The position numbers and the translations under genes are program-made. A DNA stretch of 64,000 nt. Origin: Candidatus Levyibacteriota bacterium. GTDB taxonomy: Bacteria > Patescibacteriota > Microgenomatia > Levybacterales > GWA1-39-11. Where the stretch lies: positions 87,029 to 151,028 of the forward strand of contig JAGORM010000001.1 in assembly GCA_018062815.1 (NCBI GenBank). Direction: 5' to 3'. The notes under the pieces were generated by a model that saw only the letters and a list, made by a program, of their open reading frames with translations, was not told the origin of the DNA and made no database searches. Shown here piece after piece: positions 1 to 64,000 of the stretch; the first letter of the stretch is position 1; every line of letters begins with the position of its first letter.

Positions 1-1
1 G

Positions 2-565
2 AATTGGAGCAAAGGAGTTGATGGGCAAATGCCAGGTATTGCTGTTGTGTCTGCGATTATTATTGGGCTTTCTGCACTTCGGTTTCCAATATTAGATAGC
101 TCAAATATTATGACATCGCAGCTCGCTTTTATTGTTGCGGGTGCATCATTGGGTTTTCTTTTTTTTAACTTTTATCCTGCAAAGATATTTCCTGGGTATA
201 GTGCTACGATATTAGGTTTTTTGATTGGTATACTGTCTATCTTGTCAGGCGTGAAGCTTGCAACTGCAATATTAGTGATGGGTGTGCCAACAGTTGATGC
301 GCTGTTTACCGTGTTAAGACGTCTACTTTCTAAGCGTTCACCTTTTTGGCATGACAAGGGTCATCTTCACCATCTACTGCTGAAACTAGGATTTTCGCAA
401 AGGAGTATCGCAATTTTTTATTGGGTTATGTCCTGCCTTTTAGGTCTTATAGCGCTAAATCTTTCAAGTCGGGGTAAGTTATTTGCTATAATTTTGTTAT
501 TAGTATTAGTAGGAGGAATTATACTTACCCTAAAGTACTTAATTAAAAAGGAAAAAACTATATGA
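2..565 (+). CDS. Glycosyltransferase family 4 (WecA/MraY-like) polyprenyl-phosphate sugar-1-phosphate transferase, 5'-truncated at window edge
   Basis: Reading frame is open to the window start. Several predicted TM helices and conserved C-terminal cytoplasmic-loop motifs (VDALFTVLRR..., HDKGHLHH) typical of the WecA/MraY family. 4-nt overlap with the downstream UbiA-family gene. Confidence 0.6.
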   Translation, partial: NWSKGVDGQMPGIAVVSAIIIGLSALRFPILDSSNIMTSQLAFIVAGASLGFLFFNFYPAKIFPGYSATILGFLIGILSILSGVKLATAILVMGVPTVDALFTVLRRLLSKRSPFWHDKGHLHHLLLKLGFSQRSIAIFYWVMSCLLGLIALNLSSRGKLFAIILLLVLVGGIILTLKYLIKKEKTI

Positions 566-1506
566 AAGTAGAGTTGTTATATTATGCAGTAAAGCTTTTA
601 AGACCTAGACAGTGGATCAAAAATTTTGCACTTTTTGCAGCTCCTACTTTTGGAGGGCAATTATTTAACCTTGAAACACTATTTCAGATAATTTTAGGAT
701 TTATTGCTTTTTGTTTGCTTGCGTCCTCAACTTATGTTGTAAATGATTTGCTTGATGCCCAAAAAGATAGATTACATCCATTCAAGAAATACAGACCGAT
801 AGCGAGTAGGAAAATCTCAACACCCCTTGCAATTATTATGTTTTTTATCTTAATAATAATTTCGCTAATAATCGCCCTTGAAATTTCTCCTGTATTCTTT
901 TTGATATCGGTTTTGTATCTAATCCTGCAGCTATCATATTCAGTTCTATTTAAGAGTTTAGTTGTGTTTGATATACTATTTATTGCAGCAGGTTATATCT
1001 TGCGTGTTTTTGCAGGAGAAGTTATTTCAGGATATCATTTATCTGTTTGGTTATTGCTTACCACTGTTTCCTTATCGCTATTTTTAGCTGTTGGAAAAAG
1101 ACGTTCTGAGCTGACTCTGTTAAAAGGTGCGACTGGAGCGCATATAGCAGCTGTTAGACAAAGTCTATCTCATTACTCAGACAGACTACTTGATGCATAT
1201 TCCATGATGTTTGCAACGGTAACACTTGTTTTTTATTCACTTTTTACATTTCTTGAGTCAACACGCGGTCTGCATGTCCCAGAAGTGCTTTTGCCTGAAT
1301 TTTTACCTGATTATTTGCAAAGAAAATGGCTGATGATAACCATACTACCGGTTATTTACGGAGTAATGCGTTATATTCAGGATATTTATGAGAAAAGCGA
1401 AGGGGAAAGCCCCGAGCGAGTTCTATTATCAGATAAATCATTATTGTTCTCAGTGATTATATGGGGATTACTTGTTATATTTGTAATATATGTAATTGGA
1501 GGTTAA
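562..1506 (+). CDS. UbiA-family prenyltransferase, decaprenyl-phosphate phosphoribosyltransferase (DPPR synthase)-like
   Basis: N-terminal RPRQWIKNFALFA motif and NDLLDAQKDR (NDxxDxxxD) motif. Polytopic membrane protein of about 9 TM helices. Start overlaps the upstream GT4 gene (ATGA). Confidence 0.7.
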   Translation: MKVELLYYAVKLLRPRQWIKNFALFAAPTFGGQLFNLETLFQIILGFIAFCLLASSTYVVNDLLDAQKDRLHPFKKYRPIASRKISTPLAIIMFFILIIISLIIALEISPVFFLISVLYLILQLSYSVLFKSLVVFDILFIAAGYILRVFAGEVISGYHLSVWLLLTTVSLSLFLAVGKRRSELTLLKGATGAHIAAVRQSLSHYSDRLLDAYSMMFATVTLVFYSLFTFLESTRGLHVPEVLLPEFLPDYLQRKWLMITILPVIYGVMRYIQDIYEKSEGESPERVLLSDKSLLFSVIIWGLLVIFVIYVIGG

Positions 1507-2360
1507 GGTGTGGGCGAAGGTTCTTTTGTTGCAAAATCAGAACTTATATACCCTGTTGTTTGAGAGTTGGGAAGTTGTATTTTATACCATCCGTTTTCCT
1601 CTGAAATTAATGTAAGTATGTCTCCTGGGTTAACCCTTCCAATTTCTTCGGAATTAATATTGGCCGCTTGTCTTACCCTAAGAAAACCTGTAGGTGTGCT
1701 TATTATTTTAACTGTTTCGGGAGTTATTGCGGGAGTGGGAGTAGGGGTAGGTTCACTGCCTGGGAGTACCTCGTCTGAGGAAGGTATTGTTCCTAAAACT
1801 GTTTCAATAACTAGTTTGTATCCTTTTTGCGCTTTTATTCGAATTGTTTTTTTTGCATATCCTCCTTTTTGTATTTCTATTTCGTGGGCAGAATCTGATA
1901 CCCCCTTAATGGATAAGGGTGTTGTTCCCGAGTCAGTTCCATCCATGGATACAAGCGCTCCGCCTGGGATAGAAGAGATAAATAGCTCTGCATCTTGAGC
2001 ATAAATTTTAGACAAATAAAGTGTATAAGATGATGCATAAGATCCGGGCAGAAAGGTTCTATCTACTGCCGTGAGCACGTCTTTCCCTACCTTTATCTTT
2101 GTAGTATATGTGTTTGATGAATCTTGAGGCACTAATTGTAAGGTATAATCCCCTTCATCTACCCGTTCTTGCTCTTCACAAAGACAAAGGGGAGTGTTTC
2201 CTATCAATTTTCCGTTGAGTAAAACTTTAGCTGCGACATTACTCGTTACTTGGAGCGCACCTTTTCCGTGAGGCAAAAAGTTTAAGAAAACCTGAAAGAA
2301 GATAAAAAAGCCTATAAAGATAAGAATAATTGAGAGAATATTAATTATTTTTTGTTTCAT
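1503..2360 (-). CDS. Membrane-anchored PEGA-domain protein with C-terminal bacterial SH3-like domain
   Basis: N-terminal TM helix. Two PEGA-like segments (...IPGGALVSMDGTDSGTTPL...IEIQKGGY). TPTPTP linker. C-terminal GFLRVRQAANINSEEIGRVNPGDILTLISEENGWYKIQL resembles SH3b. Confidence 0.6.
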   Translation of the reverse strand: MKQKIINILSIILIFIGFFIFFQVFLNFLPHGKGALQVTSNVAAKVLLNGKLIGNTPLCLCEEQERVDEGDYTLQLVPQDSSNTYTTKIKVGKDVLTAVDRTFLPGSYASSYTLYLSKIYAQDAELFISSIPGGALVSMDGTDSGTTPLSIKGVSDSAHEIEIQKGGYAKKTIRIKAQKGYKLVIETVLGTIPSSDEVLPGSEPTPTPTPAITPETVKIISTPTGFLRVRQAANINSEEIGRVNPGDILTLISEENGWYKIQLPNSQTTGYISSDFATKEPSPTP

Positions 2361-2581
2361 TTTTTAATATATACCATATTATCAAAGGATACGAATTCAA
2401 ACAAGTAATTAATCAAGTGCAGTTGGGAAAAAAACATGCACTGGTATTGACAAATTGGCAGTCTATGTGATAGAGTGATAATAGATATAAGTTTAAGATA
2501 TCAGTGATAAATATTACTCATTGATAGTTTAAATTTTTAATAAAAAGAATAACACTTTTTGAAAGATTGGAGGTGAAAACT

Positions 2582-3016
2582 ATGGCAATAATTCGTTGGA
2601 ATCCTTGGAATATTGACAGATTTTTTGAAGACGATTTTGATTTACCTACCATCCCTGGAATTTCAAGATTAATGGGTCAAGGGTTAAATCTTTATGAAAC
2701 TGAGGAATCAATAATTTCAGAAGCAGCGCTTCCCGGCGTTTCAGAGGATAAGATTGATGTGACATTTGAGAACGGAGTAGTTCGTGTTACTGCGTCAATT
2801 GAAGATAAGAAAGAAGAAAAGGAAAAACGCAGGTATTTTATGAGTTCAATGACATCCTCATTTAATTATTCATTTAGAATCCCTGAAGGTGTTGTAGAGA
2901 CAAGCGAACCTGAGGCAGTCTTAGAAGATGGAGTGCTTAGATTAACGTTTAAAAAAGTTGTGAAGAAAGAACCTAAGAAAATAAAAGTATCTAAAAAGGT
3001 GAAAAGTATAAAGTAA
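2582..3016 (+). CDS. Small heat shock protein, Hsp20/alpha-crystallin family
   Basis: Alpha-crystallin domain pattern (WNPW..., ...VDVTFENGVVRVTA...LEDGVLRLTF). ATG at 2582 preceded by GGAGGTG at a 6-nt spacing; the track start at 2567 is a TTG. Confidence 0.85.
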   Translation: MAIIRWNPWNIDRFFEDDFDLPTIPGISRLMGQGLNLYETEESIISEAALPGVSEDKIDVTFENGVVRVTASIEDKKEEKEKRRYFMSSMTSSFNYSFRIPEGVVETSEPEAVLEDGVLRLTFKKVVKKEPKKIKVSKKVKSIK

Positions 3017-3039
3017 GATTTACTTAGGGGAAATTACAA

Positions 3040-3068
3040 AAGGCCTCTGGAGTTCTCTAGGGGCCTTT
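3040..3068. terminator. Bidirectional hairpin between convergent hsp20 and metG (AAGGCCTCTGG...CTAGGGGCCTT)
   Basis: Imperfect GC-rich inverted repeat flanked by A-run on the left and T-rich sequence on the right, located between two convergent stop codons. Confidence 0.4.
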
Positions 3069-4491
3069 ATGTTATCCTGGGGAATAAGGGTTCAGAAGAT
3101 TTAATTTTATCACTGCCGAATTGTTCAAGTATTTGATTTGCAGTATTTGGCAGAAACGGTTTAAGGTTAAAGCCTATATGCAGAATTTTTTGTATTAAGG
3201 TGTCTAAGGTTTTGGTAAGCTCCTCATCTTTTTGTTCCCAAGGTTTTTTTTCGTTTATGAATTTATCTGTACTTCCAATAATATCCCATATATATTCAAT
3301 CCCTAAATTTAATTCATAGGTATCAAGGAAATGTGTTATTTCTTTATCAAAAGATGAAGGGATAGTCCCGCCTTTTTTATTATTTTTTTCTGCTAATCTT
3401 GCTACTCTTGCCACTAGATTACCAAGACCATTTGCAAGATCTGAGTTATATACTTCTCTAAATCTATTTTCTGTAAAATCCCCATCAGAATAGGTAGGGA
3501 TTTGAGAGAGCATATAATATCTAAAAGGTTCTAGCCCATATTTCTCAGTCATCTCGAATGGGTCAATCACGTTTCCGAGAGTTTTTGACATTTTTTGTCC
3601 TCCCGATTGCACAAAACCATGAATAAGGATTGATTTTGGTATCTCAAGACCTGCTGATAACAACATGGCTGGCCAGTATACAGTATGAAATCTATTTATA
3701 TCCTTTCCGATTACGTGTAGATTAGCCGGCCACCATTTTTTAAATTCTTTTTCGTCAATCCCATACCCAATTCCGGTTATGTAGATTGCAAGCGCATCAA
3801 ACCAAACATACATTACCTGATCTGGATCGTTTGGAACAGGTACTCCTATATTTTGTGCTCTTTTTTTTGATCGGGAAATGCTAAAATCTTCAAGACCATT
3901 TTTTATAAATGATACTATCTCATTTTTTCTAACGCTAGGAATAATGCGAAGCGTGTCTGATTCAATAAGTTTCAAGAGTGTATTTTGATAATTTGTTAGT
4001 TTAAAAAAATAATTATCTTCTTTTATCTTTTCCGGGATAGTTTGATGATCTTGGCATTTTCCATTTATTAATTCTTTCTCTGTTTTAAAGCTTTCACATC
4101 CAATGCAATAAAGTCCGCTATAGGATTTTTTGTAGATGTCTCCTTTTTCCAGACACAAACTCCACAGTTTTGATACCCCAGGAAAATGATGATTTTTATT
4201 TGATCCTCTCTCAAATATATCCAGATGTATACCTAGCTTTTCATATGAGGTTTTAAAAATTAGCGAATTTTTGTCTAGAAAATCCTGTATTGGGATCCCC
4301 TCTTTTTCAGCCGCTTGAACATTTTTTAACCCGTTTTCATCAGCGCCTGATAAAAGAAGCGTATCAAAGCCTAATAGCTTGTGATAGTTTCTTATTGTAT
4401 CAGCCTGAAAATATTCAAGAGCGTGTCCAATATGAGGTTTTCCATTAACATATGGGATAGCGGTTGTGAGGTAAAACGTATTTTTATTCAT
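3067..4491 (-). CDS. metG: Methionyl-tRNA synthetase, minimal form without C-terminal tRNA-binding domain
   Basis: HIGH motif (PYVNGKPHIGHAL), KMSKS motif (KMSKTLGN), zinc knuckle CIGCESF; 474 aa. Confidence 0.93.
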   Translation of the reverse strand: MNKNTFYLTTAIPYVNGKPHIGHALEYFQADTIRNYHKLLGFDTLLLSGADENGLKNVQAAEKEGIPIQDFLDKNSLIFKTSYEKLGIHLDIFERGSNKNHHFPGVSKLWSLCLEKGDIYKKSYSGLYCIGCESFKTEKELINGKCQDHQTIPEKIKEDNYFFKLTNYQNTLLKLIESDTLRIIPSVRKNEIVSFIKNGLEDFSISRSKKRAQNIGVPVPNDPDQVMYVWFDALAIYITGIGYGIDEKEFKKWWPANLHVIGKDINRFHTVYWPAMLLSAGLEIPKSILIHGFVQSGGQKMSKTLGNVIDPFEMTEKYGLEPFRYYMLSQIPTYSDGDFTENRFREVYNSDLANGLGNLVARVARLAEKNNKKGGTIPSSFDKEITHFLDTYELNLGIEYIWDIIGSTDKFINEKKPWEQKDEELTKTLDTLIQKILHIGFNLKPFLPNTANQILEQFGSDKIKSSEPLFPRIT

Positions 4492-4512
4492 GGATAGAAT
4501 TGTATCATACGA

Positions 4513-4845
4513 TTACTGCTTCCGGAAGCCGAGCTCAACTAGCAGTACAATAATAATCAGTAAGCCTACATATAAGTAACTTGTAAAACCGAAAAGTCTC
4601 AGGAGTAACAGGGAGGAGAGAAAAGTGCCTAAGAGTATTCCTTGCCGTAAATTTATTAAAATAAATGATGACAGGCAGGCAAGTGTGGACAGGAGAAGAA
4701 TAAAAAAAAGAAAAATAGGGGAGAACATAAAAGCTCCAATAGAAAGACTCTCTTCTGGGCTGATAAAAAAGATATAAAAAAGTAGTCCAGTAAAAGATAT
4801 TCCTCCAAGAAGCAGTAATGGTAAAAGTCCTTTTCTTTTCCGCAT
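4513..4845 (-). CDS. Hypothetical small polytopic membrane protein
   Basis: 110-aa ORF with 3-4 hydrophobic helices, tightly packed between pyrF and metG on the same strand. Confidence 0.5.
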   Translation of the reverse strand: MRKRKGLLPLLLLGGISFTGLLFYIFFISPEESLSIGAFMFSPIFLFFILLLSTLACLSSFILINLRQGILLGTFLSSLLLLRLFGFTSYLYVGLLIIIVLLVELGFRKQ

Positions 4846-5664
4846 CTATCTAAAATCGTTTATTCTATTTTTTAATTTTATAGCTTCAGATCGTGCAGAA
4901 TCAGCAAAAAATTTATCTTTTCCTGAAAAAATTATTCCTCTTGCTGAATGGATAATGAGCCCTTTTTTGTTTTTTGTTAATCCTGCTTTTAGTGTATTTT
5001 CTAGATCTCCCCCCTGCGCTCCTATGCCCGGTACAAGAAAGGTCATTGATGGTGCAATTCCACGTAGCTCTGAAAGTTCTTTTGGGTATGTAGCTCCTAC
5101 AACCATTAAACAATTATTATTCCAATTCCAGTCTTTAACTATCATTCTTGCAAGATGTTTATATAGCGGTTCATTGTTTACTAAGAGATTTTGCATTTCT
5201 CCTCCTGATTTGTTTGAGGTTTTAACTAGGATAATATTCCCTTGATCTTTGCGTTCTAAAAACGGTCTAAGAGCTTCTTGCCCTAGATACGGGTGGAGTG
5301 TTATCGCGTTAGCGCCCAGATAATCAAAAGCAAATGTGGAGTAACCTTTATTAGTATTATCTATATCAGCTCGTTTAGCATCTAAAATAGTGGGAATTTC
5401 TGGATATTTTTTTTTAAGATATTCAAATGTTAATTTTAGATCTTCAATTCCCTCTGCTCCTCGGGCTTCATAAAATGCAGTATTTAACTTGTAGCTTGAT
5501 ATTAAATCGTAAGTGTTGTCAATAATTGCCTTATTAAAAGTATATTGTGGATGTTTTCGTGATAGTAAACTTTCTGGAATTTTTTCAAGATCTGAGTCTA
5601 ACCCAATGCATAGAAGAGAATTATTTTTTTCTATAGCATTATTGAGTTTCTCAAGAAATGTCAT
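4846..5664 (-). CDS. pyrF: Orotidine-5'-phosphate decarboxylase (type 2, long form)
   Basis: LCIGLDSD... N-terminus and overall OMP decarboxylase TIM-barrel pattern; 4-nt overlap with pyrE. Confidence 0.85.
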   Translation of the reverse strand: MTFLEKLNNAIEKNNSLLCIGLDSDLEKIPESLLSRKHPQYTFNKAIIDNTYDLISSYKLNTAFYEARGAEGIEDLKLTFEYLKKKYPEIPTILDAKRADIDNTNKGYSTFAFDYLGANAITLHPYLGQEALRPFLERKDQGNIILVKTSNKSGGEMQNLLVNNEPLYKHLARMIVKDWNWNNNCLMVVGATYPKELSELRGIAPSMTFLVPGIGAQGGDLENTLKAGLTKNKKGLIIHSARGIIFSGKDKFFADSARSEAIKLKNRINDFR

Positions 5665-6284
5665 TTTTGTTTTGAAGAGAGATATTTTTTGCCATGTCCC
5701 ACTCGGGTATTGATAGGTACCCCCTCTTTACATAGGGGACATTTTTCCTCTGTCCATGTTTCCACTGGTAATTCCCCAAGTGATATAAAAGGCGCGTTGA
5801 TTGTTTCACCATTTACTAATTTGGGACTTCTATTGACCATAACCAATACAGCAGTAACTCTTCCCCTAGCATTTCTTACAGCGTCAACTACTTTTTTTAC
5901 TGAACCTCCAGTAGTAGTTAAGTCTTCTATAATCAAAACATTCTTATCTTTAACTAGTGAATCATAATTTCTTGTAAATACTTGATTTTTGTTTTCATCT
6001 TTTTCAGTATAAATTCCTAAAATCTCTTTATTTTTAAGTGATGACAAATGATACGCGGTCCATGTAGACAGAATAATTCCGCCAAGTGCGGGTCCTACTA
6101 CAACGTCAACGTCAAGATCTTCGGCTTTTTTTGCAAGAAGCATTCCTACCTGGGACGCGTCTTCAGTATGCGGATATAAAGCATCTTTGTTTATATAGAT
6201 AGAGCCATGTAGTCCGGAAGTATATACAAAATGATCGTCAGTAATAATGGCTCCAACTTTTTTTAAAATATCTAAAACATCCAT
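5661..6284 (-). CDS. pyrE: Orotate phosphoribosyltransferase with short C-terminal CPLCK-containing extension
   Basis: PRPP-binding motif VLIIEDLTTTGGS; N-terminal OPRTase hood region. Confidence 0.88.
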   Translation of the reverse strand: MDVLDILKKVGAIITDDHFVYTSGLHGSIYINKDALYPHTEDASQVGMLLAKKAEDLDVDVVVGPALGGIILSTWTAYHLSSLKNKEILGIYTEKDENKNQVFTRNYDSLVKDKNVLIIEDLTTTGGSVKKVVDAVRNARGRVTAVLVMVNRSPKLVNGETINAPFISLGELPVETWTEEKCPLCKEGVPINTRVGHGKKYLSSKQK

Positions 6285-6293
6285 TTCTAAAAT

Positions 6294-6323
6294 ATTATAC
6301 CATGCACACCCTTTTTATTGGAA
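6294..6323 (-). promoter_or_regulatory. Sigma70-like promoter for the pyrE-pyrF-metG operon (TTCCAA-18-TGgTATAAT), probably leaderless
   Basis: On the minus strand, an extended -10 TGGTATAAT ends 9 nt before the pyrE ATG. No SD is present. Confidence 0.4.
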
Positions 6324-6353
6324 AAGTATTTACGGTATGTTAGAATCAAGTTA

Positions 6354-7442
6354 ATGAATTCAGGTGTTTTTTATGATCCTTTAAAAAGCTATGAGGATAA
6401 TTATGTTCAAGGTCCGTTTGTTGATTTTACCAATAAAAAAGAAATTCGTGATCCTCTTGCGCCTCCCCAATTTAATTATTTAGGTCAAAAAGTGAACCTT
6501 CCTTTCGGAATTCCTGCTGGCCCTTTGTTAAACAGTAACTATATTAAAGCCGCTTTCAATAATGGTTATGATATCGCAGTTTATAAGACAGTGAGGTCTG
6601 AATCATACCCATCCCACCCGTTTCCAAATGTATTGGGAGTGCATATTGAAGGAGATCTTACTCTTGAACGCGCTAAAGAACCAATTCTTGCAGACACTAA
6701 TTACACTAAGCCTATATCAATAACAAATTCTTTTGGTGTCCCATCAAAGGACCCTTCAGTTTGGCAGGAAGATGTACAAAAGGCAATGACATATGTCGGA
6801 GAAGGGCAGGTTTTGGTTTTAAGTTTTATGGGGACTGTAAAGAAGAACCAAACAGAGAAGGAATTTATATCGGATTTTGTTTTAGCTGCACAGCTTGCGC
6901 ATGAAACAGGAGCGTTAATATTGGAAGGAAATTTATCATGTCCTAATATAGGGAACGAAGGATTGGTTTGCTATAACCTAAACATAACAAGAAGAATAGT
7001 TAATGCAGTAAGAGAAAAAATTGGAAGCACACCCTTAATTTGGAAAGTTGGTTATTATGAATCTGACGTGCAGCTTTCTGAGCTTGCTAAAATCGCACAT
7101 GAAACAAACAGTTCGCTTTCCGTAATAAATACTATGCCGGGAATAATTATTGATAGTCACGGAAAGCAGGCATTGCCAGGTAGTCCCGCAAGGCTTAGGA
7201 GTGGTGTTTGTGGAGCATCAATAAAGTGGGCAGGAATAGATATGGTTAAACGTCTTCATAATATTCGTATGCTTAAAGGCTATAATTTTACAATTGATGG
7301 TGTCGGAGGCGTTATTTCACCTGAAGACTATTTTGATTATAAGGACGCAGGGGCAGATGGGGTGTTTTCAGCAACAGGTGCCATGTGGAATGTAAATCTC
7401 GCACATGAAATTAAACAGGAGGTGAAAAAAGGAACTAGATAA
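6354..7442 (+). CDS. pyrD: Dihydroorotate dehydrogenase family (class 1, Cys catalytic base) TIM-barrel oxidoreductase
   Basis: NLPFGIPAGPL...VYKTV substrate/FMN region and NLSCPN catalytic-Cys motif. The track start (6318) is a TTG overlapping the divergent -35, so ATG 6354 was chosen. Convergent 8-nt overlap with pyrC. Confidence 0.7.
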   Translation: MNSGVFYDPLKSYEDNYVQGPFVDFTNKKEIRDPLAPPQFNYLGQKVNLPFGIPAGPLLNSNYIKAAFNNGYDIAVYKTVRSESYPSHPFPNVLGVHIEGDLTLERAKEPILADTNYTKPISITNSFGVPSKDPSVWQEDVQKAMTYVGEGQVLVLSFMGTVKKNQTEKEFISDFVLAAQLAHETGALILEGNLSCPNIGNEGLVCYNLNITRRIVNAVREKIGSTPLIWKVGYYESDVQLSELAKIAHETNSSLSVINTMPGIIIDSHGKQALPGSPARLRSGVCGASIKWAGIDMVKRLHNIRMLKGYNFTIDGVGGVISPEDYFDYKDAGADGVFSATGAMWNVNLAHEIKQEVKKGTR

Positions 7443-8541
7443 ATATAAGGTCAGGTTTTATTACATGTCCAGATCCTAATTTCGCAAGAATCTCCCCATT
7501 TTCGTATACTGTTTCACCTCTTAATAGTACTCTCTTTACTCTTCCATGCATTAGACGGCCTGAAAATGGAGACCAGGCGGATTTTGTAAATAAATTTTTT
7601 TCCTCAAATAAATACTCCTCTTCCAAATCAACCTCAACAGATGAATCCTGATTAGGAAGATGAAATATTTTTTTAGGATTCTCATGACACAAGCGGATAA
7701 TATCTGTTATTTTTAGCATTTTTTGGTGCAGTGCAGTTAATAGAAGCGGAAGGGTAGATTCAAGTCCGGGGACACCGTAGGGAGAAGTGCTTATTGGATT
7801 TTCTTTTTCTTTTTTTGTGTGTGGAGCATGGTCTGATTCTATAACGTCAATTTCATGAAGTTTTTCCCACAAATAAGATACATCAGCTGTCGTTTTTAAA
7901 TATGGTTTCATTTTCCCATAGGACTGCAGTTTTTTTTCATCCTCTGAAGTTAAGAATAAGTGGTGTGGTGTAACCCCGCATGTAATTGGGAGACCTTGTT
8001 TTTTTGCATTTGAAATTTGTATTAGATCTGATCGCAGCGTTATATGACAAAAATGAGTTGGCTTTTTTGTTTTCCTAACATAGCTTATAACTTCATCAAT
8101 CGCGTTGTCTTCAGCGTGTACTAAAATTGGCCCATAATTTTTCGGCCACATTTTAAAGATTTTTTCAAGTGCAATGTTGTTAACTAAAAAATTTCCCGTA
8201 GTTTCATTCAGGTACAATTTGATTCCGAATACGTCTTTTTTAACCTTTTCAAACTCCATTATGTTGTTTCCCTGAGAACCAAAATAAAAACCTACATCGC
8301 ACAGAATATTTGTTTTTGCAAAATTAATTTTATCGTCGAGTAAGCGCTTTGTTGTTATGGGGACTATATTGTTTGGCATATCTAATATAGTTGTAAATCC
8401 GCCTGCAAGTGCTGCCTTTGTACCAGTTGTGAAGTCTTCCTTGTGTGTTTGTCCTGGGGATCTTAGATGAACGTGAATATCAATTAATCCTGGAAGTATC
8501 ATGCTACTCAAAAGTATATTCGCTCCAATGTTTAATCTCAA
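7435..8541 (-). CDS. pyrC: Dihydroorotase (short form)
   Basis: Metal-binding LPGLIDIHVHLR motif near the N-terminus, amidohydrolase fold signatures (DHAPH). 38-nt overlap with the carB 3' end. Confidence 0.85.
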   Translation of the reverse strand: MRLNIGANILLSSMILPGLIDIHVHLRSPGQTHKEDFTTGTKAALAGGFTTILDMPNNIVPITTKRLLDDKINFAKTNILCDVGFYFGSQGNNIMEFEKVKKDVFGIKLYLNETTGNFLVNNIALEKIFKMWPKNYGPILVHAEDNAIDEVISYVRKTKKPTHFCHITLRSDLIQISNAKKQGLPITCGVTPHHLFLTSEDEKKLQSYGKMKPYLKTTADVSYLWEKLHEIDVIESDHAPHTKKEKENPISTSPYGVPGLESTLPLLLTALHQKMLKITDIIRLCHENPKKIFHLPNQDSSVEVDLEEEYLFEEKNLFTKSAWSPFSGRLMHGRVKRVLLRGETVYENGEILAKLGSGHVIKPDLIFI

Positions 8542-11500
8542 GTTCTTGCTTAGGTTTTTCTACAAGTGCCTTAATGAATAAATCTGCCTTTTTTCTATTA
8601 GTTATTAGAGGAATATTATGATCAATTGCAGCTCTTCTCATTATATATCCATCGTCTACATCTTTCTTATTTTTAAAATCGACAATATTAATCGCTAGGT
8701 CAATTTTTCCTTTTGAGAAGTAGGATAATATGTTTGGGTTTTTTTTCTCATGAATTTTGTATAGACGTGTTGCGTTGATCTTATGAAATCGTAAAAATTT
8801 AGCTGTTTTCTCAGTTGCATAGATTGGTATTCCAATCTTTTTAAGCCGTATTGCGCTATCTAAAAATCTGATTTTATTATCATCAGATCCTAAAGATACA
8901 AAGATTCCTTTTTTGGGTGGGACACTTCCTACAGATAGTTCTGATTTTAGAAATGCTTCTTCAAGTGTTTTCCCGAAAGCAGCAGCCTCTCCAGTTGATG
9001 CCATTTCCACTTTTAATATTGGGTCTGCTCCTTCAAGTCGCGAGAAAGAAAACTGCGGGGATTTTACAAGGTAATGTGATGGATAGGGAATGTTTTTTGC
9101 AGTTCCTTTTTTAAATATTGCATCAACAATCTTTTCTGCGAAATTTATATGTGTTGCTTTAGAAATAAAAGGAAATGTTCTTGATGCTCTCAAATTTATC
9201 TCTATTACATAAACCTTTTTGTCTCTTGCTAAAAATTGAATATTAAAAGGACCTGTTATTGACAGTGCCTTAGATATCTTTTCTCCCATATCCTTAATCT
9301 GTTTTTCATATTGGATATACAGTTCATGGGGTGGATAAATAATTGTTGCGTCTCCCGAATGAACGCCGGCATTCTCCAGGTGTTGTGAAATTGCAGAAAT
9401 TAAAATATTTCCGTCTTGAGAAACACCGTCTAACTCAATTTCTCGTGCATGTTCAACAAATTTAGAAAGAGTAATAGGATGCTCGGGGCTTATAAGAGTT
9501 GCACGTTTAGTAAAAATTTTAAGATCGTCTTCTGTGTAGCAAACAGACATAGCATCACCAGACAGAACATAGGATGGTCTAATAAGAACTGGATAAGATA
9601 CTTTATTTGCAAATTTAATCGCGTCTTGTAACGTTTTCACTTCACCCCATTCGGGCTGAGGAATGGAAAGTGAGTCTAGGAGTTTAGAGAATTTATTTCT
9701 ATCTTCAGCTGTATCTATGTCTACGGGTTTTGTACCTAGAATTTTTATCTTAGAATTTTCTAGTTTTTTTACTAAATTATTAGGAGTCTGCCCGCCTACT
9801 GAGACGATAACACCAAGGGATTTTTCAAAATCGTAAATATCTGAAATCCTTTCATGAGTCAATTCTTCAAAATATAGCCTGTCTGACACATCATAGTCTG
9901 TTGAAACCGTTTCAGGATTGCAGTTTACAATAATTGAAGATTTATCGTGTTTTTTTAACGAAAGCGCAGTATTAACACATGTCCAGTCAAATTCAACGGA
10001 AGAACCGATTCTATACGGACCAGAACCTAAAACAATAACGCCCTGTTTTCCAAGTGGTAAAACATCATTGTGTGTTGCGTGATAAGAAGTATATAAATAG
10101 TTGGTTTGTGCAGGAAATTCTCCTGCAAGGGTATCAATTTGCAGAATAGCAGGCGTAATATTATAATTCTTTCGTTGCGTACTTACATAAAGTTCTGTTT
10201 TACCAATAAGTTTTCCAATTTGTTTGTCTGAGATCCCTAGTTTTTTATATTCTAACAAGGATTCCTCTGTTATGGTTTTTTTTCTTTTCAATTTTTCCTC
10301 TGCTGAAACAATTTTGTAAATTCCGGATAAAAACCAAGGATCAATTCCAGTTATATTATGAATTTTCTGAATTGTAACCTTTCTTTTCATTGCTTCAGCG
10401 ATTGCGTACATACGTTTTGGGGTTGGAGTTTTAAGATAGTATTCAAAATCTCTCTTTGTCTTTGGGAAATTATTTTCCGTTATTCCTTCTGACCCCACCC
10501 CAAGCATCCTAATTGCTTTTTGAAAAGCTTCCTCAAAGCTTCTTCCTATGCTCATAACCTCACCGACGGATTTCATTGAAGAGCCTATTTTTTCCTCGAC
10601 CCCTTTAAACTTCTCAAGATCCCATCTGGGAATTTTAACAACAATGTAGTCCAAAGCAGGTTCAAAACATGACTGCGTTACATGAGTTACTTGATTTTTA
10701 ATATCAGTTAAGGGGCTACCAAGTACCAGTTTTGCCGCGACGTATGCCAATGGGTATCCAGTTGCCTTTGAGGCAAGAGCTGAAGATCGTGACAATCTTG
10801 GGTTTAGTTCGATAACTTGATACTCCAATGGCGGACTATCTTCATGTTTCGTGTGTTCAGTAGTTCTGTTAGGATGGGGGTTAAGTGCAAATTGCACATT
10901 GCACTCACCAATAATATTTAAACTTCTCACAATTTTGATAGAGATATCTCTAAGAGATTGATATTCGTAGTTAGTAAGCGTTTGCGATGGTGCAACTACG
11001 ACTGATTCTCCGGTATGGATTCCGAGTGGATCCATATTTTCCATGTTACAAACAGTTATGCAATTGTCATATTTATCACGTACAACTTCGTATTCAATTT
11101 CTTTCCAGTGATGAAGGTACTGTTCTACTAGAATTTGAGGAGAAAAAGCTAGTGCTATATTTACTTTTTCTTCAAACTCTTCAAGCGTGTAGCATACCCC
11201 TGATTTTTGTCCTCCCAGGGCGAATCCTGCTCTTACCATAACCGGTAGTCCTAGTTCATGCATTATTTTATTTGCTTGTTGGTATGACGTTGCGGCCTTG
11301 CTTTTAGGGGTATTTACATAGATTGAGTGAAGATGTTTAGCAAATTTATCTCTATCTTCGGAGATAATAATGCTTTCAATAGATGTTCCCAATACAGAAA
11401 CCTTATATTTTTTAAAGACACCCGTTTTATAGAGGTTAATTCCGCAATTTAAAGCAGTCTGGCCTCCAAAAGACAGCGCAATAGCGTCTGGCTTTTCTTT

Positions 11501-11722
11501 TTTTATCACTTCTTCCACAAAATACTCATCTACTGGAAGAAAATACACAGTGTCAGCTAGAAATTCGGAAGTTTGAATGGTTGCGATATTAGGGTTTATG
11601 AGAACTGTTTTAATCCCTGTTTCTTTAAAGGCTTTTATAGCCTGGGATCCAGAGTAATCAAACTCACCTGCTTGGCCTATCTTTAGTGCGCCAGATCCTA
11701 GTATTAAAATTTTTTTATACAT
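8504..11722 (-). CDS. carB: Carbamoyl-phosphate synthase large subunit
   Basis: 1072 aa. Duplicated ATP-grasp modules (MYKKILILGSGALKIGQAGEFDYSG... and second half ...GVIVLGSGPYRIGSSVEFDW) and C-terminal MGS-like domain. Confidence 0.95.
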   Translation of the reverse strand: MYKKILILGSGALKIGQAGEFDYSGSQAIKAFKETGIKTVLINPNIATIQTSEFLADTVYFLPVDEYFVEEVIKKEKPDAIALSFGGQTALNCGINLYKTGVFKKYKVSVLGTSIESIIISEDRDKFAKHLHSIYVNTPKSKAATSYQQANKIMHELGLPVMVRAGFALGGQKSGVCYTLEEFEEKVNIALAFSPQILVEQYLHHWKEIEYEVVRDKYDNCITVCNMENMDPLGIHTGESVVVAPSQTLTNYEYQSLRDISIKIVRSLNIIGECNVQFALNPHPNRTTEHTKHEDSPPLEYQVIELNPRLSRSSALASKATGYPLAYVAAKLVLGSPLTDIKNQVTHVTQSCFEPALDYIVVKIPRWDLEKFKGVEEKIGSSMKSVGEVMSIGRSFEEAFQKAIRMLGVGSEGITENNFPKTKRDFEYYLKTPTPKRMYAIAEAMKRKVTIQKIHNITGIDPWFLSGIYKIVSAEEKLKRKKTITEESLLEYKKLGISDKQIGKLIGKTELYVSTQRKNYNITPAILQIDTLAGEFPAQTNYLYTSYHATHNDVLPLGKQGVIVLGSGPYRIGSSVEFDWTCVNTALSLKKHDKSSIIVNCNPETVSTDYDVSDRLYFEELTHERISDIYDFEKSLGVIVSVGGQTPNNLVKKLENSKIKILGTKPVDIDTAEDRNKFSKLLDSLSIPQPEWGEVKTLQDAIKFANKVSYPVLIRPSYVLSGDAMSVCYTEDDLKIFTKRATLISPEHPITLSKFVEHAREIELDGVSQDGNILISAISQHLENAGVHSGDATIIYPPHELYIQYEKQIKDMGEKISKALSITGPFNIQFLARDKKVYVIEINLRASRTFPFISKATHINFAEKIVDAIFKKGTAKNIPYPSHYLVKSPQFSFSRLEGADPILKVEMASTGEAAAFGKTLEEAFLKSELSVGSVPPKKGIFVSLGSDDNKIRFLDSAIRLKKIGIPIYATEKTAKFLRFHKINATRLYKIHEKKNPNILSYFSKGKIDLAINIVDFKNKKDVDDGYIMRRAAIDHNIPLITNRKKADLFIKALVEKPKQELEIKHWSEYTFE

Positions 11723-12764
11723 ATTTATAGCGTTTTACCTTATCTAAGAATAAATCAAAAAGCCATTCGGTATCTTGCGGTCCAGGGTATGATTCAGGAT
11801 GGAATTGAACAGACATAAAAGGAAGACTTTTATGAATGATGCCTTCATTGGTTCCATCGTTTGCGTTTATAAACCATGGTTTAAATTCATGAGGAATTTT
11901 TCCAACTGCAAATCCATGATTCTGGGTAGTTATATAACAACGTTTTGTACCTTCAAGAAGGCAAGGCTGGTTTTGTGATCGGTGTCCATATTTTAATTTA
12001 TATGTATCTCCTCCTGCAGCAAGTGCTAATATCTGATTTCCTAAGCAAATTCCAAAAGTAGGTATTTTTTTATTCAATGCGGTTTTAATAATTGAGATTG
12101 TTTTGTCAGCCATTTTCGGGTCTCCTGGTCCATTTGATATTACGATACCATCAGGTTTTATCTCTTTTTTGAAAATATCATAATCCCATGGAACCGTGAT
12201 TACCTGTACGCCTCTTTTTAGTAAGCTGCGTGAAATATTTCTTTTTGATCCACAATCAAATAACACAATCTTTTCTTTGCCTTTTCCTTGAGTGTATACG
12301 TTTTTTGTTGAACAAAGAGCTACTAAATTATCTACATTTGGGTCATACAACTCTACATCTTTCGTAAATACAATTTTTCCGAGCATTGTTCCGTTCATTC
12401 TTAATTTTTGTGTGATGTATCTTGTATCAGATATTTCAAGAGCTGGAATTCCTTCATCTTTCAGCCAGTCAGAAAGGCTTCTTACGCTTGTATTATGGGA
12501 GGGTGTATTAATGTAGTTGCACACAACAAGTCCAGAAATATGAATCTTTGAAGATTCAAAAAATTTCTTATCAGACACACCGTAATTGCCAATGAGTGGA
12601 TAGGTGAGTACTAAAATTTGTCCACTGTAAGAGGGGTCTGTAATGCTTTCTGGGTAACCCACCATTCCTGTTGCGAATACAACTTCACCAGAAACACCCT
12701 TATCCCTTCCGAAGGATTTACCTGAAAAAGTTGTACCATCTGATAAAATTAATTTTCCAATCAT
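11715..12764 (-). CDS. carA: Carbamoyl-phosphate synthase small subunit (glutamine amidotransferase)
   Basis: GATase catalytic GICLGNQILA and HxE (QFHPE) motifs. 8-nt overlap with carB. Confidence 0.93.
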   Translation of the reverse strand: MIGKLILSDGTTFSGKSFGRDKGVSGEVVFATGMVGYPESITDPSYSGQILVLTYPLIGNYGVSDKKFFESSKIHISGLVVCNYINTPSHNTSVRSLSDWLKDEGIPALEISDTRYITQKLRMNGTMLGKIVFTKDVELYDPNVDNLVALCSTKNVYTQGKGKEKIVLFDCGSKRNISRSLLKRGVQVITVPWDYDIFKKEIKPDGIVISNGPGDPKMADKTISIIKTALNKKIPTFGICLGNQILALAAGGDTYKLKYGHRSQNQPCLLEGTKRCYITTQNHGFAVGKIPHEFKPWFINANDGTNEGIIHKSLPFMSVQFHPESYPGPQDTEWLFDLFLDKVKRYKYV

Positions 12765-13768
12765 ATTTTTACTCCCATAATAAGCGCAAGTAATGCCATT
12801 CTAATATATACACCATTTCGCATTTGTTTATGTATGTATACTGCTCGGTGATCACTGTCTACCGCGGTATCTATTTCATTTACTCGTGGGAGTGGATGCA
12901 TGAATATTGTATTTTTACCGGCATACTTTTCAATTAACTGAGGAGTTAAAGTTAAAGTATTTTTAATTTTTTTATATTCACTTAGGCTTTTAAATCTTTC
13001 TTTTTGGACTCGTGTCCAATACCAGAAGTCAGCATTCTTTGGTATTTCTTTTTCAGTAGATATCTCAATTAGATTTATTCCAGAAGTGCTCAATTTAAGA
13101 AGTTCGTTGCGAGGAAGTTGTAATTTTTCAGGAGATAATAAATAGATTGTATTTCCTTTAAATAATGACAAACCTTTTATAAGTGATTTTACTGTTCTTC
13201 CATTTAATATATCCCCGGCACAGACTCCTGTTAGATTTGTTAATCTTCCTGTTTCTTCAAATATAGTATACATGTCCAAAAGTGTTTGTGTTGGATGCTC
13301 GTTAGTTCCATCTCCAGCGTTTATAATTGGTATTTCTGCAATCTCAGCCGCTTCTTTTGCGCTCCCGCTTGTTGGGTGTCTTAAAACAATTATATCGCTG
13401 TAGCTTTCAAGCGTAAGAATTGTATCTTTTAATGATTCTCCTTTGGTTACAGATGAGCTGGTTGTTGCATTTTGAATTGGGATGATACCTGCACCAAGTT
13501 GTTGGGCTGCAGAAGCGAAAGAAGAGAAGGTACGAGTTGATGGTTCATAGAACACGAGGGAGATAATTTTCCCAGAAAGCATACTTGATGGTTTTGCCAA
13601 TACGCGTAAAGGTTTTAGCTTTTTTGCAGTGTATAAAATTTCTTTTACGTCTTCAGTTGAGAGTTGATCAAGGGAGAGAATATCTTTCCCTTTTAAATTC
13701 TGGGATTTTTTTTTGATTATTTTTTTTGACATCAGGCAATCGAGCAGATATGAAAACAACTTTAACAA
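12761..13768 (-). CDS. pyrB: Aspartate carbamoyltransferase catalytic subunit
   Basis: STRT(F)SSF carbamoyl-phosphate motif and HPLPRVNEI. ATGA overlap with carA. Confidence 0.9.
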   Translation of the reverse strand: MLKLFSYLLDCLMSKKIIKKKSQNLKGKDILSLDQLSTEDVKEILYTAKKLKPLRVLAKPSSMLSGKIISLVFYEPSTRTFSSFASAAQQLGAGIIPIQNATTSSSVTKGESLKDTILTLESYSDIIVLRHPTSGSAKEAAEIAEIPIINAGDGTNEHPTQTLLDMYTIFEETGRLTNLTGVCAGDILNGRTVKSLIKGLSLFKGNTIYLLSPEKLQLPRNELLKLSTSGINLIEISTEKEIPKNADFWYWTRVQKERFKSLSEYKKIKNTLTLTPQLIEKYAGKNTIFMHPLPRVNEIDTAVDSDHRAVYIHKQMRNGVYIRMALLALIMGVKI

Positions 13769-13813
13769 AAATTTAGAACCTACGCAAGATTGAAATGAGA
13801 GGAAAAAAGGACT

Positions 13814-13849
13814 TGACAGACCTTAGCAGTCATGTTATATTATTGCTAA
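13814..13849 (+). promoter_or_regulatory. hrcA promoter (TTGACA-16-TATATT) with overlapping CIRCE-like inverted repeat TTAGCAGTC-N9-TATTGCTAA
   Basis: -35 at 13814-13819. The IR TTAGCA...TGCTAA (13823-13849) matches the outer arms of the CIRCE consensus TTAGCACTC-N9-GAGTGCTAA and overlaps the -10. Confidence 0.6.
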
Positions 13850-13906
13850 TCTGCATAAAATAATGCAGAAGAAGTTTTTGATCTTTGAATTTTAAGTTTT
13901 ATACAT

Positions 13907-14626
13907 ATGTATGATTTAACGCCACGGCAGGTTGATATCTTAAAGCTAATAGTAAAAGAGTATATTGATAATGCTGAAGCGGTAGGATCAGAAACTCTTG
14001 AAAAAAAACATGATGTAGGGATATCCCCTGCAACTATTAGAAATGAAATGGCAGCTATGGTGAAGTTGGGATACTTGTCAAAACCTCATACATCAGCAGG
14101 AAGAATTCCAACCACAAAAGCCTTAAAGCTTTATATAAATGAGCTGATGCGCGAAAAAGAACTATCTGTAGCTGATGAGGTTCAGGCAAAAGAGCATGTA
14201 TGGGACCTGCGCGCCCAAGAAGAAAAGTTTTTAAGGGGAGTAACCCGGGATCTTGCGCAAAAGACAAGAACGCTTGCGGTTACAACTACAGATGATGGAG
14301 ACATATATTATTCTGGGTACGCGAACATTCTTGAGATGCCTGAGTTCTATGATATTGATATAGCAAAAAATTTATTGTCAATTTTAGATAGCGCTGTGTG
14401 TTTCGACTTGATTACTAAAAGAATTGAAAATGAACTAGGAGTTTTTTTAGGAGATGAACTTGGAAGCGACATGTACAAGCCATATAGCTTTGTTTTTTCA
14501 AGGTTTCATACTAAAAATATAAACGGGTCAATTGGGGTAGTTGGTCCTGCAAGAATTAGGTATGAATTAGTAATACCCACAGTAAGATTTTTTGGCGGTC
14601 TAATTGGCGAAGTAGCTGAATGGTAA
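13907..14626 (+). CDS. hrcA: Heat-inducible transcription repressor HrcA (short form)
   Basis: N-terminal winged-helix (LTPRQVDILKLIVKEYIDNAEAVGSETL...SPATIRNEMAAMVKLGYLSKPHTSAGRIPT). Position upstream of grpE-dnaK. Confidence 0.85.
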   Translation: MYDLTPRQVDILKLIVKEYIDNAEAVGSETLEKKHDVGISPATIRNEMAAMVKLGYLSKPHTSAGRIPTTKALKLYINELMREKELSVADEVQAKEHVWDLRAQEEKFLRGVTRDLAQKTRTLAVTTTDDGDIYYSGYANILEMPEFYDIDIAKNLLSILDSAVCFDLITKRIENELGVFLGDELGSDMYKPYSFVFSRFHTKNINGSIGVVGPARIRYELVIPTVRFFGGLIGEVAEW

Positions 14627-15174
14627 TAAAAATGGATGATAAAACACAAAAACCAAAAGTAGAAGAAAATCTAGAGGAGATAGAAGAATTAGATGATGAA
14701 TTGGATGAAGAAGAAGAGGAGTTGGCATCAGATCACAGGGAATTAGACGAGTTGCGGGAGAAAAATAAAAGTCTTGAAGATCAATTGAAGCGAGCAGTTG
14801 CAGATTATAGAAATCTTGAAAATAGAGTTCGGGAAGAGCGCTTAGACTTTGTTAAGTACGCAAACAGATCGCTCATAGAGCAGTTGCTTCCGGCATTTGA
14901 CACGATGCTGCTTGCCGAAAAATATACAAAAGATGAGAATTTAAAAATTACTGCAAAACACATACTGGAAGTATTGAAGGTTGCAGGAATTGAAAAAGTT
15001 GAGACGGTTGGTAAAAAATATGACCCTATAAGTATGGAGGCGGTAGAAGTAGTAGAGGGGGAGAAGGAAAAGGTAATTGATGAGACACAGCCTGGGTTTA
15101 TGATATATGGAAAAATTATAAGACCGGCAAGGGTTAGAGTTGGAGGGAAAGAAGAGCCGAAAGAGCAAAAATAG
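14620..15174 (+). CDS. grpE: Nucleotide exchange factor GrpE
   Basis: Acidic N-terminus, long coiled coil, conserved RNLENRVREERLDFVKYANRSLIEQLLPAFD region. 7-nt overlap with hrcA. Confidence 0.9.
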   Translation: MVIKMDDKTQKPKVEENLEEIEELDDELDEEEEELASDHRELDELREKNKSLEDQLKRAVADYRNLENRVREERLDFVKYANRSLIEQLLPAFDTMLLAEKYTKDENLKITAKHILEVLKVAGIEKVETVGKKYDPISMEAVEVVEGEKEKVIDETQPGFMIYGKIIRPARVRVGGKEEPKEQK

Positions 15175-15241
15175 ATTACAATATTTTATGATTCTTGAAA
15201 TTTAATAGAGAATACATAATAATAAGGAGGAATAAAAAAAT

Positions 15242-17176
15242 ATGTCTAAAATAATAGGAATAGATTTAGGAACTACAAATTCATGCGTTGCAGTAATGGA
15301 AGGTGGCGCGCCAAAAGTAATATTTTCTGCAGAAGGAAGAAATGTGACACCATCTGTTGTAGATCCGGTAGACCGAGTAGTTGGTGATGTAGCAAAGAGG
15401 CAGATGGTTTTAAAACCGAAACGCATCATTTTTTCTATAAAACGTCTTATGGGTCGTCGCTTTAATGATCCGACAGTTCAACAGGACATAAAGCTCCTTC
15501 CTTATACTGTAAAAGCAGGAAAGGATGGTCTTGCGGTTGTGGAAGTTGATGGGAAGTCATATACACCTCAGGAGATTTCAGCAATGATTTTACAAAAGAT
15601 AAAGTCTGATGCTGAGTCGTATTTGGGAGATAAAATCACACAGGCAGTTATTACAGTTCCTGCGTATTTTGACGATGCGCAACGACAAGCAACAAAACAA
15701 GCGGGTGAGATTGCAGGGTTAGAAGTTCTACGTATTGTAAACGAGCCTACGGCTGCTGCGCTTGCCTACGGATTGGACAAAAAACACGCACATACAATTG
15801 CCGTATATGACATGGGCGGCGGTACGTTTGACGTATCCATATTAGAGTTAGGAGAAGGTGTTTACGAAGTAAAATCTACAAACGGAGATACACATTTGGG
15901 TGGAGATGACTTTGATCAAAAAATTATAGATTATATTGCGGATGAATTTAAGAAAGATAATAATATTGATCTAAGAAGTGACCCTCAGGCATTACAAAGA
16001 CTTAAAGAAGCAGCTGAGAAAGCAAAGATTGAATTGTCATCATCATCTGAAGCCGAAATTAATCAACCGTTCATAACTCAAGGGCCAAATGGACCACTTC
16101 ATCTAACAATGAAGTTAACTCGTGCGAAGCTTGAGAGTATAGTAGGAGATTTAATTACAAAGTCATTTAAGTCTGTTGAATCAGCACTTAAAGATGCAGG
16201 GCTAAAAGCATCTGATGTAAATGAGATTATTATGGTTGGGGGCATGACAAGAATGCCAAAGGTCGTAGAAGAGGTAACAAAATTCTTTGGAAAAGAACCT
16301 AATAAGAGTGTAAACCCGGATGAAGTAGTGGCGATTGGTGCAGCTGTTCAGGCAGGAGTATTGGGAGGAGACGTGAAAGATGTACTACTTTTAGATGTAA
16401 CTCCTTTAACTCTTGGAATTGAAACATTAGGCGGAGTTGCAACACCGCTTATTAATAGAAATTCAACAATTCCAACCAAAAAGTCTCAGGTATTTTCAAC
16501 TGCAGCCGACAATCAGACTCAGGTAGAGATTCATGTTGTTCAGGGCGAGCGTCCTATGGCTGTGGACAATAAATCTCTTGGAAGATTTGTTTTGGATGGA
16601 ATCCCGCCAGCACCTCGTGGTGTTCCTCAGGTTGAAGTTGCATTTGATATTGATGCTTCAGGAATTCTTTCGGTTTCAGCAAAAGATAACGCAACAGGGA
16701 AAACACAAAGCATTAAGATTACCGGAGGCACAGGTCTTTCAAAAGATGAAGTTGAAAGGATGACAAAAGAAGCGGAAATTCATGCTGAAGAAGATGAGAA
16801 GAAAAAGGAATTGATTGAAGTAAGAAATCGAGCAGATGGGCTTATCTTTACCGCAGAAAAATCATTAAAAGATCTGGGGGAAAAGGTTCCTGCCGACTTA
16901 AAATCGGCTGTAGAGGGAAAAATTTCTGCGCTGAAAGAAGCACTAAAAACTGAAGATAAAGCAGACATGGAAGCAAAGACGCAAGAACTGTCTGACCACT
17001 TGTCAAAAATAGGCGAGACTATGCAGAATCAGGCAGGACCGTCTGGTGAACAATCAGGTAACGGAGAGCCTGGGGCGGAACAGGAAGGTAAAGATGCATC
17101 ATCACAAACGGATCAAAGTGGATCAGAATCCTCTACAAATAAAGATGAAGCGGTAGAAGGAGAAGTAGTAAATTAA
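15242..17176 (+). CDS. dnaK: Molecular chaperone DnaK (Hsp70)
   Basis: [16 protein letters not shown], and full NBD+SBD architecture; 644 aa. Confidence 0.97.
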
Positions 17177-17234
17177 TCCCCATTTTCCTTTTGTAGATAA
17201 TTTTCCTGATTTTTAGAGTGTATTTGGGTAAGGC

Positions 17235-17924
17235 TTAATCTGAATGCGCTATTTTTTTTGGGATAACTATTTTCTTTATTGATTCAACCATTCCTTTGTG
17301 GGCAAGCTTATTAAATAAGCGACGGGCCTCTCTCTCTGATGCATGATAATCAAAGAAATTATTTGTTTTTTTTGTAACTCCAACCCCTAAATCACCTAAG
17401 ATAACTTTCGTATTTCCATTCGCGTCTAGGATAAAAAAATATGTGTCTTCGTATATATTAAAGCCAGCTCTATCTGCCTTTTGTGAGATTTCAATAAGTT
17501 GCGTTTTAACACTTTGTTTATTTTTTACAATCGCCTCAAAGTCTATTGTTTTATTGTGTATATCATTTGTTGAGAAAACACATTTTTTACCACCTTCAGT
17601 CAGGTCCGTTATTATTATTTTGTTAGATCCTTCGACTTGCCTAATGGTTAAAGGTACAGGTAGGTCAGCTTTTTTTAATTGCAGGTAGTGTTTTATGTAT
17701 TCGTCAGGAACATAAAATTCCCATGCCCGGGCATATTTTGTATCTCTTTCTGCAAATTCTCCTACCGTTCTTTCCCTTCCATTTTTTACAAGTATTAGTT
17801 CTCGGGTCACATATCTTGCTTCATTACCACTTCCGATATATCTACTGTTTTCCCCAAAAAATACTTCTGATTTACGACCTGTTAGGGGAGAAAATAATGT
17901 TTTTCTTTCCTTACCTTCTGGCAT
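17235..17924 (-). CDS. Hypothetical protein (no recognisable domain)
   Basis: 229-aa intact ORF convergent with dnaK and divergent from the pilin-like gene. No motif recognised. Confidence 0.5.
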   Translation of the reverse strand: MPEGKERKTLFSPLTGRKSEVFFGENSRYIGSGNEARYVTRELILVKNGRERTVGEFAERDTKYARAWEFYVPDEYIKHYLQLKKADLPVPLTIRQVEGSNKIIITDLTEGGKKCVFSTNDIHNKTIDFEAIVKNKQSVKTQLIEISQKADRAGFNIYEDTYFFILDANGNTKVILGDLGVGVTKKTNNFFDYHASEREARRLFNKLAHKGMVESIKKIVIPKKIAHSD

Positions 17925-17964
17925 GAGTACTATTGTAGCAATAATTGTGCTTCCTTTGTAGGAT

Positions 17965-18276
17965 ATGCTAGTATTAATATGTATGGAATGTGCAGCAAAT
18001 GAAATATTAACAGAGTTAGGTTGCCTACCAGATGATCCGATAGGTTTTGTCCAAAAGTTTTATGGATGGGGGCTGTCTCTTATAGGGGGTGTTGGGGTGC
18101 TATTTCTTATTTACGGAGGTTATCACATATTAACATCCGGTGGAAATCCAGAAAGATTACAAAAGGGTAAAGAATATATTTATTATGCAATTGCAGGGAT
18201 CGTCCTGGCAATTTTTGGATACGTATTTATAGAATTTATCGCAGGGTCAGTACTTAGAATTCCTGGATTTTCATAA
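17965..18276 (+). CDS. VirB2/TrbC-like (CPR-type T4SS-like) pilin candidate: two-helix hairpin protein
   Basis: 103 aa. Two hydrophobic helices (GWGLSLIGGVGVLFLIYGGYHIL and YYAIAGIVLAIFGYVFIEFIAG) separated by a TSGGNPERLQKGKE loop. Immediately followed (8 nt) by a polytopic VirB6-like membrane protein. No N-terminal signal peptide is seen; an in-frame upstream stop precludes extension. Confidence 0.4.
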   Translation: MLVLICMECAANEILTELGCLPDDPIGFVQKFYGWGLSLIGGVGVLFLIYGGYHILTSGGNPERLQKGKEYIYYAIAGIVLAIFGYVFIEFIAGSVLRIPGFS

Positions 18277-18284
18277 TTTTTACC

Positions 18285-20447
18285 ATGTTAAAACAACTGC
18301 CCATATTGTTTTTTTCAACGCTTCTTTTTTTGGTATTTTCCTTTCATGCTAGCTATGCTCAATCAACATCAGTTGTTAATCTCTCTGGTAATCCCTCAGG
18401 AGCTGTAAACGTTAGAATTGCGGATGACTCAGATCCGGTTCAAATTGATGACTCAATTACTCCAACGATCGGAGATTGGATACCTGATTCAACAGTAACT
18501 TTTGTGGGAAAAACTGCAAATAGAGCTGGAGATTTTCTTGATTGGACTATCAGAAATTATGATTGGACTTGTGTAAAAACTAATACCGGGTCATGTACGA
18601 GTTCAGGGAATCCGTTGGTAGGGTTTTGGGCATTGATTAGAAATATTGTTTACGCACTTCTTGTTATATTGGTTTTGGTTGCCGCGTTTGTAATGATAAT
18701 AACGCGTGGTAGAAACATAACAATTACCCGTTTTATCCCACGTTTTATATTTATTATTGTTTTAGTAACCTTATCATATGCTCTCGTACAATTTATTTAT
18801 CAAGTGACGGATATTATTCAGGGATTTTTTCTTAGAACTGATGGAAAGCTTATATCTACCAAAGACTTAATATTTATCGGATTTGATTATAAAAATTTTG
18901 AGGGAGCAAGACGATACGGTTCCCAGTATGATGAATCCGCTTTTATCACCCTTTTACTGGTACGGCTTACGGCGCTTACCTATTATGTTATGACTGGGGT
19001 GTTGTTGGTAAGAAAAATTATTTTATGGTTTTTTATTATCTTGTCTCCTGTTTTTCCGCTTTTGCTTTTTTTCAAGCCAATAAGAAATACGGGTAAGATA
19101 TGGGTGGGTGAGTTTTTCAGATGGTTATTATATGCGCCTCTGTTTGCAATTTTTTTACAAGGGTTAGTTGTATTATGGAAAAGTAAGGGAGGTATACCAT
19201 TAGCATTTGATTTTACAAACGTAGGGAATGTTATTTATCCGACAGCAGTAAACATTTTGATAGGTGGTCCTGGGCAAAAGATATTTTTTGATACTGAAAC
19301 AAGCTCCAACAGCGTTAATTTACAGGACACATTCGCGCTATATGTTGTAGCACTGTTAATGTTATGGGTTGTGATTATACTACCATTCTTGCTTCTTAAA
19401 ATTTTCTTAGATTACTTAGGTGGGTTATCCCTTCAAGATAATGTTACAATGAAAAGACTTCTGAATCGCGGATCTGAATTCTTACCTCTTAACCGTCCTC
19501 CTGCCCCTTCCCCATCTGCTCCACTCCCTCCGTCGCAGGGTGCAGGTAGGGCAATGCAAATACCATTTAATGCTGCTGCCTCCCGAAGCATATCTGAAAA
19601 TAGAACAATCAGTTCAGCACAGTCTAATCGTTCAATAACATCAATTCCTGTTAACGCACAGATATTGCAACTCGCAAACTTATCAGTGCCAAAAATGCGA
19701 GATATTGCCCGCTTTGAAACATCTATGGTAACCCATAATTCATCAAAGATGCAGGACGTTTCCAGACTTAAAACATCACTTACAAGAATTTCAAATCCGT
19801 CTACTATTACTGCCCCATTAGAGAGAGAAAGATATACACAAGTAAAACAACAATTAATGTCAGAAAAACAAAAAGGCAACGTTCTAGCTTCCTCAATTTT
19901 GACTGCAGCAAATACGACTGCCGCACCGTACCAAAAGGGAATGGTGTCATCTCAACAAGTGCATTTGCCACAGGCAAATAAAGTTCAACAAGTAAGTATA
20001 GAGGACTATGAAGAAGTAAGAAAAATGTGGCAAGATACGTATCAAAACTCAACTCCTCCAACTGATCTTTCGGGAAAGAAAGATTCAAGAGAGGAGTGGA
20101 TTAAAGGAGATATAGATAAAATTAATCAAGCTATAACACTTTTAAATTCAGTTGATCCTGTAAGAACCCAAGAGGGAATGGATATGGTTTCAAATATACT
20201 TCCGTTCTTAATGATTGGTGGATTCTCCAAGACTGAAGTTATAGCTTATCTCAAGGCTAAATTAGAGGCAGCCAAAGATGTTCTTTCAGCAAGTTCAAAG
20301 AAAAACGAAGAAGATGATACCATGATGGATCGTGAAGAAAAAACTGCAACCACACAGAAGCATATGAGTACCCATGCTGAGGCAGAAATCCCAACAGTAG
20401 ATGATGGTGCAAAAAAACTTGAAGATTTAAGAAAACAAGGATTATAG
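18285..20447 (+). CDS. VirB6/TrbL-like polytopic membrane protein with long hydrophilic C-terminal extension
   Basis: Signal peptide, roughly 90-aa exported domain, then about 6 TM helices. C-terminal half of about 350 aa begins with a Pro-rich segment (NRPPAPSPSAPLPPSQ) and is otherwise polar and S/T-, K/E- and Q-rich. Confidence 0.35.
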   Translation: MLKQLPILFFSTLLFLVFSFHASYAQSTSVVNLSGNPSGAVNVRIADDSDPVQIDDSITPTIGDWIPDSTVTFVGKTANRAGDFLDWTIRNYDWTCVKTNTGSCTSSGNPLVGFWALIRNIVYALLVILVLVAAFVMIITRGRNITITRFIPRFIFIIVLVTLSYALVQFIYQVTDIIQGFFLRTDGKLISTKDLIFIGFDYKNFEGARRYGSQYDESAFITLLLVRLTALTYYVMTGVLLVRKIILWFFIILSPVFPLLLFFKPIRNTGKIWVGEFFRWLLYAPLFAIFLQGLVVLWKSKGGIPLAFDFTNVGNVIYPTAVNILIGGPGQKIFFDTETSSNSVNLQDTFALYVVALLMLWVVIILPFLLLKIFLDYLGGLSLQDNVTMKRLLNRGSEFLPLNRPPAPSPSAPLPPSQGAGRAMQIPFNAAASRSISENRTISSAQSNRSITSIPVNAQILQLANLSVPKMRDIARFETSMVTHNSSKMQDVSRLKTSLTRISNPSTITAPLERERYTQVKQQLMSEKQKGNVLASSILTAANTTAAPYQKGMVSSQQVHLPQANKVQQVSIEDYEEVRKMWQDTYQNSTPPTDLSGKKDSREEWIKGDIDKINQAITLLNSVDPVRTQEGMDMVSNILPFLMIGGFSKTEVIAYLKAKLEAAKDVLSASSKKNEEDDTMMDREEKTATTQKHMSTHAEAEIPTVDDGAKKLEDLRKQGL

Positions 20448-20497
20448 AGTAGACTTGCAAAAAAAGAATAAAATCCACATAATATAATACACTGCCT

Positions 20498-23161
20498 ATG
20501 TTCGGAAATTTATTTAACACAGCAAAACAAGATGACCAGATAGTGACACACAATACAAGGGTTGATATTGATAACCCTATGCTAGGGGGAGCAAATATTT
20601 CCATTAACTCATCAGGTAATCCAAGTCAGATACAACCCTCCCCATCAATTTCCCAGAACCCTGTAGGGATGGACCCACAAAAAAGAGAAAACATGTTTGC
20701 TTTATCCCGCCTTGATCCACGATCACTTCAAGTTCTTCATCATGCTCAGGAGGAAACCAAGCGATTGTCTCAGGAGTTTATTAATCCGGAGCAACTACTT
20801 TTAGGACTTTTTTATGATGGGGATGTTTTTCGCATATTAGAACAATTTAATGTAGATGTTGCAAAATTAACCCATGAGATTCAAGCAAAAGAAAGGCCTG
20901 GTACTTTTTCGGGACAGCCCACTATGGGGCCAAGCGTTGTTAAGATATTTGATGAGGCATATTCAAACGCAAAAAAAAGAGGTGCTTCATTTGTCTCCCC
21001 TGAGGATATAATGGTTGCGCTTTTTTCTGAAACATCAACCTCTGAATTCTTAAAAACATTTGGTGTGCAGAGAGATAAATTAGAGGAAAAATTGTCTAAA
21101 TCTACAGGCTATGTTTCATCTTCAAGAAAAAGCGTGTTAGAAAAATACGGTATTGACCTGACTCAGGAAGCAAAGGACGGCAAGTTAGATCCTATTGCCG
21201 GCCGCGAGCGGGAAACAGAGCGTTTGATTCACATACTATTAAGAAGAACCAAGAATAATCCGATAATTATTGGCGAGGCGGGAGTGGGAAAGACAGCAAT
21301 CGTTGAGTCGCTTGCTCTTAAAATCGCAGAAGGGTCGGTTCCTCACGACCTTTTAAATAAGCGAATTATTCAACTGGAGCTTGCTTCACTGGTTGCAGGA
21401 GCTTCACATAGGGGTGAGTTTGAGGAAAGATTGCAGGACGTGATTAAGGAAACACAAGCATCAAATGGCCAAGTAATATTATTCATAGATGAAATTCATA
21501 CTCTTATCGGGACAGGGGACACGCAAGGAGCTATGGATGCTTCAAATATAATAAAACCATATTTAGCAAGAGGGCAGTTGCAACTTATCGGAACCACAAC
21601 TACTGCTGAGTACCGTAAATATTTTGAAAAAGATAAGGCCTTTGAAAGACGTTTCCAAGCTGTATTAGTTGACGAGCCGACTGAAGAAGTTGCCGAGCAG
21701 ATGCTTGAAGTATTAAAACCCAAATATGAAAAATTTCATTCAGTTGAGATTACTCCAGAGGCGATTAAGGCGGCTGTTCATCTTTCAAAAAAGTATATAG
21801 GAGAAAGATACTTACCCGATAAGGCTGTTGACTTATTAGATGAAGCGGCAGCAGAGGTAAAATTGCAGCATACAGAAGGAAAAAGACAGGACAATAAGGT
21901 CATAAAATCAGACATAGAAAAAGTCGTGTCCGCATGGACTGGAATTCCTATAACTCGTCTCACTGAGGATGAATCTCAAAAGTTAATTCACCTGGAGGAT
22001 ATCATTCACAAACGATTAATTGATCAAGAAGAGGCAGTAGCTGCAGTATCTGAGGCGGTAAGACGTGGGAGGATTGGTCTTGCAAGTGCAAACAGGCCAA
22101 TAGCATCATTTATCTTTTTGGGTCCAACTGGAGTTGGAAAAACAGAGTTGGCAAAAACTCTCGCGGAGATTTTATTTGGAAGGGATGATCTTATGATTAG
22201 GCTTGATATGTCAGAATATATGGAAAAGCATGAGGTTGCAAAACTTATTGGAGCTCCTCCAGGATACGTTGGGTACGAAGAAGGTGGACAGCTAACAGAA
22301 GCGGTACGTGCAAAACCGTATTCAATAGTGCTCTTAGATGAAATAGAAAAAGCTCATCCAGATGTATTTAATATTTTACTTCAGCTACTTGAAGATGGAA
22401 GACTTACTGACAACAAAGGGAATACGATATCTTTTAAGAATACTATTATTATCGCAACGTCAAATATAGGATCTTCACTTATTCAACAAACTCTTTTAAC
22501 TCAAAGCTCAAACGCAACGCAGGTGGTTTCTCCTGCTGAAGAAGCAAAAAGATTTTCATCTCTATCAAAAACCCTGATGGATGAGTTAAGAAAATTTTTT
22601 AAACCAGAGTTGTTAAATCGATTTGATGAAATAGTAATGTTTAAACCATTGCGTCAGCAAGATATGATGCAGATTGCAAAAATAGGCATATCTAAGACAC
22701 AAAAATTATTAGCGGAGCAAGAGATAAACCTAACTATAACGGAGAAAGCATTAGGTGTATTATCAAAAGAAGGATACGATCCTGTATACGGAGCGCGTCC
22801 GTTAAGAAGACTTATACAGTCAGCAATTGAAAATCCAATTGCGATACTACTTATTAATAAAACTTTTACCGTGCACGATACTGTTCAAATTGATTATGAT
22901 GATGCAAAGGCTCAGTTCACATTTACAAAGTTGACACAGCCAGTGGACAAACAGGAACAGCAGCCCATACCCGCGTCCTCAGCACAAGTTGCAACCCAAC
23001 AATCTAATATGGCAGCAGCTGGTTCGGTTGAAGCAGCAAATGGGAATGGAATTTTATCTGATATCGCAAAGGAACATTCGGCTGCTATCCCTCCTCCCGT
23101 ACAATCTGCGCCCCCAATGTCATCTGTTGACTCAAGTGGTACTATAATGCAACCTGCCTAA
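20498..23161 (+). CDS. ClpB-like Hsp100 AAA+ ATPase lacking the M-domain, with N-terminal extension and Q/A/P-rich C-terminal tail
   Basis: Two Clp_N repeats. D1 Walker A GEAGVGKTA and Walker B ILFIDEIH. D2 GPTGVGKTELAKTLAE, Walker B VLLDEIEKAH. ClpB-like D2 segment TSNIGSSLIQQ with no ClpP-binding IG[FL] loop. Only about 28 aa separate ...DLLDEAAAEVKLQ and VVSAWTGIP, where ClpB carries a roughly 120-aa coiled-coil M-domain. Confidence 0.8.
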   Translation: MFGNLFNTAKQDDQIVTHNTRVDIDNPMLGGANISINSSGNPSQIQPSPSISQNPVGMDPQKRENMFALSRLDPRSLQVLHHAQEETKRLSQEFINPEQLLLGLFYDGDVFRILEQFNVDVAKLTHEIQAKERPGTFSGQPTMGPSVVKIFDEAYSNAKKRGASFVSPEDIMVALFSETSTSEFLKTFGVQRDKLEEKLSKSTGYVSSSRKSVLEKYGIDLTQEAKDGKLDPIAGRERETERLIHILLRRTKNNPIIIGEAGVGKTAIVESLALKIAEGSVPHDLLNKRIIQLELASLVAGASHRGEFEERLQDVIKETQASNGQVILFIDEIHTLIGTGDTQGAMDASNIIKPYLARGQLQLIGTTTTAEYRKYFEKDKAFERRFQAVLVDEPTEEVAEQMLEVLKPKYEKFHSVEITPEAIKAAVHLSKKYIGERYLPDKAVDLLDEAAAEVKLQHTEGKRQDNKVIKSDIEKVVSAWTGIPITRLTEDESQKLIHLEDIIHKRLIDQEEAVAAVSEAVRRGRIGLASANRPIASFIFLGPTGVGKTELAKTLAEILFGRDDLMIRLDMSEYMEKHEVAKLIGAPPGYVGYEEGGQLTEAVRAKPYSIVLLDEIEKAHPDVFNILLQLLEDGRLTDNKGNTISFKNTIIIATSNIGSSLIQQTLLTQSSNATQVVSPAEEAKRFSSLSKTLMDELRKFFKPELLNRFDEIVMFKPLRQQDMMQIAKIGISKTQKLLAEQEINLTITEKALGVLSKEGYDPVYGARPLRRLIQSAIENPIAILLINKTFTVHDTVQIDYDDAKAQFTFTKLTQPVDKQEQQPIPASSAQVATQQSNMAAAGSVEAANGNGILSDIAKEHSAAIPPPVQSAPPMSSVDSSGTIMQPA

Positions 23162-23185
23162 TTTCTTCTTGGTATAATAAAATAT

Positions 23186-24940
23186 ATGCAAAGAATATTT
23201 CATGTGTTACGGCGTATTGATACCCGTTTTTTTCTCTTACCCTTTTTATTATTTGCATTTGGAGCAATCGGATATTTAGGTATCCAGGGGGTTTTTTTTC
23301 AAAAAGATAAAATATTTCCACAGGGTGTACGGTATATTCCGGATCAAATAATAGTCAAATATAAAATTGGACAATCTCCAGATGAGCTTCAGAATGCAGG
23401 GAAAACAGAAGATAGAAAGGTACTGTTGTCTGCACTATCAAATGTTGGAGTTTCTTCTCAAAAGAGGTTGTACGTGTCAGAAAATTCTTTGCTTGAAAAT
23501 TATTATGTATTAACTCTCAAGTCTGGTTTTACAGTCCCAGATGCATATAGCAATATTAAAAAGATACCTGAAATAGAAAGTGCTGCCCCTGATTATATAT
23601 TAAAAATACAGGAAGCCCCAAATGATCCATATTACCCATCTATGTGGAATCTTTCTAAAATTGAGGCAGAAATGGTGTGGAATAGAGTGCATGTAGATGG
23701 GAAGGTTATAGTTGCAGTTATAGATACAGGAGTTGACTATCAACACGAGGACTTACAAGACGTGGTAATAAAAGGTAAAAATTTTATTTCTAATGATAAT
23801 AATCCGATGGATGATCAGGGGCATGGGACTCATGTTGCAGGAATAGCTGCTGCAGTTACAGATAATGGTATAGGAATAAGTGGGGTCTCCTGGGGGGCTA
23901 AAATTTTGGCTATTAAGGCGTGTGATAAAAATGGAGACTGTAGTACGGCAAATGTTTCAAGAGCTATTCAGTATGCCGTAGACAACAATGCAAAAATTAT
24001 TAATGTCAGCATTGCAGGGAGCGGTTCATGTAACGGAACGTATACTGATGTATTAAGATATGCATTAAGAAAAGGTGCAATGGTTGTTGTTGCTGCTGGA
24101 AACGGAAATAATGGAGACGGAATAGGTGTGGATGTAGAATCTCAAATACCTGCATCATGTGAAGGCTCTATCGCAGTGGGTTCAATTACAGCAGAAGGTA
24201 AAAGATCAAATTTTTCTAATTTTGGTTCTAAGGTTGAGATTTCCGCTCCCGGCGGCGCTGGACCTTGTACAATTGAGAGTTGTATTATTTCTACTAGCAT
24301 TAACAACTCATACTCACTTCGTTCTGGGACTTCTATGGCCGCCCCTCAGGTAAGTGCTGTTGCTGCGCTCCTTTTGTCCAATGATAGAAATCTTTCTATG
24401 TCAAAAATTCGTTCCTGTATTCTAAATGGTGGGAACAGTCTTCAAACAGATAAAAATATCGGGCTTCTTTTGAATGCTCAAAATTCATTGAGTATATGTA
24501 CTAAAACTGAACCTACCCCCACCCCAAAAAATATTAATAATATGTCATCTATTGCAGGTACAGTGTTTATTGACACTAATAAAAATAACAAATTTGATTC
24601 AACAGAAAAAACATTATCATCTGTCCAGATCATTTTATCTGGCTTAACTAATGATAGTGTAATAAGTAATTCAAAAGGAAAATATTTATTTTTGAGATTA
24701 CCAAGTGGTCAACACACAATATCTGCGACATTAAACGGGAAAAGCGTAATTACACCTATTAATATTTCTGTTGTATCAAACAATGCTGCTCAGCTTAATA
24801 TACCTGTACCCTCCGAAAAGGTAATTATTAAGCCAACACCTTCTGTTAGTGAACAAAAAACCTCTTCTCAATGCTTTGTCGATCCAGACTGCTTGAAAAG
24901 CAAGAAGTCAGTTCAAATATGTTCTTTTCAATGCGAATGA
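23186..24940 (+). CDS. Membrane-anchored subtilisin-like serine protease (peptidase S8) with C-terminal Cna-B/SdrD-B-like domain and Cys-rich tail
   Basis: N-terminal TM helix. Catalytic triad motifs VAVIDTGVD, GHGTHVAG and GTSMAAP. TPTP linker, then GTVFIDTNKNNKFD...KGKYLF...GQHTISAT resembling B-type repeats. C-terminal CFVDPDC...CSFQC. Confidence 0.85.
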   Translation: MQRIFHVLRRIDTRFFLLPFLLFAFGAIGYLGIQGVFFQKDKIFPQGVRYIPDQIIVKYKIGQSPDELQNAGKTEDRKVLLSALSNVGVSSQKRLYVSENSLLENYYVLTLKSGFTVPDAYSNIKKIPEIESAAPDYILKIQEAPNDPYYPSMWNLSKIEAEMVWNRVHVDGKVIVAVIDTGVDYQHEDLQDVVIKGKNFISNDNNPMDDQGHGTHVAGIAAAVTDNGIGISGVSWGAKILAIKACDKNGDCSTANVSRAIQYAVDNNAKIINVSIAGSGSCNGTYTDVLRYALRKGAMVVVAAGNGNNGDGIGVDVESQIPASCEGSIAVGSITAEGKRSNFSNFGSKVEISAPGGAGPCTIESCIISTSINNSYSLRSGTSMAAPQVSAVAALLLSNDRNLSMSKIRSCILNGGNSLQTDKNIGLLLNAQNSLSICTKTEPTPTPKNINNMSSIAGTVFIDTNKNNKFDSTEKTLSSVQIILSGLTNDSVISNSKGKYLFLRLPSGQHTISATLNGKSVITPINISVVSNNAAQLNIPVPSEKVIIKPTPSVSEQKTSSQCFVDPDCLKSKKSVQICSFQCE

Positions 24941-24983
24941 AAGCTTAGAAAAATGGCCTCAGATCTGGTAGAATAGGTAACAC

Positions 24984-25838
24984 ATGAAGAAAGACTATTA
25001 CGAAATATTAGGAGTCTCAAAAAACGCTACTCCTGAAGAATTAAAAAGGGCATATAGAAAATTGGCCTTACAGTATCACCCAGATAAAAATAAAACCCAG
25101 GAAGGGGAAGAAAAGTTTAAGGAAATAAATCATGCATATGAAGTGCTTTCGGATTCTACTAAGCGTGCAACATATGACCAGGTAGGTCCATCCGGATTTG
25201 ATGGAAGTGCGGGATCACCTTTTGGTGGGCAGAGAGGAGGTCAGTACGGACCGTTCACATACTCATATGGTAACAGTGGGGAGGGGGCAAATTATGATTT
25301 TGGCGGTTTCTCCGACCCTTTTGAGATATTTGAGCAATTTTTTGGGGGTGGGTACGCAAAGCGTAAACCAAGATATAGTATAACAATAGATTTTTTAGAG
25401 GCTGTTCATGGTACTTCAAAAAAAGTGTCCATAGACGGAAAAACTCAAACAATTAAAATACCTGCAGGGGTAGATAATGGATCAAGAATTCAATTCCCAA
25501 ATTATGAAGTGATTGTAGGAGTAAGAGGGAGTAGTAAATTCCAGAGGGAAGGGAATGATATTGTAGCTGAAAGTGTAATTTCATTGCCTATCGCCATTCT
25601 TGGTGGCACTATTGAAATAGAAACAGTACATGGTCAAGTAACGCTTAAAATCCCTGCGGGAACTCAGCCTGATACCTTAATGAGAGTAAAGGGAAAAGGC
25701 GTTCCTCGCGTGAGAGGTGGGGGAAGCGGGGATCATTTTGTTCGAATTAAAATTCAAATCCCCACAAGAATAAATTCACGACAAAAGGAACTGCTTAATG
25801 AGTTTGACGCAGAAAGCCGCAAGAAGAAATGGTTTTAA
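24984..25838 (+). CDS. DnaJ-class J-domain chaperone (type II/CbpA-like, no zinc-finger domain)
   Basis: J domain with HPD ([32 protein letters not shown]), G/F-rich region, and C-terminal substrate-binding beta domains. No CxxCxGxG repeats. Confidence 0.85.
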
Positions 25839-25911
25839 TAAAAGACACACAAAACCATAATTGTCTTAAACTATTGCTTTCCCTCGTTGTAAACATCTAA
25901 TATGTATACAT

Positions 25912-26250
25912 ATGGGTATTCTGTCCTATCCCTTTCTAGTGGTTTTGTTTTGGTATAAAGAAGGTTTATTACGATTATTGCTTTACTTCCGTTCATTTGA
26001 TGACTACTGTATACGACTATTTTCTCTGCATGGATTATTTTCAAGCTACTTTAAGCCTTTAAAAAACGAATACAGAAAGAATCTTGTTTTATTCTCGGTA
26101 TTTTTTGGGATGGTAGTTAAAACGTTTCTAATTATTGTCTCACTTTCTATATTGTTTATAGTTTTACTATTTGAAGGATTATTAATTTTTATCTATGTTC
26201 TTTTTCCAGTCTTGCCTTTATTTATTATATTCCTATCTAAATACTTATAA
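25912..26250 (+). CDS. Hypothetical small polytopic membrane protein
   Basis: 112 aa, 3 predicted TM helices, 6 nt upstream of the membrane-anchored Clp-like ATPase. Confidence 0.45.
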   Translation: MGILSYPFLVVLFWYKEGLLRLLLYFRSFDDYCIRLFSLHGLFSSYFKPLKNEYRKNLVLFSVFFGMVVKTFLIIVSLSILFIVLLFEGLLIFIYVLFPVLPLFIIFLSKYL

Positions 26251-26256
26251 ATCCAA

Positions 26257-28626
26257 ATGAAAAATTTTGACATGTTTAATTTATACGTTTTTTATAATAA
26301 TGTGTTCGTAAAGGCATTTCGGTTTTTTGCACTTTTGTTTTTGACAATAGTCTTGTTTTATGTAAGAAATGACCTATTTCTTTTTAGAATAATTCTTAGT
26401 TTCTATGTGTTATATCTTGTAAATGAAATTTTTGTCCATTTTAAAATTAATAAATCAAGTCCGCTTAATACAGTAAGCATTGATAGCAATCTGCCTCAGT
26501 TGGCTATATTGTTTAACGTAAGATATTTGCTTAGCATAAAAAATAATAATTTCTTTATTGAAAAATTGATAAAACAGAAAGACGTTGCATTTTTTATTGC
26601 AAAAATTGATGGGTTTGATTCTTCCTCAGCTCAAGTTAATGTTATAGGTTTGTTAAATAGAGCACGTTCTTTAGCGCAAATCTGCAAAGGAACTTACATT
26701 ACGGCAGCTGATATATTTGCAGCCTATCTTCTTTTGACAGAAAGCGAAAGCCACCTTTTGGAGCAGAAAGAACTAACGGAAAACGATATATTAGAAATAC
26801 TTTTATGGTGTAGAGAAAAGTACAATCTAGATAAAGTAAATTTTATTAATATGCATTTTACAGGAGCAGGCGTTTTTGACTTTTTTATATATGGTTGGAA
26901 CACTCAATTAAAAGAATTCTCGTTTGATTTAACATACAGTTTAATCGGAAAAAATACATCTCCTATTGTAGGAAGGGAAAAAGAATTTTCTCAGATGGTG
27001 GGAATACTTTCAAAAAATTCTACAAACAACTTATTAATAATAGGCGAACCTGGAGTTGGAAAATCTTCACTGGTTTCGTTTTTGGCTCTGGAGGCATACA
27101 GAAATACAAGGTTTATTTTGCACAACACAGTTGTATATGAACTTCTTGTTGATAGATTGCTTGCGGGGGTGTCTGATGCAGGAGAACTGGAGACGCGTCT
27201 AGGGTTATTGCTTTCTGAAATAGAACATATTGGAAATGCTGTACTTTTTATTCAAAACATGGAAAATATTTTTGGGGCAGGCGGATTTGGTTTTGATATG
27301 TCAGGCATATTATTTTCTTATTTAAAAAATGGAAAGGTGCAAATAATAGGTACAACAACTCCATCTTTTTATAAATCAGTTATTGAAAAGAAGTCTAGTA
27401 TTATGAGCTTATTCGAGTTGTTAAGATTATATGAGCCTGATCGTGATGTTTCATTGCGGATGATTGCAGCCCATGTTGATAATATTGAACGGGAGTACAA
27501 TGTAAGCATATCATATAAGGCAATTCATGAGACATTAGAATTGGCTTTCTCATTTCTCCCAGAAACATTCCTTCCGGGTAAAGCAATACTTCTTCTTCAT
27601 GATGTTTCATCCAGGGTAAGACTTGCGGGAAGAAATCGGGTCGAGAAAGAGGACGTAATACAGTTTGTTCAAGAGAAGACAAACATTTTACTTGAGAGAC
27701 CAGATATAGATGAGAAAAAAGTTTTATTATCCCTTGAGCAAGAATTACATAAGAGAATAATAGGACAAGATGAGGCAGTAATTGCAATTTCAAAGGCAAT
27801 AAGAAGGCTAAGAAGTGGTTTTTCTCAGAATAAACGTCCTATTTCCACCTTTCTTTTTCTAGGTCCTACTGGAGTAGGGAAAACAGAAACTGCAAAGGCT
27901 TTATCACAAATTTACTTTGGGGATGAGGCAAATATGATAAGGCTTGATATGAGTGAATACCAAACGCAAAATGAGGTAGATAGATTATTAGGCGGTGTTC
28001 CCGGGGGAATTGAAATAGAAAATTCACTGCCTGAACAGGTTAGACTTCATCCCTTTTCGCTCATATTGTTAGATGAATTTGAGAAGGCACATCCACACAT
28101 ATTAGATATATTTCTGCAAATTTTTGAGGATGCTCGGCTTACTGATAATAGCGGAAGAACGGTTTCATTTAAAAATACCATAATTATTGCAACAAGCAAC
28201 GCTGGGTCAGAATCAATTCGTGAGATGATGCATGAGAAGAAAGATCCTGCTTCATTAAAGAATATTTTAGTAGAGGCTCTACTTAGAGATGGAGTGTTTA
28301 AGCCTGAACTACTAAATAGATTTGATGATGTGATTATTTTTACACCACTCTCTTCTATTGAGGCAGCTGAAATTGCGAAACTTATCCTTGCATTATCATT
28401 AAAGTCTCTTGAGGACGATCAAATTTACATTACATTTGACGATAAGGTTAAAAATAAAATAGTGCAAGAGTCGTTTGATGAAGAGGCGGGCGCTCGGAAT
28501 ATGAGAAGGTATGTGGGATCGACAATTGAAGATTATTTATCAAGGCTTATACTGGAAGATAAATTGAAAAAGGGAGCACATGCTACTTTGACAGTCGACG
28601 AGAACAACAATTTTGTATTACAATAA
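26257..28626 (+). CDS. Membrane-anchored Hsp100/Clp-like AAA+ ATPase paralog: N-terminal TM helices, degenerate D1 (Walker B DE replaced by QN), intact D2, no M-domain
   Basis: 2 N-terminal TM helices (FRFFALLFLTIVLFYV, LFRIILSFYVLYLV) and a degenerate Clp_N-like segment. D1 Walker A GEPGVGKSS but Walker B AVLFIQNMENIF (27253-27258 = CAA AAC). D2 GPTGVGKTETAKALSQ and ILLDEFEKAH, and TSNAGSE. No ClpP IGF loop. Confidence 0.75.
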   Translation: MKNFDMFNLYVFYNNVFVKAFRFFALLFLTIVLFYVRNDLFLFRIILSFYVLYLVNEIFVHFKINKSSPLNTVSIDSNLPQLAILFNVRYLLSIKNNNFFIEKLIKQKDVAFFIAKIDGFDSSSAQVNVIGLLNRARSLAQICKGTYITAADIFAAYLLLTESESHLLEQKELTENDILEILLWCREKYNLDKVNFINMHFTGAGVFDFFIYGWNTQLKEFSFDLTYSLIGKNTSPIVGREKEFSQMVGILSKNSTNNLLIIGEPGVGKSSLVSFLALEAYRNTRFILHNTVVYELLVDRLLAGVSDAGELETRLGLLLSEIEHIGNAVLFIQNMENIFGAGGFGFDMSGILFSYLKNGKVQIIGTTTPSFYKSVIEKKSSIMSLFELLRLYEPDRDVSLRMIAAHVDNIEREYNVSISYKAIHETLELAFSFLPETFLPGKAILLLHDVSSRVRLAGRNRVEKEDVIQFVQEKTNILLERPDIDEKKVLLSLEQELHKRIIGQDEAVIAISKAIRRLRSGFSQNKRPISTFLFLGPTGVGKTETAKALSQIYFGDEANMIRLDMSEYQTQNEVDRLLGGVPGGIEIENSLPEQVRLHPFSLILLDEFEKAHPHILDIFLQIFEDARLTDNSGRTVSFKNTIIIATSNAGSESIREMMHEKKDPASLKNILVEALLRDGVFKPELLNRFDDVIIFTPLSSIEAAEIAKLILALSLKSLEDDQIYITFDDKVKNKIVQESFDEEAGARNMRRYVGSTIEDYLSRLILEDKLKKGAHATLTVDENNNFVLQ

Positions 28627-28633
28627 TATTACT

Positions 28634-29635
28634 TTGAAAATATCAATCTTTGAAGTTGAAAAATGGGAGGAAGATTTTTTAAAAAAATCTCTTGGGAATT
28701 CTGATGAATTATCATTTTTTAATCATCCCTTAACTATCGCAGACTTAGGAGCAATAAAAGATGCTGAGGTAATAGTGGTTTTTATTTATTCTTCTGTAAC
28801 AAAAGAAATTATTGATGCCTTACCTAATTTAAAATTTATTGCAACAATGTCAACAGGCTTTGATCATATTGATCTTGCAGCCTGTAAGGAAAAGCATATA
28901 CTTGTAAGCAATGTTTCAGGATATGGTGAAATTACAGTCGCGGAACATACCTTTACCCTTCTCCTGGCGCTTTCTCATAGACTTATTGAATCTTACGAGC
29001 GGGTAAAAGAAGGATATTTTTCCCCGGAGGGCTTAACCGGATTTGATCTGTCAGGAAAAACATTAGGAGTTGTAGGGGTGGGAAGTATTGGGACTCATGT
29101 TATAGAAATAGCTCACGGATTCAATATGAATGTTTTAGGGTATAAACGAAATCCCGATCCTGAACTAGAAAAAAGATTTAATTTTAAAATTGTTGATCTT
29201 CCAACGCTTTACGCACAGTCTGATATTATTTCACTTCATGTTCCATATACAAAAGAAACGCACCATATGATAAATGAAGAAACACTTTCTCAGATGAAAG
29301 ACAATGTAGTTCTAATAAATACGGCAAGAGGACCATTAATTGATACAACTGCGGTTATAAAATACTTAGATAATGGTAAATTAAGGGGATTAGGTTTGGA
29401 CGTGTGCGAGAACGAGCCAATGTTAAGGGAAGAGAAGCAAATATTGTCAAAGGAATTTAACAAAGAGGATCTGTTATGCTTACTTGAGGAAAAGATGCTG
29501 TTAAATTATAAAAATGTAATAATAACCCCTCATAACGCGTTTAATAGTAAAGAGGCATTAGAATTAATATTGCAAACAACGGTTAATAACATTTCAGGGT
29601 TTATCAGTAACTCCCCGCAGAATATAGTTTCCTAG
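28634..29635 (+). CDS. D-isomer-specific 2-hydroxyacid dehydrogenase (NAD-binding; D-lactate/phosphoglycerate dehydrogenase family)
   Basis: NAD fold GVVGVGSIGTHV and catalytic-region GLDVCENEP. TTG start at 28634 gives the typical MKISIFEVE... N-terminus; the track ATG at 28613 overlaps the upstream stop. Confidence 0.8.
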   Translation: MKISIFEVEKWEEDFLKKSLGNSDELSFFNHPLTIADLGAIKDAEVIVVFIYSSVTKEIIDALPNLKFIATMSTGFDHIDLAACKEKHILVSNVSGYGEITVAEHTFTLLLALSHRLIESYERVKEGYFSPEGLTGFDLSGKTLGVVGVGSIGTHVIEIAHGFNMNVLGYKRNPDPELEKRFNFKIVDLPTLYAQSDIISLHVPYTKETHHMINEETLSQMKDNVVLINTARGPLIDTTAVIKYLDNGKLRGLGLDVCENEPMLREEKQILSKEFNKEDLLCLLEEKMLLNYKNVIITPHNAFNSKEALELILQTTVNNISGFISNSPQNIVS

Positions 29636-29638
29636 ACT

Positions 29639-31720
29639 CTATAACAAGAAAGATCTCAATAATTTCAGTCTTGTGTAGAATGGTAGTGTTTTTATAAAAA
29701 TAGTTTTCACTAAGACTTTGCGTTTAGTTGCTCTAATTACAATAAAAATAGATAAGAAGGTCACTATTACAAAATATACCCATGTATCTTTTCTGTAATT
29801 GTCGTTTTTATATATGTATGCCCCTGCAATTTTTATTTCTTTCTTTCCTTCTGTTTTGTTGCCGGTTTTTGTTGTCGCAGCAAGTACTTTTCCATTTTTT
29901 CCAGAAGAGACTATAAAATAACTCTCTGCTGATGCATCAATTACAGTATCTTCTCCTGTGGTCCCAGTTACATAAGAAAGCGCCGTATAATTTCCCGCAG
30001 GTGCATTTTCTGTAAGAACTAGTCCTGTTGTTAATCTTTTAGTTTTCTGAGCCTCAATGTCATCAAGATCAAATGAAGGTCCTCCCATAAACTCTCCATC
30101 CTTATAAAGCCCAATTAATAATTTTGCTCCGTATATCTTTCCGGTTCCGTTATTTTTTGCATCTACAAAGAACGTAACAGTGTCGCCAGGATTTACGAAT
30201 TCGCCTACATTATTCTTATTTGTAATAGTGAGCTTTCCTCCAGACTCCTTAGAATGAATTTCTTTCTGACTTATATCATTTGATTTTTGTTCCTGCGTAT
30301 TTTCTTCCTGTATGTTTTCAGAAATAAACTTATTTGCTCCTCCTATGTTTCCTGCCCAATTCCCAAAAACATTAATAAAAGCAAAGAAACCATTCGTATT
30401 GAAAAAATTTGAGTTGATAAAGTTAATCAGCGATACCCCAGAATATGCATTCCCCGTGTGTATTGTTCCATTTTCACTCTGAATAGTGTTTTTACCTGTG
30501 TCCGCTTGAGCTGAGACATTATTTTGTATTATTGCTGTATTGTCTGTTTTAAGCGTTGTATCACAGTTACATTCAGCGGTGCTGTTTGAAAAATTTAATG
30601 TCTCGCCCCCTTCTTGAGGTTCAAAATTATCCCACCCTAAAAAACTACCAGTCCAATTCCCAAGAACATTTATAAATAATTTCTGAAACATTGCGCCTAC
30701 CGCGTTTGTGTTTACTATGTCTAAAATGTTTACAATGCTGTGTGATGTACCGGTTTTTATTGTTGAAGAAGATGTAGCAGTATCTATTCTGTTTTCTCCG
30801 GTGTTTGCGTCAGCAGTAACATTGTTTTCCATTTTAATATCATTTTTCATGGTTGCGGATACGCCACAGGATGCACATTCAGATTCATTGTGAAACTCAG
30901 GAAGGATTATATTGCCTGAAAAATCACCAAATATATTAATAGTGACAATGTGAATAACAGAATCAACAACAGTAAAATTTGCTTTGTTCATGAGTGAGAC
31001 TACAGAATACGCATTCCCTGTTTTAATAAGAGCATTGTCTCCTTCAGCTATTTCGTTTCCTCCTGTAGATGCAGTTGCAAGTACATCATTTGCAAGATAG
31101 ACATAATTCTTTGCATCAGTTACGGAAACGTTAACAATTGGGCTTGTGTTTTTATCCTGAGAAATAATTGTGTACGCAAGATTAAATGGGGTAGATAAAT
31201 CTATATTTTCTGCATTATCTACAAAGATATTAATAGTTTGATTTATAACTTGGGAATTAATTGAGTTTGTGTTTACTGTATTGTCAATTGATATGATTGT
31301 GGTTGCTTCCCCTGTAGTAATAGAAGAGCTTGAATTCTGTTGAGAAGTAGGCGGAGAATTTGGGGACGACTCAACAAGGGGAGTAGTTGAAGTTGGAGGA
31401 GATGATGGTTCTTCAGGATCAGTAGGGGTTAACTCAGCCGAGGGAGTTGAGACATTCTCACCGGTACTAGAAGTGGCGGTGGTTGTGTCAGTTGTTGCAG
31501 CTGTATTTGTTTGTGTTGTGTTTTCAGTGTCTTCAGTCGGGGGAGTAGTAGGAGTGAGTATTGTGGGAGTTATTGTCGGATCAATTTGCTGTTCTGTAGT
31601 AGGCGTAGGGGTGTTAGTTGGTATCTCATCAAGAGCATAGACTGAAAACGGTGAGATAGAGCTTACTCCTATAACAAGAAATATAATAAAAAGTGAGAAA
31701 TATCTTTTAAATCCTGCCAT
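29639..31720 (-). CDS. Secreted repeat protein (TGNAYS-type repeat family) with T/P-rich linker and C-terminal TM anchor
   Basis: Signal peptide. TPTP/T-rich low-complexity region. At least 3 copies of a roughly 80-aa repeat (...NVSAQADTGKNTIQSENGTIHTGNAYSGVSLIN..., ...NVTADANTGENRID...IKTGTSHSIVNIL..., ...TGGNEIAEGDNALIKTGNAYSVVSLMN...). C-terminal hydrophobic helix followed by basic residues. Confidence 0.6.
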   Translation of the reverse strand: MAGFKRYFSLFIIFLVIGVSSISPFSVYALDEIPTNTPTPTTEQQIDPTITPTILTPTTPPTEDTENTTQTNTAATTDTTTATSSTGENVSTPSAELTPTDPEEPSSPPTSTTPLVESSPNSPPTSQQNSSSSITTGEATTIISIDNTVNTNSINSQVINQTINIFVDNAENIDLSTPFNLAYTIISQDKNTSPIVNVSVTDAKNYVYLANDVLATASTGGNEIAEGDNALIKTGNAYSVVSLMNKANFTVVDSVIHIVTINIFGDFSGNIILPEFHNESECASCGVSATMKNDIKMENNVTADANTGENRIDTATSSSTIKTGTSHSIVNILDIVNTNAVGAMFQKLFINVLGNWTGSFLGWDNFEPQEGGETLNFSNSTAECNCDTTLKTDNTAIIQNNVSAQADTGKNTIQSENGTIHTGNAYSGVSLINFINSNFFNTNGFFAFINVFGNWAGNIGGANKFISENIQEENTQEQKSNDISQKEIHSKESGGKLTITNKNNVGEFVNPGDTVTFFVDAKNNGTGKIYGAKLLIGLYKDGEFMGGPSFDLDDIEAQKTKRLTTGLVLTENAPAGNYTALSYVTGTTGEDTVIDASAESYFIVSSGKNGKVLAATTKTGNKTEGKKEIKIAGAYIYKNDNYRKDTWVYFVIVTFLSIFIVIRATKRKVLVKTIFIKTLPFYTRLKLLRSFLL

Positions 31721-31758
31721 AAATTTGTATGTAAAACGAGCAATTATTTAAATCCGAT

Positions 31759-31790
31759 CTTGAGGGGAAGAGTTACCTCCTCCCCTCAAG
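31759..31790. terminator. GC-rich hairpin CTTGAGGGGA-N12-TCCCCTCAAG between the two paralogous secreted-protein genes
   Basis: Perfect 10-bp inverted repeat with a 12-nt loop, 17 nt downstream of the stop of the 31807..32286 gene and 38 nt upstream of the start of the 29639..31720 gene. No clean U-run follows. Confidence 0.4.
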
Positions 31791-31806
31791 AAACTTACGA
31801 AAAAAA

Positions 31807-32286
31807 CTATTCAACAACGTTTGTGTTAACAACGTTATTTACTGCCACTCCTGTTGCAGAAGCTCCAGTGCCTGAAAGTTGCGCACCAAGAATCGCAAAG
31901 TTTGCGTTCTTCCCTGAGTTGGAAGTGCCTTTAACGTTTGTTACAACAAAAGCATGATTTGCTTGTGTTGTATTTCCGTTTGCTACTCCAACGTTCAGTT
32001 TAGGGCTAACACACCCACAACTTGTTGTGTTGTAGTTCACTTGTTGCGTGACGCCAACGCTTGTAGAGGATGCTCCGGTTGTTGATCTCTGAAGTCCTAC
32101 TGCTGCAGCGTTAAGGTTTTTTCCAGTGTTTGAGACTCCCTTAACGTTTGTTACAACAACAGCATTATTTGTCTGTGTTGTGTTTCCATTTAAAGCACCA
32201 ATATTTACTGCAGCAAATGTTGGGGTTGCAGCGCCAAGCATTACTGCTCCTGCTGCTGCTGATACTACTAATTTTTTAAAATTCAT
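31807..32286 (-). CDS. Small secreted protein with two tandem about-60-aa repeats of the same family as the 693-aa surface protein
   Basis: Start chosen at MNFKK (signal peptide ...ATPTFA) preceded by AAGGAGGTG. Tandem repeats NGNTTQTNNAVVVTNVKGVSNTGKN... and NGNTTQANHAFVVTNVKGTSNSGKN... separated by SCGCVSPK. Confidence 0.6.
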   Translation of the reverse strand: MNFKKLVVSAAAGAVMLGAATPTFAAVNIGALNGNTTQTNNAVVVTNVKGVSNTGKNLNAAAVGLQRSTTGASSTSVGVTQQVNYNTTSCGCVSPKLNVGVANGNTTQANHAFVVTNVKGTSNSGKNANFAILGAQLSGTGASATGVAVNNVVNTNVVE

Positions 32287-32322
32287 ATATTTATTCACCT
32301 CCTTTTTTCTAATATAACTAAA

Positions 32323-32363
32323 AAAAATCGGCTGTGTTCCCATGGGAAATAAAACCGATTTTT
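32323..32363 (-). promoter_or_regulatory. Nested palindromic element (AAAAATCGG...CCGATTTTT enclosing perfect palindrome TTCCCATGGGAA) in the leader of the repeat-protein gene
   Basis: Outer 9-bp IR at 32323-32331 and 32355-32363; inner 12-bp perfect palindrome at 32337-32348. On the minus-strand RNA the outer stem is followed by a U7 run, making it terminator/attenuator-like. It sits about 40 nt upstream of the start codon and downstream of a TTGTCT-15-TATTAT promoter-like sequence. Confidence 0.35.
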
Positions 32364-32505
32364 AATAAGTGTGGAAGGATAATATTCATGCTTTTAATAA
32401 GACAAAAAAAAGACACTTCCCCCGAATAAATCGGGATCAGTGCCTCCGTTAACGGCCAGCAATTTCTTTATTAAGGTAATTTATAAACCAATACTAAGTT
32501 AATTG

Positions 32506-32706
32506 TCAATGGTTTGTTTGTATTGTGTATACATCTTTCGTTGAAGCAATTATGGGTTTTTTAATATTTTTTTCTGTAATTTGTGTAACTAAAAAATCTT
32601 GTACACAAATCTCAACAGTTCCCCATCCGCGAATATTTTTCAAAGAAGAAACTAGTTCATTAATTAAGTCAGGAGTGATTTCTTTCGTAGAATATTTGTC
32701 TGCCAT
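32506..32706 (-). CDS. Hypothetical small soluble protein
   Basis: 67-aa ORF from MADKYSTKEITPDLINELVSSLKNIRGWGTVEI... Mixed hydrophilic composition in otherwise non-coding 430-bp gap. No homolog recognised. Confidence 0.3.
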   Translation of the reverse strand: MADKYSTKEITPDLINELVSSLKNIRGWGTVEICVQDFLVTQITEKNIKKPIIASTKDVYTIQTNH

Positions 32707-32777
32707 AGTGATATTTAAGGGCAGACATATCATATAAAAATATAGTCTTTTGTGTAGAGGTTGTCAACAGGTAAAAC

Positions 32778-33194
32778 TTATTTAAAAAAGGAGCTAAGCA
32801 TGTTTTCAATGTTTGATAGGATATACTCTAAACTTGTCTTTTTTTCTGATTTAATCTTTTTTAATTTATAAGTTGGCGCAGGTTTTTTTATAGTGTGATT
32901 TTTTATAATACTTGGAAGCGCAATTGTATTTTTAATTTGAGAAGATGTACTAGACGAATTTGTCTTAATTTCAACAGTTCCGTCATTATTACTGTTTACA
33001 ACATTTTTTTCGCCATTTGTCTCAATTGATATGTGCGTTTCAGATTTGCCTCCTGAAGTATTGGTTTCGACATAGACAGATGTGTTTGCATCCCCTGACG
33101 TAAACGATTCTGCGTATGTGTTTGAGAACGAAAATACAATAATTATAAGCGGAAGTAGAAACAGTATTTTTTTTATATTCATCTTAAGAAACAT
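32778..33194 (-). CDS. Small secreted S/T/N-rich protein
   Basis: Signal peptide (MNIKKILFLLPLIIIVFSFSNTYA) followed by polar low-complexity sequence; 138 aa. Confidence 0.5.
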   Translation of the reverse strand: MFLKMNIKKILFLLPLIIIVFSFSNTYAESFTSGDANTSVYVETNTSGGKSETHISIETNGEKNVVNSNNDGTVEIKTNSSSTSSQIKNTIALPSIIKNHTIKKPAPTYKLKKIKSEKKTSLEYILSNIENMLSSFFK

Positions 33195-33258
33195 TATGAA
33201 TAATTTTATACTTCATTTATTTATGTTTTGTCAAGAAAATTCCAGGCACTAATTTATA

Positions 33259-34299
33259 TTATTTAATATACATCCCATCTCCGAATGAAAAGAATCTAAA
33301 GCGTTTCATTTGTGCTATTTTGTATAATCTAAATAATTGTTGCCTTCCTGTAAAAGCTGCAACAAGCATAAGAAGGCTGGATTTTGGTACGTGAAAATTT
33401 GTGATAATTTGATCAGTAAATTTTAATTTTGTTTTTTCCGTAATAAAAAGATTTGTTTGTCCATTCAGCTTTTGAATGGACCCATGAGAGTCTGCAGCTG
33501 ATTCAAGTGCTCTAACCACTGTTGTGCCAATTGCTATTATCTTTCTTCCATCCTGTTTAGAATTATTAAGCAATTCGGCAGTTGCAGTATCAATTTCATA
33601 TAGTTCCTCATGTAATTTTTGTAACTTATAATGCGTTTCGTTTAGAGGGGCAAATGTTCCCAGATTTACATGTAAAGTTATAAAGCATATTAAGTGTCCT
33701 TGATCTTGTATTTTTTTCATGAGACTTTTTGTGAAATGAAGGGAGGCGGTGGGAGCGGCTACTGATCCCTCATTTTTTGCAAAAACGGTTTGATATTCTT
33801 TTCTTAATCTTTTTTCATTTGTGGTTGTATGTTTTATATACGGTGGTAGAGGCGTTATCCCGATTTCTTGAAATACTTGCAGATAATTATTGACAGAAAA
33901 AGATGGCTTTAGAAAATATTCTTTATCTTTTTTTAAAACCACTGTAAAAAAATATTTTCCCGCAGTAACAACTATTCCTTTTTCAAGTTTTTTGTTAGCC
34001 CAAAAAATTAATTCATCCCCCGCTTTTCTTATAAAAAGTAAATCTACCTTCCCCCCCGTAGGTTTTGTTGTGATTATACGGGCAGGTATGACTTTTGTGT
34101 TATTAAAAACTAAAACTGAACGTTGGGGTAGAAAATCACCTAAATTTTTAAATGTGTCTATTAAATTTTTTTTTGATTTCCTATCATAAATTAATAATTT
34201 TGCGCTGTCTCGCGGGTATGCTGGGTTTTGGGCAATAAATGATTCAGGTAATTCGTAGTCATATCGTAGCAGAAGTTTTTCAAAATCAGATTTTACCAT
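33259..34299 (-). CDS. queA: S-adenosylmethionine:tRNA ribosyltransferase-isomerase
   Basis: N-terminal YDYELPESFIAQNPAYPRDSAKLLIY pattern of QueA. 14-nt overlap with the upstream tgt. Confidence 0.85.
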   Translation of the reverse strand: MVKSDFEKLLLRYDYELPESFIAQNPAYPRDSAKLLIYDRKSKKNLIDTFKNLGDFLPQRSVLVFNNTKVIPARIITTKPTGGKVDLLFIRKAGDELIFWANKKLEKGIVVTAGKYFFTVVLKKDKEYFLKPSFSVNNYLQVFQEIGITPLPPYIKHTTTNEKRLRKEYQTVFAKNEGSVAAPTASLHFTKSLMKKIQDQGHLICFITLHVNLGTFAPLNETHYKLQKLHEELYEIDTATAELLNNSKQDGRKIIAIGTTVVRALESAADSHGSIQKLNGQTNLFITEKTKLKFTDQIITNFHVPKSSLLMLVAAFTGRQQLFRLYKIAQMKRFRFFSFGDGMYIK

Positions 34300-35422
34300 T
34301 TTTTATTTCCTCTCTGATTCTTATAATTTGTGATTGGAAAAAGTATAAGTTGTGATAGGAAAAAAGAGTGAGCGGAGTGATTTCGTAGGCTTTTAGCAGA
34401 TGAGCTAAGTAAGATCTTTTATATTGTTGGCAGACAAAACATGAACAGTTTTTATCCAGGGGTTCATTATCAGTTAACATATCGCTCTTCCTCATATTAA
34501 TCTTCCCGGTGGATGTAAATATTATTCCCCGTCTTGCGTAGTGAGTGGGTGCTATACAGTCAAACGTATCAATTCCCGCTTTTATAATAGGAATAAAATC
34601 ATCAGGATGTCCTATTCCAAGCAAATGTCTAGGTTTTTCATCAGGAATGTTTGGAATCACCCATGATAGCATTTCAGAAAGCGTATCTTTGTTATCTCCA
34701 AATTCTCCACCTATTGCTATTCCGTTAAAATCCATTTTTCCAATTGTAAGCGCACTGTTGGTGCGTAAATCCTTAAATTTACCACCCTGAACTATTCCAT
34801 ACATTGCCTGATTTGATTTTTTAATGTCCAGGCAAATTTTTGCCCATCTATGGGTTTTTTCCATAGATTTTTTAGTGTATTCATAATTTGCAATAGGACT
34901 TGTGCATTCATCAAATGCGTTTATGATGTCAGCCCCTAAATCTTCTTGAATCTTTACGGATTCATAAGGACCTAAAAATATTTTTTTTCCGTCTATTGGC
35001 GAGCGAAACTCAACTCCATCTTCAGTAATTTTGACTTTTTGTGGTTGTTGGCCTTCAGTAATTGAAAGTGAAGACTTTTTTTTTAAAATTTTACCCACAC
35101 CGTGATCCATTCCAAATCCTAGCGAGAAAACTTGAAAACCACCTGAATCAGTCATGATGGGACGATCCCAATTGGAAAATTTGTGTAATCCGCCTGCCTT
35201 TTTAATTATCTTTTCTCCCGGTTTAAGGTGTAGGTGGAATGTATTTTCTATTAGAACTTGAGTTTTGGTCTCTCTTACCTGATCCCATGTTAAGGCTTTC
35301 ATTGTAGCCTGAGTTGCGACACCAACTAATGTAGGGGTTTCAATTTCTCCATGTGGGGTTTTAAGAATACCAACCCGCGCACGGGATTTGGAGGATTTTT
35401 TTTGGATATCAAATGAAATCAT
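34286..35422 (-). CDS. tgt: Queuine tRNA-ribosyltransferase (tRNA-guanine transglycosylase)
   Basis: TIM-barrel TGT motifs and zinc subdomain CSCFVCQ...H. Confidence 0.9.
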   Translation of the reverse strand: MISFDIQKKSSKSRARVGILKTPHGEIETPTLVGVATQATMKALTWDQVRETKTQVLIENTFHLHLKPGEKIIKKAGGLHKFSNWDRPIMTDSGGFQVFSLGFGMDHGVGKILKKKSSLSITEGQQPQKVKITEDGVEFRSPIDGKKIFLGPYESVKIQEDLGADIINAFDECTSPIANYEYTKKSMEKTHRWAKICLDIKKSNQAMYGIVQGGKFKDLRTNSALTIGKMDFNGIAIGGEFGDNKDTLSEMLSWVIPNIPDEKPRHLLGIGHPDDFIPIIKAGIDTFDCIAPTHYARRGIIFTSTGKINMRKSDMLTDNEPLDKNCSCFVCQQYKRSYLAHLLKAYEITPLTLFSYHNLYFFQSQIIRIREEIKNGKI

Positions 35423-35495
35423 GCTGTATTATATCAAGTTTGAGGCTAAACTTCGAGCTTGTTGCGTTTTTACATAACGGGTGTTATAAGAAAAC

Positions 35496-36032
35496 ATGTC
35501 AACTTTCGAGAATGAACGACGAATTATAGCTAAACCATTTCCAATATCTGATAGAGCTTGGGAAATTGCAGCCTCTGAATTGTTAAGTGTGCGGGATGAT
35601 AAAATTGTTCAAAGTTTGGATCACGAAAGAGGAATTTTAAAAAAGCATTATCCCAATATACATTTTCTTATTACAAACCTTTCTGGTCGGATTTCGGAAA
35701 ATGTTAAAGTAGACACTGTTTATTATACGGCAGGATTGTTTGTTGGATTTAGAATGCATAGGGCGGAGGCAGAAATTAGAGGAGGAGTATTGCCTGAGGT
35801 ACCAACGGAATCACTTATTCAATTTCTTGCCCATGATATTAATCTTTCTAAAGACCTCGCATTAAATGAGCAGCAAAAAATCAGAAAATTGCAAGAAGAA
35901 TTATTTGATCGGTTTAAGTTACAGGAGCCACAGGCGTGGAGAGGTCTTCAAAGAAAACGATTTGCTTCAAATGAAATGAAAGATGGTATGTATTTTGGGA
36001 TTTCAAATATGAACGCCCTCATAAGAAAGTAA
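35496..36032 (+). CDS. Hypothetical protein
   Basis: 178-aa intact ORF, no recognisable motif. First gene of a low-conservation block downstream of tgt. Confidence 0.45.
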   Translation: MSTFENERRIIAKPFPISDRAWEIAASELLSVRDDKIVQSLDHERGILKKHYPNIHFLITNLSGRISENVKVDTVYYTAGLFVGFRMHRAEAEIRGGVLPEVPTESLIQFLAHDINLSKDLALNEQQKIRKLQEELFDRFKLQEPQAWRGLQRKRFASNEMKDGMYFGISNMNALIRK

Positions 36033-36046
36033 TCAAAATTATAACG

Positions 36047-36844
36047 TCAAAGTTCTAGCTTGTGTTGAGTTTTTGTTCTTTCTTCTTGTTCTTTTTTGTG
36101 GGTTGCCTCGCGTGCAAATTTACAATAATCACACCCGAAGGTGAAATCTGGAATAGTGTCTGATGTAAGTAATACTCTAATTTTTTGAAGTGTTGAGTAT
36201 ATCCATGAAGTGTCCCCGGTATATGAAATGATAGATAAATCAAATTCTAATCTTCCGTCAAATTTTGCACGATTCTTTCCGGCATTTGCAAATACAAAAT
36301 ATCCGGTATGTGATACTTTATACCCCGAGTTTCTAAATATCCACTGATAGATTTCCATTTGGCGTTTGTATGTGTCTTTGTATTCATCATGAAGGCTGAT
36401 AGTCCGATCTGTACTTGTTGCCTTGTAGTCAACTATGAGTAACTCTTCTTTTTTGTTTTGCCATATATCATCAATTGCTCCGACTACTATAAAATTAGTA
36501 TCACGTTCGTGATAACTTTTCCCCTTGAAATTTTCTTTCCATCTATCAATTTCAGGATGTTTAAATGGAACCGCATCTATTTTATATTTTTTCATAAGTT
36601 CATGTGTCTCCCCGCTCAAGCGAAGAAGGTCAAACTCTTTTTTTAAAAGTGCATCAACCGTATTATTTAGGGTAAATGTAGGCATACTGGGTCGTGTGAT
36701 ACCCGTTCTTCTGTCTAGGTAGAAACATCTGGGGCATTGCATGAATAAGTCAATTTTAGATCTTGAAATCTTGTATGGTTCTGTAGACTTTGGATCAAAA
36801 AGAGGACTAAACCTATACTTATAAGAGGAGAGGGTTTTATGCAT
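36047..36844 (-). CDS. PD-(D/E)XK nuclease, Cas4/RecB-like with four flanking cysteines (putative Fe-S/Zn site)
   Basis: Motif II D (GAIDDIW), motif III IVDYKAT, QMEIYQW (QxxxY), Cys pairs CPRC (N-terminal) and CDYC (C-terminal); 265 aa. Confidence 0.6.
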   Translation of the reverse strand: MHKTLSSYKYRFSPLFDPKSTEPYKISRSKIDLFMQCPRCFYLDRRTGITRPSMPTFTLNNTVDALLKKEFDLLRLSGETHELMKKYKIDAVPFKHPEIDRWKENFKGKSYHERDTNFIVVGAIDDIWQNKKEELLIVDYKATSTDRTISLHDEYKDTYKRQMEIYQWIFRNSGYKVSHTGYFVFANAGKNRAKFDGRLEFDLSIISYTGDTSWIYSTLQKIRVLLTSDTIPDFTFGCDYCKFAREATHKKEQEERTKTQHKLEL

Positions 36845-36897
36845 AAGAAACTATTATAAAGTCATCTGTTAAGAACATTCAAGCATATCAGAGTGAT

Positions 36898-37134
36898 TCA
36901 GATTTTTGGTTTTTCCCCGGTGAAGTAGCAGATAAATGACAGAATTACAGTGGTAATTAAAAGTTCGGGAAGAAACGCAATAAGTGTGCCCGAAATTGAG
37001 TGGGATGAGGCGTCGATTCTTAGAAAATCCCATACAAGGAAAACAACATATACAGTAACTATTCCCCACCCTTGCCATGTTGCAGGTCTCCAGCCTATTC
37101 CGTGCCGTAAGGAGGCAAACCATCGCTTTTTCAT
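36898..37134 (-). CDS. Hypothetical small membrane protein
   Basis: 78 aa with two hydrophobic helices. Overlaps an alternative-frame ORF; weak support. Confidence 0.3.
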   Translation of the reverse strand: MKKRWFASLRHGIGWRPATWQGWGIVTVYVVFLVWDFLRIDASSHSISGTLIAFLPELLITTVILSFICYFTGEKPKI

Positions 37135-37157
37135 ATCTGTTAAAATATTACCAGTAT

Positions 37158-37766
37158 ATGTCCCATTCTGTCAAAAAAGCGCTTGTCCATTTTAAGAAGA
37201 CAGATGCTGTGCTATATAAAACAGCTATAAAACTCGAAATTCCAGAGTTAGAGCCTCGTGGAGATCACTTTTACTCACTTGTGAGGGCAATCACAAATCA
37301 GCAATTATCAGGGAAAGCGGCAGATACAATTTATTCAAGAGTCTTAAAATTGCTTCCGGGTGAAAAACTAGATGCCTCTGAAATTATTAAGATTGATGAT
37401 GCTGACCTGCGAAGTGCAGGGTTATCTTGGGGGAAGGTTTCTTACCTGAAGGATTTGGCTTTTAGAACAGTTAATAATCAGATACCCTTTGATAGCTTTG
37501 AAAACCTTAATGAGGAAGAGATAATTTTGGAATTAACTAAGATAAAAGGGATTGGGAGATGGAGTGCTGAGATGTTTTTAATGTTTCATCTGTGTCGTCC
37601 GGATATATTTTCATATGGGGATTTGGGTCTAAGAAATGCTATTCAAAAGTTGTATGTTTTGGATAAGCATCCGACTGTTAAGGAGGCGGAGGAGTTATCA
37701 GTTAAGTGGAAGCCATATAGAACATATGCGAGTAGAATTTTATGGATGAGTTTAGACGGGGAATAG
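37158..37766 (+). CDS. HhH-GPD superfamily DNA glycosylase (DNA-3-methyladenine glycosylase II/AlkA-like)
   Basis: Helix-hairpin-helix LTKIKGIGRWSAEMFLMF followed by catalytic Asp in YGDLGL. ATG at 37158 chosen (MSHSVKK...). Confidence 0.8.
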   Translation: MSHSVKKALVHFKKTDAVLYKTAIKLEIPELEPRGDHFYSLVRAITNQQLSGKAADTIYSRVLKLLPGEKLDASEIIKIDDADLRSAGLSWGKVSYLKDLAFRTVNNQIPFDSFENLNEEEIILELTKIKGIGRWSAEMFLMFHLCRPDIFSYGDLGLRNAIQKLYVLDKHPTVKEAEELSVKWKPYRTYASRILWMSLDGE

Positions 37767-37787
37767 GAATAGATGTTTAGATATTGT

Positions 37788-38912
37788 TTAGTTATCACTG
37801 AGTTTCCCATCATCAAGCATTTCTACTCCCTTTATGTCTGGTAGCGCACTTCCCATAATCCCCTTGAGGTCTCCCTGCATTCCAAATGTGTTATCGACAA
37901 CCTGACGAATATTTTTTTCGTCTCTGGACCATTTATTTGCAAAATATCTCTTTTCTTTTTCTATCTCAGTTTGCATATTCGTAAATGCTTCTATTATTGC
38001 TTCAACTCGATGTTTGAATTCCGTACCTGAAAGATAAGTATATAATATGTCCATTTTTTCTTGTTTCCCCTCATTGGCTCGTTTAGCCATTGCAATTTGA
38101 ACCAATGATAGTCGCAAGGAATATGCAAGCCCCATTACAAATTCATGCTTTACAATCCATACACCTTTGTGGAATTTTGCACTTTCTACGTCAGCAGGGA
38201 CCGCTTCAGAGATAAGAACAGCATATTCTGCAGTAATAGACCTTTGATCTGATTTTAATTTATCTATCCAAGGCTCGCTCCATGCTTTTGTATTTTTTAG
38301 TTCCCAAAGAATCTTTCCGCAAATATTCCCATTTCTGTCGGTTACTTCCTGGATAATATCACCACCGCGTGTTCCTTTTGCAACTTCAGATATAGTGTCA
38401 TTAGGAAATTCATGCTTGAGTTTTTCTTCAAATTCTAATTCAAACGCTTCTCCTTGTGTTTGCTGAGAGCCTTGTTGAAGTTTACGTCTGGCGTCTTCTA
38501 GCTCTTTTAATGTATCTGATAATTGCTTATCTTTTTCTAAAATTTTAAGCCTCTGTTCTTCTTCTGCCTTTTTAGTTACTTCTACTCTAATTTTTTCAGT
38601 ATCGGATGCTAATTTCTTTTCCATTTCAAGTTCTCTTTCTTCGTCTTTTGTTTTAAGGTTACGTAGAGATTTGTTAAGCTCAAGCAAGCTTTCTTGGAGT
38701 TTCATGTTTTGATCGCGTAGTTCTGATTTTTCATTTTCTGAATCTTTCAGTATAAGTTCTTGTTCAGACTGAAGTTTTTTCCTTACTTTTTCTTCTGTTT
38801 CAGTTTTTGCTTTTTCTATATCCTTTTCAAAATCTTCCTGAAATTCGTGTTTTAGAGCTTCAGTTAATTCAATCTGATTTTTGCAGTGAGGGCAAAGGAA
38901 TGTATTTTGCAT
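37788..38912 (-). CDS. DUF2130-like protein: N-terminal CPHC zinc-ribbon-like motif, long coiled coil, C-terminal globular domain
   Basis: MQNTFLCPHCKNQIELTEA... followed by about 140 aa of heptad-rich E/K/L sequence and a conserved-looking C-terminal domain (GEAFELEFEEKLKHEFPNDTISEVAKGTRGGDIIQ...). Family assignment from memory. Confidence 0.5.
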   Translation of the reverse strand: MQNTFLCPHCKNQIELTEALKHEFQEDFEKDIEKAKTETEEKVRKKLQSEQELILKDSENEKSELRDQNMKLQESLLELNKSLRNLKTKDEERELEMEKKLASDTEKIRVEVTKKAEEEQRLKILEKDKQLSDTLKELEDARRKLQQGSQQTQGEAFELEFEEKLKHEFPNDTISEVAKGTRGGDIIQEVTDRNGNICGKILWELKNTKAWSEPWIDKLKSDQRSITAEYAVLISEAVPADVESAKFHKGVWIVKHEFVMGLAYSLRLSLVQIAMAKRANEGKQEKMDILYTYLSGTEFKHRVEAIIEAFTNMQTEIEKEKRYFANKWSRDEKNIRQVVDNTFGMQGDLKGIMGSALPDIKGVEMLDDGKLSDN

Positions 38913-38978
38913 GGTGGAGAGTTACTTTATCATACGACTACTATTGTTTCAATTGCTTATTTACTCAAAACAGCTAAT

Positions 38979-40433
38979 TTATTGAGAATCAACTAGTTTA
39001 TATCCCCTTGTTTTTACTGTTACTATTTCTTCCTTTGCATTTTGGGACTTGAGTTTGTTTCTCAATCTTGCGACTAATCTATCTATGGCCCAGTCAGATA
39101 CTCCGAGTGTTTCTGCTTCCGGCCAAACACATTCAATTATTTTTTCTCGCTCGCATACATCATTCATGTTCTGTTTTAGAAATGTAAGGAGGAGATGCTC
39201 CTTTTTGCTTAATTCCAATATCTGCCCCTCTTTTTTATTTGAATGAGTTTTTTCATGTAAAAAACGTTCAAACAACGGACTAAAGATAGTTGTATCAGGA
39301 GTAACTAAACCTGTTTTAAATAAATAAGCACCTTTAAGAGGTTCTTTTTGTTTAGTCCCCCGCGTGATGTCTTTTAAAACTTGTCTTTCTTCTTCACTAA
39401 GACTCTCCCACAGTTCTTCGGATTGTAAGGCTATCCTTTCATCCTGAAATAGAAAGTCAAAAAGAGACTCTTTTTTTACAATCTCTTTTTCTTCATGGAG
39501 TGCAATAAGTGCATAATGTAGATATTGATTATACCCATCAACCAGTCGTAAGAGTTCGGGTTCCAGGTCCATAGACCCTTTTAGCGGATACTGTTCTATA
39601 GTTTTTTCAAAAATAATTTTGATATCAGATGCAACAGCAGGTTTTACATAAAGTGTATCTGCAAATACAGTAAGCGCATGTTTTGTAAATACACTCGATG
39701 AATGTGCGTCTAATGGTCTTACGCTTGTAAATACAAATGAAAGTTTGTTTTGTGTCGCGTCTATAAGTCCTTGAAAATTTGCGAAAAAAGATTGGGTTGC
39801 TACATCAATCATCCTATCAAAACGGATAAAAAATATTGTTGGGTTAAATCCTGCTTCACATAGGTAAATTAGACTTTTTCTTACACCATCTATTGTGAGA
39901 AATAGATCTTGGGTCTGGATACTATCTAGAAAAAGTTGTGATATTTTCTTTTTGACCTCTGGATTAGAAACATTTTCTTCAACAAAGTCCGCAATTCTTT
40001 TAAATGTTAAAATCCAAAATGGAAATATCTCACGTTCTACTAAATTGTTTAAGTCTACTGGTATGAAAATGTGCGTTTCATCTCCTATGTACTTCTTTTT
40101 AATATCCTTGTGATTTAGGAAAAAGCGTAAAAAATTACTTATTCCAACACGCTTCATTCCTACGAGTACGACTGATCTCCTGTTTTGAAGGCATAGTCCA
40201 AGCTTCTCTGAGTCTGATGACCTAAATTCAATAGGATAAGAATTTTCAATAATGAAGGTTTTCATGATGGTATTGTACAGCTTTGGGGAAATCTTATCAA
40301 ACATATTTGCGTCAGGATTGTGTCTGAAAAATAGTTGCATATAGTCAAGCTGAAAAATAATGTGTACTGTAATATTCAAATATGGCAAACGTGGAAACAG
40401 GTAGTAGGAAAACATTGCAGGTCTATGAAGCAA
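38979..40433 (-). CDS. Deviant P-loop NTPase-like domain fused to C-terminal OmpR/PhoB-type winged-helix DNA-binding domain
   Basis: C-terminal LSKKEHLLLTFLKQNMNDVCEREKIIECVWPE...DWAIDRLVARLRNKL...IVTVKTRGYKLV matches the trans_reg_C pattern. N-terminal VVLVGMKRVGISNF (GxxxxGIS) and hhhhD (IFIPVDL) suggest a degenerate Walker A/B. True start uncertain (internal Met candidates). Confidence 0.55.
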   Translation of the reverse strand: MLHRPAMFSYYLFPRLPYLNITVHIIFQLDYMQLFFRHNPDANMFDKISPKLYNTIMKTFIIENSYPIEFRSSDSEKLGLCLQNRRSVVLVGMKRVGISNFLRFFLNHKDIKKKYIGDETHIFIPVDLNNLVEREIFPFWILTFKRIADFVEENVSNPEVKKKISQLFLDSIQTQDLFLTIDGVRKSLIYLCEAGFNPTIFFIRFDRMIDVATQSFFANFQGLIDATQNKLSFVFTSVRPLDAHSSSVFTKHALTVFADTLYVKPAVASDIKIIFEKTIEQYPLKGSMDLEPELLRLVDGYNQYLHYALIALHEEKEIVKKESLFDFLFQDERIALQSEELWESLSEEERQVLKDITRGTKQKEPLKGAYLFKTGLVTPDTTIFSPLFERFLHEKTHSNKKEGQILELSKKEHLLLTFLKQNMNDVCEREKIIECVWPEAETLGVSDWAIDRLVARLRNKLKSQNAKEEIVTVKTRGYKLVDSQ

Positions 40434-40544
40434 AGAAGCTTGTACCCAATGAAGATCACATAGTAATTAGGCTTGTCGGTCCTGAGTCAAAAAATTTTGG
40501 AGATCAACCTGTAGTTATATATAGTAGAAAGGAGGCGTATAAAT

Positions 40545-40709
40545 AATGGCAAGATTTATTGAAGGACGACCAATGAAGGGTAAAGTATCTGGTCAACCAA
40601 GTGGTTTTAGTGAAAGATCTAATATAACGCCAGATCATAGCTTGTGTAGGGCTATTCCAAGACCACAAGTGGTGGAGGATCAGAAGCCAAAGCCTTCTAA
40701 AACAAAATA
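40545..40709 (+). CDS. Unannotated 54-aa small ORF with strong Shine-Dalgarno (MARFIEGRPMKGKVSGQPSGFSERSNITPDHSLCRAIPRPQVVEDQKPKPSKTK)
   Basis: AAAGGAGG at 40527-40534, 10 nt upstream of ATG 40545. Below the 60-aa cutoff of the ORF track. Basic, Pro-rich, no TM helix. 3' end overlaps the convergent CAP gene by about 30 nt. Confidence 0.35.
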
Positions 40710-41297
40710 ATTTCCAGAGATTCCAACACACGCGAATTGAATATTTTTCTTCATATTTTCAGCATGCATTGGTGAATTAATCCATTGAGGCACGACTTCC
40801 ATAGGGGCAGAGTTAAAGGCTATATTTTCAATGACAATACTATAAGAGGTGTAGGGAAGTGTATGATTATTTATTCTGTTTGTAAATCCTTCATGGCTTA
40901 GATTTGTAGTAATCTCATCAGCACGAATTTGAGCAAATGAACATGTTTCAGAAGTGGAAGCTACCATTGAGTATCCATTTGCTTTTCTGAAATTATTTAC
41001 TTGTTCAAGTAAAGATTCAGAGACCGACTGTTGTTTAGGGAGTACTTCTGTGGGTGTTGCTGCAAGATTTTGTGCTGAAGTAATTTTTGGTGTGGAAGTG
41101 GGCATGTTTATAGTAGGTACTCGCGCGGGAGTAAGAGTTGGGGTAGGGGTAAGTGTTGGAACCTTTGCTTTCACATTCTCCGTAGTAGGAGCAGCCTCTA
41201 CTTGTTGCGAATTAAAATAAAATATAGTAATAAAGATGCCACTTAAAGATACTGTAAAAATAGCCAGAATTAGCAGAAAAATTCTTTCATTGCGCAT
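40680..41297 (-). CDS. Membrane-anchored CAP/SCP (YkwD-like) domain protein
   Basis: N-terminal TM helix, TPTPT linker, CAP motifs (VNNFRKANG, HEGFTNRI, SPMHAENM, ACVGISGNYFV). Confidence 0.7.
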   Translation of the reverse strand: MRNERIFLLILAIFTVSLSGIFITIFYFNSQQVEAAPTTENVKAKVPTLTPTPTLTPARVPTINMPTSTPKITSAQNLAATPTEVLPKQQSVSESLLEQVNNFRKANGYSMVASTSETCSFAQIRADEITTNLSHEGFTNRINNHTLPYTSYSIVIENIAFNSAPMEVVPQWINSPMHAENMKKNIQFACVGISGNYFVLEGFGF

Positions 41298-41398
41298 CAG
41301 ATGTACACTTTACGAAATCTGGAATTTAATTGTCAAATATTCTTTTAGCTTTAATACTTTGTGTTTATGCTTATAATTCAGCATTAGTTAACATCTAT

Positions 41399-41668
41399 TT
41401 ATTCTAATGTTCTTAAGAACTTAAGAATGAATTTCCCCCGTTGATTTAGGGAGTGTCTCTTGCTTGTTTTATAAGACTGTTTTTTTATAAGTCCTGAAGC
41501 GGTTAGTCTTCTTACGTGTTCGCTTGCGGTTTTGTAGTTGGTATTTGTCTTAATAGAAATTTCTTCCAATGAAATATAGGGATAAGCTTCTAAAATCTCT
41601 AGAATTTCAATTCTTGAGTGATTTGAGAAGCTTTTTATAATTGTTTCAATTGTGTTAGGGGTGAGCAT
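41399..41668 (-). CDS. ArsR/SmtB-family winged-helix transcriptional regulator
   Basis: FSNHSRIEILEIL...ISLEEIS...TASEHVRRLTASGLIKK pattern; 89 aa. Immediately downstream of the efflux genes on the same strand. Confidence 0.65.
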   Translation of the reverse strand: MLTPNTIETIIKSFSNHSRIEILEILEAYPYISLEEISIKTNTNYKTASEHVRRLTASGLIKKQSYKTSKRHSLNQRGKFILKFLRTLE

Positions 41669-41785
41669 ATTCTATTGTTCTCAAGAATAAGTAAATTAGT
41701 CAAGATGCAATTATTAATTTAAAATAAATAATTACAATCTTTTTATAATAATTGAATAATTTGCGCAGATGGGTGATAAAGGAAG

Positions 41786-44700
41786 CTAAGCTGTTTTTTC
41801 TTTATTAAACCATTGATAATATACGACAGGAATAAAAAATAGCATTATAGTTCCAGAAAAAACAAGACCTGCAATAATTGCACCCCCTAGACCCCTCCAC
41901 AATGGATCAGACAGGGTTATTGGGATAAGACCCATGATAGTGGCAAATGTTGTGAGCGTGATTGGTTCAAGTCTACTTCCGGTGGCATCAGCTATACTTT
42001 TAACAAAGGGCATATTGTGTTTTTCATTTGCGGTTATTTTATCAACAATAAGTATAGAATTCTTCACGACAATCCCAAACAAAGCTAAGACTCCGATGAG
42101 AGCCGGAAATGAAAGCGGAGTAGAGGAAACCGCAAAAAGAATAAAAACCCCTGAAATTGATAGAGGAATAACTAGCATGACAATTATGGCTTTTCTAAAA
42201 GATGAAAATTGAATAACCATTGTAGCTAAAATGAGTGTAAAGGAAAGCAACATAGCACTGAGAATTGAATTGATTGAGTTTTGGTTTTCTTCGTTTACTC
42301 CACCGGTTTTCCACGTATAGCCGGTTGGAAGATCAAGTGTTGTGTCAGCAAACTTCTCAAGTTTGGCATTTATCTCAGAGCTAGTCATTCCACCTCGTAC
42401 GCCCGCACTCACAGAGATAGTTCTTTCACCGTCTTCGCGTGTAATTTGAGTAGGATTTGGTTTGAGTTCAAGCATTCCCAGTGATGTAAGGGGAACATTT
42501 CCTTTTTGGGTTGGAATTGAAAGTTTATAGAGATCTTCTATTCGTTGTTCTCCTGTTCCAAGTCTTAGAGTAATATCAGTTTCTTCAGAAAAGTCTCCGG
42601 TTATTTTTGCACTATCAAGCTTTAAACCTGATGCGAATGTTCTAAGCCATCCGGCTATAGTTTCAGCTCCTATATTATTTGTGGCAAGAATTTCCTTTTG
42701 TGGTGTAAATACAATTTTTGAAGTACCTTCCTTTATAGATTTTTTTGGCTCTACAATTCCGTTTTGATTTTTTAGGAATGAAATTACCTTGTCAGCATGA
42801 CTATCAAGGACTGATAGATCTTCACCTAGAAGTTTTATTTGAATGTCTGCTCCCGCAGGAGGTCCACCACTCACTTCAGTTACAGTTACTACACCCTTTG
42901 AGTAGTCAGCAAGGTTTTGTCTTAGACTTTCTGCAAGTTGAATAGAGTCACGGTTTCGTTGGGCACGTTCAGGCAGTGTTATTGAGAACAAAACATTATT
43001 GATTCCAGCGCTCGTTGCGCCTCCCATATCTGAAAATCCTTGACCTATATCTGAGGTAATATAAAGGATATCAGGGGTGGTTCTTAATTTATTAAGAATT
43101 GAAATTGCTTCCTTTTCTGTAATCTGAATGTTGGTTCCGACAGGTAACTCAAGAGATACATATAGATTTTTTTGATCGCTCGGTGGGAAAAATTCGTTTT
43201 TTACAAATCCCAGAGGAAGTAAAAGATAGGAAAATACTGAAAAAATTACAACCATTATGATAACTTTACGCCTGTTACTTTTACTTGATAGAATACGCTC
43301 TAACACCCTCTCATATTGGTTACCTATCTTTTCAAAGCTTATTATCCCATTGTCTACATATGAAGGAATTCGTGTCAGAAAAGGGTTTTTATCAGTAGAT
43401 TTTTTTAAATATGTTTTTGTTTTAATGAAGAGCAAGCGCCATACAATTATTGTGATAAAGATCGTGATTATGAGTGAGAGGATGGAGAAGACGAAAAATA
43501 TGCCTTTAGGAGCAACAAAAAAGAAAAGAACGAGTAGTCCGGCAAGTAACAGTATTTGAAGCAATATAGATATTCTGCGAGGAATTTGAGGTTTAAGTAA
43601 AATTACCATGAATGGTAGCGTCATAAACATCGCAACAAAAAATGAAGCAATAAGAGTACTTGAAACTACAATAGGTATAGATTTTATAAATTCTCCAATA
43701 ATACCAGATGCGAGAAGGAGGGGGACAAAAGCCCAAACGGTTGTAAGTGTTGTAGTTAAAATTGCAACAATAAAATCTTTCCAAACAAGAATTCCTGTCT
43801 CTAGTGCTGTGAATTTTCCCGATCGATAATAGGAGCTCATTGCTGAGATAACAACAATTGCGTCGTCAACTAATAGACCTAATGACAGTAATAGTGAAAA
43901 CATTGATAAAAAATTTAAAGAGATTCCCGTGATGCGCATTACTGTAAAAGTAATAAGAAATGTGAGTGGAACAGCAAAGAATGAAACAATTGCTGGGCGA
44001 GCTCCTAAAAAGACAAAAAGTACAGCAAAAACTAGAACAATAGTTAGCGTAAAGTCACGAACAAGGTGGCTGAATTGTTCATCAATTTGTTCCCCCGTAT
44101 TCTGAATACTTCTAATATAAAATGTATTTTTGTAGGGCTCAATACTTGTTTCCACTAATTTTTCTGCGTCTAAAACAGCTTTATCAATATTTGAACCTGA
44201 TGTTTTGTATACATCAAAGACTATTGCTTTTGTTGCAGGTTGTGAGTGGGAGGCAAAATATGTAGTGGGAGAATTTGGTTTTGAACGTTCTGAAATAGAT
44301 GCAATTGATGAGAGGTGTACAATTTCTCCGTTTATGTTAAGAGTTAAATTTCTTACATCTTCAATCGTGGTTACAGAAGGATCAATCGCGAGACTGAACG
44401 AAGAATTTTCTGTTCTGATTGTGCCTGAAGGAAATGATGCAAGTGAGTTTTTGACGAGTTGGGAGAGTTGGAAAGGATTAAGCTGGTATGCATTTGCCGC
44501 ATTTACATCCATTACAATGCTTATTTCTTGTGTCTCTAGGCCGCCTGTTCTGACATGGTCGATTGAAGGTAGCTCTTCAAGTCTATCCTTAATGGTTTTA
44601 GATTGCCGTGCAATGCTTGCGTAGTCCCCGGTTCCGATAAGCGCGAATGTCCATACCGGTTGATTTTCAAAATCAATTTTTTGAATTTGTGGCTCTAGCG

Positions 44701-45115
44701 CGTCTTCCGGGAGAGTGACCGCATCAACGGCACTCTGTATATCTGTTTTTGCTTTTTCAGGATCCACAGAAGAATTAAATTCTACCTGAATAACAGAAGA
44801 GTTATCTTGAGAAGTTGAAGTAACCGTGGTGACCTTCTCAATTGATCTCACAGCGTTTTCAATAGGGATCGTAACTAGGGACTCTACATCTTCTGGTCCT
44901 GCTCCAGGAAGAACAGTTGCAACTATCACGAGCGGAATTTTCACCTCTGGATTAAGACGTCTGGGAAGACTTATGTATGATATTGTTCCAATACCAACAA
45001 CAAGTATAAGAATGAGTATAGATAGTCTTGGATTACCAAGATACTTTGCAAACCAACTTTGCTTTAATTTTGGGTCAAATTGTAATTTGTGAAGATAGGA
45101 TAGGGTTTTTTTCAT
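41786..45115 (-). CDS. RND superfamily efflux transporter (AcrB/HAE-like)
   Basis: 1109 aa, 12-TM architecture with two large extracytoplasmic loops. Proton-relay TM4 motif LGLLVDDAIVVIS. Confidence 0.9.
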   Translation of the reverse strand: MKKTLSYLHKLQFDPKLKQSWFAKYLGNPRLSILILILVVGIGTISYISLPRRLNPEVKIPLVIVATVLPGAGPEDVESLVTIPIENAVRSIEKVTTVTSTSQDNSSVIQVEFNSSVDPEKAKTDIQSAVDAVTLPEDALEPQIQKIDFENQPVWTFALIGTGDYASIARQSKTIKDRLEELPSIDHVRTGGLETQEISIVMDVNAANAYQLNPFQLSQLVKNSLASFPSGTIRTENSSFSLAIDPSVTTIEDVRNLTLNINGEIVHLSSIASISERSKPNSPTTYFASHSQPATKAIVFDVYKTSGSNIDKAVLDAEKLVETSIEPYKNTFYIRSIQNTGEQIDEQFSHLVRDFTLTIVLVFAVLFVFLGARPAIVSFFAVPLTFLITFTVMRITGISLNFLSMFSLLLSLGLLVDDAIVVISAMSSYYRSGKFTALETGILVWKDFIVAILTTTLTTVWAFVPLLLASGIIGEFIKSIPIVVSSTLIASFFVAMFMTLPFMVILLKPQIPRRISILLQILLLAGLLVLFFFVAPKGIFFVFSILSLIITIFITIIVWRLLFIKTKTYLKKSTDKNPFLTRIPSYVDNGIISFEKIGNQYERVLERILSSKSNRRKVIIMVVIFSVFSYLLLPLGFVKNEFFPPSDQKNLYVSLELPVGTNIQITEKEAISILNKLRTTPDILYITSDIGQGFSDMGGATSAGINNVLFSITLPERAQRNRDSIQLAESLRQNLADYSKGVVTVTEVSGGPPAGADIQIKLLGEDLSVLDSHADKVISFLKNQNGIVEPKKSIKEGTSKIVFTPQKEILATNNIGAETIAGWLRTFASGLKLDSAKITGDFSEETDITLRLGTGEQRIEDLYKLSIPTQKGNVPLTSLGMLELKPNPTQITREDGERTISVSAGVRGGMTSSEINAKLEKFADTTLDLPTGYTWKTGGVNEENQNSINSILSAMLLSFTLILATMVIQFSSFRKAIIVMLVIPLSISGVFILFAVSSTPLSFPALIGVLALFGIVVKNSILIVDKITANEKHNMPFVKSIADATGSRLEPITLTTFATIMGLIPITLSDPLWRGLGGAIIAGLVFSGTIMLFFIPVVYYQWFNKEKTA

Positions 45116-45127
45116 TGCACATATAAG

Positions 45128-46645
45128 TTACTTGTCTATTTCTATTTTTTCGCCTGAAACTACGTTTCTATTAAGGATTATTTTGTCTCCCTCTTGAATT
45201 CCTGATGATACTTCAACATAACTTCCATATACAGTTCCTAGTTTTATTGTTTTTGAGACTACTTTATTATTTTTTTCAACAAAAACATATGATGAATTTT
45301 GTGATTGAAAGACTGAATCGATCGGGATAAAAGGGACTGATGCTAGAGTGTCTGCATATCCAATAGGTGCTTCAACAGTAATATAGCTTTTATTTATTGC
45401 TTTTGAGATATATTCAGTGGGTAGTGTATAGAGAACGCTATAAAGCAAAGATTTTGTTGGCACTGTTGAGACATAGGAAGGACTAAGCATTATTTGCTTT
45501 TTACCAATATGGATTATGCTTGGAGTAGCTCTGGAAATATTTTGAGCTATTTCTTGCGGAACCATAAGGCTTAACGTGGCCTTAGGATTATCGTTGGAAA
45601 TTATCGCGATGACCGTTCCAGTGCTTACTGATTCACCTGGAGCTACCATAATTCTTTCAACAGTCCCCCCAAAAGGTGCTGCGGGTTGCATGAGCGCAGC
45701 AGTTACTAGAGCAATATTATACTGTATTCTGGATGTTTCCTTTGAAAGTAAAAGAGCTTTTTCTTGTAAATCAAGCTGTTTTAAAGAGATGTCTTTTTGT
45801 AGATTAGCAAGCTGTGTCGGAGGGTTATTAATGTTGGTTGTGTATTCAAGGTTTTTAAGGGTATTTCTCAGTTGATTTACTCCTGATTGTGCCTGTGCTT
45901 TTGCTTGTTGGTCTTGCAGTAATTGGTCTGGTGTTGCACCGCTTTGTTCAAGTGTTTCAAGCTGGTCTGACAATGTATTAAGTATTGTTTCGTTTTGGTC
46001 TAATAACCCTTTTGTGTTTGTCTTGGCGTCTTCAGAAATTTTTCTGAGCTCTTCAGTATTGTTATTTGTTTTTTCAGTAAGTTCTTTTTGCTTTCCAATA
46101 AGGTCCTTTTGTGCATTAAAGGTATCTTGTACATTTTTATACTGTGCGCCAGCTAATTGAGCCTGAAGGCTAGGGGCACTTCCTCCCTGATAGTTAGTTG
46201 AAAGAGATACAAGTGTTTGTCCAGTACTTACGTGTTGACCATCTGATACTTGAACCTCCTGAACAATTCCTGGCATTTGAGCAACAATTTCTACTACGCC
46301 TTCCTGTTCTACTTGTGCTTGAAGTGCAATTTTAGGGGACTCTCCAATTGAATAAATTTTTACTTTTTTAACTAATTCTTTTCTTTCCTCCGATTTTATC
46401 CCAAGTTTTGAGCTAATATTCCCTGAAATGATTATAAGTAATAGTAGACCAAGTGCGGTAAAGAAGCTAAGAAACGGATGTTTTTGTGTTAGGGTTAAAA
46501 CGTTCTTATATCCAGGTTTTGCCCTTTTCCTCACAGAAATAAACATGTGCTTCATTTTTTTTGAAAGAACGCCAAACAGGCTTAAGCGGTAGACCGGGGC
46601 AGATCTTTTTGCGTTTGGCATTTTTGCTGAATGCCTTTTTGCCAT
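45128..46645 (-). CDS. Membrane fusion/periplasmic adaptor protein (HlyD family) with long coiled coil
   Basis: Basic N-terminus plus single TM, biotin-lipoyl-like half-motifs (VVEIVAQMPGIVQEVQVSDGQHVSTGQTLVSL), about 150-aa coiled coil, C-terminal beta-barrel/MP domain. Confidence 0.8.
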   Translation of the reverse strand: MAKRHSAKMPNAKRSAPVYRLSLFGVLSKKMKHMFISVRKRAKPGYKNVLTLTQKHPFLSFFTALGLLLLIIISGNISSKLGIKSEERKELVKKVKIYSIGESPKIALQAQVEQEGVVEIVAQMPGIVQEVQVSDGQHVSTGQTLVSLSTNYQGGSAPSLQAQLAGAQYKNVQDTFNAQKDLIGKQKELTEKTNNNTEELRKISEDAKTNTKGLLDQNETILNTLSDQLETLEQSGATPDQLLQDQQAKAQAQSGVNQLRNTLKNLEYTTNINNPPTQLANLQKDISLKQLDLQEKALLLSKETSRIQYNIALVTAALMQPAAPFGGTVERIMVAPGESVSTGTVIAIISNDNPKATLSLMVPQEIAQNISRATPSIIHIGKKQIMLSPSYVSTVPTKSLLYSVLYTLPTEYISKAINKSYITVEAPIGYADTLASVPFIPIDSVFQSQNSSYVFVEKNNKVVSKTIKLGTVYGSYVEVSSGIQEGDKIILNRNVVSGEKIEIDK

Positions 46646-46665
46646 ATGGGAATGTTAGGAGATTG

Positions 46666-46694
46666 ATTTTAACAAAAATCAGATATTTGTGCAA
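46666..46694 (-). promoter_or_regulatory. Sigma70-like promoter TTGCAC-17-TAAAAT for the adaptor-RND gene pair
   Basis: Found on the minus strand in the 88-nt gap between the MacB-like permease stop and the adaptor start. Confidence 0.4.
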
Positions 46695-46733
46695 TACTAT
46701 ATGCTCCTGATGTTTACATGTTCTTGACAATAT

Positions 46734-47945
46734 CTATTCGTAGCGGAGCGCATCAATTGGAGATAACTTTGCAGCACGTCTTGCAGGATATAGTCCAAAA
46801 ACGATTCCGACCAGCGTTGATACTCCAACTGCAATAGCTATTGCAGGTAGACTTACAATGAATGGAATGTGAAAAGCTAAAGAGGAAAGAAACGCCCCTG
46901 AAATTCCTAAAATGATTCCAATCAAACCACCTATAAGAGTCATTACAATTGCCTCGACTAAAAATTGGGTTAATATATCCTTTTCTTTTGCTCCTATTGC
47001 CTTAAGAAGCCCTATTTCCTTTGTGCGTTCTGTTACTGATACGAGCATTATATTCATTACTCCTACTCCTCCTACAATAAGTGAAATTCCGGATATAGCG
47101 GCGATCATTAGCGCAAGTAAGCCTGTTATTGTTTGGACAGTATCTAGAATATCTTGTGCACTCGCTATTCTGAAATCATTTTCATCATTTTCATCTAAAC
47201 TGTGTCTATCGCGCAGGAGTTGTTCAACGTCATCTATTGTTTGATTTATACTGCCTTGATCATATACGCTTACATCAATTTCTTGAATTTGTTCCCGTCC
47301 CAAAAGATCTTTTGTAACAAAATCGATAGGAATAAAAAGCGAGTTATTAATAAATCCTCCTGCAAGCGCGCTTGAGGACTCCATTACGCCTACGACGCGG
47401 AACGATTTATTTTTTATTTTAATCACTTCGCCTACCGGAGATGTATCTTTGCCAAAAAATGTTTCAGCTGCTTCTATTCCTATAACTGCCACTCGCTCAG
47501 ATGATGACACTTCATCAGGGGTGATAAATTCACCATCAATTATATTCGGACGTAGTATATCTTGAGATTCAGAAGTACTTCCATAAACTAAAAGCTCTTT
47601 TTCCTCCCCATTTGCTGCTATTGGAACAGAAGCCATAGAGATTGGTACAACTTCTTTTACGTTTGTTAGGGAAGAGTCTTCCCTAATTGCTTCAACATCT
47701 TCCATGCTTAACGCATCTGATCCTGCGAAAGTGCTTACCTGACTTGATCCCGGATTGATTTGAAAATAGTCAGTTCCAAATGATGCAAGCTCGTTTGTAA
47801 TGAATGCAACTGCTCCTTGTCCAACAGAATAAATAAGTATAACCGCAGTAATTCCTATTATTATCCCTAACATTGTAAGTGAAGTTCTAAGCACATTTCT
47901 CCTTAGAGATTGGAGTGCTGACTTTACTATTTCCTTGTATTCCAT
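46734..47945 (-). CDS. ABC transporter permease, MacB/FtsX family
   Basis: N-terminal TM1, large extracytoplasmic domain, C-terminal 3-TM FtsX-like bundle (…LIGGLIGIILGI…); 403 aa. Confidence 0.85.
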   Translation of the reverse strand: MEYKEIVKSALQSLRRNVLRTSLTMLGIIIGITAVILIYSVGQGAVAFITNELASFGTDYFQINPGSSQVSTFAGSDALSMEDVEAIREDSSLTNVKEVVPISMASVPIAANGEEKELLVYGSTSESQDILRPNIIDGEFITPDEVSSSERVAVIGIEAAETFFGKDTSPVGEVIKIKNKSFRVVGVMESSSALAGGFINNSLFIPIDFVTKDLLGREQIQEIDVSVYDQGSINQTIDDVEQLLRDRHSLDENDENDFRIASAQDILDTVQTITGLLALMIAAISGISLIVGGVGVMNIMLVSVTERTKEIGLLKAIGAKEKDILTQFLVEAIVMTLIGGLIGIILGISGAFLSSLAFHIPFIVSLPAIAIAVGVSTLVGIVFGLYPARRAAKLSPIDALRYE

Positions 47946-47947
47946 AA

Positions 47948-48643
47948 TTACCTTTTTTTATCAGACATAATCTGTCCGTCTTTTAACCTAATAATACGTT
48001 TTGCATATTCTGCTATATCGTCTTCATGGGTAATTAATATTATGGTGTGTCCCCTTTTGTTTAAGCCTGCAAGAAAATCCATAATTTCATGTGCAGTTTT
48101 ACTGTCTAAATTTCCTGTAGGCTCATCAGCAAGGATAATAGAGGGATTCATGACTATTGCACGGGCAATTGCAACTCTTTGAATTTGACCTCCAGAGATT
48201 TGATTTGTGAGGTTTCCTGCTTTGTCTGCAATCTTGACGAGAGTTAAAGCATCAATTGCTCGTTTTGTGCGTTCTTTTTGATGTATGCCTGCGTACATCA
48301 TGGGACGTTCAACGTTTTTAAGAACTGTAGTTCTTGGGAGAAGGTTGAAGCTTTGAAAGACAAATCCGATTTCTCTATTCCTAATTTCTGCAAGCTGATC
48401 ATCTGTATAGCTTGATATGTTTTTTCCGTTTAAAGTATACCTGCCACTAGTTGGTGTATCTAGCGCGCCTAGGATATGCATGGTTGTTGATTTCCCAGAT
48501 CCTGAAGGTCCCATAATTGCTACAAATTCACCTTTGTTTATGGTGAGACTGATCCCATTCAACGCCTGATAATAGCTCCCATCTCCCAGGGGGTATTTTT
48601 TTGTAATTTTATCTAAGAAAATAAGTGGTGTATTTTGTGGCAT
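47948..48643 (-). CDS. ABC transporter ATP-binding protein (MacB/LolD type)
   Basis: Walker A GPSGSGKST, signature LSGGQIQRVAIARA, Walker B ILADEPTGNLD. Confidence 0.92.
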   Translation of the reverse strand: MPQNTPLIFLDKITKKYPLGDGSYYQALNGISLTINKGEFVAIMGPSGSGKSTTMHILGALDTPTSGRYTLNGKNISSYTDDQLAEIRNREIGFVFQSFNLLPRTTVLKNVERPMMYAGIHQKERTKRAIDALTLVKIADKAGNLTNQISGGQIQRVAIARAIVMNPSIILADEPTGNLDSKTAHEIMDFLAGLNKRGHTIILITHEDDIAEYAKRIIRLKDGQIMSDKKR

Positions 48644-48658
48644 GACATTCTTTTTTTC

Positions 48659-49909
48659 TTAAAATAACCCTTGTCTTTTGAGAGCTTCATTTGATAGGGA
48701 AACTATAACGGTATCTCCTTCATGAATACCGCTTAGAATTTCTGTTTTTGATTCTCCCCGAATCCCAATTTTTACGGGTTGGTATATGACGTCTTTTTTA
48801 TTTTTTCCCGGAACTCGTACAGCTCTCCCTCCTTTATACAGTTTGACAGCGCTGTTTGGCGCAGAAAGTACATTTGCTAATGTCTTTGAAGTAATCGTAA
48901 CATCTGCGTCCATGCCAGACCTTAAGTTATCGTCAGGATTTAAAATTTGTACATAAACGTTGTATTTAATAACACCTAGATTATTTGTTCCCACAGAGTC
49001 GACTCGGGAAACGACTCCTTTATAAATTTTTTTATTCGTTGCAGAGATGTTGATTTCTGCTTTCTGCCCTTCCTTTAGCTTTGAAATATCACTTTCTCCG
49101 ATCTGAACTACAACTTCAGGATTTATAAAGTTTGCAAGTGTAAGTACTGGTTGTGTTTGTTGTGTCGGAGAATGTGCAGAGACTGTTTTGCCCGGAGAGA
49201 CTGAAAGATTTGATACTGTGCCGTCTGCGGGAGATTTAACTGTTGCGTTTTGCGTTGCACTATAGGAAAGACTAGCACTTCCTAATGTTGCTTTTGCTTG
49301 ATTAACCACAGCTTGTTGATTCTTGTACTGTGCTTCGGCTGCAAGCCAATCATTTTGTGTTGTCGTAAATTCTGGCAGAACGCGTTCGGATGCCTTTGGG
49401 CTGCCGTCAGAATTTTGATATTTGGAATTTGTAGCAAGTTCATAGTAGGTGTCCCACGCTGCATCTTTTGCTGATTGAAGCGAATACATCGCTGCATTGG
49501 CTGTACCCAAAGCGCTTTGTGCCTGGAGAAGCGTTGCAAGCGCACTTGCTTTTTCTTGTTCTGAAGCACTACTTTTAACAGTAAACAGCGTATCGTTCTC
49601 AGTCACTTCTTCCCCATTTTTAACAAAAATATTTTCAACAGTACCGTTTGTCGGAGAATATACATCAACTCGTCCAGATACCTCTATCTGTCCTGCTTCT
49701 GTTACCTGCTCATTTATTGTGCTTCTTGTGATTTTTGCAGTAGTATAATCCGGTTTTTTGGTTATGTTTGAGATAATATTTGAGGCCGCAATTATACCTA
49801 TAATAATTGCAATAATTACAAACAGTTTCTTTTTAAAAGATAAGCGCGAAAACCAATTTTTAATTTTAGTATATGGTTTTTTTATTGTATTCATAGGAAA
49901 ACCTTGCAC
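48659..49909 (-). CDS. MacA-like periplasmic adaptor (HlyD family) for the ABC pump
   Basis: N-terminal TM anchor, lipoyl-like motif, coiled-coil hairpin, beta-barrel domain; 416 aa. Confidence 0.8.
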   Translation of the reverse strand: MQGFPMNTIKKPYTKIKNWFSRLSFKKKLFVIIAIIIGIIAASNIISNITKKPDYTTAKITRSTINEQVTEAGQIEVSGRVDVYSPTNGTVENIFVKNGEEVTENDTLFTVKSSASEQEKASALATLLQAQSALGTANAAMYSLQSAKDAAWDTYYELATNSKYQNSDGSPKASERVLPEFTTTQNDWLAAEAQYKNQQAVVNQAKATLGSASLSYSATQNATVKSPADGTVSNLSVSPGKTVSAHSPTQQTQPVLTLANFINPEVVVQIGESDISKLKEGQKAEINISATNKKIYKGVVSRVDSVGTNNLGVIKYNVYVQILNPDDNLRSGMDADVTITSKTLANVLSAPNSAVKLYKGGRAVRVPGKNKKDVIYQPVKIGIRGESKTEILSGIHEGDTVIVSLSNEALKRQGLF

Positions 49910-50004
49910 ATCTAGTGTATATGATTAGTTGCATAAATTCTAGCAAACAAAGTGAGTAAGTCAGTGACCTATATCAACTGAGCTTCAGTTTTTTTTGCTT
50001 GGGG

Positions 50005-50032
50005 TTGTCAAATAAGGGAAATGGTGTATAAT
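50005..50032 (+). promoter_or_regulatory. nusA promoter TTGTCA-16-TATAAT
   Basis: -35 at 50005-50010 and -10 at 50027-50032, immediately preceded by TG; 60 nt upstream of the nusA ATG. Confidence 0.55.
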
Positions 50033-50055
50033 AATAAGTACAAATAAGCAAAAGA

Positions 50056-50078
50056 GGTGGGAAGTTCCCACCTTTTTT
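50056..50078 (+). terminator. Intrinsic-terminator-like hairpin (GGTGGG-aagtt-CCCACC + T6) inside the nusA 5' leader
   Basis: 6-bp GC-rich stem at 50056-50061 and 50067-50072, followed by TTTTTT at 50073-50078. Lies between the predicted -10 and the nusA start codon (50092). Confidence 0.5.
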
Positions 50079-50091
50079 AAAATAAAAACAT

Positions 50092-51192
50092 ATGGCAGTA
50101 TTACAGAGATCAGAATTTGCATTAGCCTTAAATCAAATAGCCTCTGAAAGAGGAGTAGACGCATCTGTTATTTTAGAGACAATGCGTTCTGCAATACTTG
50201 CTGCGTATCGTAAGGATAATCCCTCAGAAGAAGAAGATACTGCATACACAATAGACCTAAATGATAATACAGGTGAAACACGTATTTTAAAGGACGGAAA
50301 AGACATAACTCCTCCGGGTTTTGGGAGAATTGCAGCTCAAACTGCAAAGCAGGTACTACTTCAAAAAATAAGAGAGCGTGAGAAGGACGCTATAATAGAT
50401 GAATATTCAAAGAGAATAGGTACTGTTGTGAATGGAATGATTCTTCGTTTTGCTGGGCCTAATATCATTGTGGATATTGGTAAGGCAGAGGCTATTTTGC
50501 CTGCTAACCAAAGAATTCCTAACGAACAATACTTCTTAAATAAAAAAATGCCTGTTTATATTATGGAAATTTCTGAGGAAAAGGGGAGGGAAGTGCTAGT
50601 TTCAAGAGCTCACAATGGTCTTATTGAAGGACTTTTAAAAAGGGAAGTTCCCGAGGTCTCAGCAGGAAGTGTTGTGATAGATAAGATAGTAAGAGAGCCT
50701 GGTTCTCGAGCAAAAATTGCTGTTTCATCAAAACAATCAGGAGTCGATCCTGTAGGATCCTGTGTCGGTCAGAAGGGAGTAAGAATACAATCAGTTATAG
50801 ATGCTTTAGATGGACTAGAAAAAATAGATGTCATTCAGGGCAGTTCTGATCCTGTGAAATTTATTGCAAATGCATTATCTCCGGCGAAAGAGCTTACGGT
50901 AGAAGTAAATGAGAAGGAAAAAATTGCATATGTTTCCGCACCAAAAGAGGAATTACCTCTTATAATTGGCCGTGATGGGCAAAATGTACGACTTGCATCA
51001 AAACTTGCAGGATATAACATAGAAGTGAAAGATATATCACCCATAGTAGATGAGGTAGTCATTAACGAGCCCGTATCAAGCGTGGAGACGCCTGCTGAAG
51101 AACTGTCTGATACAGCAGAAAAATTAGAACCAGAAGAAAATTCTCCAACCATTGCTACCTCACAGGAAGAAAAAACAGAAGAATCTGCATAG
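50092..51192 (+). CDS. nusA: Transcription termination/antitermination factor NusA (NTD+S1+KH1+KH2, acidic C-terminal tail)
   Basis: N-terminal ...ALNQIASERGVDASVILETMRSAILAAYRK, S1 and two KH (GxxG: GRDGQNVRLA) regions; 366 aa. Confidence 0.9.
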   Translation: MAVLQRSEFALALNQIASERGVDASVILETMRSAILAAYRKDNPSEEEDTAYTIDLNDNTGETRILKDGKDITPPGFGRIAAQTAKQVLLQKIREREKDAIIDEYSKRIGTVVNGMILRFAGPNIIVDIGKAEAILPANQRIPNEQYFLNKKMPVYIMEISEEKGREVLVSRAHNGLIEGLLKREVPEVSAGSVVIDKIVREPGSRAKIAVSSKQSGVDPVGSCVGQKGVRIQSVIDALDGLEKIDVIQGSSDPVKFIANALSPAKELTVEVNEKEKIAYVSAPKEELPLIIGRDGQNVRLASKLAGYNIEVKDISPIVDEVVINEPVSSVETPAEELSDTAEKLEPEENSPTIATSQEEKTEESA

Positions 51193-51299
51193 ACTGTATA
51201 TCTTCAATTTAAGTTTACAAAACTCATATAATTTATACATTGAAAATTCAATGAAAATTAAAGAATGTAAATTAAAAAATTTACAGAAAAAAACGCATT

Positions 51300-52781
51300 A
51301 TGGATACAAAAAAAATAAACTCAAACAATATATCCATCCATTTTCCACCCGTAGTTTCAGTACTGGGACATGTTGACCACGGAAAGACTTCACTTTTAGA
51401 TGCAATAAGAAAGTCAGATATAGCAGCCCGTGAAAAGGGAGGAATAACGCAGCGGATTGGAACTTCTGAAATAGAAATTGAGCACGAAGGCAAGAAGAGG
51501 GCGATAACCTTTATTGACACACCAGGTCATGAGGCATTTTTTACCATGCGCGCTCAAGGCGTGAACGCTTCTGATATTGCACTTCTTGTGGTGGCAGCGG
51601 ACGATGGTATAAAACCTCAGACAAAGGAGTCAATTGAGAAGGTTCTTGAGGCTAAAATCCCATTTATTGTGGTTATTACAAAAATTGATCTTGAAACAGC
51701 GCAGATAGAAAGAACAAAGCAAATGATACTAGGTGAAGGGATATTGTTAGAAGGACTAGGCGGTGAAACACCTTATATAGGAGTATCATCAAAAACTGGC
51801 GAGCATGTGAAGGATCTTCTAGACCTTATACTTCTCGTGTATGACCTTTCACGCACTGAAAAAAAACAAGATGTTCCATTTATGGGAGTTGTTATTGATT
51901 CAAAGTTGGACAAAAAAAGAGGAGCAGTTTCAACCGTAATTGTAAAACAAGGAACCCTGAATTCTTCTTCAAAGTTGTATTCAAATGGGAAGGAGTTTGG
52001 AAAAGTGAGAGCACTATTTGCTTCAGATGGGAAGCTGATCAGGGAGGCATTTCCTGGGCAGGGCGTGGAAATATTAGGGCTTACAACCGTTATTCAAACA
52101 GGTACATTATTATTTGATGTGCCACAGGTGGAAAAATTAGAGGGAGTTTCTTCAGTCTCAAAATCTCAGTTCTCCTCACAAGACTTAAGAAGTTTTTTTG
52201 ATGAGCAAGACAAAGAAACTATTTCTATTATTTTAAAAGCTGATACAACTGGTGAAATGGATGCTATAAAAAGTTCTTTACCTAAAGACGTTGCGACCGT
52301 TGCAGAAGGTCAAGGGGAGATTAATATTGCAGATATTTTGCTGGCAAAAGACTTAAAAGCCATAGTTATAGGATTTAATGTGGGAATTACGAAGGAGGCA
52401 AAAAGTTTGGCTGATTCTGAGGGGGTTTTCTATAAGGAATACGCAATTATATACAAATTACTAGATGAGTTAGTTGATTTGGCGCATGGATTAGGACAGG
52501 AGGAGGAAGTTAAAATTAGAGGCAAGGCTGAGATATTAGCTTCATTCCCCACGCAAGAAGGAAGAATTTTAGGGGTAAAGGTGGTAGAGGGGAGACTTGC
52601 CCTACAGGATCCTATTATTGTAACAAGAAAAGACATAGAGGTGGGTCGTGGTAAAATTGTTCTTTTAAAGCGAGGTAAAGTTGAGGTGAAAGAGGTTGCA
52701 AGAAGTCTTGAGTGCGGAGTAACTATAAGTCCTTTTGTTGACTTTGAAGTAGGAGATGTGTTATTATCCCATAGCAAATAA
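51300..52781 (+). CDS. infB: Translation initiation factor IF-2, minimal form (G domain + II + C1 + C2)
   Basis: G1 GHVDHGKTSLLD, G3 DTPGHEAF, NKID-like TKID; 493 aa, no N-terminal domains. Confidence 0.9.
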   Translation: MDTKKINSNNISIHFPPVVSVLGHVDHGKTSLLDAIRKSDIAAREKGGITQRIGTSEIEIEHEGKKRAITFIDTPGHEAFFTMRAQGVNASDIALLVVAADDGIKPQTKESIEKVLEAKIPFIVVITKIDLETAQIERTKQMILGEGILLEGLGGETPYIGVSSKTGEHVKDLLDLILLVYDLSRTEKKQDVPFMGVVIDSKLDKKRGAVSTVIVKQGTLNSSSKLYSNGKEFGKVRALFASDGKLIREAFPGQGVEILGLTTVIQTGTLLFDVPQVEKLEGVSSVSKSQFSSQDLRSFFDEQDKETISIILKADTTGEMDAIKSSLPKDVATVAEGQGEINIADILLAKDLKAIVIGFNVGITKEAKSLADSEGVFYKEYAIIYKLLDELVDLAHGLGQEEEVKIRGKAEILASFPTQEGRILGVKVVEGRLALQDPIIVTRKDIEVGRGKIVLLKRGKVEVKEVARSLECGVTISPFVDFEVGDVLLSHSK

Positions 52782-52823
52782 GGTTCTTCATAAACGAGCC
52801 TAAAAAAGGAGAAATAGGCAGGT

Positions 52824-53915
52824 ATGGATGATTTCAATAAAATAAAAAGTGAATTAGCACAACTCATTTCAGAGAACTCAGGTATTGGTATTATCGTATC
52901 CAGCAATCAGACGCTAGACGTACTTGCAGCTGGAATATCCCTACATCTAATTCTTCAAGATTCTGGAAAAAACTCTCAAATAGCTTCTCAGAAAAACCCC
53001 ACGGTAGAACACTCATTTTTAGTCGGAATAGATCAGCTAAAAAATAGCTTTTCTGGTTTGACTCGCACGCTTACAGTTTCTTTTCCCTATCATGATGGTG
53101 ATATAGAGAAAGTTTCATATAATATAGAGGGTGATAGGCTTAACGTGAACTTATTTGCGGAAGAACAAGGCATAGGTTTTACTGAGAAGGATATAAAATA
53201 CTTTAGACAAGGGTCATCACCAAATTTAGTAATTACAGTCGGTGTACTTCAGGCATCAGAATTGCAGGATTTAGTTGGACCGGAAACAAAAATTATCAAC
53301 ATTGATAACTCAGCAAATAATTCCATGTTTGGGCAAGTGAATATTGTTGATACGTCGTACTCCTCACTGTCTGAATTAGTAGGAAAAATAGCAAGTGAAT
53401 TACAATTCGTTATTGAATTTGACGTAGCTCAAAATTTGTTAGACGGCATAGCTTATGCAACAAATAATTTCATGTCTCCTAAAACATCCCCATTAGCTTT
53501 TGAAATGGCTGGGTTTTTAATGCAAAAAGGGGCAATCCGAAAGAATATGAAGGAAACGCTAACACATACAGATGAGTCCCTAGAAATGTTAGGTAAAAAA
53601 ACAGATAACATAATGAGGAAAGCTCCGAGAAATGAAGGCTTTAGTAAGTCAACACGCGCAATTTCTCAAGATAGACAGATTGATGAGATGCAGAATATGG
53701 CAAAGAAAGAATTTGGGAATGAAGAGGTTTCAAGTCAAATAAACGCTTCAAAGACGCAAACAGTGCCATCCTCAAGTTATCCGAGTGTTCCTCAGCCTGA
53801 GCCTTTTGCCCTGGATGATAATTCATCTGTGTTAGAAAATATACCATCAGAAGATGAAGCTCCCTCTGATTGGTTTACCCCAAAGGTTTTTAAGTCAACT
53901 AAAGGGAATAACTAA
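52824..53915 (+). CDS. NrnA-like DHH/DHHA1-fold protein with degenerate catalytic motifs (putative pseudo-phosphoesterase)
   Basis: N-terminal pattern ...SGIGIIVSSNQTLDVLAAGISLHLIL... parallels NrnA ...IVLTTHVNPDGDALGS.LAL..L. but lacks the DxD Asp residues. The DHH position reads GVL. No GGGH in the C-terminal half. Position between infB and rpsO. Confidence 0.35.
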   Translation: MDDFNKIKSELAQLISENSGIGIIVSSNQTLDVLAAGISLHLILQDSGKNSQIASQKNPTVEHSFLVGIDQLKNSFSGLTRTLTVSFPYHDGDIEKVSYNIEGDRLNVNLFAEEQGIGFTEKDIKYFRQGSSPNLVITVGVLQASELQDLVGPETKIINIDNSANNSMFGQVNIVDTSYSSLSELVGKIASELQFVIEFDVAQNLLDGIAYATNNFMSPKTSPLAFEMAGFLMQKGAIRKNMKETLTHTDESLEMLGKKTDNIMRKAPRNEGFSKSTRAISQDRQIDEMQNMAKKEFGNEEVSSQINASKTQTVPSSSYPSVPQPEPFALDDNSSVLENIPSEDEAPSDWFTPKVFKSTKGNN

Positions 53916-54103
53916 GCCCCACCATAATATCTATCCTAAAATTTCAGCAAGTTTAAAATGAAGAAAGGACATATAGTCAAAGCAGATAAAAGATAATTAT
54001 TGAATTGACAGTGATTATCTGGTATAATAACAATAATATATTCATTAAAGAAAGAAAATTCTAGGCAAATAACTCCTAAATTGGCCTCGAATAATTAAGA
54101 ACA

Positions 54104-54370
54104 ATGGCATTATCAACTGACGAAAAGAAAAAAATTATTGGTGACCACGCAGTGGTTGATGGAGATACTGGAAGTCCAGAGGTTCAAATTGCACTTCTTT
54201 CACACAAAATAGAGAAACTTGCGGAGCATTTAAAAATTCACCAAAAAGACTCTCATAGTAGACGGGGGCTTTTGAATATGCTTTCTAAAAGACGTAGACT
54301 ATTTAACTTTTTAACTAAAATGGATAAGAAGAGATCTGTGGGTATAGGTCAAAAATTTGGTCTTTCATAA
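54104..54370 (+). CDS. rpsO: 30S ribosomal protein S15
   Basis: ...GDTGSPEVQIALLSHKIEKLAEHLKIHQKDSHSRRGLLNMLSKRRRLFNFL matches the S15 signature. Confidence 0.95.
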   Translation: MALSTDEKKKIIGDHAVVDGDTGSPEVQIALLSHKIEKLAEHLKIHQKDSHSRRGLLNMLSKRRRLFNFLTKMDKKRSVGIGQKFGLS

Positions 54371-54420
54371 TTACCTCAATAGAGTAATAATATAAACCAC
54401 GAATAATTGACGACAAAAAA

Positions 54421-56766
54421 ATGAAAAAATTTAAAAAATCCTTTGATATAAACGGTAGAACTGTTACCTTAGAAACTGGACTTCTTGCGGAGCAGACGAC
54501 AGCGGCTGTTTTAGGACGTATGGGTGACACCATGGTTTTAACTACAGTTGTAATGGGTGCAAATGATACTACTTTGGATTATTTTCCCTTAAGCGTTGAA
54601 TATGTAGAGAGACTTTATGCAGGTGGACGTATAAAAGGAAGCCGTTGGGTAAAACGTGAAGGTCGTCCTTCTGATGATGCAATTCTTACCGCACGTCTTA
54701 TTGACCGTTCAATCCGCCCTTTATTTCCTAAGGAGTTAAAAAAAGATGTTCAGGTTGTAATAACAGTTTTATCAGTTGACGGTGAGCATGATCCTGATGT
54801 TCTCTCAGCAATTACCACTTCAGCAGCTCTTTCTGTTTCCAAGATTCCCTGGAACGGACCGATTGGTACATCCCGAGTAGGTTTGATTCGTCAAAATGGA
54901 AATGAGGAATTAGTTATAAATCCACACGTTACCGAATACCCATTTGCAGATATGGACTTGATTGTTTCTTCCCTTAATAACCGGTCTATTATGATAGAGG
55001 CTGGAGCAAAGCAGGTTGAAGAGAAATACTTTATTGATGGTATTAAGAAGGCAAAAGAGGCAAACGCTAAAATAATAGACTTTATAAATGAAATGGTTGT
55101 GGAGATAGGTGACAAGAAGGTAGAACTTTCAAAAGACGAAAAATTGGAAGAAGTAAAGCTACTTGTAGAAAAATCATATAAAGACAAAATGCATAAGCTT
55201 ATTGCAGACGGAGTTACTCGTGAAGTAGGAGGAGAATTAGGAAAAATCGCTGAAGAAATTTATGAAGCTGAAAAGGCAAAGGCTGATAAAAATGGGGAAG
55301 CAATGGAGCTTGATAAAAAAAAGATTGCAACGGGGGTAGATTATGTATTTAAAAAAACAGTTCGTGAGATGATAGTGCGCGAAGGAAAACGTCCAGATGG
55401 ACGCGGACTTAAAGAGATTAGAAAAATTTCAGCTGAAGTTGGTATTTTGCCAAGAACACATGGTTCAGCAGTTTTCACAAGAGGAGAAACTCAAGTCTTG
55501 TCTGTTGCAACATTAGGATCGTCATCTATGGAGCAACTACTTGAAGGTCCTGAAGGTGAAGAAAAGAAGCGTTATATGCATCATTACTCATTCCCACCCT
55601 ACTCTGTGGGGGAAACGGGACGTATGGGAAGTCCTAATAGACGTGAGATTGGACACGGGGCCCTTGCAGAACGTGCATTAGAGGCGGTTTTGCCTGAATC
55701 ACATGTATTTCCTTATGCTATTCGTGTTGTATCGGAGGTTATGAGCTCAAATGGCTCTACTTCTCAAGCTTCTGTGTGTGGTTCTACATTAGCGCTTATG
55801 GATGCAGGGGTGCCTTTGCTTGCTCCAGTTGGGGGAATTGCAATTGGATTAATGACGCTAGACGATAAGTCCATAGTTCTAACAGATATTATCGGTCTTG
55901 AGGATTTTGCAGGGGATATGGATTTTAAAGTTGCTGGAACTACAAAAGGAATTACTGCGATTCAAATGGATACAAAAATTGCTGGTCTTACAGATGAGGT
56001 AGTTGAGGAGACGCTTGAAGACGCTAAGAACGCAAGAACTTCTGTTCTTGAGTCAATGATGAGCGTAATGCCTGAAGCAAGAAAAGACGTATCTAAGTAT
56101 GCACCAAAAATTAAAACTATTAAAATTAATCCAGAAAAAATCGGAGAAGTTATAGGTTCAGGAGGAAAAACTATACGAAATATTTCAGCGTCAACTGGTG
56201 CGACAGTAGATGTTGAAGAAGATGGAACAGTGTCGGTTGCAGCAGTAGACGAAGAGGCAGTTGAAAAAGCGGCACATTGGATAGATCTTATAACAAGAGA
56301 ACTTACGCCGGGAGAAGTTTTTGATGGAACGGTAAAAAGAGTAGTTGGATTTGGTGCATTTGTGGAGATTGTTCCAGGGAAAGAAGGTCTTGTGCATGTT
56401 TCTGAAATGTCTTCTGAATATGTAGCAGATCCAAATGATGTGGTAAAGCTTGGGCAGGAAGTAAAAGTGAGAGTGAAAGAAGTTGATGATCACGGAAGAA
56501 TTAACCTTTCAATGCTTTTTGGAGAAGCTGCTGAAAAAGCTAAAGAAGCAGGTAAAAAAGATGATGGGCGAGGTGGAGATAGGGGTCCAAGAGATGACAA
56601 GCCTAGGTTTGAGAATCGTGAAAGACGTAGCTTTGGACATGGTGGAGCCGGAAGGCGTTCGGGTGGAAGCAGTAGAGGTCCACGCGCTGATTCATCTTCA
56701 CAAGGTGGAGGAATCAGAAATGAATTTGGTAGCACATACTCTGGTACGCGTCGTCCACGAAGATAA
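54421..56766 (+). CDS. pnp: Polynucleotide phosphorylase with RGG/arginine-rich C-terminal extension
   Basis: Two RNase PH domains, KH (GxxG) and S1 domains, then a roughly 90-aa tail (56503-56766) rich in R/G/D/S (…GRGGDRGPRDD…RRSFGHGGAGRRSGGSSRGPR…). Confidence 0.95.
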   Translation: MKKFKKSFDINGRTVTLETGLLAEQTTAAVLGRMGDTMVLTTVVMGANDTTLDYFPLSVEYVERLYAGGRIKGSRWVKREGRPSDDAILTARLIDRSIRPLFPKELKKDVQVVITVLSVDGEHDPDVLSAITTSAALSVSKIPWNGPIGTSRVGLIRQNGNEELVINPHVTEYPFADMDLIVSSLNNRSIMIEAGAKQVEEKYFIDGIKKAKEANAKIIDFINEMVVEIGDKKVELSKDEKLEEVKLLVEKSYKDKMHKLIADGVTREVGGELGKIAEEIYEAEKAKADKNGEAMELDKKKIATGVDYVFKKTVREMIVREGKRPDGRGLKEIRKISAEVGILPRTHGSAVFTRGETQVLSVATLGSSSMEQLLEGPEGEEKKRYMHHYSFPPYSVGETGRMGSPNRREIGHGALAERALEAVLPESHVFPYAIRVVSEVMSSNGSTSQASVCGSTLALMDAGVPLLAPVGGIAIGLMTLDDKSIVLTDIIGLEDFAGDMDFKVAGTTKGITAIQMDTKIAGLTDEVVEETLEDAKNARTSVLESMMSVMPEARKDVSKYAPKIKTIKINPEKIGEVIGSGGKTIRNISASTGATVDVEEDGTVSVAAVDEEAVEKAAHWIDLITRELTPGEVFDGTVKRVVGFGAFVEIVPGKEGLVHVSEMSSEYVADPNDVVKLGQEVKVRVKEVDDHGRINLSMLFGEAAEKAKEAGKKDDGRGGDRGPRDDKPRFENRERRSFGHGGAGRRSGGSSRGPRADSSSQGGGIRNEFGSTYSGTRRPRR

Positions 56767-56912
56767 AGTTTAATTATTATTAAAGTAGTCACTCAAGTAT
56801 ATTTGAAAATTATTCAGTCTATCTAAATATCCCAAGGTAAAAGCATAGGTTATCCACATCTAAGATTTTTGCGTTCCATGACAATACATTCTATTCTTGC
56901 TATACTAATTCT

Positions 56913-58079
56913 ATGAATGATAAAGGATATCCGCTTAATATGGGTGGATTAAATACAAACCCCTCAAGTGTCACTCTTCCAACACAAGATTCAATTCCGC
57001 CACAAAATAATTTAAACTCATCGGACAGCTTTCCTCAGATAACAAAACTTGAGCAATTGGTTTTAAAAGCTTCACTTCCCGTGGATTTACATGAAAAAGC
57101 TACGGGAATGATTCAGCGCTTAAAGCTTATTAGGCATGAATCAAGTTTTTTTATGGAGCTTGACCAGATAGGGCGATACATAGAATGGATAACTGCGCTT
57201 CCTTGGAATTCTGAAACAAAAGATATTTTAGATTTGAATCATGCAAGACAGGTTTTGGAAAAAAATCATTATGGTTTGCTTCAGGTGAAAGAACAGATAC
57301 TTCAATATTTATCTGTGATGATTATTAAATCGTCTCAGGGGGGGACAAAGGATCATTTTTCAAGAGCACCAATAATTTCTCTTGTGGGGCTTGCAGGTGT
57401 AGGAAAAACTACCATTGCGTACTCTATCGCGGAAGCACTTGGAAGGCGCATCGAGCGTATTCCATTTGGTGGTATGGGAGGTGCTGCTATCCTTAGGGGT
57501 CAATCTAGGTCTTCACCTGATGCTGAGCCTGGAGCGGTAATTAAGGCATTACGTCGTTCGGGAACAAATAATCCAGTCATTCTATTAGATGAGATAGATA
57601 GAGTATCGGAGGCTGCAAGAGGAGACATAATGGGTGTGTTAGTTGAATTATTAGATCCGGAGCAAAATAGAGCATTTACAGATCACTATATTGATTACCC
57701 TTTTAATCTTGGAAATGTTTTATTTGTCGCAACTAGTAACAACACCAAAGATATCTCTACAGCAGTTTTAGATAGATTAGAGGTTATTCAAATGCCTTCA
57801 TATGCGGACCTGGAAAAGATTACAATTGCAAAGAATTATTTACTTCCTAAAATTCTTGCAGAATCTGGATTTGTAGCAAATTCGGTATTAGTTTCGGATG
57901 CTGTTTGGGCAGAAATTGTACGACCTCTTGGGTATGATCCGGGAATTCGCTCACTTGCACGTGCGGTTCAGGATATGGTAAGAAAAGTTGCACTTTTTCA
58001 ATTAGATGGAAAATTACCAAAAGGGCAGCCGTTTAGTTTAACAGATCAGAATTTACGTCAATTTATACCCCAATGGTAG
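56913..58079 (+). CDS. Standalone Lon-like AAA+ ATPase module (no S16 protease domain, no full N-domain)
   Basis: Aligns by eye with the Lon segment from ...WNxxxK...HYGLxxVKxxILxYL through Walker A GLAGVGKT, Walker B ILLDEID, ...VLVELLDPEQNRAFTDHY..., ...LDRLEVIQMPSY..., sensor-2 GIRSLARAV. The ORF ends about 60 aa later, followed by a 118-nt gap and rnj. Confidence 0.7.
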   Translation: MNDKGYPLNMGGLNTNPSSVTLPTQDSIPPQNNLNSSDSFPQITKLEQLVLKASLPVDLHEKATGMIQRLKLIRHESSFFMELDQIGRYIEWITALPWNSETKDILDLNHARQVLEKNHYGLLQVKEQILQYLSVMIIKSSQGGTKDHFSRAPIISLVGLAGVGKTTIAYSIAEALGRRIERIPFGGMGGAAILRGQSRSSPDAEPGAVIKALRRSGTNNPVILLDEIDRVSEAARGDIMGVLVELLDPEQNRAFTDHYIDYPFNLGNVLFVATSNNTKDISTAVLDRLEVIQMPSYADLEKITIAKNYLLPKILAESGFVANSVLVSDAVWAEIVRPLGYDPGIRSLARAVQDMVRKVALFQLDGKLPKGQPFSLTDQNLRQFIPQW

Positions 58080-58197
58080 GGGGGGGAGGTATCCTTAGGT
58101 TTATTTCTGATGGGATTTTATGCTTGGATCAAGGTGTTTTATAATTCAACGTGAGTATGTGGTAATTTACTGGTAGAATATACTATTACAAATAAAA

Positions 58198-59856
58198 ATG
58201 AATGAAATAACATTTATATCAATAGGTGGAATTGGCGATGTCACAAAAAATATGTACGCATATATATATGGTGACGAAATTTTATTGGTCGACTGTGGAA
58301 TTGGGTTTGCGGATAGTAATCTTCCCGGGGTTGATCTTTTGATTCCGGATATTTCCTACATTAAAGAAGCCATTAAGAGCGGAAAAAAAATTGTAGGGCT
58401 TCTGCTTTCTCATGGACACGAGGATCATATTGGAGCTCTTCCCTTTATATTACCCCAACTTCCACAATTCCCCGTATATGGTTCAACGCTAACGGCAGCA
58501 CTTGCAAATGACAAGCTTTCAGAATTCGGGATTGATAGGAGAGTTACTGAAATACAATTTTCTGATCCGGCATTAAAACTTGGCGTTTTTTCGGCATCGT
58601 TTATAAGAATGACACATTCGATAATTGATGCATCTAATATCTTAATAGGTACACCTATTGGTAATTTTTATCACGGTTCAGATTTTAAATTTGATTTTAC
58701 TCCTGTTGATGGAAATTTGTCAGAAGTAAACAAGATAGCTTCAGCAGGAGACTCCGGTATTTTATGTCTTATGTCAGACTGTTTAGGTGCAGAAAAGCAT
58801 GGTCACTCTAGGTCTGAGCAGAAGATAAAGGATTCTTTTGAGCTTGCATTCAGGGAAACGAAAGGGAAAGTTTTTGTGACCACATATTCCTCAAATATAT
58901 CCCGACTCAATCAAGCCATTGAGGTAGCGATTTCTCAAGGAAGAAAGGTATGTTTTATGGGAAGATCACTGCTTAAGACTCGTGATGTAGGTAGATCTCT
59001 TAATTATATGAAGTTTCCAAAAAAATTTGAAATACGTCCTCATGAGGTTGCAAAGTATAAGCCTTCAGAAGTTATGATACTGGTAGCCGGTTCTCAAGCT
59101 CAGGAGAGTTCAGCGCTATCAAGGATTACAAATAATGACGACAGAGATTTAAGGATAGAAAAAGGGGATACAGTTATATTTTCAGCAGATCCAATTCCCG
59201 GCAACGAAGAAAATATTTATGCGTTGGTAGATAACCTTTCGCGGCGTGGAGCTCGTGTAATATATTCTGAAATAACAGACGAATTTCATGTATCGGGGCA
59301 TGGATCAGAAAACGATTTGAAGCTATTAATTTCCCTTACACATCCTCGGTATTTTGTTCCAATTGGTGGTACATTTCGACAAATGGCAGCTTACAGAGAA
59401 ATAGTAAAAGCTATGGGGTACCGTGATAATAGTGCGTTTTTAATTGATTCAGGGCAGGAGTTACATTTTTCAAAAGAAGGGGTTAGGTTAGGACGAAAAG
59501 TATCAAATGCAACCATTTTTGTGGATCAAATGACAGGTGAAGAAGTAGAAAACTATATAGTGATAGATAGGGTAAGAATTGCAAAGGAAGGAATAATTAT
59601 AATTATGGTTGAATTGGAGGGGTCAACCGGACAAATCATATCAAACCCTGAAATACTAACAAAGGGATTTGTGTATGAAAAAAAAGAAGAATTTGCTAAA
59701 ACCTTGGGAGACGCACTAGCTCATAGATTTGCAAACAAGAAAGATCCTGTTTCGTCAGTGGGATATTACAAAAAGGTTATTGAAAAAGCTGCTGAAGAGA
59801 TACTCTATAGAGAAGGGCGCTCACCCTTAGTTGTCCCCGTAATTATAGAGGTGTAA
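58198..59856 (+). CDS. rnj: Ribonuclease J (metallo-beta-lactamase/beta-CASP)
   Basis: HxHxDH motif LLLSHGHEDHIGALP, beta-CASP and C-terminal domain; 552 aa. Confidence 0.92.
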   Translation: MNEITFISIGGIGDVTKNMYAYIYGDEILLVDCGIGFADSNLPGVDLLIPDISYIKEAIKSGKKIVGLLLSHGHEDHIGALPFILPQLPQFPVYGSTLTAALANDKLSEFGIDRRVTEIQFSDPALKLGVFSASFIRMTHSIIDASNILIGTPIGNFYHGSDFKFDFTPVDGNLSEVNKIASAGDSGILCLMSDCLGAEKHGHSRSEQKIKDSFELAFRETKGKVFVTTYSSNISRLNQAIEVAISQGRKVCFMGRSLLKTRDVGRSLNYMKFPKKFEIRPHEVAKYKPSEVMILVAGSQAQESSALSRITNNDDRDLRIEKGDTVIFSADPIPGNEENIYALVDNLSRRGARVIYSEITDEFHVSGHGSENDLKLLISLTHPRYFVPIGGTFRQMAAYREIVKAMGYRDNSAFLIDSGQELHFSKEGVRLGRKVSNATIFVDQMTGEEVENYIVIDRVRIAKEGIIIIMVELEGSTGQIISNPEILTKGFVYEKKEEFAKTLGDALAHRFANKKDPVSSVGYYKKVIEKAAEEILYREGRSPLVVPVIIEV

Positions 59857-59979
59857 CAAGTATTCTCAGGTAAATAAAGTTGAAAAAAAGTCCTAAATAG
59901 GCTTATAGTATTGACATCGACATAGATTTTGTGTTACATTGAATATGTTATATAAGAAAGGGTATACTGTTTATTGCTT

Positions 59980-62130
59980 ATGGCAAGAAAGAGAAAATAT
60001 AGCAAAAGAAGAAGGGGAAGTAGGTCAAGAAAAGGTGGGCTTCGTGCTAGCACAGTTTATCTTCTATTTTCACTTTCATTAGTTGCTCTATCAGGCGTAT
60101 TATTTTTTTCTTTTATAGATAATTCAGGAACACTTGCGGATATTAATAGATACTTAGTTGGTTATTTTGGATTTTTTTCCCTCCTTATTCCCATAAATCT
60201 TTTACTTATTGCTGGAGTTTTTAGTAAAGTAAAAGCAATTTCAAGGCTAAACATCGCAGCTGGATTTTTTCTTTTTACAATATGTCTTCTGGCGCTTTTA
60301 CAAAGCGGACTTGTGGGGCAAGAATTATTTTTACAACTAGCAATGCTTTTAGGAAGCGCACTTGCATACCTAGTTTTTATAGTTGGAGTTCTTATTGGAA
60401 TTATTGTATTGTTTAATCTTTCAGTACCTCAGTTACTTCAAATAATTGTGGATGTGGCAAGTAGCGGGGCACGTGCTGTTTCAGAAAAAATAATTCCTTT
60501 ATTGAAAACAAGAAGAAACATAGACAATATGAAGGCAATCAAAATTCAAGGAATGAAGGACGTGCCACAACCAGTACCTCCTTCTCCTGCGACCGGAGTG
60601 AAGCAGCCCGTAGCCTTAAAAAAGGAAGGGGAAGCTGTTGATGAATTAGTTCTCAATAAGCCGTTGGAGTTAGGTATGTGGGAGTATCCTCCGTTATCAC
60701 TACTTTCTGATCATCACAGTAAGGCAGAGCGTGGAGATGTAAAAAAAATAGCCGCAACCATAGAAAGAACTCTTCAAAGCTTTGGAATTCAGTCAAAAAT
60801 TGTTGAAATAAACGTAGGTCCGTCAGTTACTCAATATGCAATTGAGATTGCTTCAGGAACTAAACTTTCAAAAATTACGGGTCTTGCAAACGATCTAGCG
60901 CTTGCAACGGAAGCACCTACTGGCCAAGTAAGAATAGAAGCACCAATTCCTGGTAGAAGTCTGGTTGGCATAGAGGTTCCGAATAGGTCATTAGAGCTTG
61001 TTGGTCTCAAGACTATACTTTCATCTCAGGTGATGCAGAAGGCCAAGTCAAAGCTCTCAGTTCCTTTAGGACTAGATGTATCAGGAAATCCAATCATCGC
61101 GGATATCGCAAAGATGCCGCATGTGCTTATAGCAGGAACCACTGGTTCGGGTAAGTCTGTACTCATTAATGCATGGGTTTCTTCGTTGTTGTTTAGGGCA
61201 AGTCCGTCGGAAGTAAAATTTATAATGATCGACCCTAAAAGAGTTGAGTTAACTGGATATAATAATATTCCGCATCTGTTGGTTCCCGTAGTTGTTGAAG
61301 CTGCTCAGTCTGTTTCTGCTTTAAAGTGGGCACTAAAGGAGATGGACAGGAGATATATAAAGTTTGCAGAAAGTGGAGTAAAAAATATCGATTCATATAA
61401 TGAGTTAGCAGGGTTTCAAGCATTGCCTTATATTGTAATATTCATAGATGAGTTAGCAGATCTTATGGCGCTTGCGCCAGTAGAGGTAGAAGATTCCATA
61501 GCAAGATTGGCACAGATGGCTAGAGCCACTGGGATTCATCTTATTTTATCTACGCAAAGACCATCAGTTGATGTACTTACCGGATTAATTAAAGCAAATG
61601 TCCCGTCGCGCATCTCATTTTCAGTATCCTCAATGATAGATTCAAAAGTAATTATTGATACTCCTGGAGCGGAAAAATTATTGGGTAGGGGAGACATGTT
61701 ATACATACCTCCGGATCAGGCAAAACCTACTCGTATTCAAGGAGCATTTCTTTCAGAACAGGATGTAAAACGACTTACAAACTTCATTAAATCCAGGGGT
61801 GTTCCAGTTGAGTACACGACAGAAGTTGTAGAACAGCAAGTAAATATAAAGGGTAGGGCAGGCATAGGTGGACAACAGAATGTTGAATCTGCAGGAGACG
61901 GGAAAGACGAATTCTTCGAGCAGGCAGTAAGAATTGTTTGTCAGTATGATCGTGCATCTTCATCTTTATTGCAAAGAAAACTTCAAGTTGGATTTAATAG
62001 AGCCGCACGCATTTTAGAGCAATTGGAAGAGGCTGGTGTAGTTGGACCAGGAGACGGTAGTAAGCCGCGAGAGGTGTTAGTTACAGACCCTGATACGTTT
62101 TTGGCAAATGCCTCAGGACCACAACAGTAA
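59980..62130 (+). CDS. ftsK: DNA translocase FtsK/SpoIIIE
   Basis: Basic N-terminus, 4-5 TM helices, motor domain Walker A GTTGSGKS, C-terminal gamma winged helix (LLQRKLQVGFNRAARILEQLEEAGVVGP). ATG 59980 chosen over the track's TTG 59974. Confidence 0.93.
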   Translation: MARKRKYSKRRRGSRSRKGGLRASTVYLLFSLSLVALSGVLFFSFIDNSGTLADINRYLVGYFGFFSLLIPINLLLIAGVFSKVKAISRLNIAAGFFLFTICLLALLQSGLVGQELFLQLAMLLGSALAYLVFIVGVLIGIIVLFNLSVPQLLQIIVDVASSGARAVSEKIIPLLKTRRNIDNMKAIKIQGMKDVPQPVPPSPATGVKQPVALKKEGEAVDELVLNKPLELGMWEYPPLSLLSDHHSKAERGDVKKIAATIERTLQSFGIQSKIVEINVGPSVTQYAIEIASGTKLSKITGLANDLALATEAPTGQVRIEAPIPGRSLVGIEVPNRSLELVGLKTILSSQVMQKAKSKLSVPLGLDVSGNPIIADIAKMPHVLIAGTTGSGKSVLINAWVSSLLFRASPSEVKFIMIDPKRVELTGYNNIPHLLVPVVVEAAQSVSALKWALKEMDRRYIKFAESGVKNIDSYNELAGFQALPYIVIFIDELADLMALAPVEVEDSIARLAQMARATGIHLILSTQRPSVDVLTGLIKANVPSRISFSVSSMIDSKVIIDTPGAEKLLGRGDMLYIPPDQAKPTRIQGAFLSEQDVKRLTNFIKSRGVPVEYTTEVVEQQVNIKGRAGIGGQQNVESAGDGKDEFFEQAVRIVCQYDRASSSLLQRKLQVGFNRAARILEQLEEAGVVGPGDGSKPREVLVTDPDTFLANASGPQQ

Positions 62131-62150
62131 TCTATTTTAGAACTTCTATT

Positions 62151-62777
62151 ATGAGAAATATTAGCGATATCTTAAAAGAAGAAAGAGAGAGGAAGGGCTT
62201 ATCAGTTGAGGATGTTGTAAGTGCTACAAAAATTAGGAAAAGCTTTATCAACGCAATTGAAAAAGGTGAATTTCAACAACTTCCTTCAGAAACATATGCG
62301 CTTGGCTTTGTAAAAAACTATGCCCATTTTCTAGGCTTGTCAGAAGGTAGAGCAGCTGCTCTATATAGACGTGAACACGAAACCAAATATATTGAGATTA
62401 TGCCAAAATTCAGAAAAGGGAGCGTAGCTTCTGGTAGAAGAATTATGCTAAGGTCACCAAAGGGCTATTTAATTACAGCCATAGCAGTGGTTGTTATCAC
62501 TTATATCGTATACCAATTCAGTTTTATTTTTTTGGGACCAAAACTAAACATAATAACTCCAAAAAATAATCAGAGTGTTGTAAATGTCATTTCTGTTACG
62601 GGTAAAACTGATCCATATGCTACTGTTCTAGTAAATAATGAAGAAGTATATGTAGACTTATCTGGAAGCTTCAAAAAAAATATATATGTATATTCAGGAG
62701 ATTACAAAATAACAGTTATAGCAAAAAACAGATTCGGTAAAGAAACAAAAAAAGAGATTCCAATACAAGTGAAGTAG
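62151..62777 (+). CDS. RodZ-like cytoskeleton protein (N-terminal XRE-type HTH, single TM, C-terminal beta domain)
   Basis: HTH LSVEDVVSATKIRKSFINAIEKGEF, TM helix ITAIAVVVITYIVYQFSFIFLG, C-terminal domain. Position after ftsK. Confidence 0.6.
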   Translation: MRNISDILKEERERKGLSVEDVVSATKIRKSFINAIEKGEFQQLPSETYALGFVKNYAHFLGLSEGRAAALYRREHETKYIEIMPKFRKGSVASGRRIMLRSPKGYLITAIAVVVITYIVYQFSFIFLGPKLNIITPKNNQSVVNVISVTGKTDPYATVLVNNEEVYVDLSGSFKKNIYVYSGDYKITVIAKNRFGKETKKEIPIQVK

Positions 62778-62894
62778 TGCTTATAAGGAATAATATCTAA
62801 GTTGATTATACGTGCCTTCCTAGGGAATTGTTTAGTTTGAGCTATTTTAGCGTATTGATTTTGTAATTTTCACATGATACTCTGAATCACTGCC

Positions 62895-63158
62895 ATGATT
62901 GATACTGTCCAACTAGTTTTATTATTTGTAATTGTCTTGCTTGCGGTCTTGTTTGTTATACTTGGGATTCAGGTTTTTCTTATTCTCCGAGAATTAAGGA
63001 CCACGCTTGTTAAGACAAATAAAATTTTAGATGATGTAGATTCACTTACGGAGAGCGTATCAGAGCCATTATCGTTTATCTCAGGACTTCTCTTTTCCTC
63101 AAAAACATTTGCTACAATTGCAAGCTTCATGAGACGCAGCAAGGAAAAACATGAATAA
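62895..63158 (+). CDS. Hypothetical small membrane protein
   Basis: 87 aa, one N-terminal TM helix, 8-nt overlap with the downstream YtxH-like gene. Confidence 0.4.
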   Translation: MIDTVQLVLLFVIVLLAVLFVILGIQVFLILRELRTTLVKTNKILDDVDSLTESVSEPLSFISGLLFSSKTFATIASFMRRSKEKHE

Positions 63159-63486
63159 TTTACATCACGAAAAAAAAGGCGGAAACTTTTTTAATGGGTT
63201 TTTTTGGGGAGCCGTCTTGGGTGGCGGGTTTGCCTATCTTTTATCTACAAAAAAAGGGAGAGACCTTTTAAAGGACCTCATATCTGATGGGGTTGATATG
63301 TTGGATGGACTAACACAAGAACCGGAGGCAGCAGAGGAGGAGCATTACGCAGAAGAGCAAGAACCATTTGTTGCAGAAGCAAAAGAAGATGTGGATACGT
63401 CAATAACAACAGAAAAGCCGCATGTAAAGACGGAGGCTTCTTCTCAGCCTGTTAAGAAAAGATTTTTTAAGACAACAAAAAAATGA
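63151..63486 (+). CDS. YtxH-like protein (general-stress type, N-terminal TM plus charged helical region)
   Basis: GFFWGAVLGGGFAYLLSTKKGRDLLKDL matches the YtxH-family N-terminal motif. Confidence 0.55.
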   Translation: MNNLHHEKKGGNFFNGFFWGAVLGGGFAYLLSTKKGRDLLKDLISDGVDMLDGLTQEPEAAEEEHYAEEQEPFVAEAKEDVDTSITTEKPHVKTEASSQPVKKRFFKTTKK

Positions 63487-63566
63487 CACCAATTTGTATA
63501 TTCGCCGACGATATACTATAATACTAATTCTTCTGTGAGAAACTGACAGGAGAATATATAAAAAAC

Positions 63567-64000
63567 ATGGCTAAAAACGTTGTTGTTATCGGAGGCGGAA
63601 CAGGTATCTTCTCAGTTCTTACAGGTCTTAAAAAATACGGATATAATTTATCTGCTATTGTTTCAATGGCAGATGATGGTGGATCAACAGGAATACTCCG
63701 AGAAGAATTTGGAACTCTTCCTCCAGGTGATATTCGTCGCGCATTGGTTGCTCTTTCTGCGACCGATAACAAGATAGTCTCAGAGCTTTTTAACTATAGA
63801 TTCTCGGGAAAAGGATCTCTTGGTGGGCATAGTCTTGGGAATCTTTTATTGACTGCACTGGAGAAGATAACAGGTTCGTTTGATCAAGCCGTAAAAGAAG
63901 CAGTAAAGATTTTAAATGTTGAGGGTGGAGTTATTCCCGTAACGCTCCTTTCAACCTCACTCGTAGCTGAACTTGCAGATGGAACTGTAATTAAAGGGGA
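63567..64000 (+). CDS. YvcK/CofD-like (gluconeogenesis factor family) protein, 3'-truncated at window edge
   Basis: MAKNVVVIGGGTGIFSVLTGLK...MADDGGSTGILREEFGTLPPGDIRRALVALS are signature motifs of the family. Reading frame runs off the window end. Confidence 0.8.
   Translation, partial: MAKNVVVIGGGTGIFSVLTGLKKYGYNLSAIVSMADDGGSTGILREEFGTLPPGDIRRALVALSATDNKIVSELFNYRFSGKGSLGGHSLGNLLLTALEKITGSFDQAVKEAVKILNVEGGVIPVTLLSTSLVAELADGTVIKG

Follow-up and report, generated by a model that had tools for sequence, protein, structure and literature searches.

Among Patescibacteria, VirB4 is encoded in 2,417 of 3,035 genomes (~80%) and lies near dnaA in Microgenomatia, where VirB6 is "scarce" near virB4; DnaK and Clp go unmentioned in that survey (PMC12102498). 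In the MPF-FATA-related type IV secretion systems (T4SS) of these bacteria (Quinonero-Coronel et al. 2025, PMC12102498; Southlakia epibionticum, PMC12857230), a pilin of family PF18895 adjoins a VirB6-like polytopic protein, as it does in the locus analyzed here, and both occur as chromosomal genes in a monoderm CPR setting without a mobile element. In our locus, however, the pair sits away from virB4, virB3, virB8, and virD4, contains one pilin gene instead of an array, and has hsp70 genes and Hsp100 paralogs on its flanks. Its VirB6-like protein (VirB6L) also shares an N-terminal helical core and a large C-proximal hydrophilic region with the extended VirB6 proteins (F TraG, the Rickettsia RvhB6 paralogs, and the 700- to 900-aa VirB6 proteins of MPF-FA), whose C-proximal extensions have no known role (PMC12857230). 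The VirB6 protein of R388 lies mostly in the periplasm and is not a SecY-like membrane channel (PMC12857230). Service of a secretion apparatus by an Hsp100 protein is described for ClpV/TssH and for Francisella ClpB in the type VI secretion system (T6SS), where structural subunits are remodeled rather than aggregates generally dissolved (PMC7182274); no T6SS genes are present in our locus, and the putative partner of its Hsp100 is instead a T4SS-type pilin/VirB6 pair.

The chaperone genes resemble the canonical hrcA-grpE-dnaK-dnaJ/CIRCE operon in their order, in a promoter-overlapping CIRCE element, and in a downstream ClpB-type gene. Such dnaK operons that include clpB are known elsewhere in bacteria, as in Thermus thermophilus. 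The locus departs from the canonical operon in the two envelope genes fixed between the hsp70 genes and the ClpB-type gene (clp), in the missing M-domain of clp, and in a class B DnaJ that, in this genome, is displaced behind a protease. Plasmodium PTEX (HSP101-PTEX150-EXP2), with its ClpB-type AAA+ unfoldase at a membrane conduit, is alike in mechanism only: HSP101 is a precedent for Hsp100-driven translocation, but PTEX is eukaryotic, HSP101 retains the middle domain that clp lacks, and EXP2 and VirB6 are not homologous. The second Hsp100 of our locus (mClp) has an N-terminal membrane anchor, as do FtsH, Msp1/ATAD1, and Bcs1, and combines one active with one degenerate ATPase ring, as do degenerate AAA+ partners of the Ycf2-FtsHi type. 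It differs from these proteins in its two-ring Hsp100 architecture with a vestigial Clp_N, in its constant pairing with a ~110-aa membrane protein, and in the absence of both a protease domain and pore-loop aromatics. In the literature searched, we found no description of a cluster that combines pilin/VirB6L with hsp70 and Hsp100 genes, in keeping with the initial annotation, which recognized no described system with this gene set.

Gene organization of the locus

The window is a 64,000-nt stretch of a contig from Levybacteria, very small bacteria that have not been cultured, and its features relevant here are as follows.

2455..3016, + strand: CIRCE-like inverted repeat (2455-2481, 3 mismatches), then Hsp20 gene (2567-3016; HSP20 PF00011, E 3e-13)
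13813..13849, + strand: sigma70-like promoter and overlapping CIRCE-like operator, 58 bp 5' of hrcA
13907..14626, + strand: hrcA, short (239 aa) heat-shock repressor (TIGR00331, E 2e-52, 178.8 bits, slightly below the cutoff of 197.2)
14620..15174, + strand: grpE (translation; Pfam GrpE on a relative's product; orthologues in 60 loci)
15242..17176, + strand: dnaK, Hsp70 (translation; Pfam HSP70 on a relative's product; orthologues 72-95% identical, 62 loci)
17217..17260, + strand: terminator-like hairpin and T-run 3' of dnaK
17235..17924, - strand: 229-aa ORF between dnaK and the pilin gene (no family match)
17965..18276, + strand: VirB2-like T4SS pilin, 103 aa (PF18895)
18285..20447, + strand: VirB6L, extended VirB6-like protein, 720 aa (PF04610 slightly below cutoff; fold test)
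20498..23161, + strand: clp, soluble ClpB-type Hsp100, 887 aa (Clp_N, AAA, AAA_lid_9, AAA_2, ClpB_D2-small)
23186..24940, + strand: membrane-anchored (type II) S8 subtilase, 584 aa (Peptidase_S8)
24984..25838, + strand: class B J-protein, 284 aa (DnaJ, DnaJ_C)
25912..26250, + strand: tm112, 112-aa helical membrane protein (motif F-x-P-x-K-N-E-Y-R; no family match)
26257..28626, + strand: mClp, membrane-anchored degenerate Hsp100, 789 aa
28613..29635, + strand: D-2-hydroxyacid dehydrogenase (start overlaps the mClp end by 14 nt)

The seven ORFs from the pilin gene to mClp all lie on the + strand, with intergenic gaps of 8, 50, 24, 43, 73, and 6 nt. The initial annotation had thus correctly read seven consecutive same-strand genes with short gaps (6-73 nt), and the families that it named agree with the Pfam matches; its inventory was accurate but missed hrcA-grpE-dnaK immediately upstream (13907-17176).

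The strongest sigma70-like promoter of the region (TTGACA-17-TATATT, TG-extended) is located 5' of hrcA, and a CIRCE-like operator with 3 mismatches, TTAGCAGTC-N9-TATTGCTAA, overlaps its -10 element. A CIRCE element also precedes hrcA in ~50 related loci, and none was found directly 5' of pilin, clp, or tm112 in related loci. The hrcA-grpE-dnaK genes are a classical HrcA/CIRCE-controlled hsp70 operon, which includes dnaJ in many relatives; the Hsp20 gene with its own CIRCE-like repeat completes the local HrcA regulon, and the cluster is an extension of this HrcA/CIRCE hsp70 locus.

Between dnaK and the pilin gene, this window has a terminator-like hairpin and an antisense ORF, a separation that counts against the reading favored below. 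The hairpin is specific to the arrangement in this genome; none was detected in the 38 loci whose pilin gene comes straight after dnaK or dnaJ, at a distance of 13 to 529 bp (25 to 257 bp for dnaJ). The 229-aa minus-strand ORF is shared only with L004 and L005, the closest relatives. The junction between dnaK or dnaJ and the pilin gene is loose, with insertions in ~27 of 68 loci; in 11 of these loci, inserted genes run on the opposite strand.

The T4SS-like pair, the Hsp100 paralogs, and their neighbors

The 103-aa protein matches T4SS_pilin PF18895 with 34.3 bits (gathering cutoff, 26.6; E 2.5e-8) and, weakly, the Mycoplasma ICE pilin-like protein NF045849 (29 bits against 40). Two hydrophobic helices (aa 32-50 and 75-93) are separated by the basic loop TSGGNPERLQKGKEY, a pattern kept in 40 orthologues; the short N-terminal tail has two near-invariant Cys, and the C terminus ends in a conserved IPGF(S/K). 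In most orthologues, an N-terminal leader or signal peptide would not fit, because the ORF opens only a few residues ahead of the first conserved Cys and is preceded by an in-frame stop. By its sequence, the protein is a VirB2-like T4SS pilin whose polymerization into a pilus is putative. The hairpin pilin of the VirB2/TrbC type proposed initially is thereby borne out by the above-cutoff match and the two helices.

VirB6L (720 aa) scored 24.4 bits against TrbL/VirB6 PF04610, slightly below the cutoff of 25.9 (E 2.9e-5; 172 of 215 profile positions), and several orthologues bear a precomputed PF04610 match; neither an NCBIfam match nor a PDB match by sequence was obtained. Its VirB6 fold test was positive, in agreement with the initial proposal of a VirB6/TrbL-like polytopic protein. 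A signal peptide and about six hydrophobic helices are present, and the AF2 model shows long helices. The protein consists of the signal peptide, a small Cys-containing N-domain, the hydrophobic helical core (aa ~110-380), a P/S/T/N/Q-rich linker, and a conserved helical C-terminal domain of ~110 aa (aa 560-672). In contrast to the extended VirB6 proteins, this last domain forms a narrow family, with 336 representatives among 1.84 billion proteins and 1 to 3 copies. Profile searches, which might have placed the 103- and 720-aa proteins in unrelated families such as holins or transporters, returned T4SS_pilin and, slightly below cutoff, TrbL/VirB6 instead.

The soluble Hsp100, clp, aligns with ClpA in one stretch and with ClpB and ClpC in two, and only 92 residues lie between its D1-lid motif and the Walker A of D2; the corresponding spacing is 141-150 residues in proteins of the ClpC type and 209-211 in those of the ClpB type. 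The short spacing and the split alignment with ClpB indicate that the M-domain is absent, as the initial annotation had concluded, and the same loss is seen in 57 of 61 VirB6L-adjacent clp sequences. The D1 pore loop reads SHRGEFE, and its Tyr-to-His change recurs in 58 of these 61 sequences. Both AAA+ rings have intact Walker A and B motifs, the D2 GYVG is likewise intact, both tails are of low complexity, and no ClpP-docking (I/L/V)-G-(F/L) tripeptide is conserved in the loop region. Scores fall below the curated cutoffs of ClpB, ClpA, ClpV, ClpK, and ClpG. Canonical ClpB was rejected (TIGR03346, 897.8 against 1232.1; no M-domain), as were ClpA/ClpC (TIGR02639, 728.7 against 993; no ClpP loop) and ClpV/TssH (696.7 against 885; no T6SS genes in the window). 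PDB relatives of clp include the HSP101 chains of PTEX.

The gene 3' of clp almost always encodes a membrane-anchored exoprotein and often overlaps the clp stop codon by 4 bp. In this genome it is an S8 subtilase with an N-terminal anchor, a propeptide-like domain, and a CarboxypepD_reg-like domain, whose top NCBIfam match, the T7SS mycosin, is below cutoff; in relatives the slot holds S8 proteases, M4/M28 metalloproteases, cohesin-domain proteins, or small stubs. The membrane-anchored subtilase named initially is present, but the variability of the slot speaks against it as a core part. The 284-aa J-protein has a J-domain with HPD, a G/F region, and DnaJ_C but not a single cysteine; its CXXCXGXG domain is absent, a zinc-finger match was not obtained, and it scores under the DnaJ_bact cutoff. 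Class A was therefore rejected in favor of class B, and the earlier description of a zinc-finger-less DnaJ was accurate. The dnaJ gene follows the exoprotein slot in what we call type A genomes and stands directly behind dnaK in type B genomes.

Downstream, tm112 has an invariant F-x-P-x-K-N-E-Y-R motif and 1411 homologues, all of ~108-110 aa, and gave no Pfam, NCBIfam, or PDB match. Assignment to VirB3/PrgI was rejected (no Pfam or NCBIfam match even at E 10, and no PDB match by sequence or fold), and the product is, as first described, a small (112-aa) hydrophobic polytopic membrane protein. Wherever both ORFs were called, tm112 is directly 5' of mClp (29 pairs; median gap, 1 bp), and the distance matrices of the two proteins correlate (r = 0.89). 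mClp begins with a two-helix hydrophobic hairpin (aa ~19-58) and a remnant Clp_N repeat (hhalign to Clp_N, probability 93.9%, E 1.6e-7). Its pseudo-D1 keeps Walker A, has DE replaced by QN in Walker B, and has lost the Arg fingers and the pore aromatic; D2 retains both Walker motifs, sensors 1 and 2, and its Arg finger, and its GYVG pore loop is deleted or unconserved across the 71 orthologues compared. The second, membrane-anchored Hsp100 with a dead D1 had thus been recognized correctly. Since D1 is dead and the aromatics are missing from both rings, mClp is not a canonical Hsp100 unfoldase or threading motor, which leaves the earlier count of two unfoldase-type AAA+ proteins doubtful for this one. 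The pair is an older two-gene module, and tm/mClp-like pairs are found without VirB6L in other lineages; in L087, another Patescibacteria lineage, a pair of this kind lies beside a canonical ClpB with no VirB6L nearby. Within 10 kb, mClp occurs in only ~26 of 41 loci. In type A genomes, mClp is accompanied by a co-oriented D-2-hydroxyacid dehydrogenase gene, probably a metabolic passenger; the presence of so unrelated-looking a gene in the same transcription unit counts against the reading that we prefer.

Conservation across relatives

The neighborhoods of VirB6-like genes in 80 species-level genomes share a recurring order, hrcA-grpE-dnaK-[dnaJ]-pilin-VirB6L-clp-[anchored exoprotein]-[dnaJ]-tm112-mClp. 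The pilin gene is directly 5' of VirB6L in 68 of 72 loci (median gap, 3.5 bp), clp is 3' of VirB6L in 61 of 66 (53 directly and 8 with one inserted ORF; median gap, 49 bp), and dnaK is upstream in 49 of 52. Co-localization in relatives had been proposed as a check on chance juxtaposition, and these counts establish that the clustering is real and conserved: the cluster is a vertically inherited, chromosomal feature of Levybacteria (Microgenomatia, CPR/Patescibacteria) and consists of two linked units. The pilin-VirB6L-clp junctions are tight, unlike the loose junction between dnaK or dnaJ and the pilin gene, and this triad or the entire second unit is kept without a nearby dnaK in L045, L058, L064, L071, and L072.

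The distance matrices of VirB6L and clp correlate more strongly than those of any other pair tested (r = 0.89 to 0.93, against 0.69 to 0.79 for the known partners DnaK and GrpE and 0.23 to 0.42 for MetRS and any other protein), with a partial r of 0.76 once the DnaK/GrpE/HrcA signal was removed, a type of correlation that may arise from shared rate shifts instead of contact. Background synteny is also high. The genes for MetRS and an unrelated 111-aa protein precede hrcA in 41-43 of 58 loci (~70%), and part of the cluster synteny is therefore inertia. Adjoining clp is absent from three VirB6L loci: L058, where it lies ~4 kb upstream, and L051 and L068, where none was found in the sequence covered. 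In L058 and L068, the pilin genes form arrays and a SpoIID-like hydrolase is encoded as well; L051 encodes two pilins together with a PEGA/SH3 protein.

Possible roles of the cluster

Based on these features of sequence and gene order, we tentatively favor, at slightly less than even confidence, the reading of the cluster as a chaperone-serviced, T4SS-derived platform. The first of the two units of the cluster is the hrcA-grpE-dnaK operon; the second comprises the T4SS-derived envelope pair, followed by a lineage-specific M-domain-less clp, a variable exoprotein, DnaJ in this genome, and tm112-mClp. The pilin and VirB6L may form the membrane platform of a Patescibacteria T4SS-like apparatus, and clp, having lost the M-domain that couples it to DnaK, may have become their dedicated partner. 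We infer that clp would contact this platform and act upon it, extracting or recycling pilin or VirB6L subunits or unfolding clients there, in a manner comparable to that of ClpV in T6SS or of HSP101 at the PTEX pore, and that the cluster would be co-regulated by heat shock. tm112 and mClp might, without threading substrates themselves, hold Hsp100 activity at the membrane or regulate it there, and the anchored protease could be an accessory or cargo.

A possible alternative, to which we give appreciably less credence, is co-localization without physical coupling, in which the dispersed VirB2 and VirB6 genes of an ordinary Patescibacteria T4SS lie among general proteostasis genes after a single ancestral insertion event at a dnaK...clpB heat-shock locus and persist through low rearrangement and perhaps convenient co-expression. 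The clpB-including dnaK operons of other bacteria (T. thermophilus), the high background synteny of MetRS-orf111-hrcA in ~70% of loci, the co-oriented unrelated dehydrogenase that overlaps mClp, and the VirB6L loci with clp missing from the sequence covered (L051 and L068) or nonadjacent (L058) all agree with it, as do the presence of VirB4 in 2,417 of 3,035 Patescibacteria genomes and the scarcity of VirB6 near virB4 in Microgenomatia, which fits a VirB6 located elsewhere, for example at this locus (PMC12102498). However, the triad junctions are far tighter than the neighboring one, the triad outlasts translocation away from dnaK, and the VirB6L-clp distance correlation exceeds that of every other pair, known partners included. 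Moreover, the clp genes that adjoin VirB6L have lost the M-domain that canonical DnaK-coupled disaggregation requires, whereas a nonadjacent CPR ClpB has kept it.

The platform reading would also have to be weighed against an autonomous, VirB4-independent export or pilus machine, in which the two Hsp100s would stand in for the T4SS ATPases and push pilin or unfolded proteins through a VirB6-like channel, while DnaJ/DnaK would deliver the clients and the protease would process them. The precedent of HSP101 in PTEX, the intact D2 GYVG pore loop of clp, and the near-constant, often 4-bp-overlapping anchored exoprotein gene 3' of clp are consistent with such a machine. VirB4, VirD4, and VirB11 were absent from the window ORFs scanned (the ten largest and the ten flanking the cluster, the unscanned ones being of ≤388 aa) and from the sequences that represent the large families of unassigned ORFs within ±10 kb in 80 relatives. 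We nevertheless consider it quite unlikely: mClp has a dead D1 and no pore-loop aromatics and is within 10 kb in only ~26 of 41 loci, tm/mClp-like pairs occur without VirB6L in other lineages, the exoproteins bear ordinary N-terminal anchors fit for Sec, and VirB6 of R388 is no SecY-like membrane channel (PMC12857230). That the Clp paralogs are the only ATPases is true locally, but VirB4, which is found in most Patescibacteria and near dnaA in Microgenomatia (PMC12102498), is probably encoded elsewhere in the genome, and a Clp-powered machine is therefore not required. Of the export or processing machine first proposed from gene content, the constituent families have been confirmed, but the machine itself stays conjectural. 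Least probable in our view is a quality-control regulon for envelope and membrane proteins, with DnaK/J/GrpE and clp handling stress in the cytosol, tm112-mClp at the membrane in an FtsH-like position, and the anchored protease on the outer side in an HtrA-like role; pilin and VirB6L would then be abundant, aggregation-prone membrane clients and not a machine. The CIRCE operators at the head of the locus and before hsp20, the pilin gene 13 to 529 bp behind dnaK or dnaJ with no detected terminator in 38 loci, and the differing protease families in the slot would suit it; yet the slot also takes non-protease cohesin-domain proteins, mClp has no protease domain or pore loops, opposite-strand genes intervene between the hsp70 operon and the pilin gene in 11 loci, and it would leave unexplained why one particular pilin/VirB6L pair stays beside clp.

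One conserved cluster unites a T4SS-derived pilin/VirB6L pair, heat-shock chaperones, and two atypical Hsp100 ATPases, a combination that we did not find in the literature searched. Beyond the platform reading, it is conceivable, if unlikely, that Levybacteria have re-engineered part of a T4SS such that an M-domain-less, His-pore Hsp100 does mechanical work at a VirB6 platform, with mClp and its 110-aa partner tethering or regulating it and a class B J-protein and DnaK feeding it, to extract pilin or thread clients instead of or alongside VirB4. If true, this would be a chaperone-powered envelope machine without a described bacterial counterpart.

The seven-gene cluster and its chromosomal setting

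An ORF check of the window agreed exactly with the seven consecutive plus-strand genes delimited in the initial annotation, and a hydropathy scan concurred with its membrane calls: the pilin has two hydrophobic helices, the VirB6-like protein (VirB6L) a signal peptide and about six hydrophobic helices, the S8 protease a single N-terminal anchor, and the membrane Hsp100 paralog (mClp) an N-terminal two-helix hairpin. The gaps between the genes are, in order, 8, 50, 24, 43, 73, and 6 nt. Directly upstream of the cluster lies hrcA-grpE-dnaK, which that annotation had not included.

Features of the cluster and its upstream region (window coordinates)
2455-2481: second CIRCE-like inverted repeat, TTGGCAGTC-N9-GAGTGATAA, about 85 bp 5' of an Hsp20 gene (feature 2455-3016)
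13813-13841: best sigma70-like promoter in the region, TTGACA-17-TATATT
13823-13849: CIRCE-like inverted repeat, TTAGCAGTC-N9-TATTGCTAA, overlapping the sigma70-like promoter, 58 bp 5' of hrcA
13907-14626, plus: hrcA, first gene of the hrcA-grpE-dnaK block 5' of the cluster
14620-15174, plus: grpE, between hrcA and dnaK
15242-17176, plus: dnaK, last hsp70 gene before the cluster
17217-17250: terminator-like hairpin (coordinates of the hairpin) plus T-run, between dnaK and pilin
17235-17924, minus: 229-aa ORF between dnaK and pilin, no Pfam or NCBIfam match
17965-18276, plus: pilin, 103 aa, Pfam T4SS_pilin (34.3 bits; cut-off, 26.6)
18285-20447, plus: VirB6L, 720 aa, Pfam TrbL/VirB6 (E 2.9e-5; 24.4 bits, slightly below the cut-off of 25.9)
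20498-23161, plus: clp, soluble Hsp100, 887 aa, Pfam Clp_N, AAA, AAA_lid_9, AAA_2, and ClpB_D2-small
23186-24940, plus: S8 subtilase, 584 aa, Pfam Peptidase_S8 with propeptide-like and CarboxypepD_reg-like domains
24984-25838, plus: DnaJ, 284 aa, Pfam DnaJ and DnaJ_C
25912-26250, plus: tm112, membrane protein of 112 aa, without a Pfam family
26257-28626, plus: mClp, 789 aa, Pfam AAA_2 and ClpB_D2-small, with D1 matching at the P-loop level only

Since a CIRCE-like repeat also precedes the Hsp20 gene, the local HrcA regulon appears to comprise hsp20 and the hrcA-dnaK locus. In related loci, CIRCE is also found 5' of an unidentified plus-strand ORF about 2 to 4 kb before hrcA. No separate CIRCE/HrcA site precedes pilin, clp, or tm112 in any of the 80 related loci. 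The 229-aa minus-strand ORF, found only in the two closest relatives (L004 and L005), converges on a terminator-like hairpin that it has in common with dnaK; in the 38 cases where the pilin directly follows dnaK or dnaJ, a crude scan for simple hairpins plus T-runs found no intrinsic terminator.

A gene for a 2-hydroxyacid dehydrogenase follows the cluster, overlapping the end of mClp by 14 nt, and the remainder of the window is housekeeping (pyrimidine genes, MetRS, tgt/queA, PNPase, RNase J, FtsK, IF2, and efflux pumps). A Pfam scan of the window ORFs, covering every ORF above 388 aa and part of the shorter ones, identified no VirB4, VirD4, or VirB11 family member, in line with the initial annotation. 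GC content is uniform and the window has no tRNA or Rfam matches; together with the housekeeping flanks and the synteny across species, this rules out a mobile-element origin, and the window is core chromosome. MetRS and an unknown gene of 111 aa lie directly next to hrcA in most relatives; here and in the closest relatives, the pyrimidine/carbamoyl-phosphate genes (4846-13768) have been inserted between these two and hrcA (compare window 3067-13768). A 693-aa ORF on the minus strand (29639-31720) starts with a signal anchor, continues as a repetitive body rich in T/S/P/N, and ends in a hydrophobic helix; Pfam gave no match, and a few relatives have weakly similar ORFs.

Divergent Hsp100 proteins and a T4SS-like pair

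The soluble Hsp100 aligns with ClpA in one stretch and with ClpB and ClpC in two. In 57 of 61 family members, 92 residues separate the D1-lid motif from the D2 Walker A motif, compared with 141 to 150 in ClpC-type and 209 to 211 in ClpB-type proteins, which bears out the proposed lack of an M-domain. Its D1 pore loop reads SHRGEFE, with His replacing the canonical Tyr (58/61 sequences); the D2 GYVG is preserved, as are the two Walker B motifs. No ClpP-docking tripeptide is conserved in clp, and the protein scores below the curated thresholds for ClpB, ClpA, ClpV/TssH, ClpK, and ClpG. In L087, a locus from another Patescibacteria lineage, a similar pair, consisting of a small transmembrane protein and an anchored Hsp100, lies beside a ClpB, with no VirB6L nearby, and this ClpB is fully canonical (M-domain present; pore loop KFRGEFE). 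This single comparison fits a scenario in which loss of DnaK coupling would have accompanied association with VirB6L. In four species (L061, L064, L072, and L076) clp is split into D1 (about 530 to 590 aa) and D2 (about 530 to 615 aa) ORFs that either share 4 bp or are separated by a few bases (e.g., L064:9685-13295), which may be true Hsp100 gene fission where the M-domain would sit.

The dead D1 ring attributed to mClp holds across its roughly 70 full-length orthologues: Walker A is kept, Walker B has changed from DE to QN, and the Arg fingers and the pore aromatic are absent. D2 has retained Walker A and B, both sensors (1 and 2), and its Arg finger, but the GYVG loop is deleted or unconserved. 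Judged from these motif patterns, mClp is an ATP-hydrolysing but probably non-threading, membrane-tethered Hsp100 relative. A remnant Clp_N repeat follows the hydrophobic hairpin (hhalign probability 93.9%, E 1.6e-7). The partner encoded upstream of mClp, tm112, falls in a family of 1,411 unnamed proteins of about 110 aa with the invariant motif F-x-P-x-K-N-E-Y-R, without relatives by sequence or fold in Pfam, NCBIfam, or the PDB. We considered tm112 as a VirB3/PrgI analogue, with tm112-mClp mimicking VirB3-VirB4, and rejected the idea: there was no Pfam match at E 10, no NCBIfam match, no PDB sequence match, and no PDB fold match for the confident AF2 model. The cluster's DnaJ is class B, with HPD kept and no cysteine in its 284 residues, as expected of the zinc-finger-less protein first described.

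The Pfam score is above the cut-off for the pilin and slightly below it for VirB6L. Only a fold search identified VirB6; when alignments of the pilin, VirB6L, and tm112 were run as profiles against PDB sequences, they returned transmembrane noise or nothing. The pilin family is strongly conserved: two N-terminal Cys are almost invariant, the loop between the helices is basic, and the C terminus reads IPGF(S/K). A signal peptide would not fit in most orthologues, a departure from typical VirB2 proteins. Proteins of 238 to 436 aa with a C-terminal pilin-like region are encoded divergently from hrcA (L057, L070, L075, L079, and L083) or, in L058 (1026-2336), from clp, and Pfam confirmed T4SS_pilin only in L058; pilin-family genes can therefore flank the chaperone locus on either side.

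VirB6L is of the "extended VirB6" type, in which a P/S/T/N/Q-rich linker leads to a conserved helical domain of about 110 aa (aa 560-672) that has only 336 relatives in 1.84 billion representative proteins. The window protein has one copy and variants of 1,046 to 2,131 aa (VirB6L genes of L062-L080; P0361-P0377) have two or three; database representatives are up to 2,790 aa long and match in many stretches. The charge pattern favors a cytoplasmic location for this domain, whereas VirB6 of R388 is mostly periplasmic (PMC12857230). A survey of Patescibacteria T4SS examined only the surroundings of virB4, called VirB6 "scarce" in Microgenomatia, and did not mention DnaK or Clp (PMC12102498). Since it recorded VirB4 in 2,417 of 3,035 genomes, near dnaA in Microgenomatia (PMC12102498), VirB4 is probably encoded elsewhere in this genome.

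Gene order and divergence across relatives

Synteny was assessed in DNA around VirB6L homologues from 80 species-representative genomes, onto which the window proteins were mapped by tblastn and ORF-level blastp, with adjacency counts limited to loci with enough flank. The recurrent order is hrcA-grpE-dnaK-[dnaJ]-pilin-VirB6L-clp-[anchored exoprotein]-[dnaJ]-tm112-mClp-[2-Hacid_dh], with dnaJ after the protease (type A, as in the window) or after dnaK (type B). The pilin lies immediately 5' of VirB6L in 68/72 loci, clp immediately 3' in 53/66 (a further 8 have a single inserted ORF), dnaK 5' on the same strand in 49/52, and mClp within 10 kb 3' in 26/41. Median intergenic distances are 3.5 bp for pilin-VirB6L, 49 bp for VirB6L-clp, 3 bp for clp-S8, and 1 bp for tm112-mClp. 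Look-ups begun from mClp orthologues found the same arrangement in L001, L003, and L084 (62%, 42%, and 37% identical). The genes are clearly co-localised in relatives, and not the chance juxtaposition that would have counted against the cluster as first proposed. An exception is L002 (1-9611), where tm112-mClp sits beside a type IV pilus cluster rather than VirB6L, its neighbors encoding PilB-like T2SSE, PilC-like T2SSF, N_methyl pseudopilins, a response regulator, and an Hpt protein. Many MAG records with the Levybacteria-type locus are titled "uncultured Gammaproteobacteria bacterium" (e.g., L004, with VirB6L 93% identical); these look like placeholder or wrong taxonomic labels, contradicted by gene content.

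The gene directly 3' of clp often has a 4-bp overlap with the clp stop codon, and its product is almost always an exoprotein with a type-II anchor. Depending on the genome, the slot holds an S8 protease, an M4+M28 metalloprotease, a cohesin-domain protein, or an M64-like protein; the S8 protease is in some genomes split into a stub of about 180 aa and the protease. The subtilase, initially counted as a system component, is therefore accessory, and a role as core component or pilin maturase is ruled out by the other families in its place. Among NCBIfam models, the subtilase matches the T7SS mycosin best, with a score below cut-off. Cohesin-domain proteins in the slot, together with dockerin-domain proteins from three flanking ORF families (L047:16460-18247, L059:8578-10551, and three ORFs of alignment A7), hint at surface assemblies of the cohesin-dockerin kind in Levybacteria. 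A family of unnamed proteins of 460 to 700 aa, secreted or anchored ("cluster 11"), recurs at varying positions beside the pilin/VirB6L pair (L047:12276-13667, L015:7422-9527, and 15 other loci): nine loci have it between VirB6L and clp, five have it just 5' of the pilin, and in L051 and L058 it lies close to pilin arrays. The family has no Pfam match and no member in the window. In L058 (12932-14656) and L068 (5682-7382), pilin arrays precede VirB6L, no clp lies directly 3', and the next gene encodes a SpoIID-like peptidoglycan hydrolase, plausibly a VirB1 analogue; this is a more T4SS-like context of the same VirB6L family.

Functional and positional readings of the locus

The main rival explanation of the locus, possible if somewhat doubtful, is positional, with dispersed T4SS parts inserted once into a dnaK...clpB locus and kept there by genomic inertia. 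Gene order is generally stable in the clade: as a control, MetRS and the unrelated 111-aa gene are found 5' of hrcA in 41 to 43 of 58 loci. A metabolic dehydrogenase likewise travels with mClp, and synteny alone therefore overstates functional linkage. Junction tightness, translocation, correlated divergence, and derived features that track adjacency are evidence beyond synteny. The dnaK/J-pilin junction carries insertions in about 27/68 loci (11 of them opposite-strand, as in the window), the pilin-VirB6L junction is interrupted once, and the VirB6L-clp junction is interrupted solely by one recurrent 460-aa family. L071 has pilin-VirB6L-clp-S8-tm112-mClp without hrcA or dnaK within 10 kb upstream; L045, L064, and L072 retain pilin-VirB6L-clp without dnaK, and L058 retains clp beside a pilin array and VirB6L. 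The distance-matrix correlation of VirB6L-clp is the highest of all pairs (r = 0.89 to 0.93 in three gene sets), compared with 0.69 to 0.79 for the known partners DnaK and GrpE and 0.23 to 0.42 for MetRS against anything; that of mClp-tm112 is 0.89. With species divergence regressed out by a DnaK/GrpE/HrcA proxy, partial correlations are 0.76 for VirB6L-clp, 0.55 for VirB6L-pilin, 0.47 for clp-pilin, and about 0.25 against DnaJ. As a co-evolution signal such divergence is suggestive only, pairwise distances being non-independent and shared rate shifts being able to mimic it.

The best-supported reading, which we hold tentatively, is that the pilin/VirB6L pair would form a T4SS-derived membrane platform, that the M-domain-less clp would be a servicing ATPase dedicated to it, and that tm112-mClp would be a membrane module of older origin, tethering or regulating Hsp100 activity. 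ClpV in the T6SS and HSP101 in PTEX are mechanistic analogues of clp at such a platform, neither being a family match. The autonomous Clp-powered export machine of the initial annotation is weakened by the loss of pore loops in mClp, by the incomplete co-occurrence of mClp with VirB6L, and by VirB4 being likely to exist elsewhere; we consider it unlikely. Least probable is a membrane and envelope quality-control regulon. The chance that the locus is a genuinely new chaperone-powered envelope machine is modest. Every component belongs to a known superfamily; as had been claimed for the arrangement, the literature searched yielded no counterpart of it, and none of the two Hsp100 variants either.

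Patescibacteria, which live attached to other cells, represent much of bacterial diversity, and in the single species examined for it, the T4SS-like genes proved essential. The locus is likely the home of the VirB6 "missing" near virB4 in Microgenomatia, which would place it outside the virB4 locus, and the cluster links this protein to chaperones in a conserved, co-diverging arrangement. It also brings to light two Hsp100 subfamilies: a soluble ClpB-type form without the DnaK-coupling M-domain, and a membrane-anchored form that has one dead ring, lacks pore loops, and invariably comes with a small membrane protein as partner. Should the link be positional only, the cluster is still a useful marker locus, and the Hsp100 variants would still interest AAA+ biochemists. 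If it is functional, it would offer a testable hypothesis for the assembly, recycling, or feeding of a monoderm T4SS-like pilus platform and a new case of Hsp100 recruitment to a secretion apparatus.

Follow-up and report, generated by a model that had tools for sequence, protein, structure and literature searches.

The locus considered here raises the question of what could power a pilin and a membrane platform of the sort found in type IV secretion systems (T4SS) where no T4SS motor gene lies beside them. It is part of a 64-kb stretch of DNA (the window) from an ultrasmall bacterium of the Patescibacteria/Levybacteria, and these 64 kb are the portion of the genome covered. On the plus strand an ORF of 103 aa (17965-18276) is followed after 8 nt by an ORF of 720 aa (18285-20447); re-reading of the sequence bore out the coordinates, sizes and spacing given in the initial annotation, in which the pair was taken for a VirB2/TrbC-like pilin and an extended VirB6-like protein without any cognate ATPase. 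As regards VirB4, VirD4 and VirB11 this description stands: none is encoded in the 64-kb window, where all P-loop ORFs were accounted for (a CPSase small-subunit ORF and a 2-hydroxyacid dehydrogenase, both chance Walker-A matches, two Clp ATPases, an ABC ATPase, a GTPase read as IF2, a small AAA protein and FtsK). The Clp/Hsp100 gene directly downstream had been overlooked, and because an AAA+ gene begins 50 nt past the 720-aa gene, "without any ATPase" holds only for the canonical T4SS ATPases.

The pilin gene and its N-terminus

Profile comparison supports the 103-aa protein as a VirB2/TrbC-like member of the T4SS_pilin family, in keeping with its first description. The Pfam family T4SS_pilin (PF18895) was matched with 34.3 bits (cut-off 26.6, E 2.5e-8), was the only Pfam family matched in a search at E<=1, and was recognised in 24 of 25 orthologues; the 105 homologues found, with E down to 3.5e-55, show that this is not a chance ORF. 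The topology described earlier, two hydrophobic helices and a short loop, was confirmed by a hydropathy scan, which placed the helices at about residues 32-57 and 70-99, flanking the loop TSGGNPERLQKGKE. According to the alignment of orthologues (A1) and the AF2 model, an acidic N-tail with two invariant Cys within a beta-hairpin precedes helix 1, the basic loop and helix 2, the net charge being -4 for the N-tail and +1 for the loop. The model was made for the 97-aa form, which begins at the second ATG (17983), the start position in most orthologues, and has helices at 19-50 and 56-90 (pLDDT 87). The top match of this model in Foldseek was the conjugation pilus of Aeropyrum pernix (8dfu), with non-significant values (E 2.3, prob 0.54, TM 0.49/0.56).

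The removed N-terminal leader, a trait of the pilin family, is missing from the protein. The first conserved Cys comes after just 2-8 residues. An N-terminal extension is excluded by a TAG in the same frame at 17959-17961, confirmed in the sequence, which lies two codons upstream of the initial ATG. The lack of a signal peptide, rightly called atypical, is conserved: about 66-70 orthologues in 80 species loci (~85%) are leaderless, the conserved Cys following M and 0-10 residues, often with an in-frame stop just upstream, and about 10-14 (~15%) carry a classical signal peptide ending exactly at that Cys. No signal peptide hidden by a frameshift was found; the plus-strand ORF at 17723-17926 that might have held one overlaps what looks like a genuine gene of the other strand, and the leaderless start recurs in the species just counted. 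A holin or another two-TM family was likewise rejected, as Pfam returned T4SS_pilin alone and PHROGs nothing meaningful. Prepilin peptidase is an enzyme of type IV pili, not of VirB2-type pilins, and is irrelevant to the pilin here. When an HMM built from A1 was run against the six-frame translation of the window, only the known gene was recovered and no further pilin paralogue. Polymerisation into an extracellular pilus is a predicted trait, by analogy with the family.

The VirB6-like protein

Homologues of the 720-aa protein number 627, and the top 120 all lie at or below E 1.5e-212, so that it is not a chance ORF either; relatives are encoded by 297 species genomes, form 575 clusters at 50% identity and range from 400 to 2790 aa. 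It begins with a signal peptide (aa 1-25, 18285-18359; cleavage after SYA, before QS), whose MKKxLPI...A-Q pattern is conserved in the alignment of the family (A2). The extracytoplasmic N-domain of about 85 residues (aa 26-110, 18360-18614) is net acidic and contains Cys, and A2 shows in it the conserved EVTFVGKxAxRxGxFLDWTLxNYxW and a frequent Cys pair. There follows a polytopic membrane core (aa 111-380, 18615-19424), of which residues 113-375 are hydrophobic, with 5-6 membrane spans by hydropathy and a near-invariant RNTxKIWxGEFFRW at aa 267-280, and finally a hydrophilic C-terminal extension of about 340 residues (19425-20447); this agrees with the roughly six TM segments and the large hydrophilic C-terminal part noted earlier.

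Profile and model evidence together indicate that the protein is a divergent, extended VirB6/TrbL, as had been suggested. The Pfam family TrbL (PF04610) scored 24.4 bits over aa 128-291, just under the cut-off of 25.9 (E 2.9e-5), 14 of 23 family members gave a TrbL match at E<0.01, and among the relatives some bear a precomputed PF04610 assignment or the name "type IV secretion system protein". In the Foldseek search of the PDB with the AF2 model (pLDDT 85-93 in the membrane core), ranks 1-8 were all R388 TrwI/VirB6 chains (7o3v, 8rt9, 8rtd), with prob 0.92-1.00, E from 7.5e-3 and target-normalised TM about 0.5, all other matches having prob of 0.1 or less; a sequence-profile search of the PDB with the VirB6-like alignment gave no match. 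The protein has the topology of the VirB6/TrbL family: an N-terminus on the outer side, at least 5 spans and, following TM2, a large extracytoplasmic loop. The cues are the signal peptide, the acidic ecto-domain, a basic loop at 141-149, an acidic one at 173-222 and spans that continue to residue 375.

The C-terminal extension (alignments A2 and A3) consists of a Pro-rich linker, a helical module (LANLSVPKMRDIARFETS ... IxNP...ER..Y...QKGN.LA.SIL) and a conserved end domain (VNKVQQVSIEDYEEVRKMW ... ILPFLMIGGFSKTEVIAYLKAKLEAAK). Longer orthologues, which reach 2790 aa, carry the module in duplicate. Pfam gave no match on the extension, on the Clp N-terminus or on the 112-aa protein (orf112) encoded further downstream. 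The extension is probably cytoplasmic. It is almost free of Cys, with 2 Cys across 66 proteins averaging about 560 residues each in this region. The 6-span reading of the core would place it outside, and the near-absence of Cys also fits a surface-exposed domain.

The Hsp100 gene and the conserved trio

The gene at 20498-23161 (plus strand) encodes an atypical class-I double-ring Clp/Hsp100 ATPase of 887 aa with a Clp_N domain, D1 and D2 by Pfam, in which an M-domain, a conserved ClpP-binding loop and TM segments are all missing. It lies below every NCBIfam equivalog cut-off: ClpB (TIGR03346) gave 898 bits against a cut-off of 1232, in a split match that skips profile positions about 406-525, ClpA gave 729 against 993 and ClpV/TssH 697 against 885. 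Only about 57 residues connect the D1 lid to D2, which leaves no coiled-coil M-domain. In the PDB alignment with ClpC, ClpB and ClpA, aa 661-690, the region opposite the ClpC loop, are by our reading poorly conserved and have no [LIV]-G-[FL] tripeptide. The D1 pore loop reads SHRG against the usual KYRG, and the Walker A and Walker B motifs of both rings and the GYVG pore loop of D2 are invariant in 64 orthologues. Equally invariant in these is the N-terminal MFGNLF (MFGNLFxxxK, 20498-20527), which across all loci occurs only at Clp N-termini; in-frame stops lie 1-38 codons upstream of this start, most of them within 16. Behind the motif, which may form a helix for docking or membrane binding, a variable linker rich in Q/P/S extends to about 20671, and a homologue search with the N-terminal 215 aa retrieved 4 fragments only. 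Missing M-domain, SHRG loop and N-terminal MFGNLF together mark out a distinct Hsp100 subfamily.

Gene order across species shows a conserved cassette of pilin, extended VirB6-like protein and atypical Hsp100 in Levybacteria and related Microgenomatia (about 80 species). The pilin gene is directly upstream of the VirB6-like gene in 74 of 75 species loci and an ATPase of the 887-aa type directly downstream of it in 59 of 63, counts that are inflated by shared ancestry, since all the sampled species belong to one class. The intergenic gaps are commonly 3-100 nt, and no neighbour accompanies the pair more constantly than Clp. The genes flanking the trio vary (DnaK or DnaJ upstream; the S8 protease, orf112 or others downstream) and the trio stays constant. 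In the window the next gene (23186-24940, plus strand) encodes a signal-anchored subtilisin-like S8 protease with Peptidase_S8 and a fervidolysin-type prodomain, in the gene-order census a frequent, non-constant neighbour. Further on (25912-28626, plus strand) come the small 112-aa TM protein and a second Clp-type ATPase of 789 aa, with N-terminal TM helices (aa 15-60) in place of the Clp_N domain; this couple is loosely associated, being downstream in 23 of the 42 loci with enough flank. No significant correlation linked the length of the VirB6-like extension with that of Clp (Spearman rho 0.21, p 0.08).

The trio lies in an hrcA-grpE-dnaK-dnaJ neighbourhood in 51 of 56 loci, a setting in which a Clp ATPase would be expected anyway. 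It was found intact away from hrcA-grpE-dnaK in L006, where it adjoins ribosomal-protein genes and a two-component system, and in L077; in L092 it adjoins greA, a restriction-modification system and a resolvase. In three Daviesbacteria-like loci (L049, L055, L066) an ATPase of the 887-aa Clp type belongs to the same cluster and directly precedes another T4SS_pilin gene, with a 4-nt overlap in L049; further 3' are three more pilins, a VirB6-like gene and a SpoIID-domain cell-wall enzyme, and the L049 cluster also encodes a 624-aa protein without Walker A or family match. In L059 the VirB6-like gene has pilin-like genes and no Clp downstream, where 8 kb of flank were covered, as against 2.9 kb on the upstream side. 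This pattern suggests that the cassette was inherited and relocated as a unit, and in the loci examined it never adjoins virB4. No VirB4-like Walker-A ORF was present within +/-8 kb around 80 related loci, the unexplained large Walker-A ORFs of these flanks being only FtsK, IF2 and ABC-type proteins; further T4SS core genes were absent from the vicinity of the trio, and no T6SS genes were seen in the window.

Control of the trio by HrcA/CIRCE is unsupported, as no locus has a CIRCE before the pilin gene and CIRCE-like elements are confined to positions upstream of two genes, hrcA (39 loci) and an Hsp20-like one. The gaps between the pilin and VirB6-like genes and between the VirB6-like and Clp genes hold no terminator-like sites, and the promoter-like matches at 17918-17945 and 20455-20483 are weak, no better than the shuffled background.

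Related systems, possible mechanism and alternatives

The closest known system is the Patescibacteria T4SS (Southlakia epibionticum SEML1_0006-0019; Quinonero-Coronel et al. 2025, PMC12102498; Wang et al. 2023, PMC10633639). Like the cassette, it belongs to a monoderm T4SS lineage specific to CPR, has VirB2-like pilins (PF18895/PF04956) and VirB6, lacks a relaxase, and is chromosomal and apparently housekeeping. Its VirB2-like pilins, often in arrays, are unusual for monoderms, and pilins and VirB6 are clustered with VirB4, VirB3/PrgI, TrsD and VirB8-like genes, whereas the cassette has a Clp/Hsp100 gene instead. Patescibacterial VirB2-like pilins and VirB6 are thus already published; the cassette and its Hsp100 partner are unmentioned in PMC12102498 and PMC10633639, where "clp" and "clpB" each have 0 occurrences.

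The only convincing structural match of the 720-aa core is TrwI/VirB6 of R388, which with TrwL/VirB2 forms the stalk and pilus-assembly platform. In both cases the pilin gene adjoins the platform gene and the pilin is a two-helix hairpin with a cytoplasmic basic loop; however, identity is only 14-16% at a TM-score of about 0.5, the cassette has no VirB5 tip, VirB3/4/8 or outer-membrane core, its pilin has no cleaved leader, and a C-terminal extension of 340 aa (up to over 2000 aa in the family) has been added to the platform protein. Variable-length hydrophilic C-terminal domains behind a VirB6-like membrane domain are also known from the extended VirB6 paralogues of Rickettsiales and from F-plasmid TraG (PMC12857230), but these show no sequence similarity to the extension described here, whose repeated, almost Cys-free helical module is specific to the present CPR protein family. 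Weak similarity over the two-helix core links the pilin to the Mbov_0395-family pilin-like protein of the Mycoplasma ICE (NCBIfam NF045849; 29 bits, below the cut-off of 40; E 6e-7), from a wall-less/monoderm lineage with MPF-FATA-type transfer genes; that element is mobile and encodes VirB4/VirD4 homologues, whereas the cassette is chromosomal and vertically conserved.

Hsp100 proteins serve transport machines elsewhere, namely ClpV/TssH in the T6SS, HSP101 with EXP2 in the Plasmodium PTEX and Hsp93/ClpC in the chloroplast import motor; ClpV, HSP101 and Hsp93 are class-I double-ring Clp proteins recruited by a specialised N-terminus and working without ClpP. The likeness of the present Clp to these is one of analogy only; its ClpV score is sub-threshold, and the window has no T6SS genes.

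Family membership, fold, topology features, the intact ATPase motifs and the conservation of the cassette are shown by the results above, whereas oligomer state, the side of the membrane on which the extension lies, physical coupling and the transported molecule are inferred. Taking both together, we consider it about an even chance that the pair is a divergent VirB2-type pilin and VirB6/TrbL of the Patescibacteria T4SS lineage, forming a cassette with an Hsp100 and acting in the following way. The pilin would be inserted as a hairpin, with both termini outside and the basic loop inside; as most orthologues have no signal peptide, helix 1 would serve as a reverse signal-anchor, and the short acidic, disulfide-capable N-tail would cross the membrane by Pf3-coat-type insertion. 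In Pf3 coat and M13 procoat, the hydrophobic helix that comes after a short acidic N-tail drives this tail, together with flanking positive charges, through the membrane, and no cleavable signal peptide is involved; this could be an analogy, of a purely mechanistic kind, for the way in which a leaderless pilin reaches an N-out topology. The VirB6-like protein, with its N-domain outside, about 5 spans and the long extension probably in the cytoplasm, may, as TrwI/VirB6 suggests, form an oligomeric membrane platform or channel that collects pilin and lifts subunits from the bilayer. All that links the Clp ATPase to the pair is gene order, which suggests a functional coupling. Its hexamer, with both rings presumably active in view of their intact motifs and with neither the DnaK-coupling M-domain nor the ClpP loop, would be tethered to the membrane or to the cytoplasmic modules of the VirB6-like protein by the MFGNLF helix and its flexible linker, and would supply the ATP-driven pulling for which canonical systems have VirB4/VirD4, be it to dislocate pilin or to unfold a protein substrate and feed it in. 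In favour of this reading are the pilin and TrbL matches, the VirB6 fold, the constancy of the trio also outside the heat-shock genes, the Daviesbacteria-like loci, the ATPase motifs and the lack of VirB4 in the window and the flanks. Against it count L059 with no Clp in its downstream flank, the heat-shock setting of most loci, the uncorrelated lengths, the uncertain side of the extension, the non-significant pilin fold match and a VirB4 that may lie elsewhere in the genome.

More tentatively, the cassette of Levybacteria and related Microgenomatia could be an unrecognised envelope machine, in which a membrane-docked Hsp100, and not VirB4/VirD4, the ATPases that mark every known T4SS, drives a leaderless pilin of VirB2 type together with a platform of VirB6 type; here the Hsp100 would dislocate pilin or, in PTEX-like manner, thread unfolded substrates through the VirB6-like channel. 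To our knowledge an Hsp100 driving a VirB6/VirB2 module has no precedent, and VirB4 is regarded as the sole universal, defining T4SS component. If a VirB4-independent, Hsp100-tied module were real in a whole class of these ultrasmall bacteria, the T4SS pilin and platform would be re-powerable by a different motor family, the cassette would supply the VirB6 reported as "scarce" in Microgenomatia, and it would offer a compact three-gene target for surface structures or protein export in uncultivated CPR bacteria; in the only genetically tested patescibacterium, epibiotic growth requires the T4SS and its pilins. Even conservatively, the locus provides a well-conserved divergent VirB6 family under-detected by current T4SS profiles, a natural experiment in pilin signal-peptide loss and an Hsp100 subfamily defined by the cassette.

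Alternatively, the two proteins may be ordinary MPF-FATA-derived subunits of a dispersed canonical Patescibacteria T4SS, with VirB4 (and VirB3, VirB8 and TrsD) encoded elsewhere, in Microgenomatia typically near dnaA, and with Clp a heat-shock chaperone whose adjacency is inherited synteny or co-regulation; we regard this as possible but rather doubtful. In its favour, VirB4 was listed in 2,417 of 3,035 Patescibacteria assemblies (PMC12102498). According to the same source, the T4SS genes of Microgenomatia are more dispersed, just 22.6% of the VirB3 homologues being near virB4, about 800 assemblies have VirB2-like genes at a distance from virB4, and VirB6 is scarce in Microgenomatia, which its authors attributed to divergence. 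The heat-shock surroundings of 51 of 56 trio loci fit this alternative, as do VirB4-positive trio-bearing Levybacteria (L050 and the species of L035; PMC12102498). VirB4 may thus lie elsewhere in the genome from which the window comes. Against this, VirB4 was listed in only 20 of 44 Levybacteria assemblies (Table S1, PMC12102498), where ABY1 and Paceibacteria are nearly all positive; this makes a VirB4-less genome plausible here, and two trio-bearing species (L036, L044) were scored "No". Moreover, Clp still accompanies the trio outside the heat-shock genes (L006, L077, L092 and loci of the L049 type), it lacks the M-domain needed for DnaK-coupled disaggregation and has a lineage-specific N-terminal motif, and a CIRCE precedes the pilin gene in none of the loci.

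Improbable, in our view, is a membrane proteostasis module, in which the T4SS-derived pair has been repurposed as an anchor or adaptor recruiting the Hsp100, which under stress extracts or remodels proteins of the envelope, the second, TM-anchored Clp and the S8 protease perhaps being recruited too. The heat-shock genes around the trio, two atypical Clp ATPases with membrane-targeting features in the same block, the frequent subtilase and the absence of other T4SS core genes nearby would all suit such a module, but the Daviesbacteria-type cluster has the extra pilins and SpoIID-type enzyme that a surface appendage or secretion apparatus would need, the pilin N-tail is conserved, extracellular and disulfide-capable, no CIRCE stands directly upstream of the trio, and we know of no precedent. 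Finally, the very improbable reading that the locus is not T4SS-related, being a holin-like or generic two-TM protein beside an unrelated polytopic one or an artefact hiding a signal peptide, could draw on the non-significant pilin fold search, as expected for any helical hairpin, and on a TrbL score 1.5 bits under the Pfam cut-off, but it is already largely refuted by T4SS_pilin as the sole Pfam match, above its cut-off, by the absence of holin or PHROG matches, by a structure search that selects VirB6 chains only and by a leaderless start that is conserved in dozens of species and has in-frame stops upstream of it.

Properties of the pilin and the VirB6-like protein

An ORF check of the window recovered the pilin gene (17965-18276, + strand, 103 aa) and the VirB6-like gene (18285-20447, + strand, 720 aa) where the initial annotation had placed them, separated by 8 nt, and the in-frame TAG upstream of the pilin ORF was confirmed at 17959-17961. 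The pilin has 105 homologues (E down to 3.5e-55) and the 720-aa protein 627, the best 120 of which all lie at or below 1.5e-212; relatives of the latter are encoded by 297 species-representative genomes. Because both homologue sets are large and their E values very low, neither reading frame is, judged from sequence, a chance ORF. By the source names attached to homologues and related contigs, the organism belongs to Candidatus Levybacteria (class Microgenomatia, Patescibacteria/CPR).

The pilin, in which the loop TSGGNPERLQKGKE lies between two hydrophobic helices, matched the Pfam family T4SS_pilin (PF18895) with 34.3 bits, above the curated cut-off of 26.6, which was also exceeded by 24 of 25 orthologues, so that its assignment to a pilin family holds. 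A sub-threshold match to a Mycoplasma ICE pilin-like family was also obtained. In the AlphaFold model (pLDDT 87), a beta-hairpin that bears the two invariant Cys precedes two long helices; the model's top match among PDB structures, an archaeal conjugation pilin, is not significant (E 2.3), as is to be expected of a helical hairpin. A holin or phage family was rejected for the pilin and the 720-aa protein, neither of which gave such a match in Pfam or PHROGs.

The missing signal peptide of the pilin proved to be real. Across the alignments and the loci of 80 species, about 85% of the orthologues have M plus 0-10 residues ahead of the first conserved Cys, and an in-frame stop often closely precedes the start. 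In about 15% there is a classical signal peptide, predicted to be cleaved exactly at this Cys (e.g. between AYA and QS-C); the leaderless pilins thus start at the mature N-terminus of the others, and the absence of the signal peptide is a derived state. The net charges of the N-tail (-4) and of the loop (+1) fit an N-out/C-out hairpin. The Pf3 coat protein inserts into the membrane via a reverse signal-anchor helix, and by analogy helix 1 of the pilin may act in the same way. An extra, longer T4SS_pilin paralogue (238-420 aa) was found divergent from hrcA in L005 (3116-3889, - strand), L065, L076, L082 and L086, loci from other species in which it shares a CIRCE-containing intergenic region with hrcA.

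The 720-aa protein begins with a signal peptide (aa 1-25) and an acidic ecto-domain; its hydrophobic core (aa 113-375) is followed by a hydrophilic tail (about 340 aa). Its score against the TrbL/VirB6 Pfam model was 24.4 bits, under the cut-off of 25.9, and 14 of 23 members of the family matched this model at E<0.01. The eight best PDB matches of the AlphaFold model (pLDDT 85-93 within the membrane core) were all TrwI/VirB6 chains of the R388 T4SS (prob 0.92-1.00, TM ~0.5), every further match having prob ≤0.1. This exclusive structural match, together with the TrbL matches, upholds the VirB6-like assignment, and the two genes very probably encode T4SS-derived pilin and VirB6-type proteins.

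After the last span, the extension of the VirB6-like protein starts with a linker that is rich in Pro and net basic, continues with a helical module, which is duplicated in longer relatives (total length up to 2790 aa), and closes with a conserved end domain. The loop charges agree slightly better with a 5-span, N-out/C-in topology, which is that of Agrobacterium VirB6 and would leave the extension cytoplasmic and reachable by a Clp hexamer; a 6-span topology is possible. The extension is nearly free of Cys (2 Cys across 66 proteins, ~560 residues each on average), which fits an exposed domain as well.

The adjacent Clp/Hsp100 ATPase

The pair had been described as being without any cognate ATPase. 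This stands for the T4SS ATPases, as no VirB4, VirD4 or VirB11 was found in the window, where all Walker-A ORFs are otherwise accounted for, but not for ATPases in general, since the VirB6-like gene is followed after 50 nt by one (20498-23161) that encodes a class-I Clp/Hsp100 ATPase of 887 aa. No VirB4-like ORF was detected in the fetched flanks of the related loci (≤8 kb per side; ≤10 kb for L001-L007).

The 887-aa protein scored under all NCBIfam equivalog cut-offs. The M-domain is skipped in its match to ClpB and missing from its alignment to ClpC, and no conserved tripeptide was found at the region of the ClpP-binding loop; by these comparisons it is not a standard ClpB, ClpC, ClpA or ClpV. 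Both Walker A/B pairs and the GYVG pore loop of D2 are invariant among 64 orthologues, and the D1 pore loop reads SHRG, not KYRG, with His in 61 of the 64. At the N-terminus of every orthologue stands an invariant M[FL]GNLFxxKK, absent elsewhere in the related loci; a Q/P/S-rich linker, variable in length, comes next. The i, i+1, i+4, i+5 hydrophobic spacing of the N-terminal motif suggests a short amphipathic helix that might serve membrane binding or docking.

A second Clp-type double-ring ATPase (789 aa, in 25912-28626), also without the M-domain, has TM helices (aa 15-60) in place of the Clp_N domain. It is always preceded by a conserved 112-aa TM protein of no family (orf112), and the two recur 3' of the pilin, VirB6-like and Clp genes in 23 of 42 loci with sufficient flank. 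As far as the loci show, organisms with these three genes possess two Hsp100s that are atypical and membrane-directed, and lack a canonical ClpB.

Conservation of the cassette and its possible motor

A gene-order census was carried out by tblastn and ORF calling on 80 loci, each from a different species. The VirB6-like gene has a pilin gene as its immediate upstream neighbour in 74 of 75 loci and the 887-aa Clp type as its immediate downstream neighbour in 59 of 63, the gaps often being 3-100 nt. This trio is the constant core of the locus, the flanks being variable, with DnaK or DnaJ upstream and S8, orf112 or others downstream; that it represents a conserved cassette in the lineage is highly probable. 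In Daviesbacteria-like loci (L049, L055, L066) the same Clp type is located in the cluster directly 5' of another T4SS_pilin gene, with an overlap of 4 nt in L049, and the order continues with a reversed 487-aa gene, three more pilins, and VirB6-like, SpoIID-domain, 191-aa TM, DUF5657 and 624-aa proteins. Locus L059 has VirB6-like and pilin-like genes, and no Clp was found in its flanks, which extend 8 kb downstream and 2.9 kb upstream.

Patescibacterial T4SSs, which are essential in Southlakia epibionticum, are already known to include VirB6 and arrays of VirB2-like pilins (PMC10633639; review PMC12857230). A 2025 survey of 3,035 assemblies reported VirB4 in 2,417 and VirB2-like genes in 1,948, with 1,135 of the latter near virB4; VirB6 was 'scarce' in Microgenomatia, 'suggesting extreme sequence divergence', and Clp is mentioned nowhere (PMC12102498). 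VirB4 is present in just 20 of 44 Levybacteria assemblies (Table S1, part 8), almost all of the ABY1 and Paceibacteria assemblies neighbouring in the table being VirB4-positive (PMC12102498). Among trio-bearing species, RIFCSPHIGHO2_01_FULL_37_33 (L036) and RIFCSPLOWO2_01_FULL_38_21 (L044) are scored 'No' and two others 'Yes' (PMC12102498). The Levybacteria assemblies being draft MAGs, these absences are suggestive. A full-text literature search gave nothing relevant on a link of Clp to VirB6/TrbL in CPR.

The gene order, the relocation of the trio as a unit and the unusual features of the ATPase tentatively point to the Hsp100 as functional motor or partner of the pair. The main alternative, in which the pair works for a VirB4 encoded at another site and Clp is a chaperone neighbour only, is rather unlikely: most loci lie within a heat-shock gene neighbourhood, which alone could explain such a neighbour, but the trio is also intact away from heat-shock genes, in L006 (adjoining ribosomal-protein genes and a two-component system), in L077 and in L092 (beside greA, a restriction-modification system and a resolvase). 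Ranking below this alternative, a reading of the cassette as a proteostasis module is improbable, and a non-T4SS nature of the pair is hardly credible. The observation in the initial annotation was confirmed, its interpretation supported in part only: T4SS components of Patescibacteria are here arranged in the genome independently of VirB4 and together with an atypical Hsp100. The cassette is of moderate-to-high interest in that it allows one to test whether a motor other than VirB4 can drive the pilin and platform of a T4SS.

Further features of the window and of the related loci

The gene order in the window is hrcA, grpE, dnaK, a reversed 229-aa gene, the pair, the Clp ATPase, an S8 protease, dnaJ, a small TM protein and the second Clp ATPase. 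Upstream of hrcA (13813-13849), a strong sigma-70-like promoter (TTGACA-17-TATATT with TG) overlaps the CIRCE-like inverted repeat TTAGCAGTC-N9-TATTGCTAA; CIRCE precedes hrcA in 39 related loci. A second CIRCE-like site (2455-2481) lies upstream of a 149-aa gene (2567-3016) which, by its size and position, we take to be putatively Hsp20-like. A terminator-like hairpin is present 3' of dnaK (17217-17250). The 229-aa gene (17235-17924, - strand), for which no family was found in Pfam, NCBIfam or PHROG, is a divergent insertion between dnaK and the pilin gene; it is shared with the closest relatives alone (L001-L004, L009 and L010 at 73-74% identity; L089 with the same length), other species lacking it.

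The S8 subtilisin (23186-24940) is signal-anchored, with a fervidolysin-type prodomain and a C-terminal CarboxypepD_reg/SdrD-B-like domain; its gene follows the Clp gene often, not always, and is duplicated in some loci. A 693-aa protein (29639-31720, - strand) with an N-terminal signal peptide was unmatched in Pfam, NCBIfam and PHROGs, and a 388-aa single-ring AAA protein (56913-58079) has a low-complexity N-terminus and a Lon-type lid.

Between the VirB6-like and Clp genes, seven species (L030, 9998-11608; L035, L044, L052, L053, L064, L074) have an additional gene. Its signal-anchored product, 450-540 aa long, matches no Pfam family, has a conserved C-terminus (...GFTVVEWGGMVKxDKNxPFTCSQ) and could be an accessory or a substrate. 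In L049 (10270-14725; also L057 and L066) SpoIID-domain (560 aa), 191-aa TM, DUF5657 (89 aa) and 624-aa proteins are encoded 3' of the VirB6-like gene and just 5' of smpB; the 624-aa protein has one central TM segment, no family or Walker motif being found. Many Levybacteria/Microgenomatia contigs, including L009, L011-L013, L017 and L019, are publicly titled 'uncultured Gammaproteobacteria bacterium', and some proteins carry the names Acidoferrales, Sulfotelmatobacter, Xanthomonadales or Saccharimonadales, all of it evidently taxonomic mislabelling of MAGs.

Follow-up and report, generated by a model that had tools for sequence, protein, structure and literature searches.

A Clp ATPase without an M-domain encoded beside heat-shock and VirB2-like pilin genes in Candidatus Levybacteria

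Genes and features of the clp locus

Within the window, i.e., the whole 64,000-nucleotide stretch of DNA analyzed here, an open reading frame of 887 codons plus stop with an ATG start (positions 20498 to 23161, forward strand) encodes an M-domain-less Hsp100/Clp ATPase, designated Clp1. The protein is 100% identical to NCBI protein P0001 from Candidatus Levybacteria, a tiny-genome bacterium, and is annotated in databases as "ATP-dependent Clp protease ATP-binding subunit / ClpC." A consensus scan predicted a sigma-70-like promoter 5' of the start codon (TTGCAA-17-CATAAT, 9/12 matches; 20455 to 20483, forward strand), and the intergenic DNA upstream of clp is nearly identical in the related locus L003.

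The surrounding genes are rich in heat-shock functions, with Hsp20, GroES/EL, DnaK, GrpE, and DnaJ genes near clp; Pfam searches confirmed the hrcA-grpE-dnaK and dnaJ-like neighborhood named in the original prediction. The hrcA-grpE-dnaK operon (13907 to 17176, forward strand) is present upstream in all related loci with enough flanking sequence, and in the window it is preceded by a CIRCE-like repeat (13823 to 13849; 3 mismatches, 0.04 expected by chance) and a promoter match (13813 to 13841; 11/12 of the consensus). Between dnaK and a string of genes leading to clp lies an opposite-strand open reading frame, with a terminator-like hairpin after dnaK. This string begins with a VirB2-like pilin gene (17965 to 18276, forward strand; Pfam T4SS_pilin, 34.3 bits versus a cutoff of 26.6), whose product has two predicted transmembrane helices and which was found upstream in 9/9 related loci covering the region. 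Adjoining clp on its 5' side is a gene for a polytopic membrane protein with weak TrbL/VirB6 similarity (18285 to 20447, forward strand), with about seven hydrophobic segments and, at the C terminus, a soluble domain of about 340 residues that is conserved. The Pfam TrbL score of the window copy is below threshold (24.4 versus 25.9 bits), and TrbL is the sole recurring match of this protein, seen in 5 of 10 orthologues with a best E value of 6.2e-6. The VirB6-like gene lies directly 5' of clp in the window and in all 11 related loci (12/12). The pilin, VirB6-like, and clp genes are co-directional with gaps of 8 to 50 nt, and the conserved string reads hrcA-grpE-dnaK(-dnaJ), VirB2-like pilin, VirB6-like gene, clp.

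Directly 3' of clp is a gene for an S8 subtilase with a signal peptide (23186 to 24940, forward strand; Pfam Peptidase_S8, E = 3e-55; N-terminal hydrophobic segment at residues 11 to 29). An S8 peptidase is encoded downstream in most related loci, with a faint M64-like peptidase found instead in L088. Next comes a gene for a DnaJ-like co-chaperone (24984 to 25838, forward strand) matching the Pfam J domain and DnaJ_C but no zinc-finger domain; in relatives, the dnaJ-like gene occupies the same place or lies between dnaK and the pilin gene. A second, divergent and membrane-anchored Hsp100 paralogue, Clp2 (26257 to 28626, forward strand), lacks Clp_N, the M-domain, and pore loops, and its D1 Walker B motif is degenerate; it was detected downstream of Clp1 in L003, L087, L089, and L095 and partly in L088. 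No VirB4, VirD4, or VirB3 gene was found near clp and no type VI secretion system (T6SS) genes in the window. Canonical ClpB, ClpP, ClpX, and adaptor genes were absent from the window, from about 20 kb beyond it, and from 318 kb of related loci, which is a weak test of genome content, and no ClpS match was obtained in the window or related loci. Since clpP is annotated in at least one Saccharibacterium, ClpP is not missing phylum-wide.

Domains, pore loops, and terminal tails of Clp1

Clp1 matched the Pfam models Clp_N, AAA, AAA_lid_9, AAA_2, and ClpB_D2-small, all above their cutoffs. Clp_N (residues 66 to 210, approximately; 20693 to 21127, forward strand; E = 3.9e-15) was recovered in two stretches, in agreement with the two repeats proposed originally, and AlphaFold2 predicted a helical repeat fold for it with a pLDDT of about 90. 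The D1 AAA+ module with its lid (21140 to 21853, forward strand) comprises AAA at residues 256 to 369 and AAA_lid_9 at 396 to 476 and carries, on the same strand, the Walker A motif GEAGVGKT (21272 to 21295), the Walker B motif ILFIDEIH (21476 to 21499), and the arginine fingers ERRFQ (21644 to 21658). The D2 module with its D2-small domain (21923 to 22933, forward strand) comprises AAA_2 at residues 533 to 712 and ClpB_D2-small at 718 to 798, with Walker A GPTGVGKT (22121 to 22144), the pore loop GAPPGYVGYEEGG including Tyr590 (22250 to 22288), Walker B IVLLDEIEKA (22325 to 22354), and sensor-2 GARPLRR (22790 to 22810), again all on the forward strand. Walker A, Walker B, arginine-finger, and sensor motifs are thus kept in both rings, and they are invariant in the 102 family members of alignment A1. 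The protein has the class-1 Hsp100/Clp domain order, i.e., Clp_N, D1, D2, and D2-small, with the full motif set.

Where class-1 enzymes would have an aromatic pore residue in both rings, Clp1 has one in D2 only. The D2 pore loop retains the canonical GYVG, with GAPPGYVG present in 121 of 121 sequences. In D1, the loop AGASHRGEFE (21395 to 21424, forward strand) places His304 (SHR) at the position of the pore tyrosine of ClpA, ClpB, and ClpC, the canonical KYR motif being present in E. coli ClpA and ClpB and in Bacillus ClpC. This loop is identical in 107/121 sequences, and H304 is invariant in alignment A1.

The predicted N-terminal extension of about 65 residues was borne out, spanning residues 1 to 65, and is predicted to be disordered. 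It opens with the peptide MFGNLFNTAK (20498 to 20527, forward strand; family consensus M[FLI]GNLF-N-Q-K-[KR]), followed by a low-complexity disordered spacer (residues 11 to 65; 20528 to 20692, forward strand; pLDDT below 50 for residues 1 to 59). The length of the extension varies from 2 to 210 residues among homologues, and M[FL]GNLF stands at residue 1 in 114 of 120, with G3, N4, L5, and F6 hardly varying in alignment A1. Compared with L003, there is a 3-nt indel that keeps the frame, in support of translation of the extension, and the shorter start at M66 chosen by NCBI is probably wrong. Judged by this conservation, the extension is a real feature of the family with a near-invariant terminal peptide and not just extra sequence. 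At the other end, the claimed Q/A/P-rich tail of about 85 residues is indeed present, with a length of 75 residues (813 to 887; 22934 to 23158, forward strand) and a composition rich in A, S, Q, and P. AlphaFold2 predicted it to be disordered, with a pLDDT below 50 for residues 816 to 887 except for a short helix at 853 to 862. Two tail motifs recur across homologues, i.e., GILSDIAKEH (23048 to 23077, forward strand) and the terminal GTxMQPA (23135 to 23158, forward strand), the latter in the form G[TSAV]xM[QASMK] in 64/120. Neither terminal peptide was placed confidently in the AlphaFold2 model.

The M-domain position, the D2 loop, and ancestry

Only 23 residues (EVKLQHTEGKRQDNKVIKSDIEK; 21854 to 21922, forward strand) separate the D1 lid motif PDKAVDLLDEAAA (residues 440 to 452) from VVSAWTGIP (residues 476 to 484) at the position of M-domain insertion, compared to about 78 residues in ClpC and about 139 in ClpB. 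The original prediction had placed a 28-residue linker here, at about nt 21866 to 21938; the absence of the M-domain stood, and the size and boundaries given for the linker came close. Consistent spacings were obtained with other landmarks: the distance from PDKA..DE to W-T-G-I-P is 30 residues in Clp1, 28 in E. coli ClpA, and 146 in E. coli ClpB, and that from the lid motif to the D2 Walker A is 92 in Clp1, 90 in ClpA, and 208 in ClpB, versus 147 in the ClpC proteins of Bacillus, Heyndrickxia, and Veillonella. The NCBIfam ClpB model matched Clp1 in two stretches, skipping the M-domain, and a check for a coiled coil at the linker was negative in the AlphaFold2 model, which has a helix at 441 to 460, a loop at 461 to 469, and a helix at 470 to 481. 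When the M-domains of E. coli ClpB and Bacillus ClpC were used as tblastn queries at E = 10, no M-domain was detected in any frame of the window or related loci, and the deletion was therefore not explained by an M-domain displaced into another frame.

The spacing from DE to VVSxW is 26 residues in 119 of 120 homologues (61 to 100% identity), and the same M-less gene is found on independent NCBI, JGI, ENA, and Logan assemblies. Because homologues share the spacing, independent assemblies agree, and no frame holds an M-domain, the gap is not an assembly artefact; lack of the M-domain has become fixed across a large lineage. We considered whether it could still reflect an assembly error, a frameshift, or a decaying pseudogene, and found no support for this; in one relative, L096, clp is apparently split between D1 and D2. 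With a continuous reading frame, a mere 69 nt between the flanking conserved motifs, invariant catalytic motifs, the shared architecture, and the blank tblastn result all against it, this explanation is refuted, and we assign it practically no weight.

The D2 surface loop that corresponds in position to the ClpP-docking loop in ClpA and ClpC (residues 654 to 708; 22457 to 22621, forward strand) is variable and lacks [LIVM]-G-[FL]. No [LIVM]G[FL] tripeptide was found in this loop of Clp1 or in any of 117 homologue loops (0/117), while the same test, applied to controls, recovered IGL from E. coli ClpA and VGF from Bacillus ClpC, the reference ClpC proteins having VGF or LGF. The D2 had been described as ClpB-like, citing TSNIGSSLIQQ (residues 654 to 664) and the lack of an IGF/IGL loop; the missing tripeptide held. 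The loop has 55 residues, whereas that of Bacillus ClpC has 48 and that of E. coli ClpB 40; it is therefore ClpC-sized or longer and not of ClpB-like length, and it ranges from 48 to 77 residues across homologues.

A sister family from Gottesman- and Roizmanbacteria, referred to as M-plus, retains a 55-residue coiled coil of ClpC length, with a spacing of 81 (versus 26) in 117/121 members. These sisters already lack the ClpP tripeptide, show an xHR D1 pore loop in 116/121 members, and share with the M-less family a conserved N-terminal peptide of related motif (MPxG[LF]FNFS[KR]Y[LI]KK) and disordered tails. In a neighbor-joining tree rooted with E. coli ClpA as the outgroup, the M-less clade received 100% bootstrap support and the grouping of M-less with M-plus Microgenomates 96%; the Patescibacterial clade did not fall inside the Firmicute ClpC clade with support. 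Because the sisters joined at 96% keep a ClpC-length coiled coil, and because the best PDB sequence and fold matches of Clp1 are ClpC, then ClpB, its ancestor appears on sequence grounds to be of the ClpC type, not the ClpB type. The view of Clp1 as a ClpB from which the M-domain was cleanly deleted accordingly gave way, given the 26-residue spacing in nearly all homologues and the apparent ClpC-type descent. As the M-plus sisters share both the loss of the tripeptide and the D1 Tyr-to-His change, these two events would have preceded loss of the M-domain.

Relation to known Hsp100 proteins and proposed function

The ClpC proteins of Firmicutes and Actinobacteria (e.g., Staphylococcus aureus and Bacillus subtilis ClpC and Mycobacterium tuberculosis ClpC1) matched Clp1 best in the PDB, both in sequence (694 bits, about 44% identity) and in fold. 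The order Clp_N, D1, D2 is common to both, the N-domain starts in the same manner (FALSRLDPRSLQVL versus MFGRFTERAQKVL), and the M-domain of the sister family is exactly of ClpC length. Clp1 differs from ClpC in lacking the coiled-coil M-domain of about 55 residues, and with it the MecA site and resting-state contacts, in lacking the VGF/LGF ClpP loop, in the D1 pore Tyr-to-His change, in its long disordered tails with conserved terminal peptides, and in having no ctsR-mcsA-mcsB context. ClpC engineered without its M-domain is fully active without adaptor (Carroni et al. 2017, PMC5699869); such constructs and M-domain mutants form hexamers that are constitutively active, and the former resemble Clp1 in lacking the coiled coil, although these laboratory proteins still dock ClpP and the natural Clp1 has also lost the ClpP loop. 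The in vivo toxicity of the M-domain point mutant F436A of ClpC is ClpP-dependent (PMC5699869).

ClpB/Hsp104 gave the highest NCBIfam score (TIGR03346, 897.8 bits), short of the equivalog cutoff of 1232.1, and E. coli ClpB scored 674 bits. Clp1 shares with ClpB the lack of a ClpP loop, the heat-shock context, and the order of Clp_N, D1, and D2; it differs in missing the M-domain of about 120 residues (motifs 1 and 2; DnaK docking), in a D2 loop 15 residues longer than that of E. coli ClpB, and in the D1 pore (SHR versus KYR). Assignment as an ordinary ClpA with an overlooked docking loop was likewise rejected (TIGR02639, 728.7 versus 993.15; PRK11034, 554.7 versus 1350): the domain order is the same, the linker is of almost the same length (30 versus 28 residues), and one uninterrupted match (78 to 782) covers the ClpA model from end to end, but similarity is lower (498 bits), and there is neither an IGL loop nor a neighboring clpS. 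ClpG/ClpK and ClpL, at 41 to 43% identity, are ClpP-independent, DnaK-free Hsp100s with extra terminal regions for targeting or control; unlike Clp1, ClpG and ClpL retain a shortened M-domain and have N-terminal domains of their own (N1, or a non-Clp_N domain). Scores against the ClpG/ClpK models NF033607 and NF033606 were 672.7 and 704.6 bits versus a cutoff of 1900, and AlphaFold2 predicted disorder in the extension of Clp1 and no additional folded N1 domain. To plasmid ClpL, which has a ClpC-length M-domain and a non-Clp_N N-terminal domain, only the AAA core of Clp1 aligned (residues 204 to 781, 43% identity). ClpV/TssH (TIGR03345, 696.7 versus 884.95) was excluded, T6SS genes being absent from the window; an Hsp100 uncoupled from ClpP and devoted to an envelope machine beside which it is encoded, it offers a positional analogy only.

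We propose, with a probability of roughly 60% for the statement as a whole, that Clp1 represents, in its Levybacteria-type form, a class-1 Hsp100 lineage that derives from ClpC and is specific to Patescibacteria, and that it works as a hexameric, two-ring, ATP-driven protein-threading machine independent of both ClpP and the M-domain. It is most likely an unfoldase or disaggregase, as far as sequence features can tell. Three other readings were weighed against this proposal. The heat-shock setting invites the idea that Clp1 still supplies the Hsp100 part of a bi-chaperone disaggregase dependent on DnaK. In ClpB, the M-domain serves both for docking of Hsp70 and for repression (review, PMC8129007), and because this domain is absent from Clp1, canonical DnaK coupling through it is impossible, as had been predicted; what is left is a contact of another kind. 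For instance, the hydrophobic-basic N-terminal peptide MFGNLFNQKK, flexibly tethered, might present itself to the substrate-binding domain of DnaK much as a client would. Its near-invariance, its putative resemblance to a DnaK-binding motif, in our own estimation, and the presence of hrcA-grpE-dnaK and a dnaJ-like gene in the string of the window and every related locus with enough flank speak for such a contact. M-domain motif 2, the sole established Hsp70 docking site on Hsp100s, is missing, however, the peptide also occurs in M-plus sisters not adjoining dnaK, and the hairpin and opposite-strand frame set dnaK apart from the pilin-to-clp string, so we regard this alternative as unlikely. 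A ClpP-coupled protease ATPase of ClpA-like architecture, docking through a non-canonical element, would fit the N-D1-D2 order without an M-domain, the single-stretch ClpA alignment, the database label, and the annotated clpP of a Saccharibacterium. Docking may, for example, involve tail motifs at the D2 face, and the C-terminal tail of some members contains E-P-[VI]-[YF]-G-x-D-N-N-G, which includes a hydrophobic-Gly-hydrophobic triplet. Yet this YG[FY] motif is absent from Clp1 itself, the D2 loops vary in length and sequence and none has the tripeptide, the ClpA score falls short of its cutoff, and clpP, clpS, and clpX were not found in the available sequence of the window and related loci; this reading is very improbable.

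A general chaperone role leaves the strict adjacency of clp to the pilin and VirB6-like genes unaccounted for, and this adjacency raises the further alternative of a specialized motor or unfoldase for a VirB2-like pilin and VirB6-like module, comparable to ClpV. The M-less Clp, the pilin, and the VirB6-like protein, possibly with Clp2 and the subtilase, would then form one envelope machine, in which a membrane-tethered Hsp100 powers or feeds a minimal T4SS-like conduit; the N-terminal amphipathic peptide would provide the tether, and a partner bound to the C-terminal tail would receive substrates. The VirB6-like gene directly 5' in every M-less locus with the pilin gene before it wherever covered, the tight co-directional spacing, the conserved soluble domain of the VirB6-like protein, and a cluster rich in membrane and secreted proteins, including the TM-anchored Clp2, all favor this. 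So does the lack of pilin/VirB6-like context in two M-plus sisters, which are not next to dnaK either, and a published survey of Patescibacterial T4SSs makes no mention of any Clp. Against it, the TrbL similarity is weak and below threshold in the window copy, VirB4, VirD4, and VirB3 are not nearby, synteny could be mere shared descent within one lineage, and membrane binding by the peptide is read from sequence. We consider such a machine unlikely. The putative set of genes is conserved in the sampled M-less-Clp genomes of Levybacteria and related Microgenomates, and if the reading is true, an Hsp100 would have been co-opted for a T4SS-type module much as ClpV was for its own machine, a case so far undescribed.

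Under the favored proposal of a ClpP- and M-domain-independent threading machine, D2 would act as the main translocation motor, with D1 serving mainly for assembly or grip. The main motor of ClpB is AAA2, and substantial activity remains when pore loop 1 is mutated (PMC8129007). After unfolding or disaggregation, substrates would be released instead of being degraded. Without an M-domain, neither ClpB-style recruitment and activation by DnaK nor a ClpC-style resting state with activation by MecA would be expected; control and targeting would therefore come from Clp_N, from the short conserved peptides carried by the long disordered tails at both ends, and from transcription within the heat-shock-linked cluster. 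With ClpP coupling presumably lost early, later loss of the repressing M-domain would have been tolerable. A machine lacking both its regulatory arm and its protease-docking loop must be steered in some other way.

Domain architecture of Clp1 and the missing M-domain

Clp1, encoded at 20498-23161 (+), is a two-ring Hsp100 of 887 residues. Its two ATPase sites are intact, and its pore loops are canonical in D2 but non-aromatic in D1. Pfam recognized the two predicted Clp_N repeats in two stretches, together with D1 AAA, AAA_lid_9 (residues 396-476), D2 AAA_2 (residues 533-712) and ClpB_D2-small (residues 718-798). The original prediction held that the M-domain was gone and replaced by a 28-residue linker; the domain is indeed absent and a short linker does take its place, but that linker is 23 residues long (nt 21854-21922), lying between the D1 lid motif PDKAVDLLDEAAA (residues 440-452) and VVSAWTGIP (residues 476-484). 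By one common measure, the linker spacing of Clp1 (30 residues) came close to that of E. coli ClpA (28) and fell far short of that of E. coli ClpB (146). The stretch between the lid motif and Walker A of D2 measured 92 in Clp1 and 90 in ClpA, against 147 in the ClpC proteins of Bacillus, Heyndrickxia and Veillonella and 208 in ClpB. The NCBIfam ClpB model aligned to Clp1 in two stretches with the M-domain skipped, and the ClpA model aligned in one. An AlphaFold2 model (mean pLDDT, 71.6) contained a helix at residues 441-460, a loop at 461-469 and a helix at 470-481, with no coiled coil and with residues 1-59 and 816-887 disordered. As anticipated, the ClpP tripeptide [LIVM]-G-[FL] was missing from the D2 loop, which spans TSNIGS to LLNR (residues 654-708). 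The description of D2 as ClpB-like agrees with this missing tripeptide but not with the size of the loop, which at 55 residues is as long as or longer than that of ClpC (48 in Bacillus ClpC versus 40 in E. coli ClpB).

When the M-domains of ClpB and ClpC were used in tblastn searches of all frames of the window and related loci, at E values up to 10, no match was obtained; with only 69 nt between the flanking motifs and a continuous frame, a frameshift or hidden M-domain is ruled out. P0001, a protein from a Candidatus Levybacteria MAG at NCBI, is 100% identical to Clp1, and a gene 92% identical to it occurs in the same order on one 592-kb NCBI MAG contig and in two independent Logan assemblies. 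Among the best 120 homologs (61-100% identity; all named ones Patescibacteria), the spacing from DE to VVSxWTGIP was exactly 26 residues in 119 and 32 in the remaining one. Agreement across independent assemblies and 119/120 homologs thus rules out an assembly artifact, and the proviso that the M-domain might lie in another frame falls away. The other proviso, an ordinary ClpA with an overlooked ClpP loop, fares no better, as Clp1 scored under the ClpA cutoff (728.7 versus 993) and has no IGL motif, and no ClpS was found in the window or related loci. It also fell below the cutoff of every other curated model, including ClpB (897.8 versus 1232), ClpV (696.7 versus 885) and ClpK/ClpG (approximately 700 versus 1900). 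The ClpP tripeptide was present in none of the 117 D2 loops retrievable among the best 120 homologs, in which Walker A/B, the Arg fingers, sensor-2 and the D2 GYVG pore loop were invariant.

Both termini are extended. The N-terminal extension, put correctly at about 65 residues, opens with M[FLI]GNLF, found at residue 1 in 114/120 homologs with G3, N4, L5 and F6 nearly invariant; behind it comes a spacer of variable length and sequence, with an in-frame 3-nt indel relative to the 92%-identical gene. The position of MFGNLF at the upstream ATG and the wide recurrence of this peptide indicate that the 887-residue form is correct, and the M66 start of the public NCBI annotation of P0001 (822 residues, leaving out window positions 20498-20692) is probably misleading. 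The C-terminal tail, expected at about 85 residues, is present with 75. It is a low-complexity segment with recurring short motifs, including G-T-x-M-Q near the terminus and, in subsets of homologs, GILSDIAKEH (present in Clp1) or EP[VI][YF]GxDNNG. AlphaFold2 runs on full Clp1 and on residues 1-215 yielded no confident placement of the terminal peptides; in the latter run, aimed at docking of the N-terminal peptide on Clp_N, the pLDDT was approximately 44. Judging from its sequence, we suspect the N-terminal peptide of being amphipathic and of binding a membrane or a partner.

Ancestry and sister lineage

HMMER, run exhaustively over 1.84 billion cluster representatives, returned only about nine above 740 bits, with a ClpC-/ClpB-like continuum lower down. 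A genome contig scan with whole Clp1, dominated by the generic pattern DMSEYMEK, matched only ClpC loci of other phyla at 39-46% identity, uninformative on the synteny of the M-less family; it supplied reference loci from Bacillus (L018), Heyndrickxia (L060), Veillonella (L036) and Saccharibacteria (L059). In a metagenome scan with a six-sequence alignment, the M-less family made up 6 of 80 loci.

The closest representatives outside the M-less family were P0125-P0128 and P0272, the named ones being Candidatus Gottesmanbacteria. These proteins and that of Saccharibacteria locus L059 carry a coiled-coil insertion of approximately 55 residues, exactly the ClpC length; the tripeptide is already absent from them, and their D1 pore loop reads xHR or SKR, not KYR. 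In a sample of this M-plus family (n = 121, the 120 best matches plus the query P0272; names from Gottesmanbacteria, Roizmanbacteria, Microgenomates and Parcubacteria), the corresponding spacing was 81 residues in 117/121, and His occupied the D1 pore position in 116/121. Where the D2 loop of a member could be retrieved, it contained no ClpP tripeptide. Their N-terminal peptide, MPxG[LF]FNFS[KR]Y[LI]KK, is related to that of the M-less family. M-plus proteins (P0393-P0510, P0125-P0128 and P0272; loci L171 and L172) are 1200-1800 residues long, with very long low-complexity tails.

A neighbor-joining tree of 573 core columns with 200 bootstrap replicates recovered the M-less clade at 100% and its union with the M-plus Microgenomates at 96%. 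The top PDB sequence matches were S. aureus ClpC (694 bits), E. coli ClpB (674) and ClpA (498), and fold matches agreed, with ClpC first and ClpB next. Given the ClpC-length insertion of the sisters, the tree and the PDB matches, Clp1 is probably a derivative of a ClpC-type ancestor rather than the ClpB with a deleted M-domain that was originally proposed. The order of events would be loss of the ClpP loop, replacement of the D1 pore Tyr by His and gain of tails, followed by loss of the M-domain.

Absence of the M-domain alone is not unique, because this architecture arose repeatedly elsewhere in the Hsp100 tree, in some cases with LGF loops. All parts of Clp1 are Hsp100 parts, and ClpA is likewise an Hsp100 without an M-domain; what is distinctive is the combination of probable ClpC descent, lack of both M-domain and ClpP loop, D1 pore His, conserved terminal peptides and constant adjacency to VirB2/VirB6-like genes. 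The generic database labels, "Clp protease ATP-binding subunit" or "ClpC," are probably misleading for this family, and our literature search on Patescibacterial Hsp100s and M-domain loss found no description of it.

Large insertions of low complexity are tolerated at the former M site within the M-less lineage, as in P0122 and at locus L096. P0122 has a 176-residue Q/N-rich insertion exactly at this site. At L096 (972-3831), clp is seemingly split between D1 and D2, with D2 resuming approximately 560 nt after a 587-residue ORF that ends with a GTQM-type tail.

Gene neighborhood and the Clp2 paralog

As chromosomal DNA of a low-GC Patescibacterium the window is unremarkable, and the heat-shock neighborhood foreseen for the gene is evident from hrcA-grpE-dnaK upstream and a dnaJ-like gene in the clp string. 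CIRCE-like inverted repeats, each with 3 mismatches and 0.04 expected by chance, precede hrcA (13823-13849, overlapping an 11/12 sigma-70-like promoter match at 13813-13841) and the Hsp20 gene at 2567-3016 (repeat at 2455-2481); these repeats suggest an HrcA regulon. The repeat and promoter before hrcA are followed by hrcA, grpE, dnaK and a terminator-like hairpin (17217-17250) that overlaps the following gene at its 3' end. Next come an ORF on the opposite strand (17235-17924, -; 229 residues, no family match, kept only in the closest relative), located between dnaK and the pilin gene, and then the clp string. This string is co-directional and tight (gaps of -14 to 73 nt), running from a VirB2-like pilin through a TrbL/VirB6-like gene, clp, an S8 subtilase, the dnaJ-like gene, a small membrane protein and Clp2 to a 2-hydroxyacid dehydrogenase. 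The subtilase (23186-24940, +), directly 3' of clp, has a signal peptide and an SdrD_B/CarboxypepD_reg-like domain. The hydrophobic protein just 5' of Clp2 (25912-26250, +; 112 residues, no family match) is weakly conserved in L003, L087, L089 and L095. Elsewhere in the window, a single-ring AAA ATPase (56913-58079, +; 388 residues, Pfam AAA) is encoded between the genes for PNPase and RNase J, and database look-up of the protein at 52824-53915 gave no record.

In related loci (61-92% Clp identity), the VirB6-like gene was immediately 5' of clp in 11/11, preceded by the pilin gene wherever the region was covered. Counting the window (17965-20447, +) with L003, L086-L089 and L091-L096, the pair sits immediately 5' of an M-less clp in 12/12. 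Further upstream lies hrcA-grpE-dnaK, with dnaJ on either side of the clp string; downstream are commonly an S8 peptidase and Clp2, and once a faint M64-like peptidase (L088); a secreted peptidase directly follows clp in most relatives. Two M-plus sister genes occupy unrelated contexts that lack the pilin/VirB6-like pair. The VirB6-like protein is polytopic with a conserved soluble C-terminal domain of approximately 340 residues; its TrbL similarity is weak and sub-threshold in the window copy, yet TrbL was the sole recurrent family among its orthologs (5/10), and a profile of the VirB6-like protein matched no PDB sequence. No VirB4, VirD4 or VirB3 gene was found near the pair. A 2025 preprint survey of Patescibacterial T4SS makes no mention of Clp, DnaK or the pilin-VirB6-clp arrangement and describes VirB6 homologs as scarce in Microgenomates.

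Clp2 (26257-28626, +) is a divergent Hsp100 of 789 residues with two N-terminal TM helices, lacking both Clp_N and the M-domain, and its family of about 70 members is confined to Levybacteria/Patescibacteria. Its D1 Walker B is degenerate (LFIQNMEN), a state conserved in the family; D2 keeps intact Walker A/B, but its pore loop, GGVPGGIEIE, is devoid of aromatic residues. Clp2 looks like a membrane-anchored ATPase and may not thread substrates.

Proposed function without an M-domain

In ClpB, ClpC, ClpE and ClpL, the M-domain is regarded as the key element for regulation and partner binding; without it, ClpB loses disaggregation and ClpC becomes deregulated. The ClpB M-domain provides both Hsp70 docking and repression, and disaggregation with DnaK cannot proceed without it; threading is driven mainly by AAA2, and mutants in pore loop 1 keep substantial activity (PMC8129007). 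In ClpC, the M-domain maintains a resting state and is bound by MecA, delta-M ClpC needs no adaptor for full activity, and the deregulated M-domain point mutants examined in vivo (F436A) show a toxicity that is ClpP dependent (PMC5699869).

With a probability of about 0.6, we favor the reading that Clp1 is a ClpP-independent, M-domain-independent unfoldase or disaggregase driven by D2. Both known M-domain control routes, DnaK and MecA/resting state, would be closed to it; threading would fall to D2 without involvement of ClpP, whose uncoupling probably made loss of the M-domain tolerable, and Clp_N and the tethered terminal peptides would be candidate targeting or control elements. In the window, its 10-kb flanks and 318 kb of related Patescibacterial loci, we found no clpP or clpX by tblastn, nor any clpS, ctsR, mcsA, mcsB or canonical clpB. 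With groES-groEL and lepA at locus L173, approximately 8 kb upstream of the window start, a region of approximately 84 kb holds GroES/EL, Hsp20, HrcA-GrpE-DnaK, DnaJ and two Clp paralogs, and no ClpB, ClpP or ClpX. One Saccharibacterium is reported with annotated clpB and clpP genes.

Among the alternatives, coupling to DnaK by a contact other than the M-domain would suit the nearby dnaK and dnaJ-like genes and would have to replace the docking element on which ClpB depends; we consider it unlikely. Somewhat less probable still is a motor role dedicated to the VirB2/VirB6-like module next door, with the 12/12 adjacency in its favor and, on the other side, no VirB4, VirD4 or VirB3 gene nearby. 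Non-canonical docking of ClpP is very improbable given that neither tripeptide nor clpP was found in the sequences searched, and an artifactual absence of the M-domain is scarcely conceivable in view of the independent assemblies, 119/120 homologs and no M-domain in any frame.

The M-less family, a large lineage, manages naturally without the M-domain; its M-plus sister has kept the domain, but loss of the ClpP loop and the D1 Tyr-to-His change are common to both. The two lineages form a natural series for asking how an Hsp100 is controlled without an M-domain, whether M-domain repression becomes dispensable once ClpP coupling is lost, and what a D1 ring can do without its pore tyrosine. The strict adjacency to VirB2/VirB6-like genes suggests, as a testable possibility, that an unfoldase is linked to an envelope apparatus in these organisms. 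For proteostasis in the ultra-small, host-dependent Patescibacteria, the Clp1 type may be the main Hsp100.
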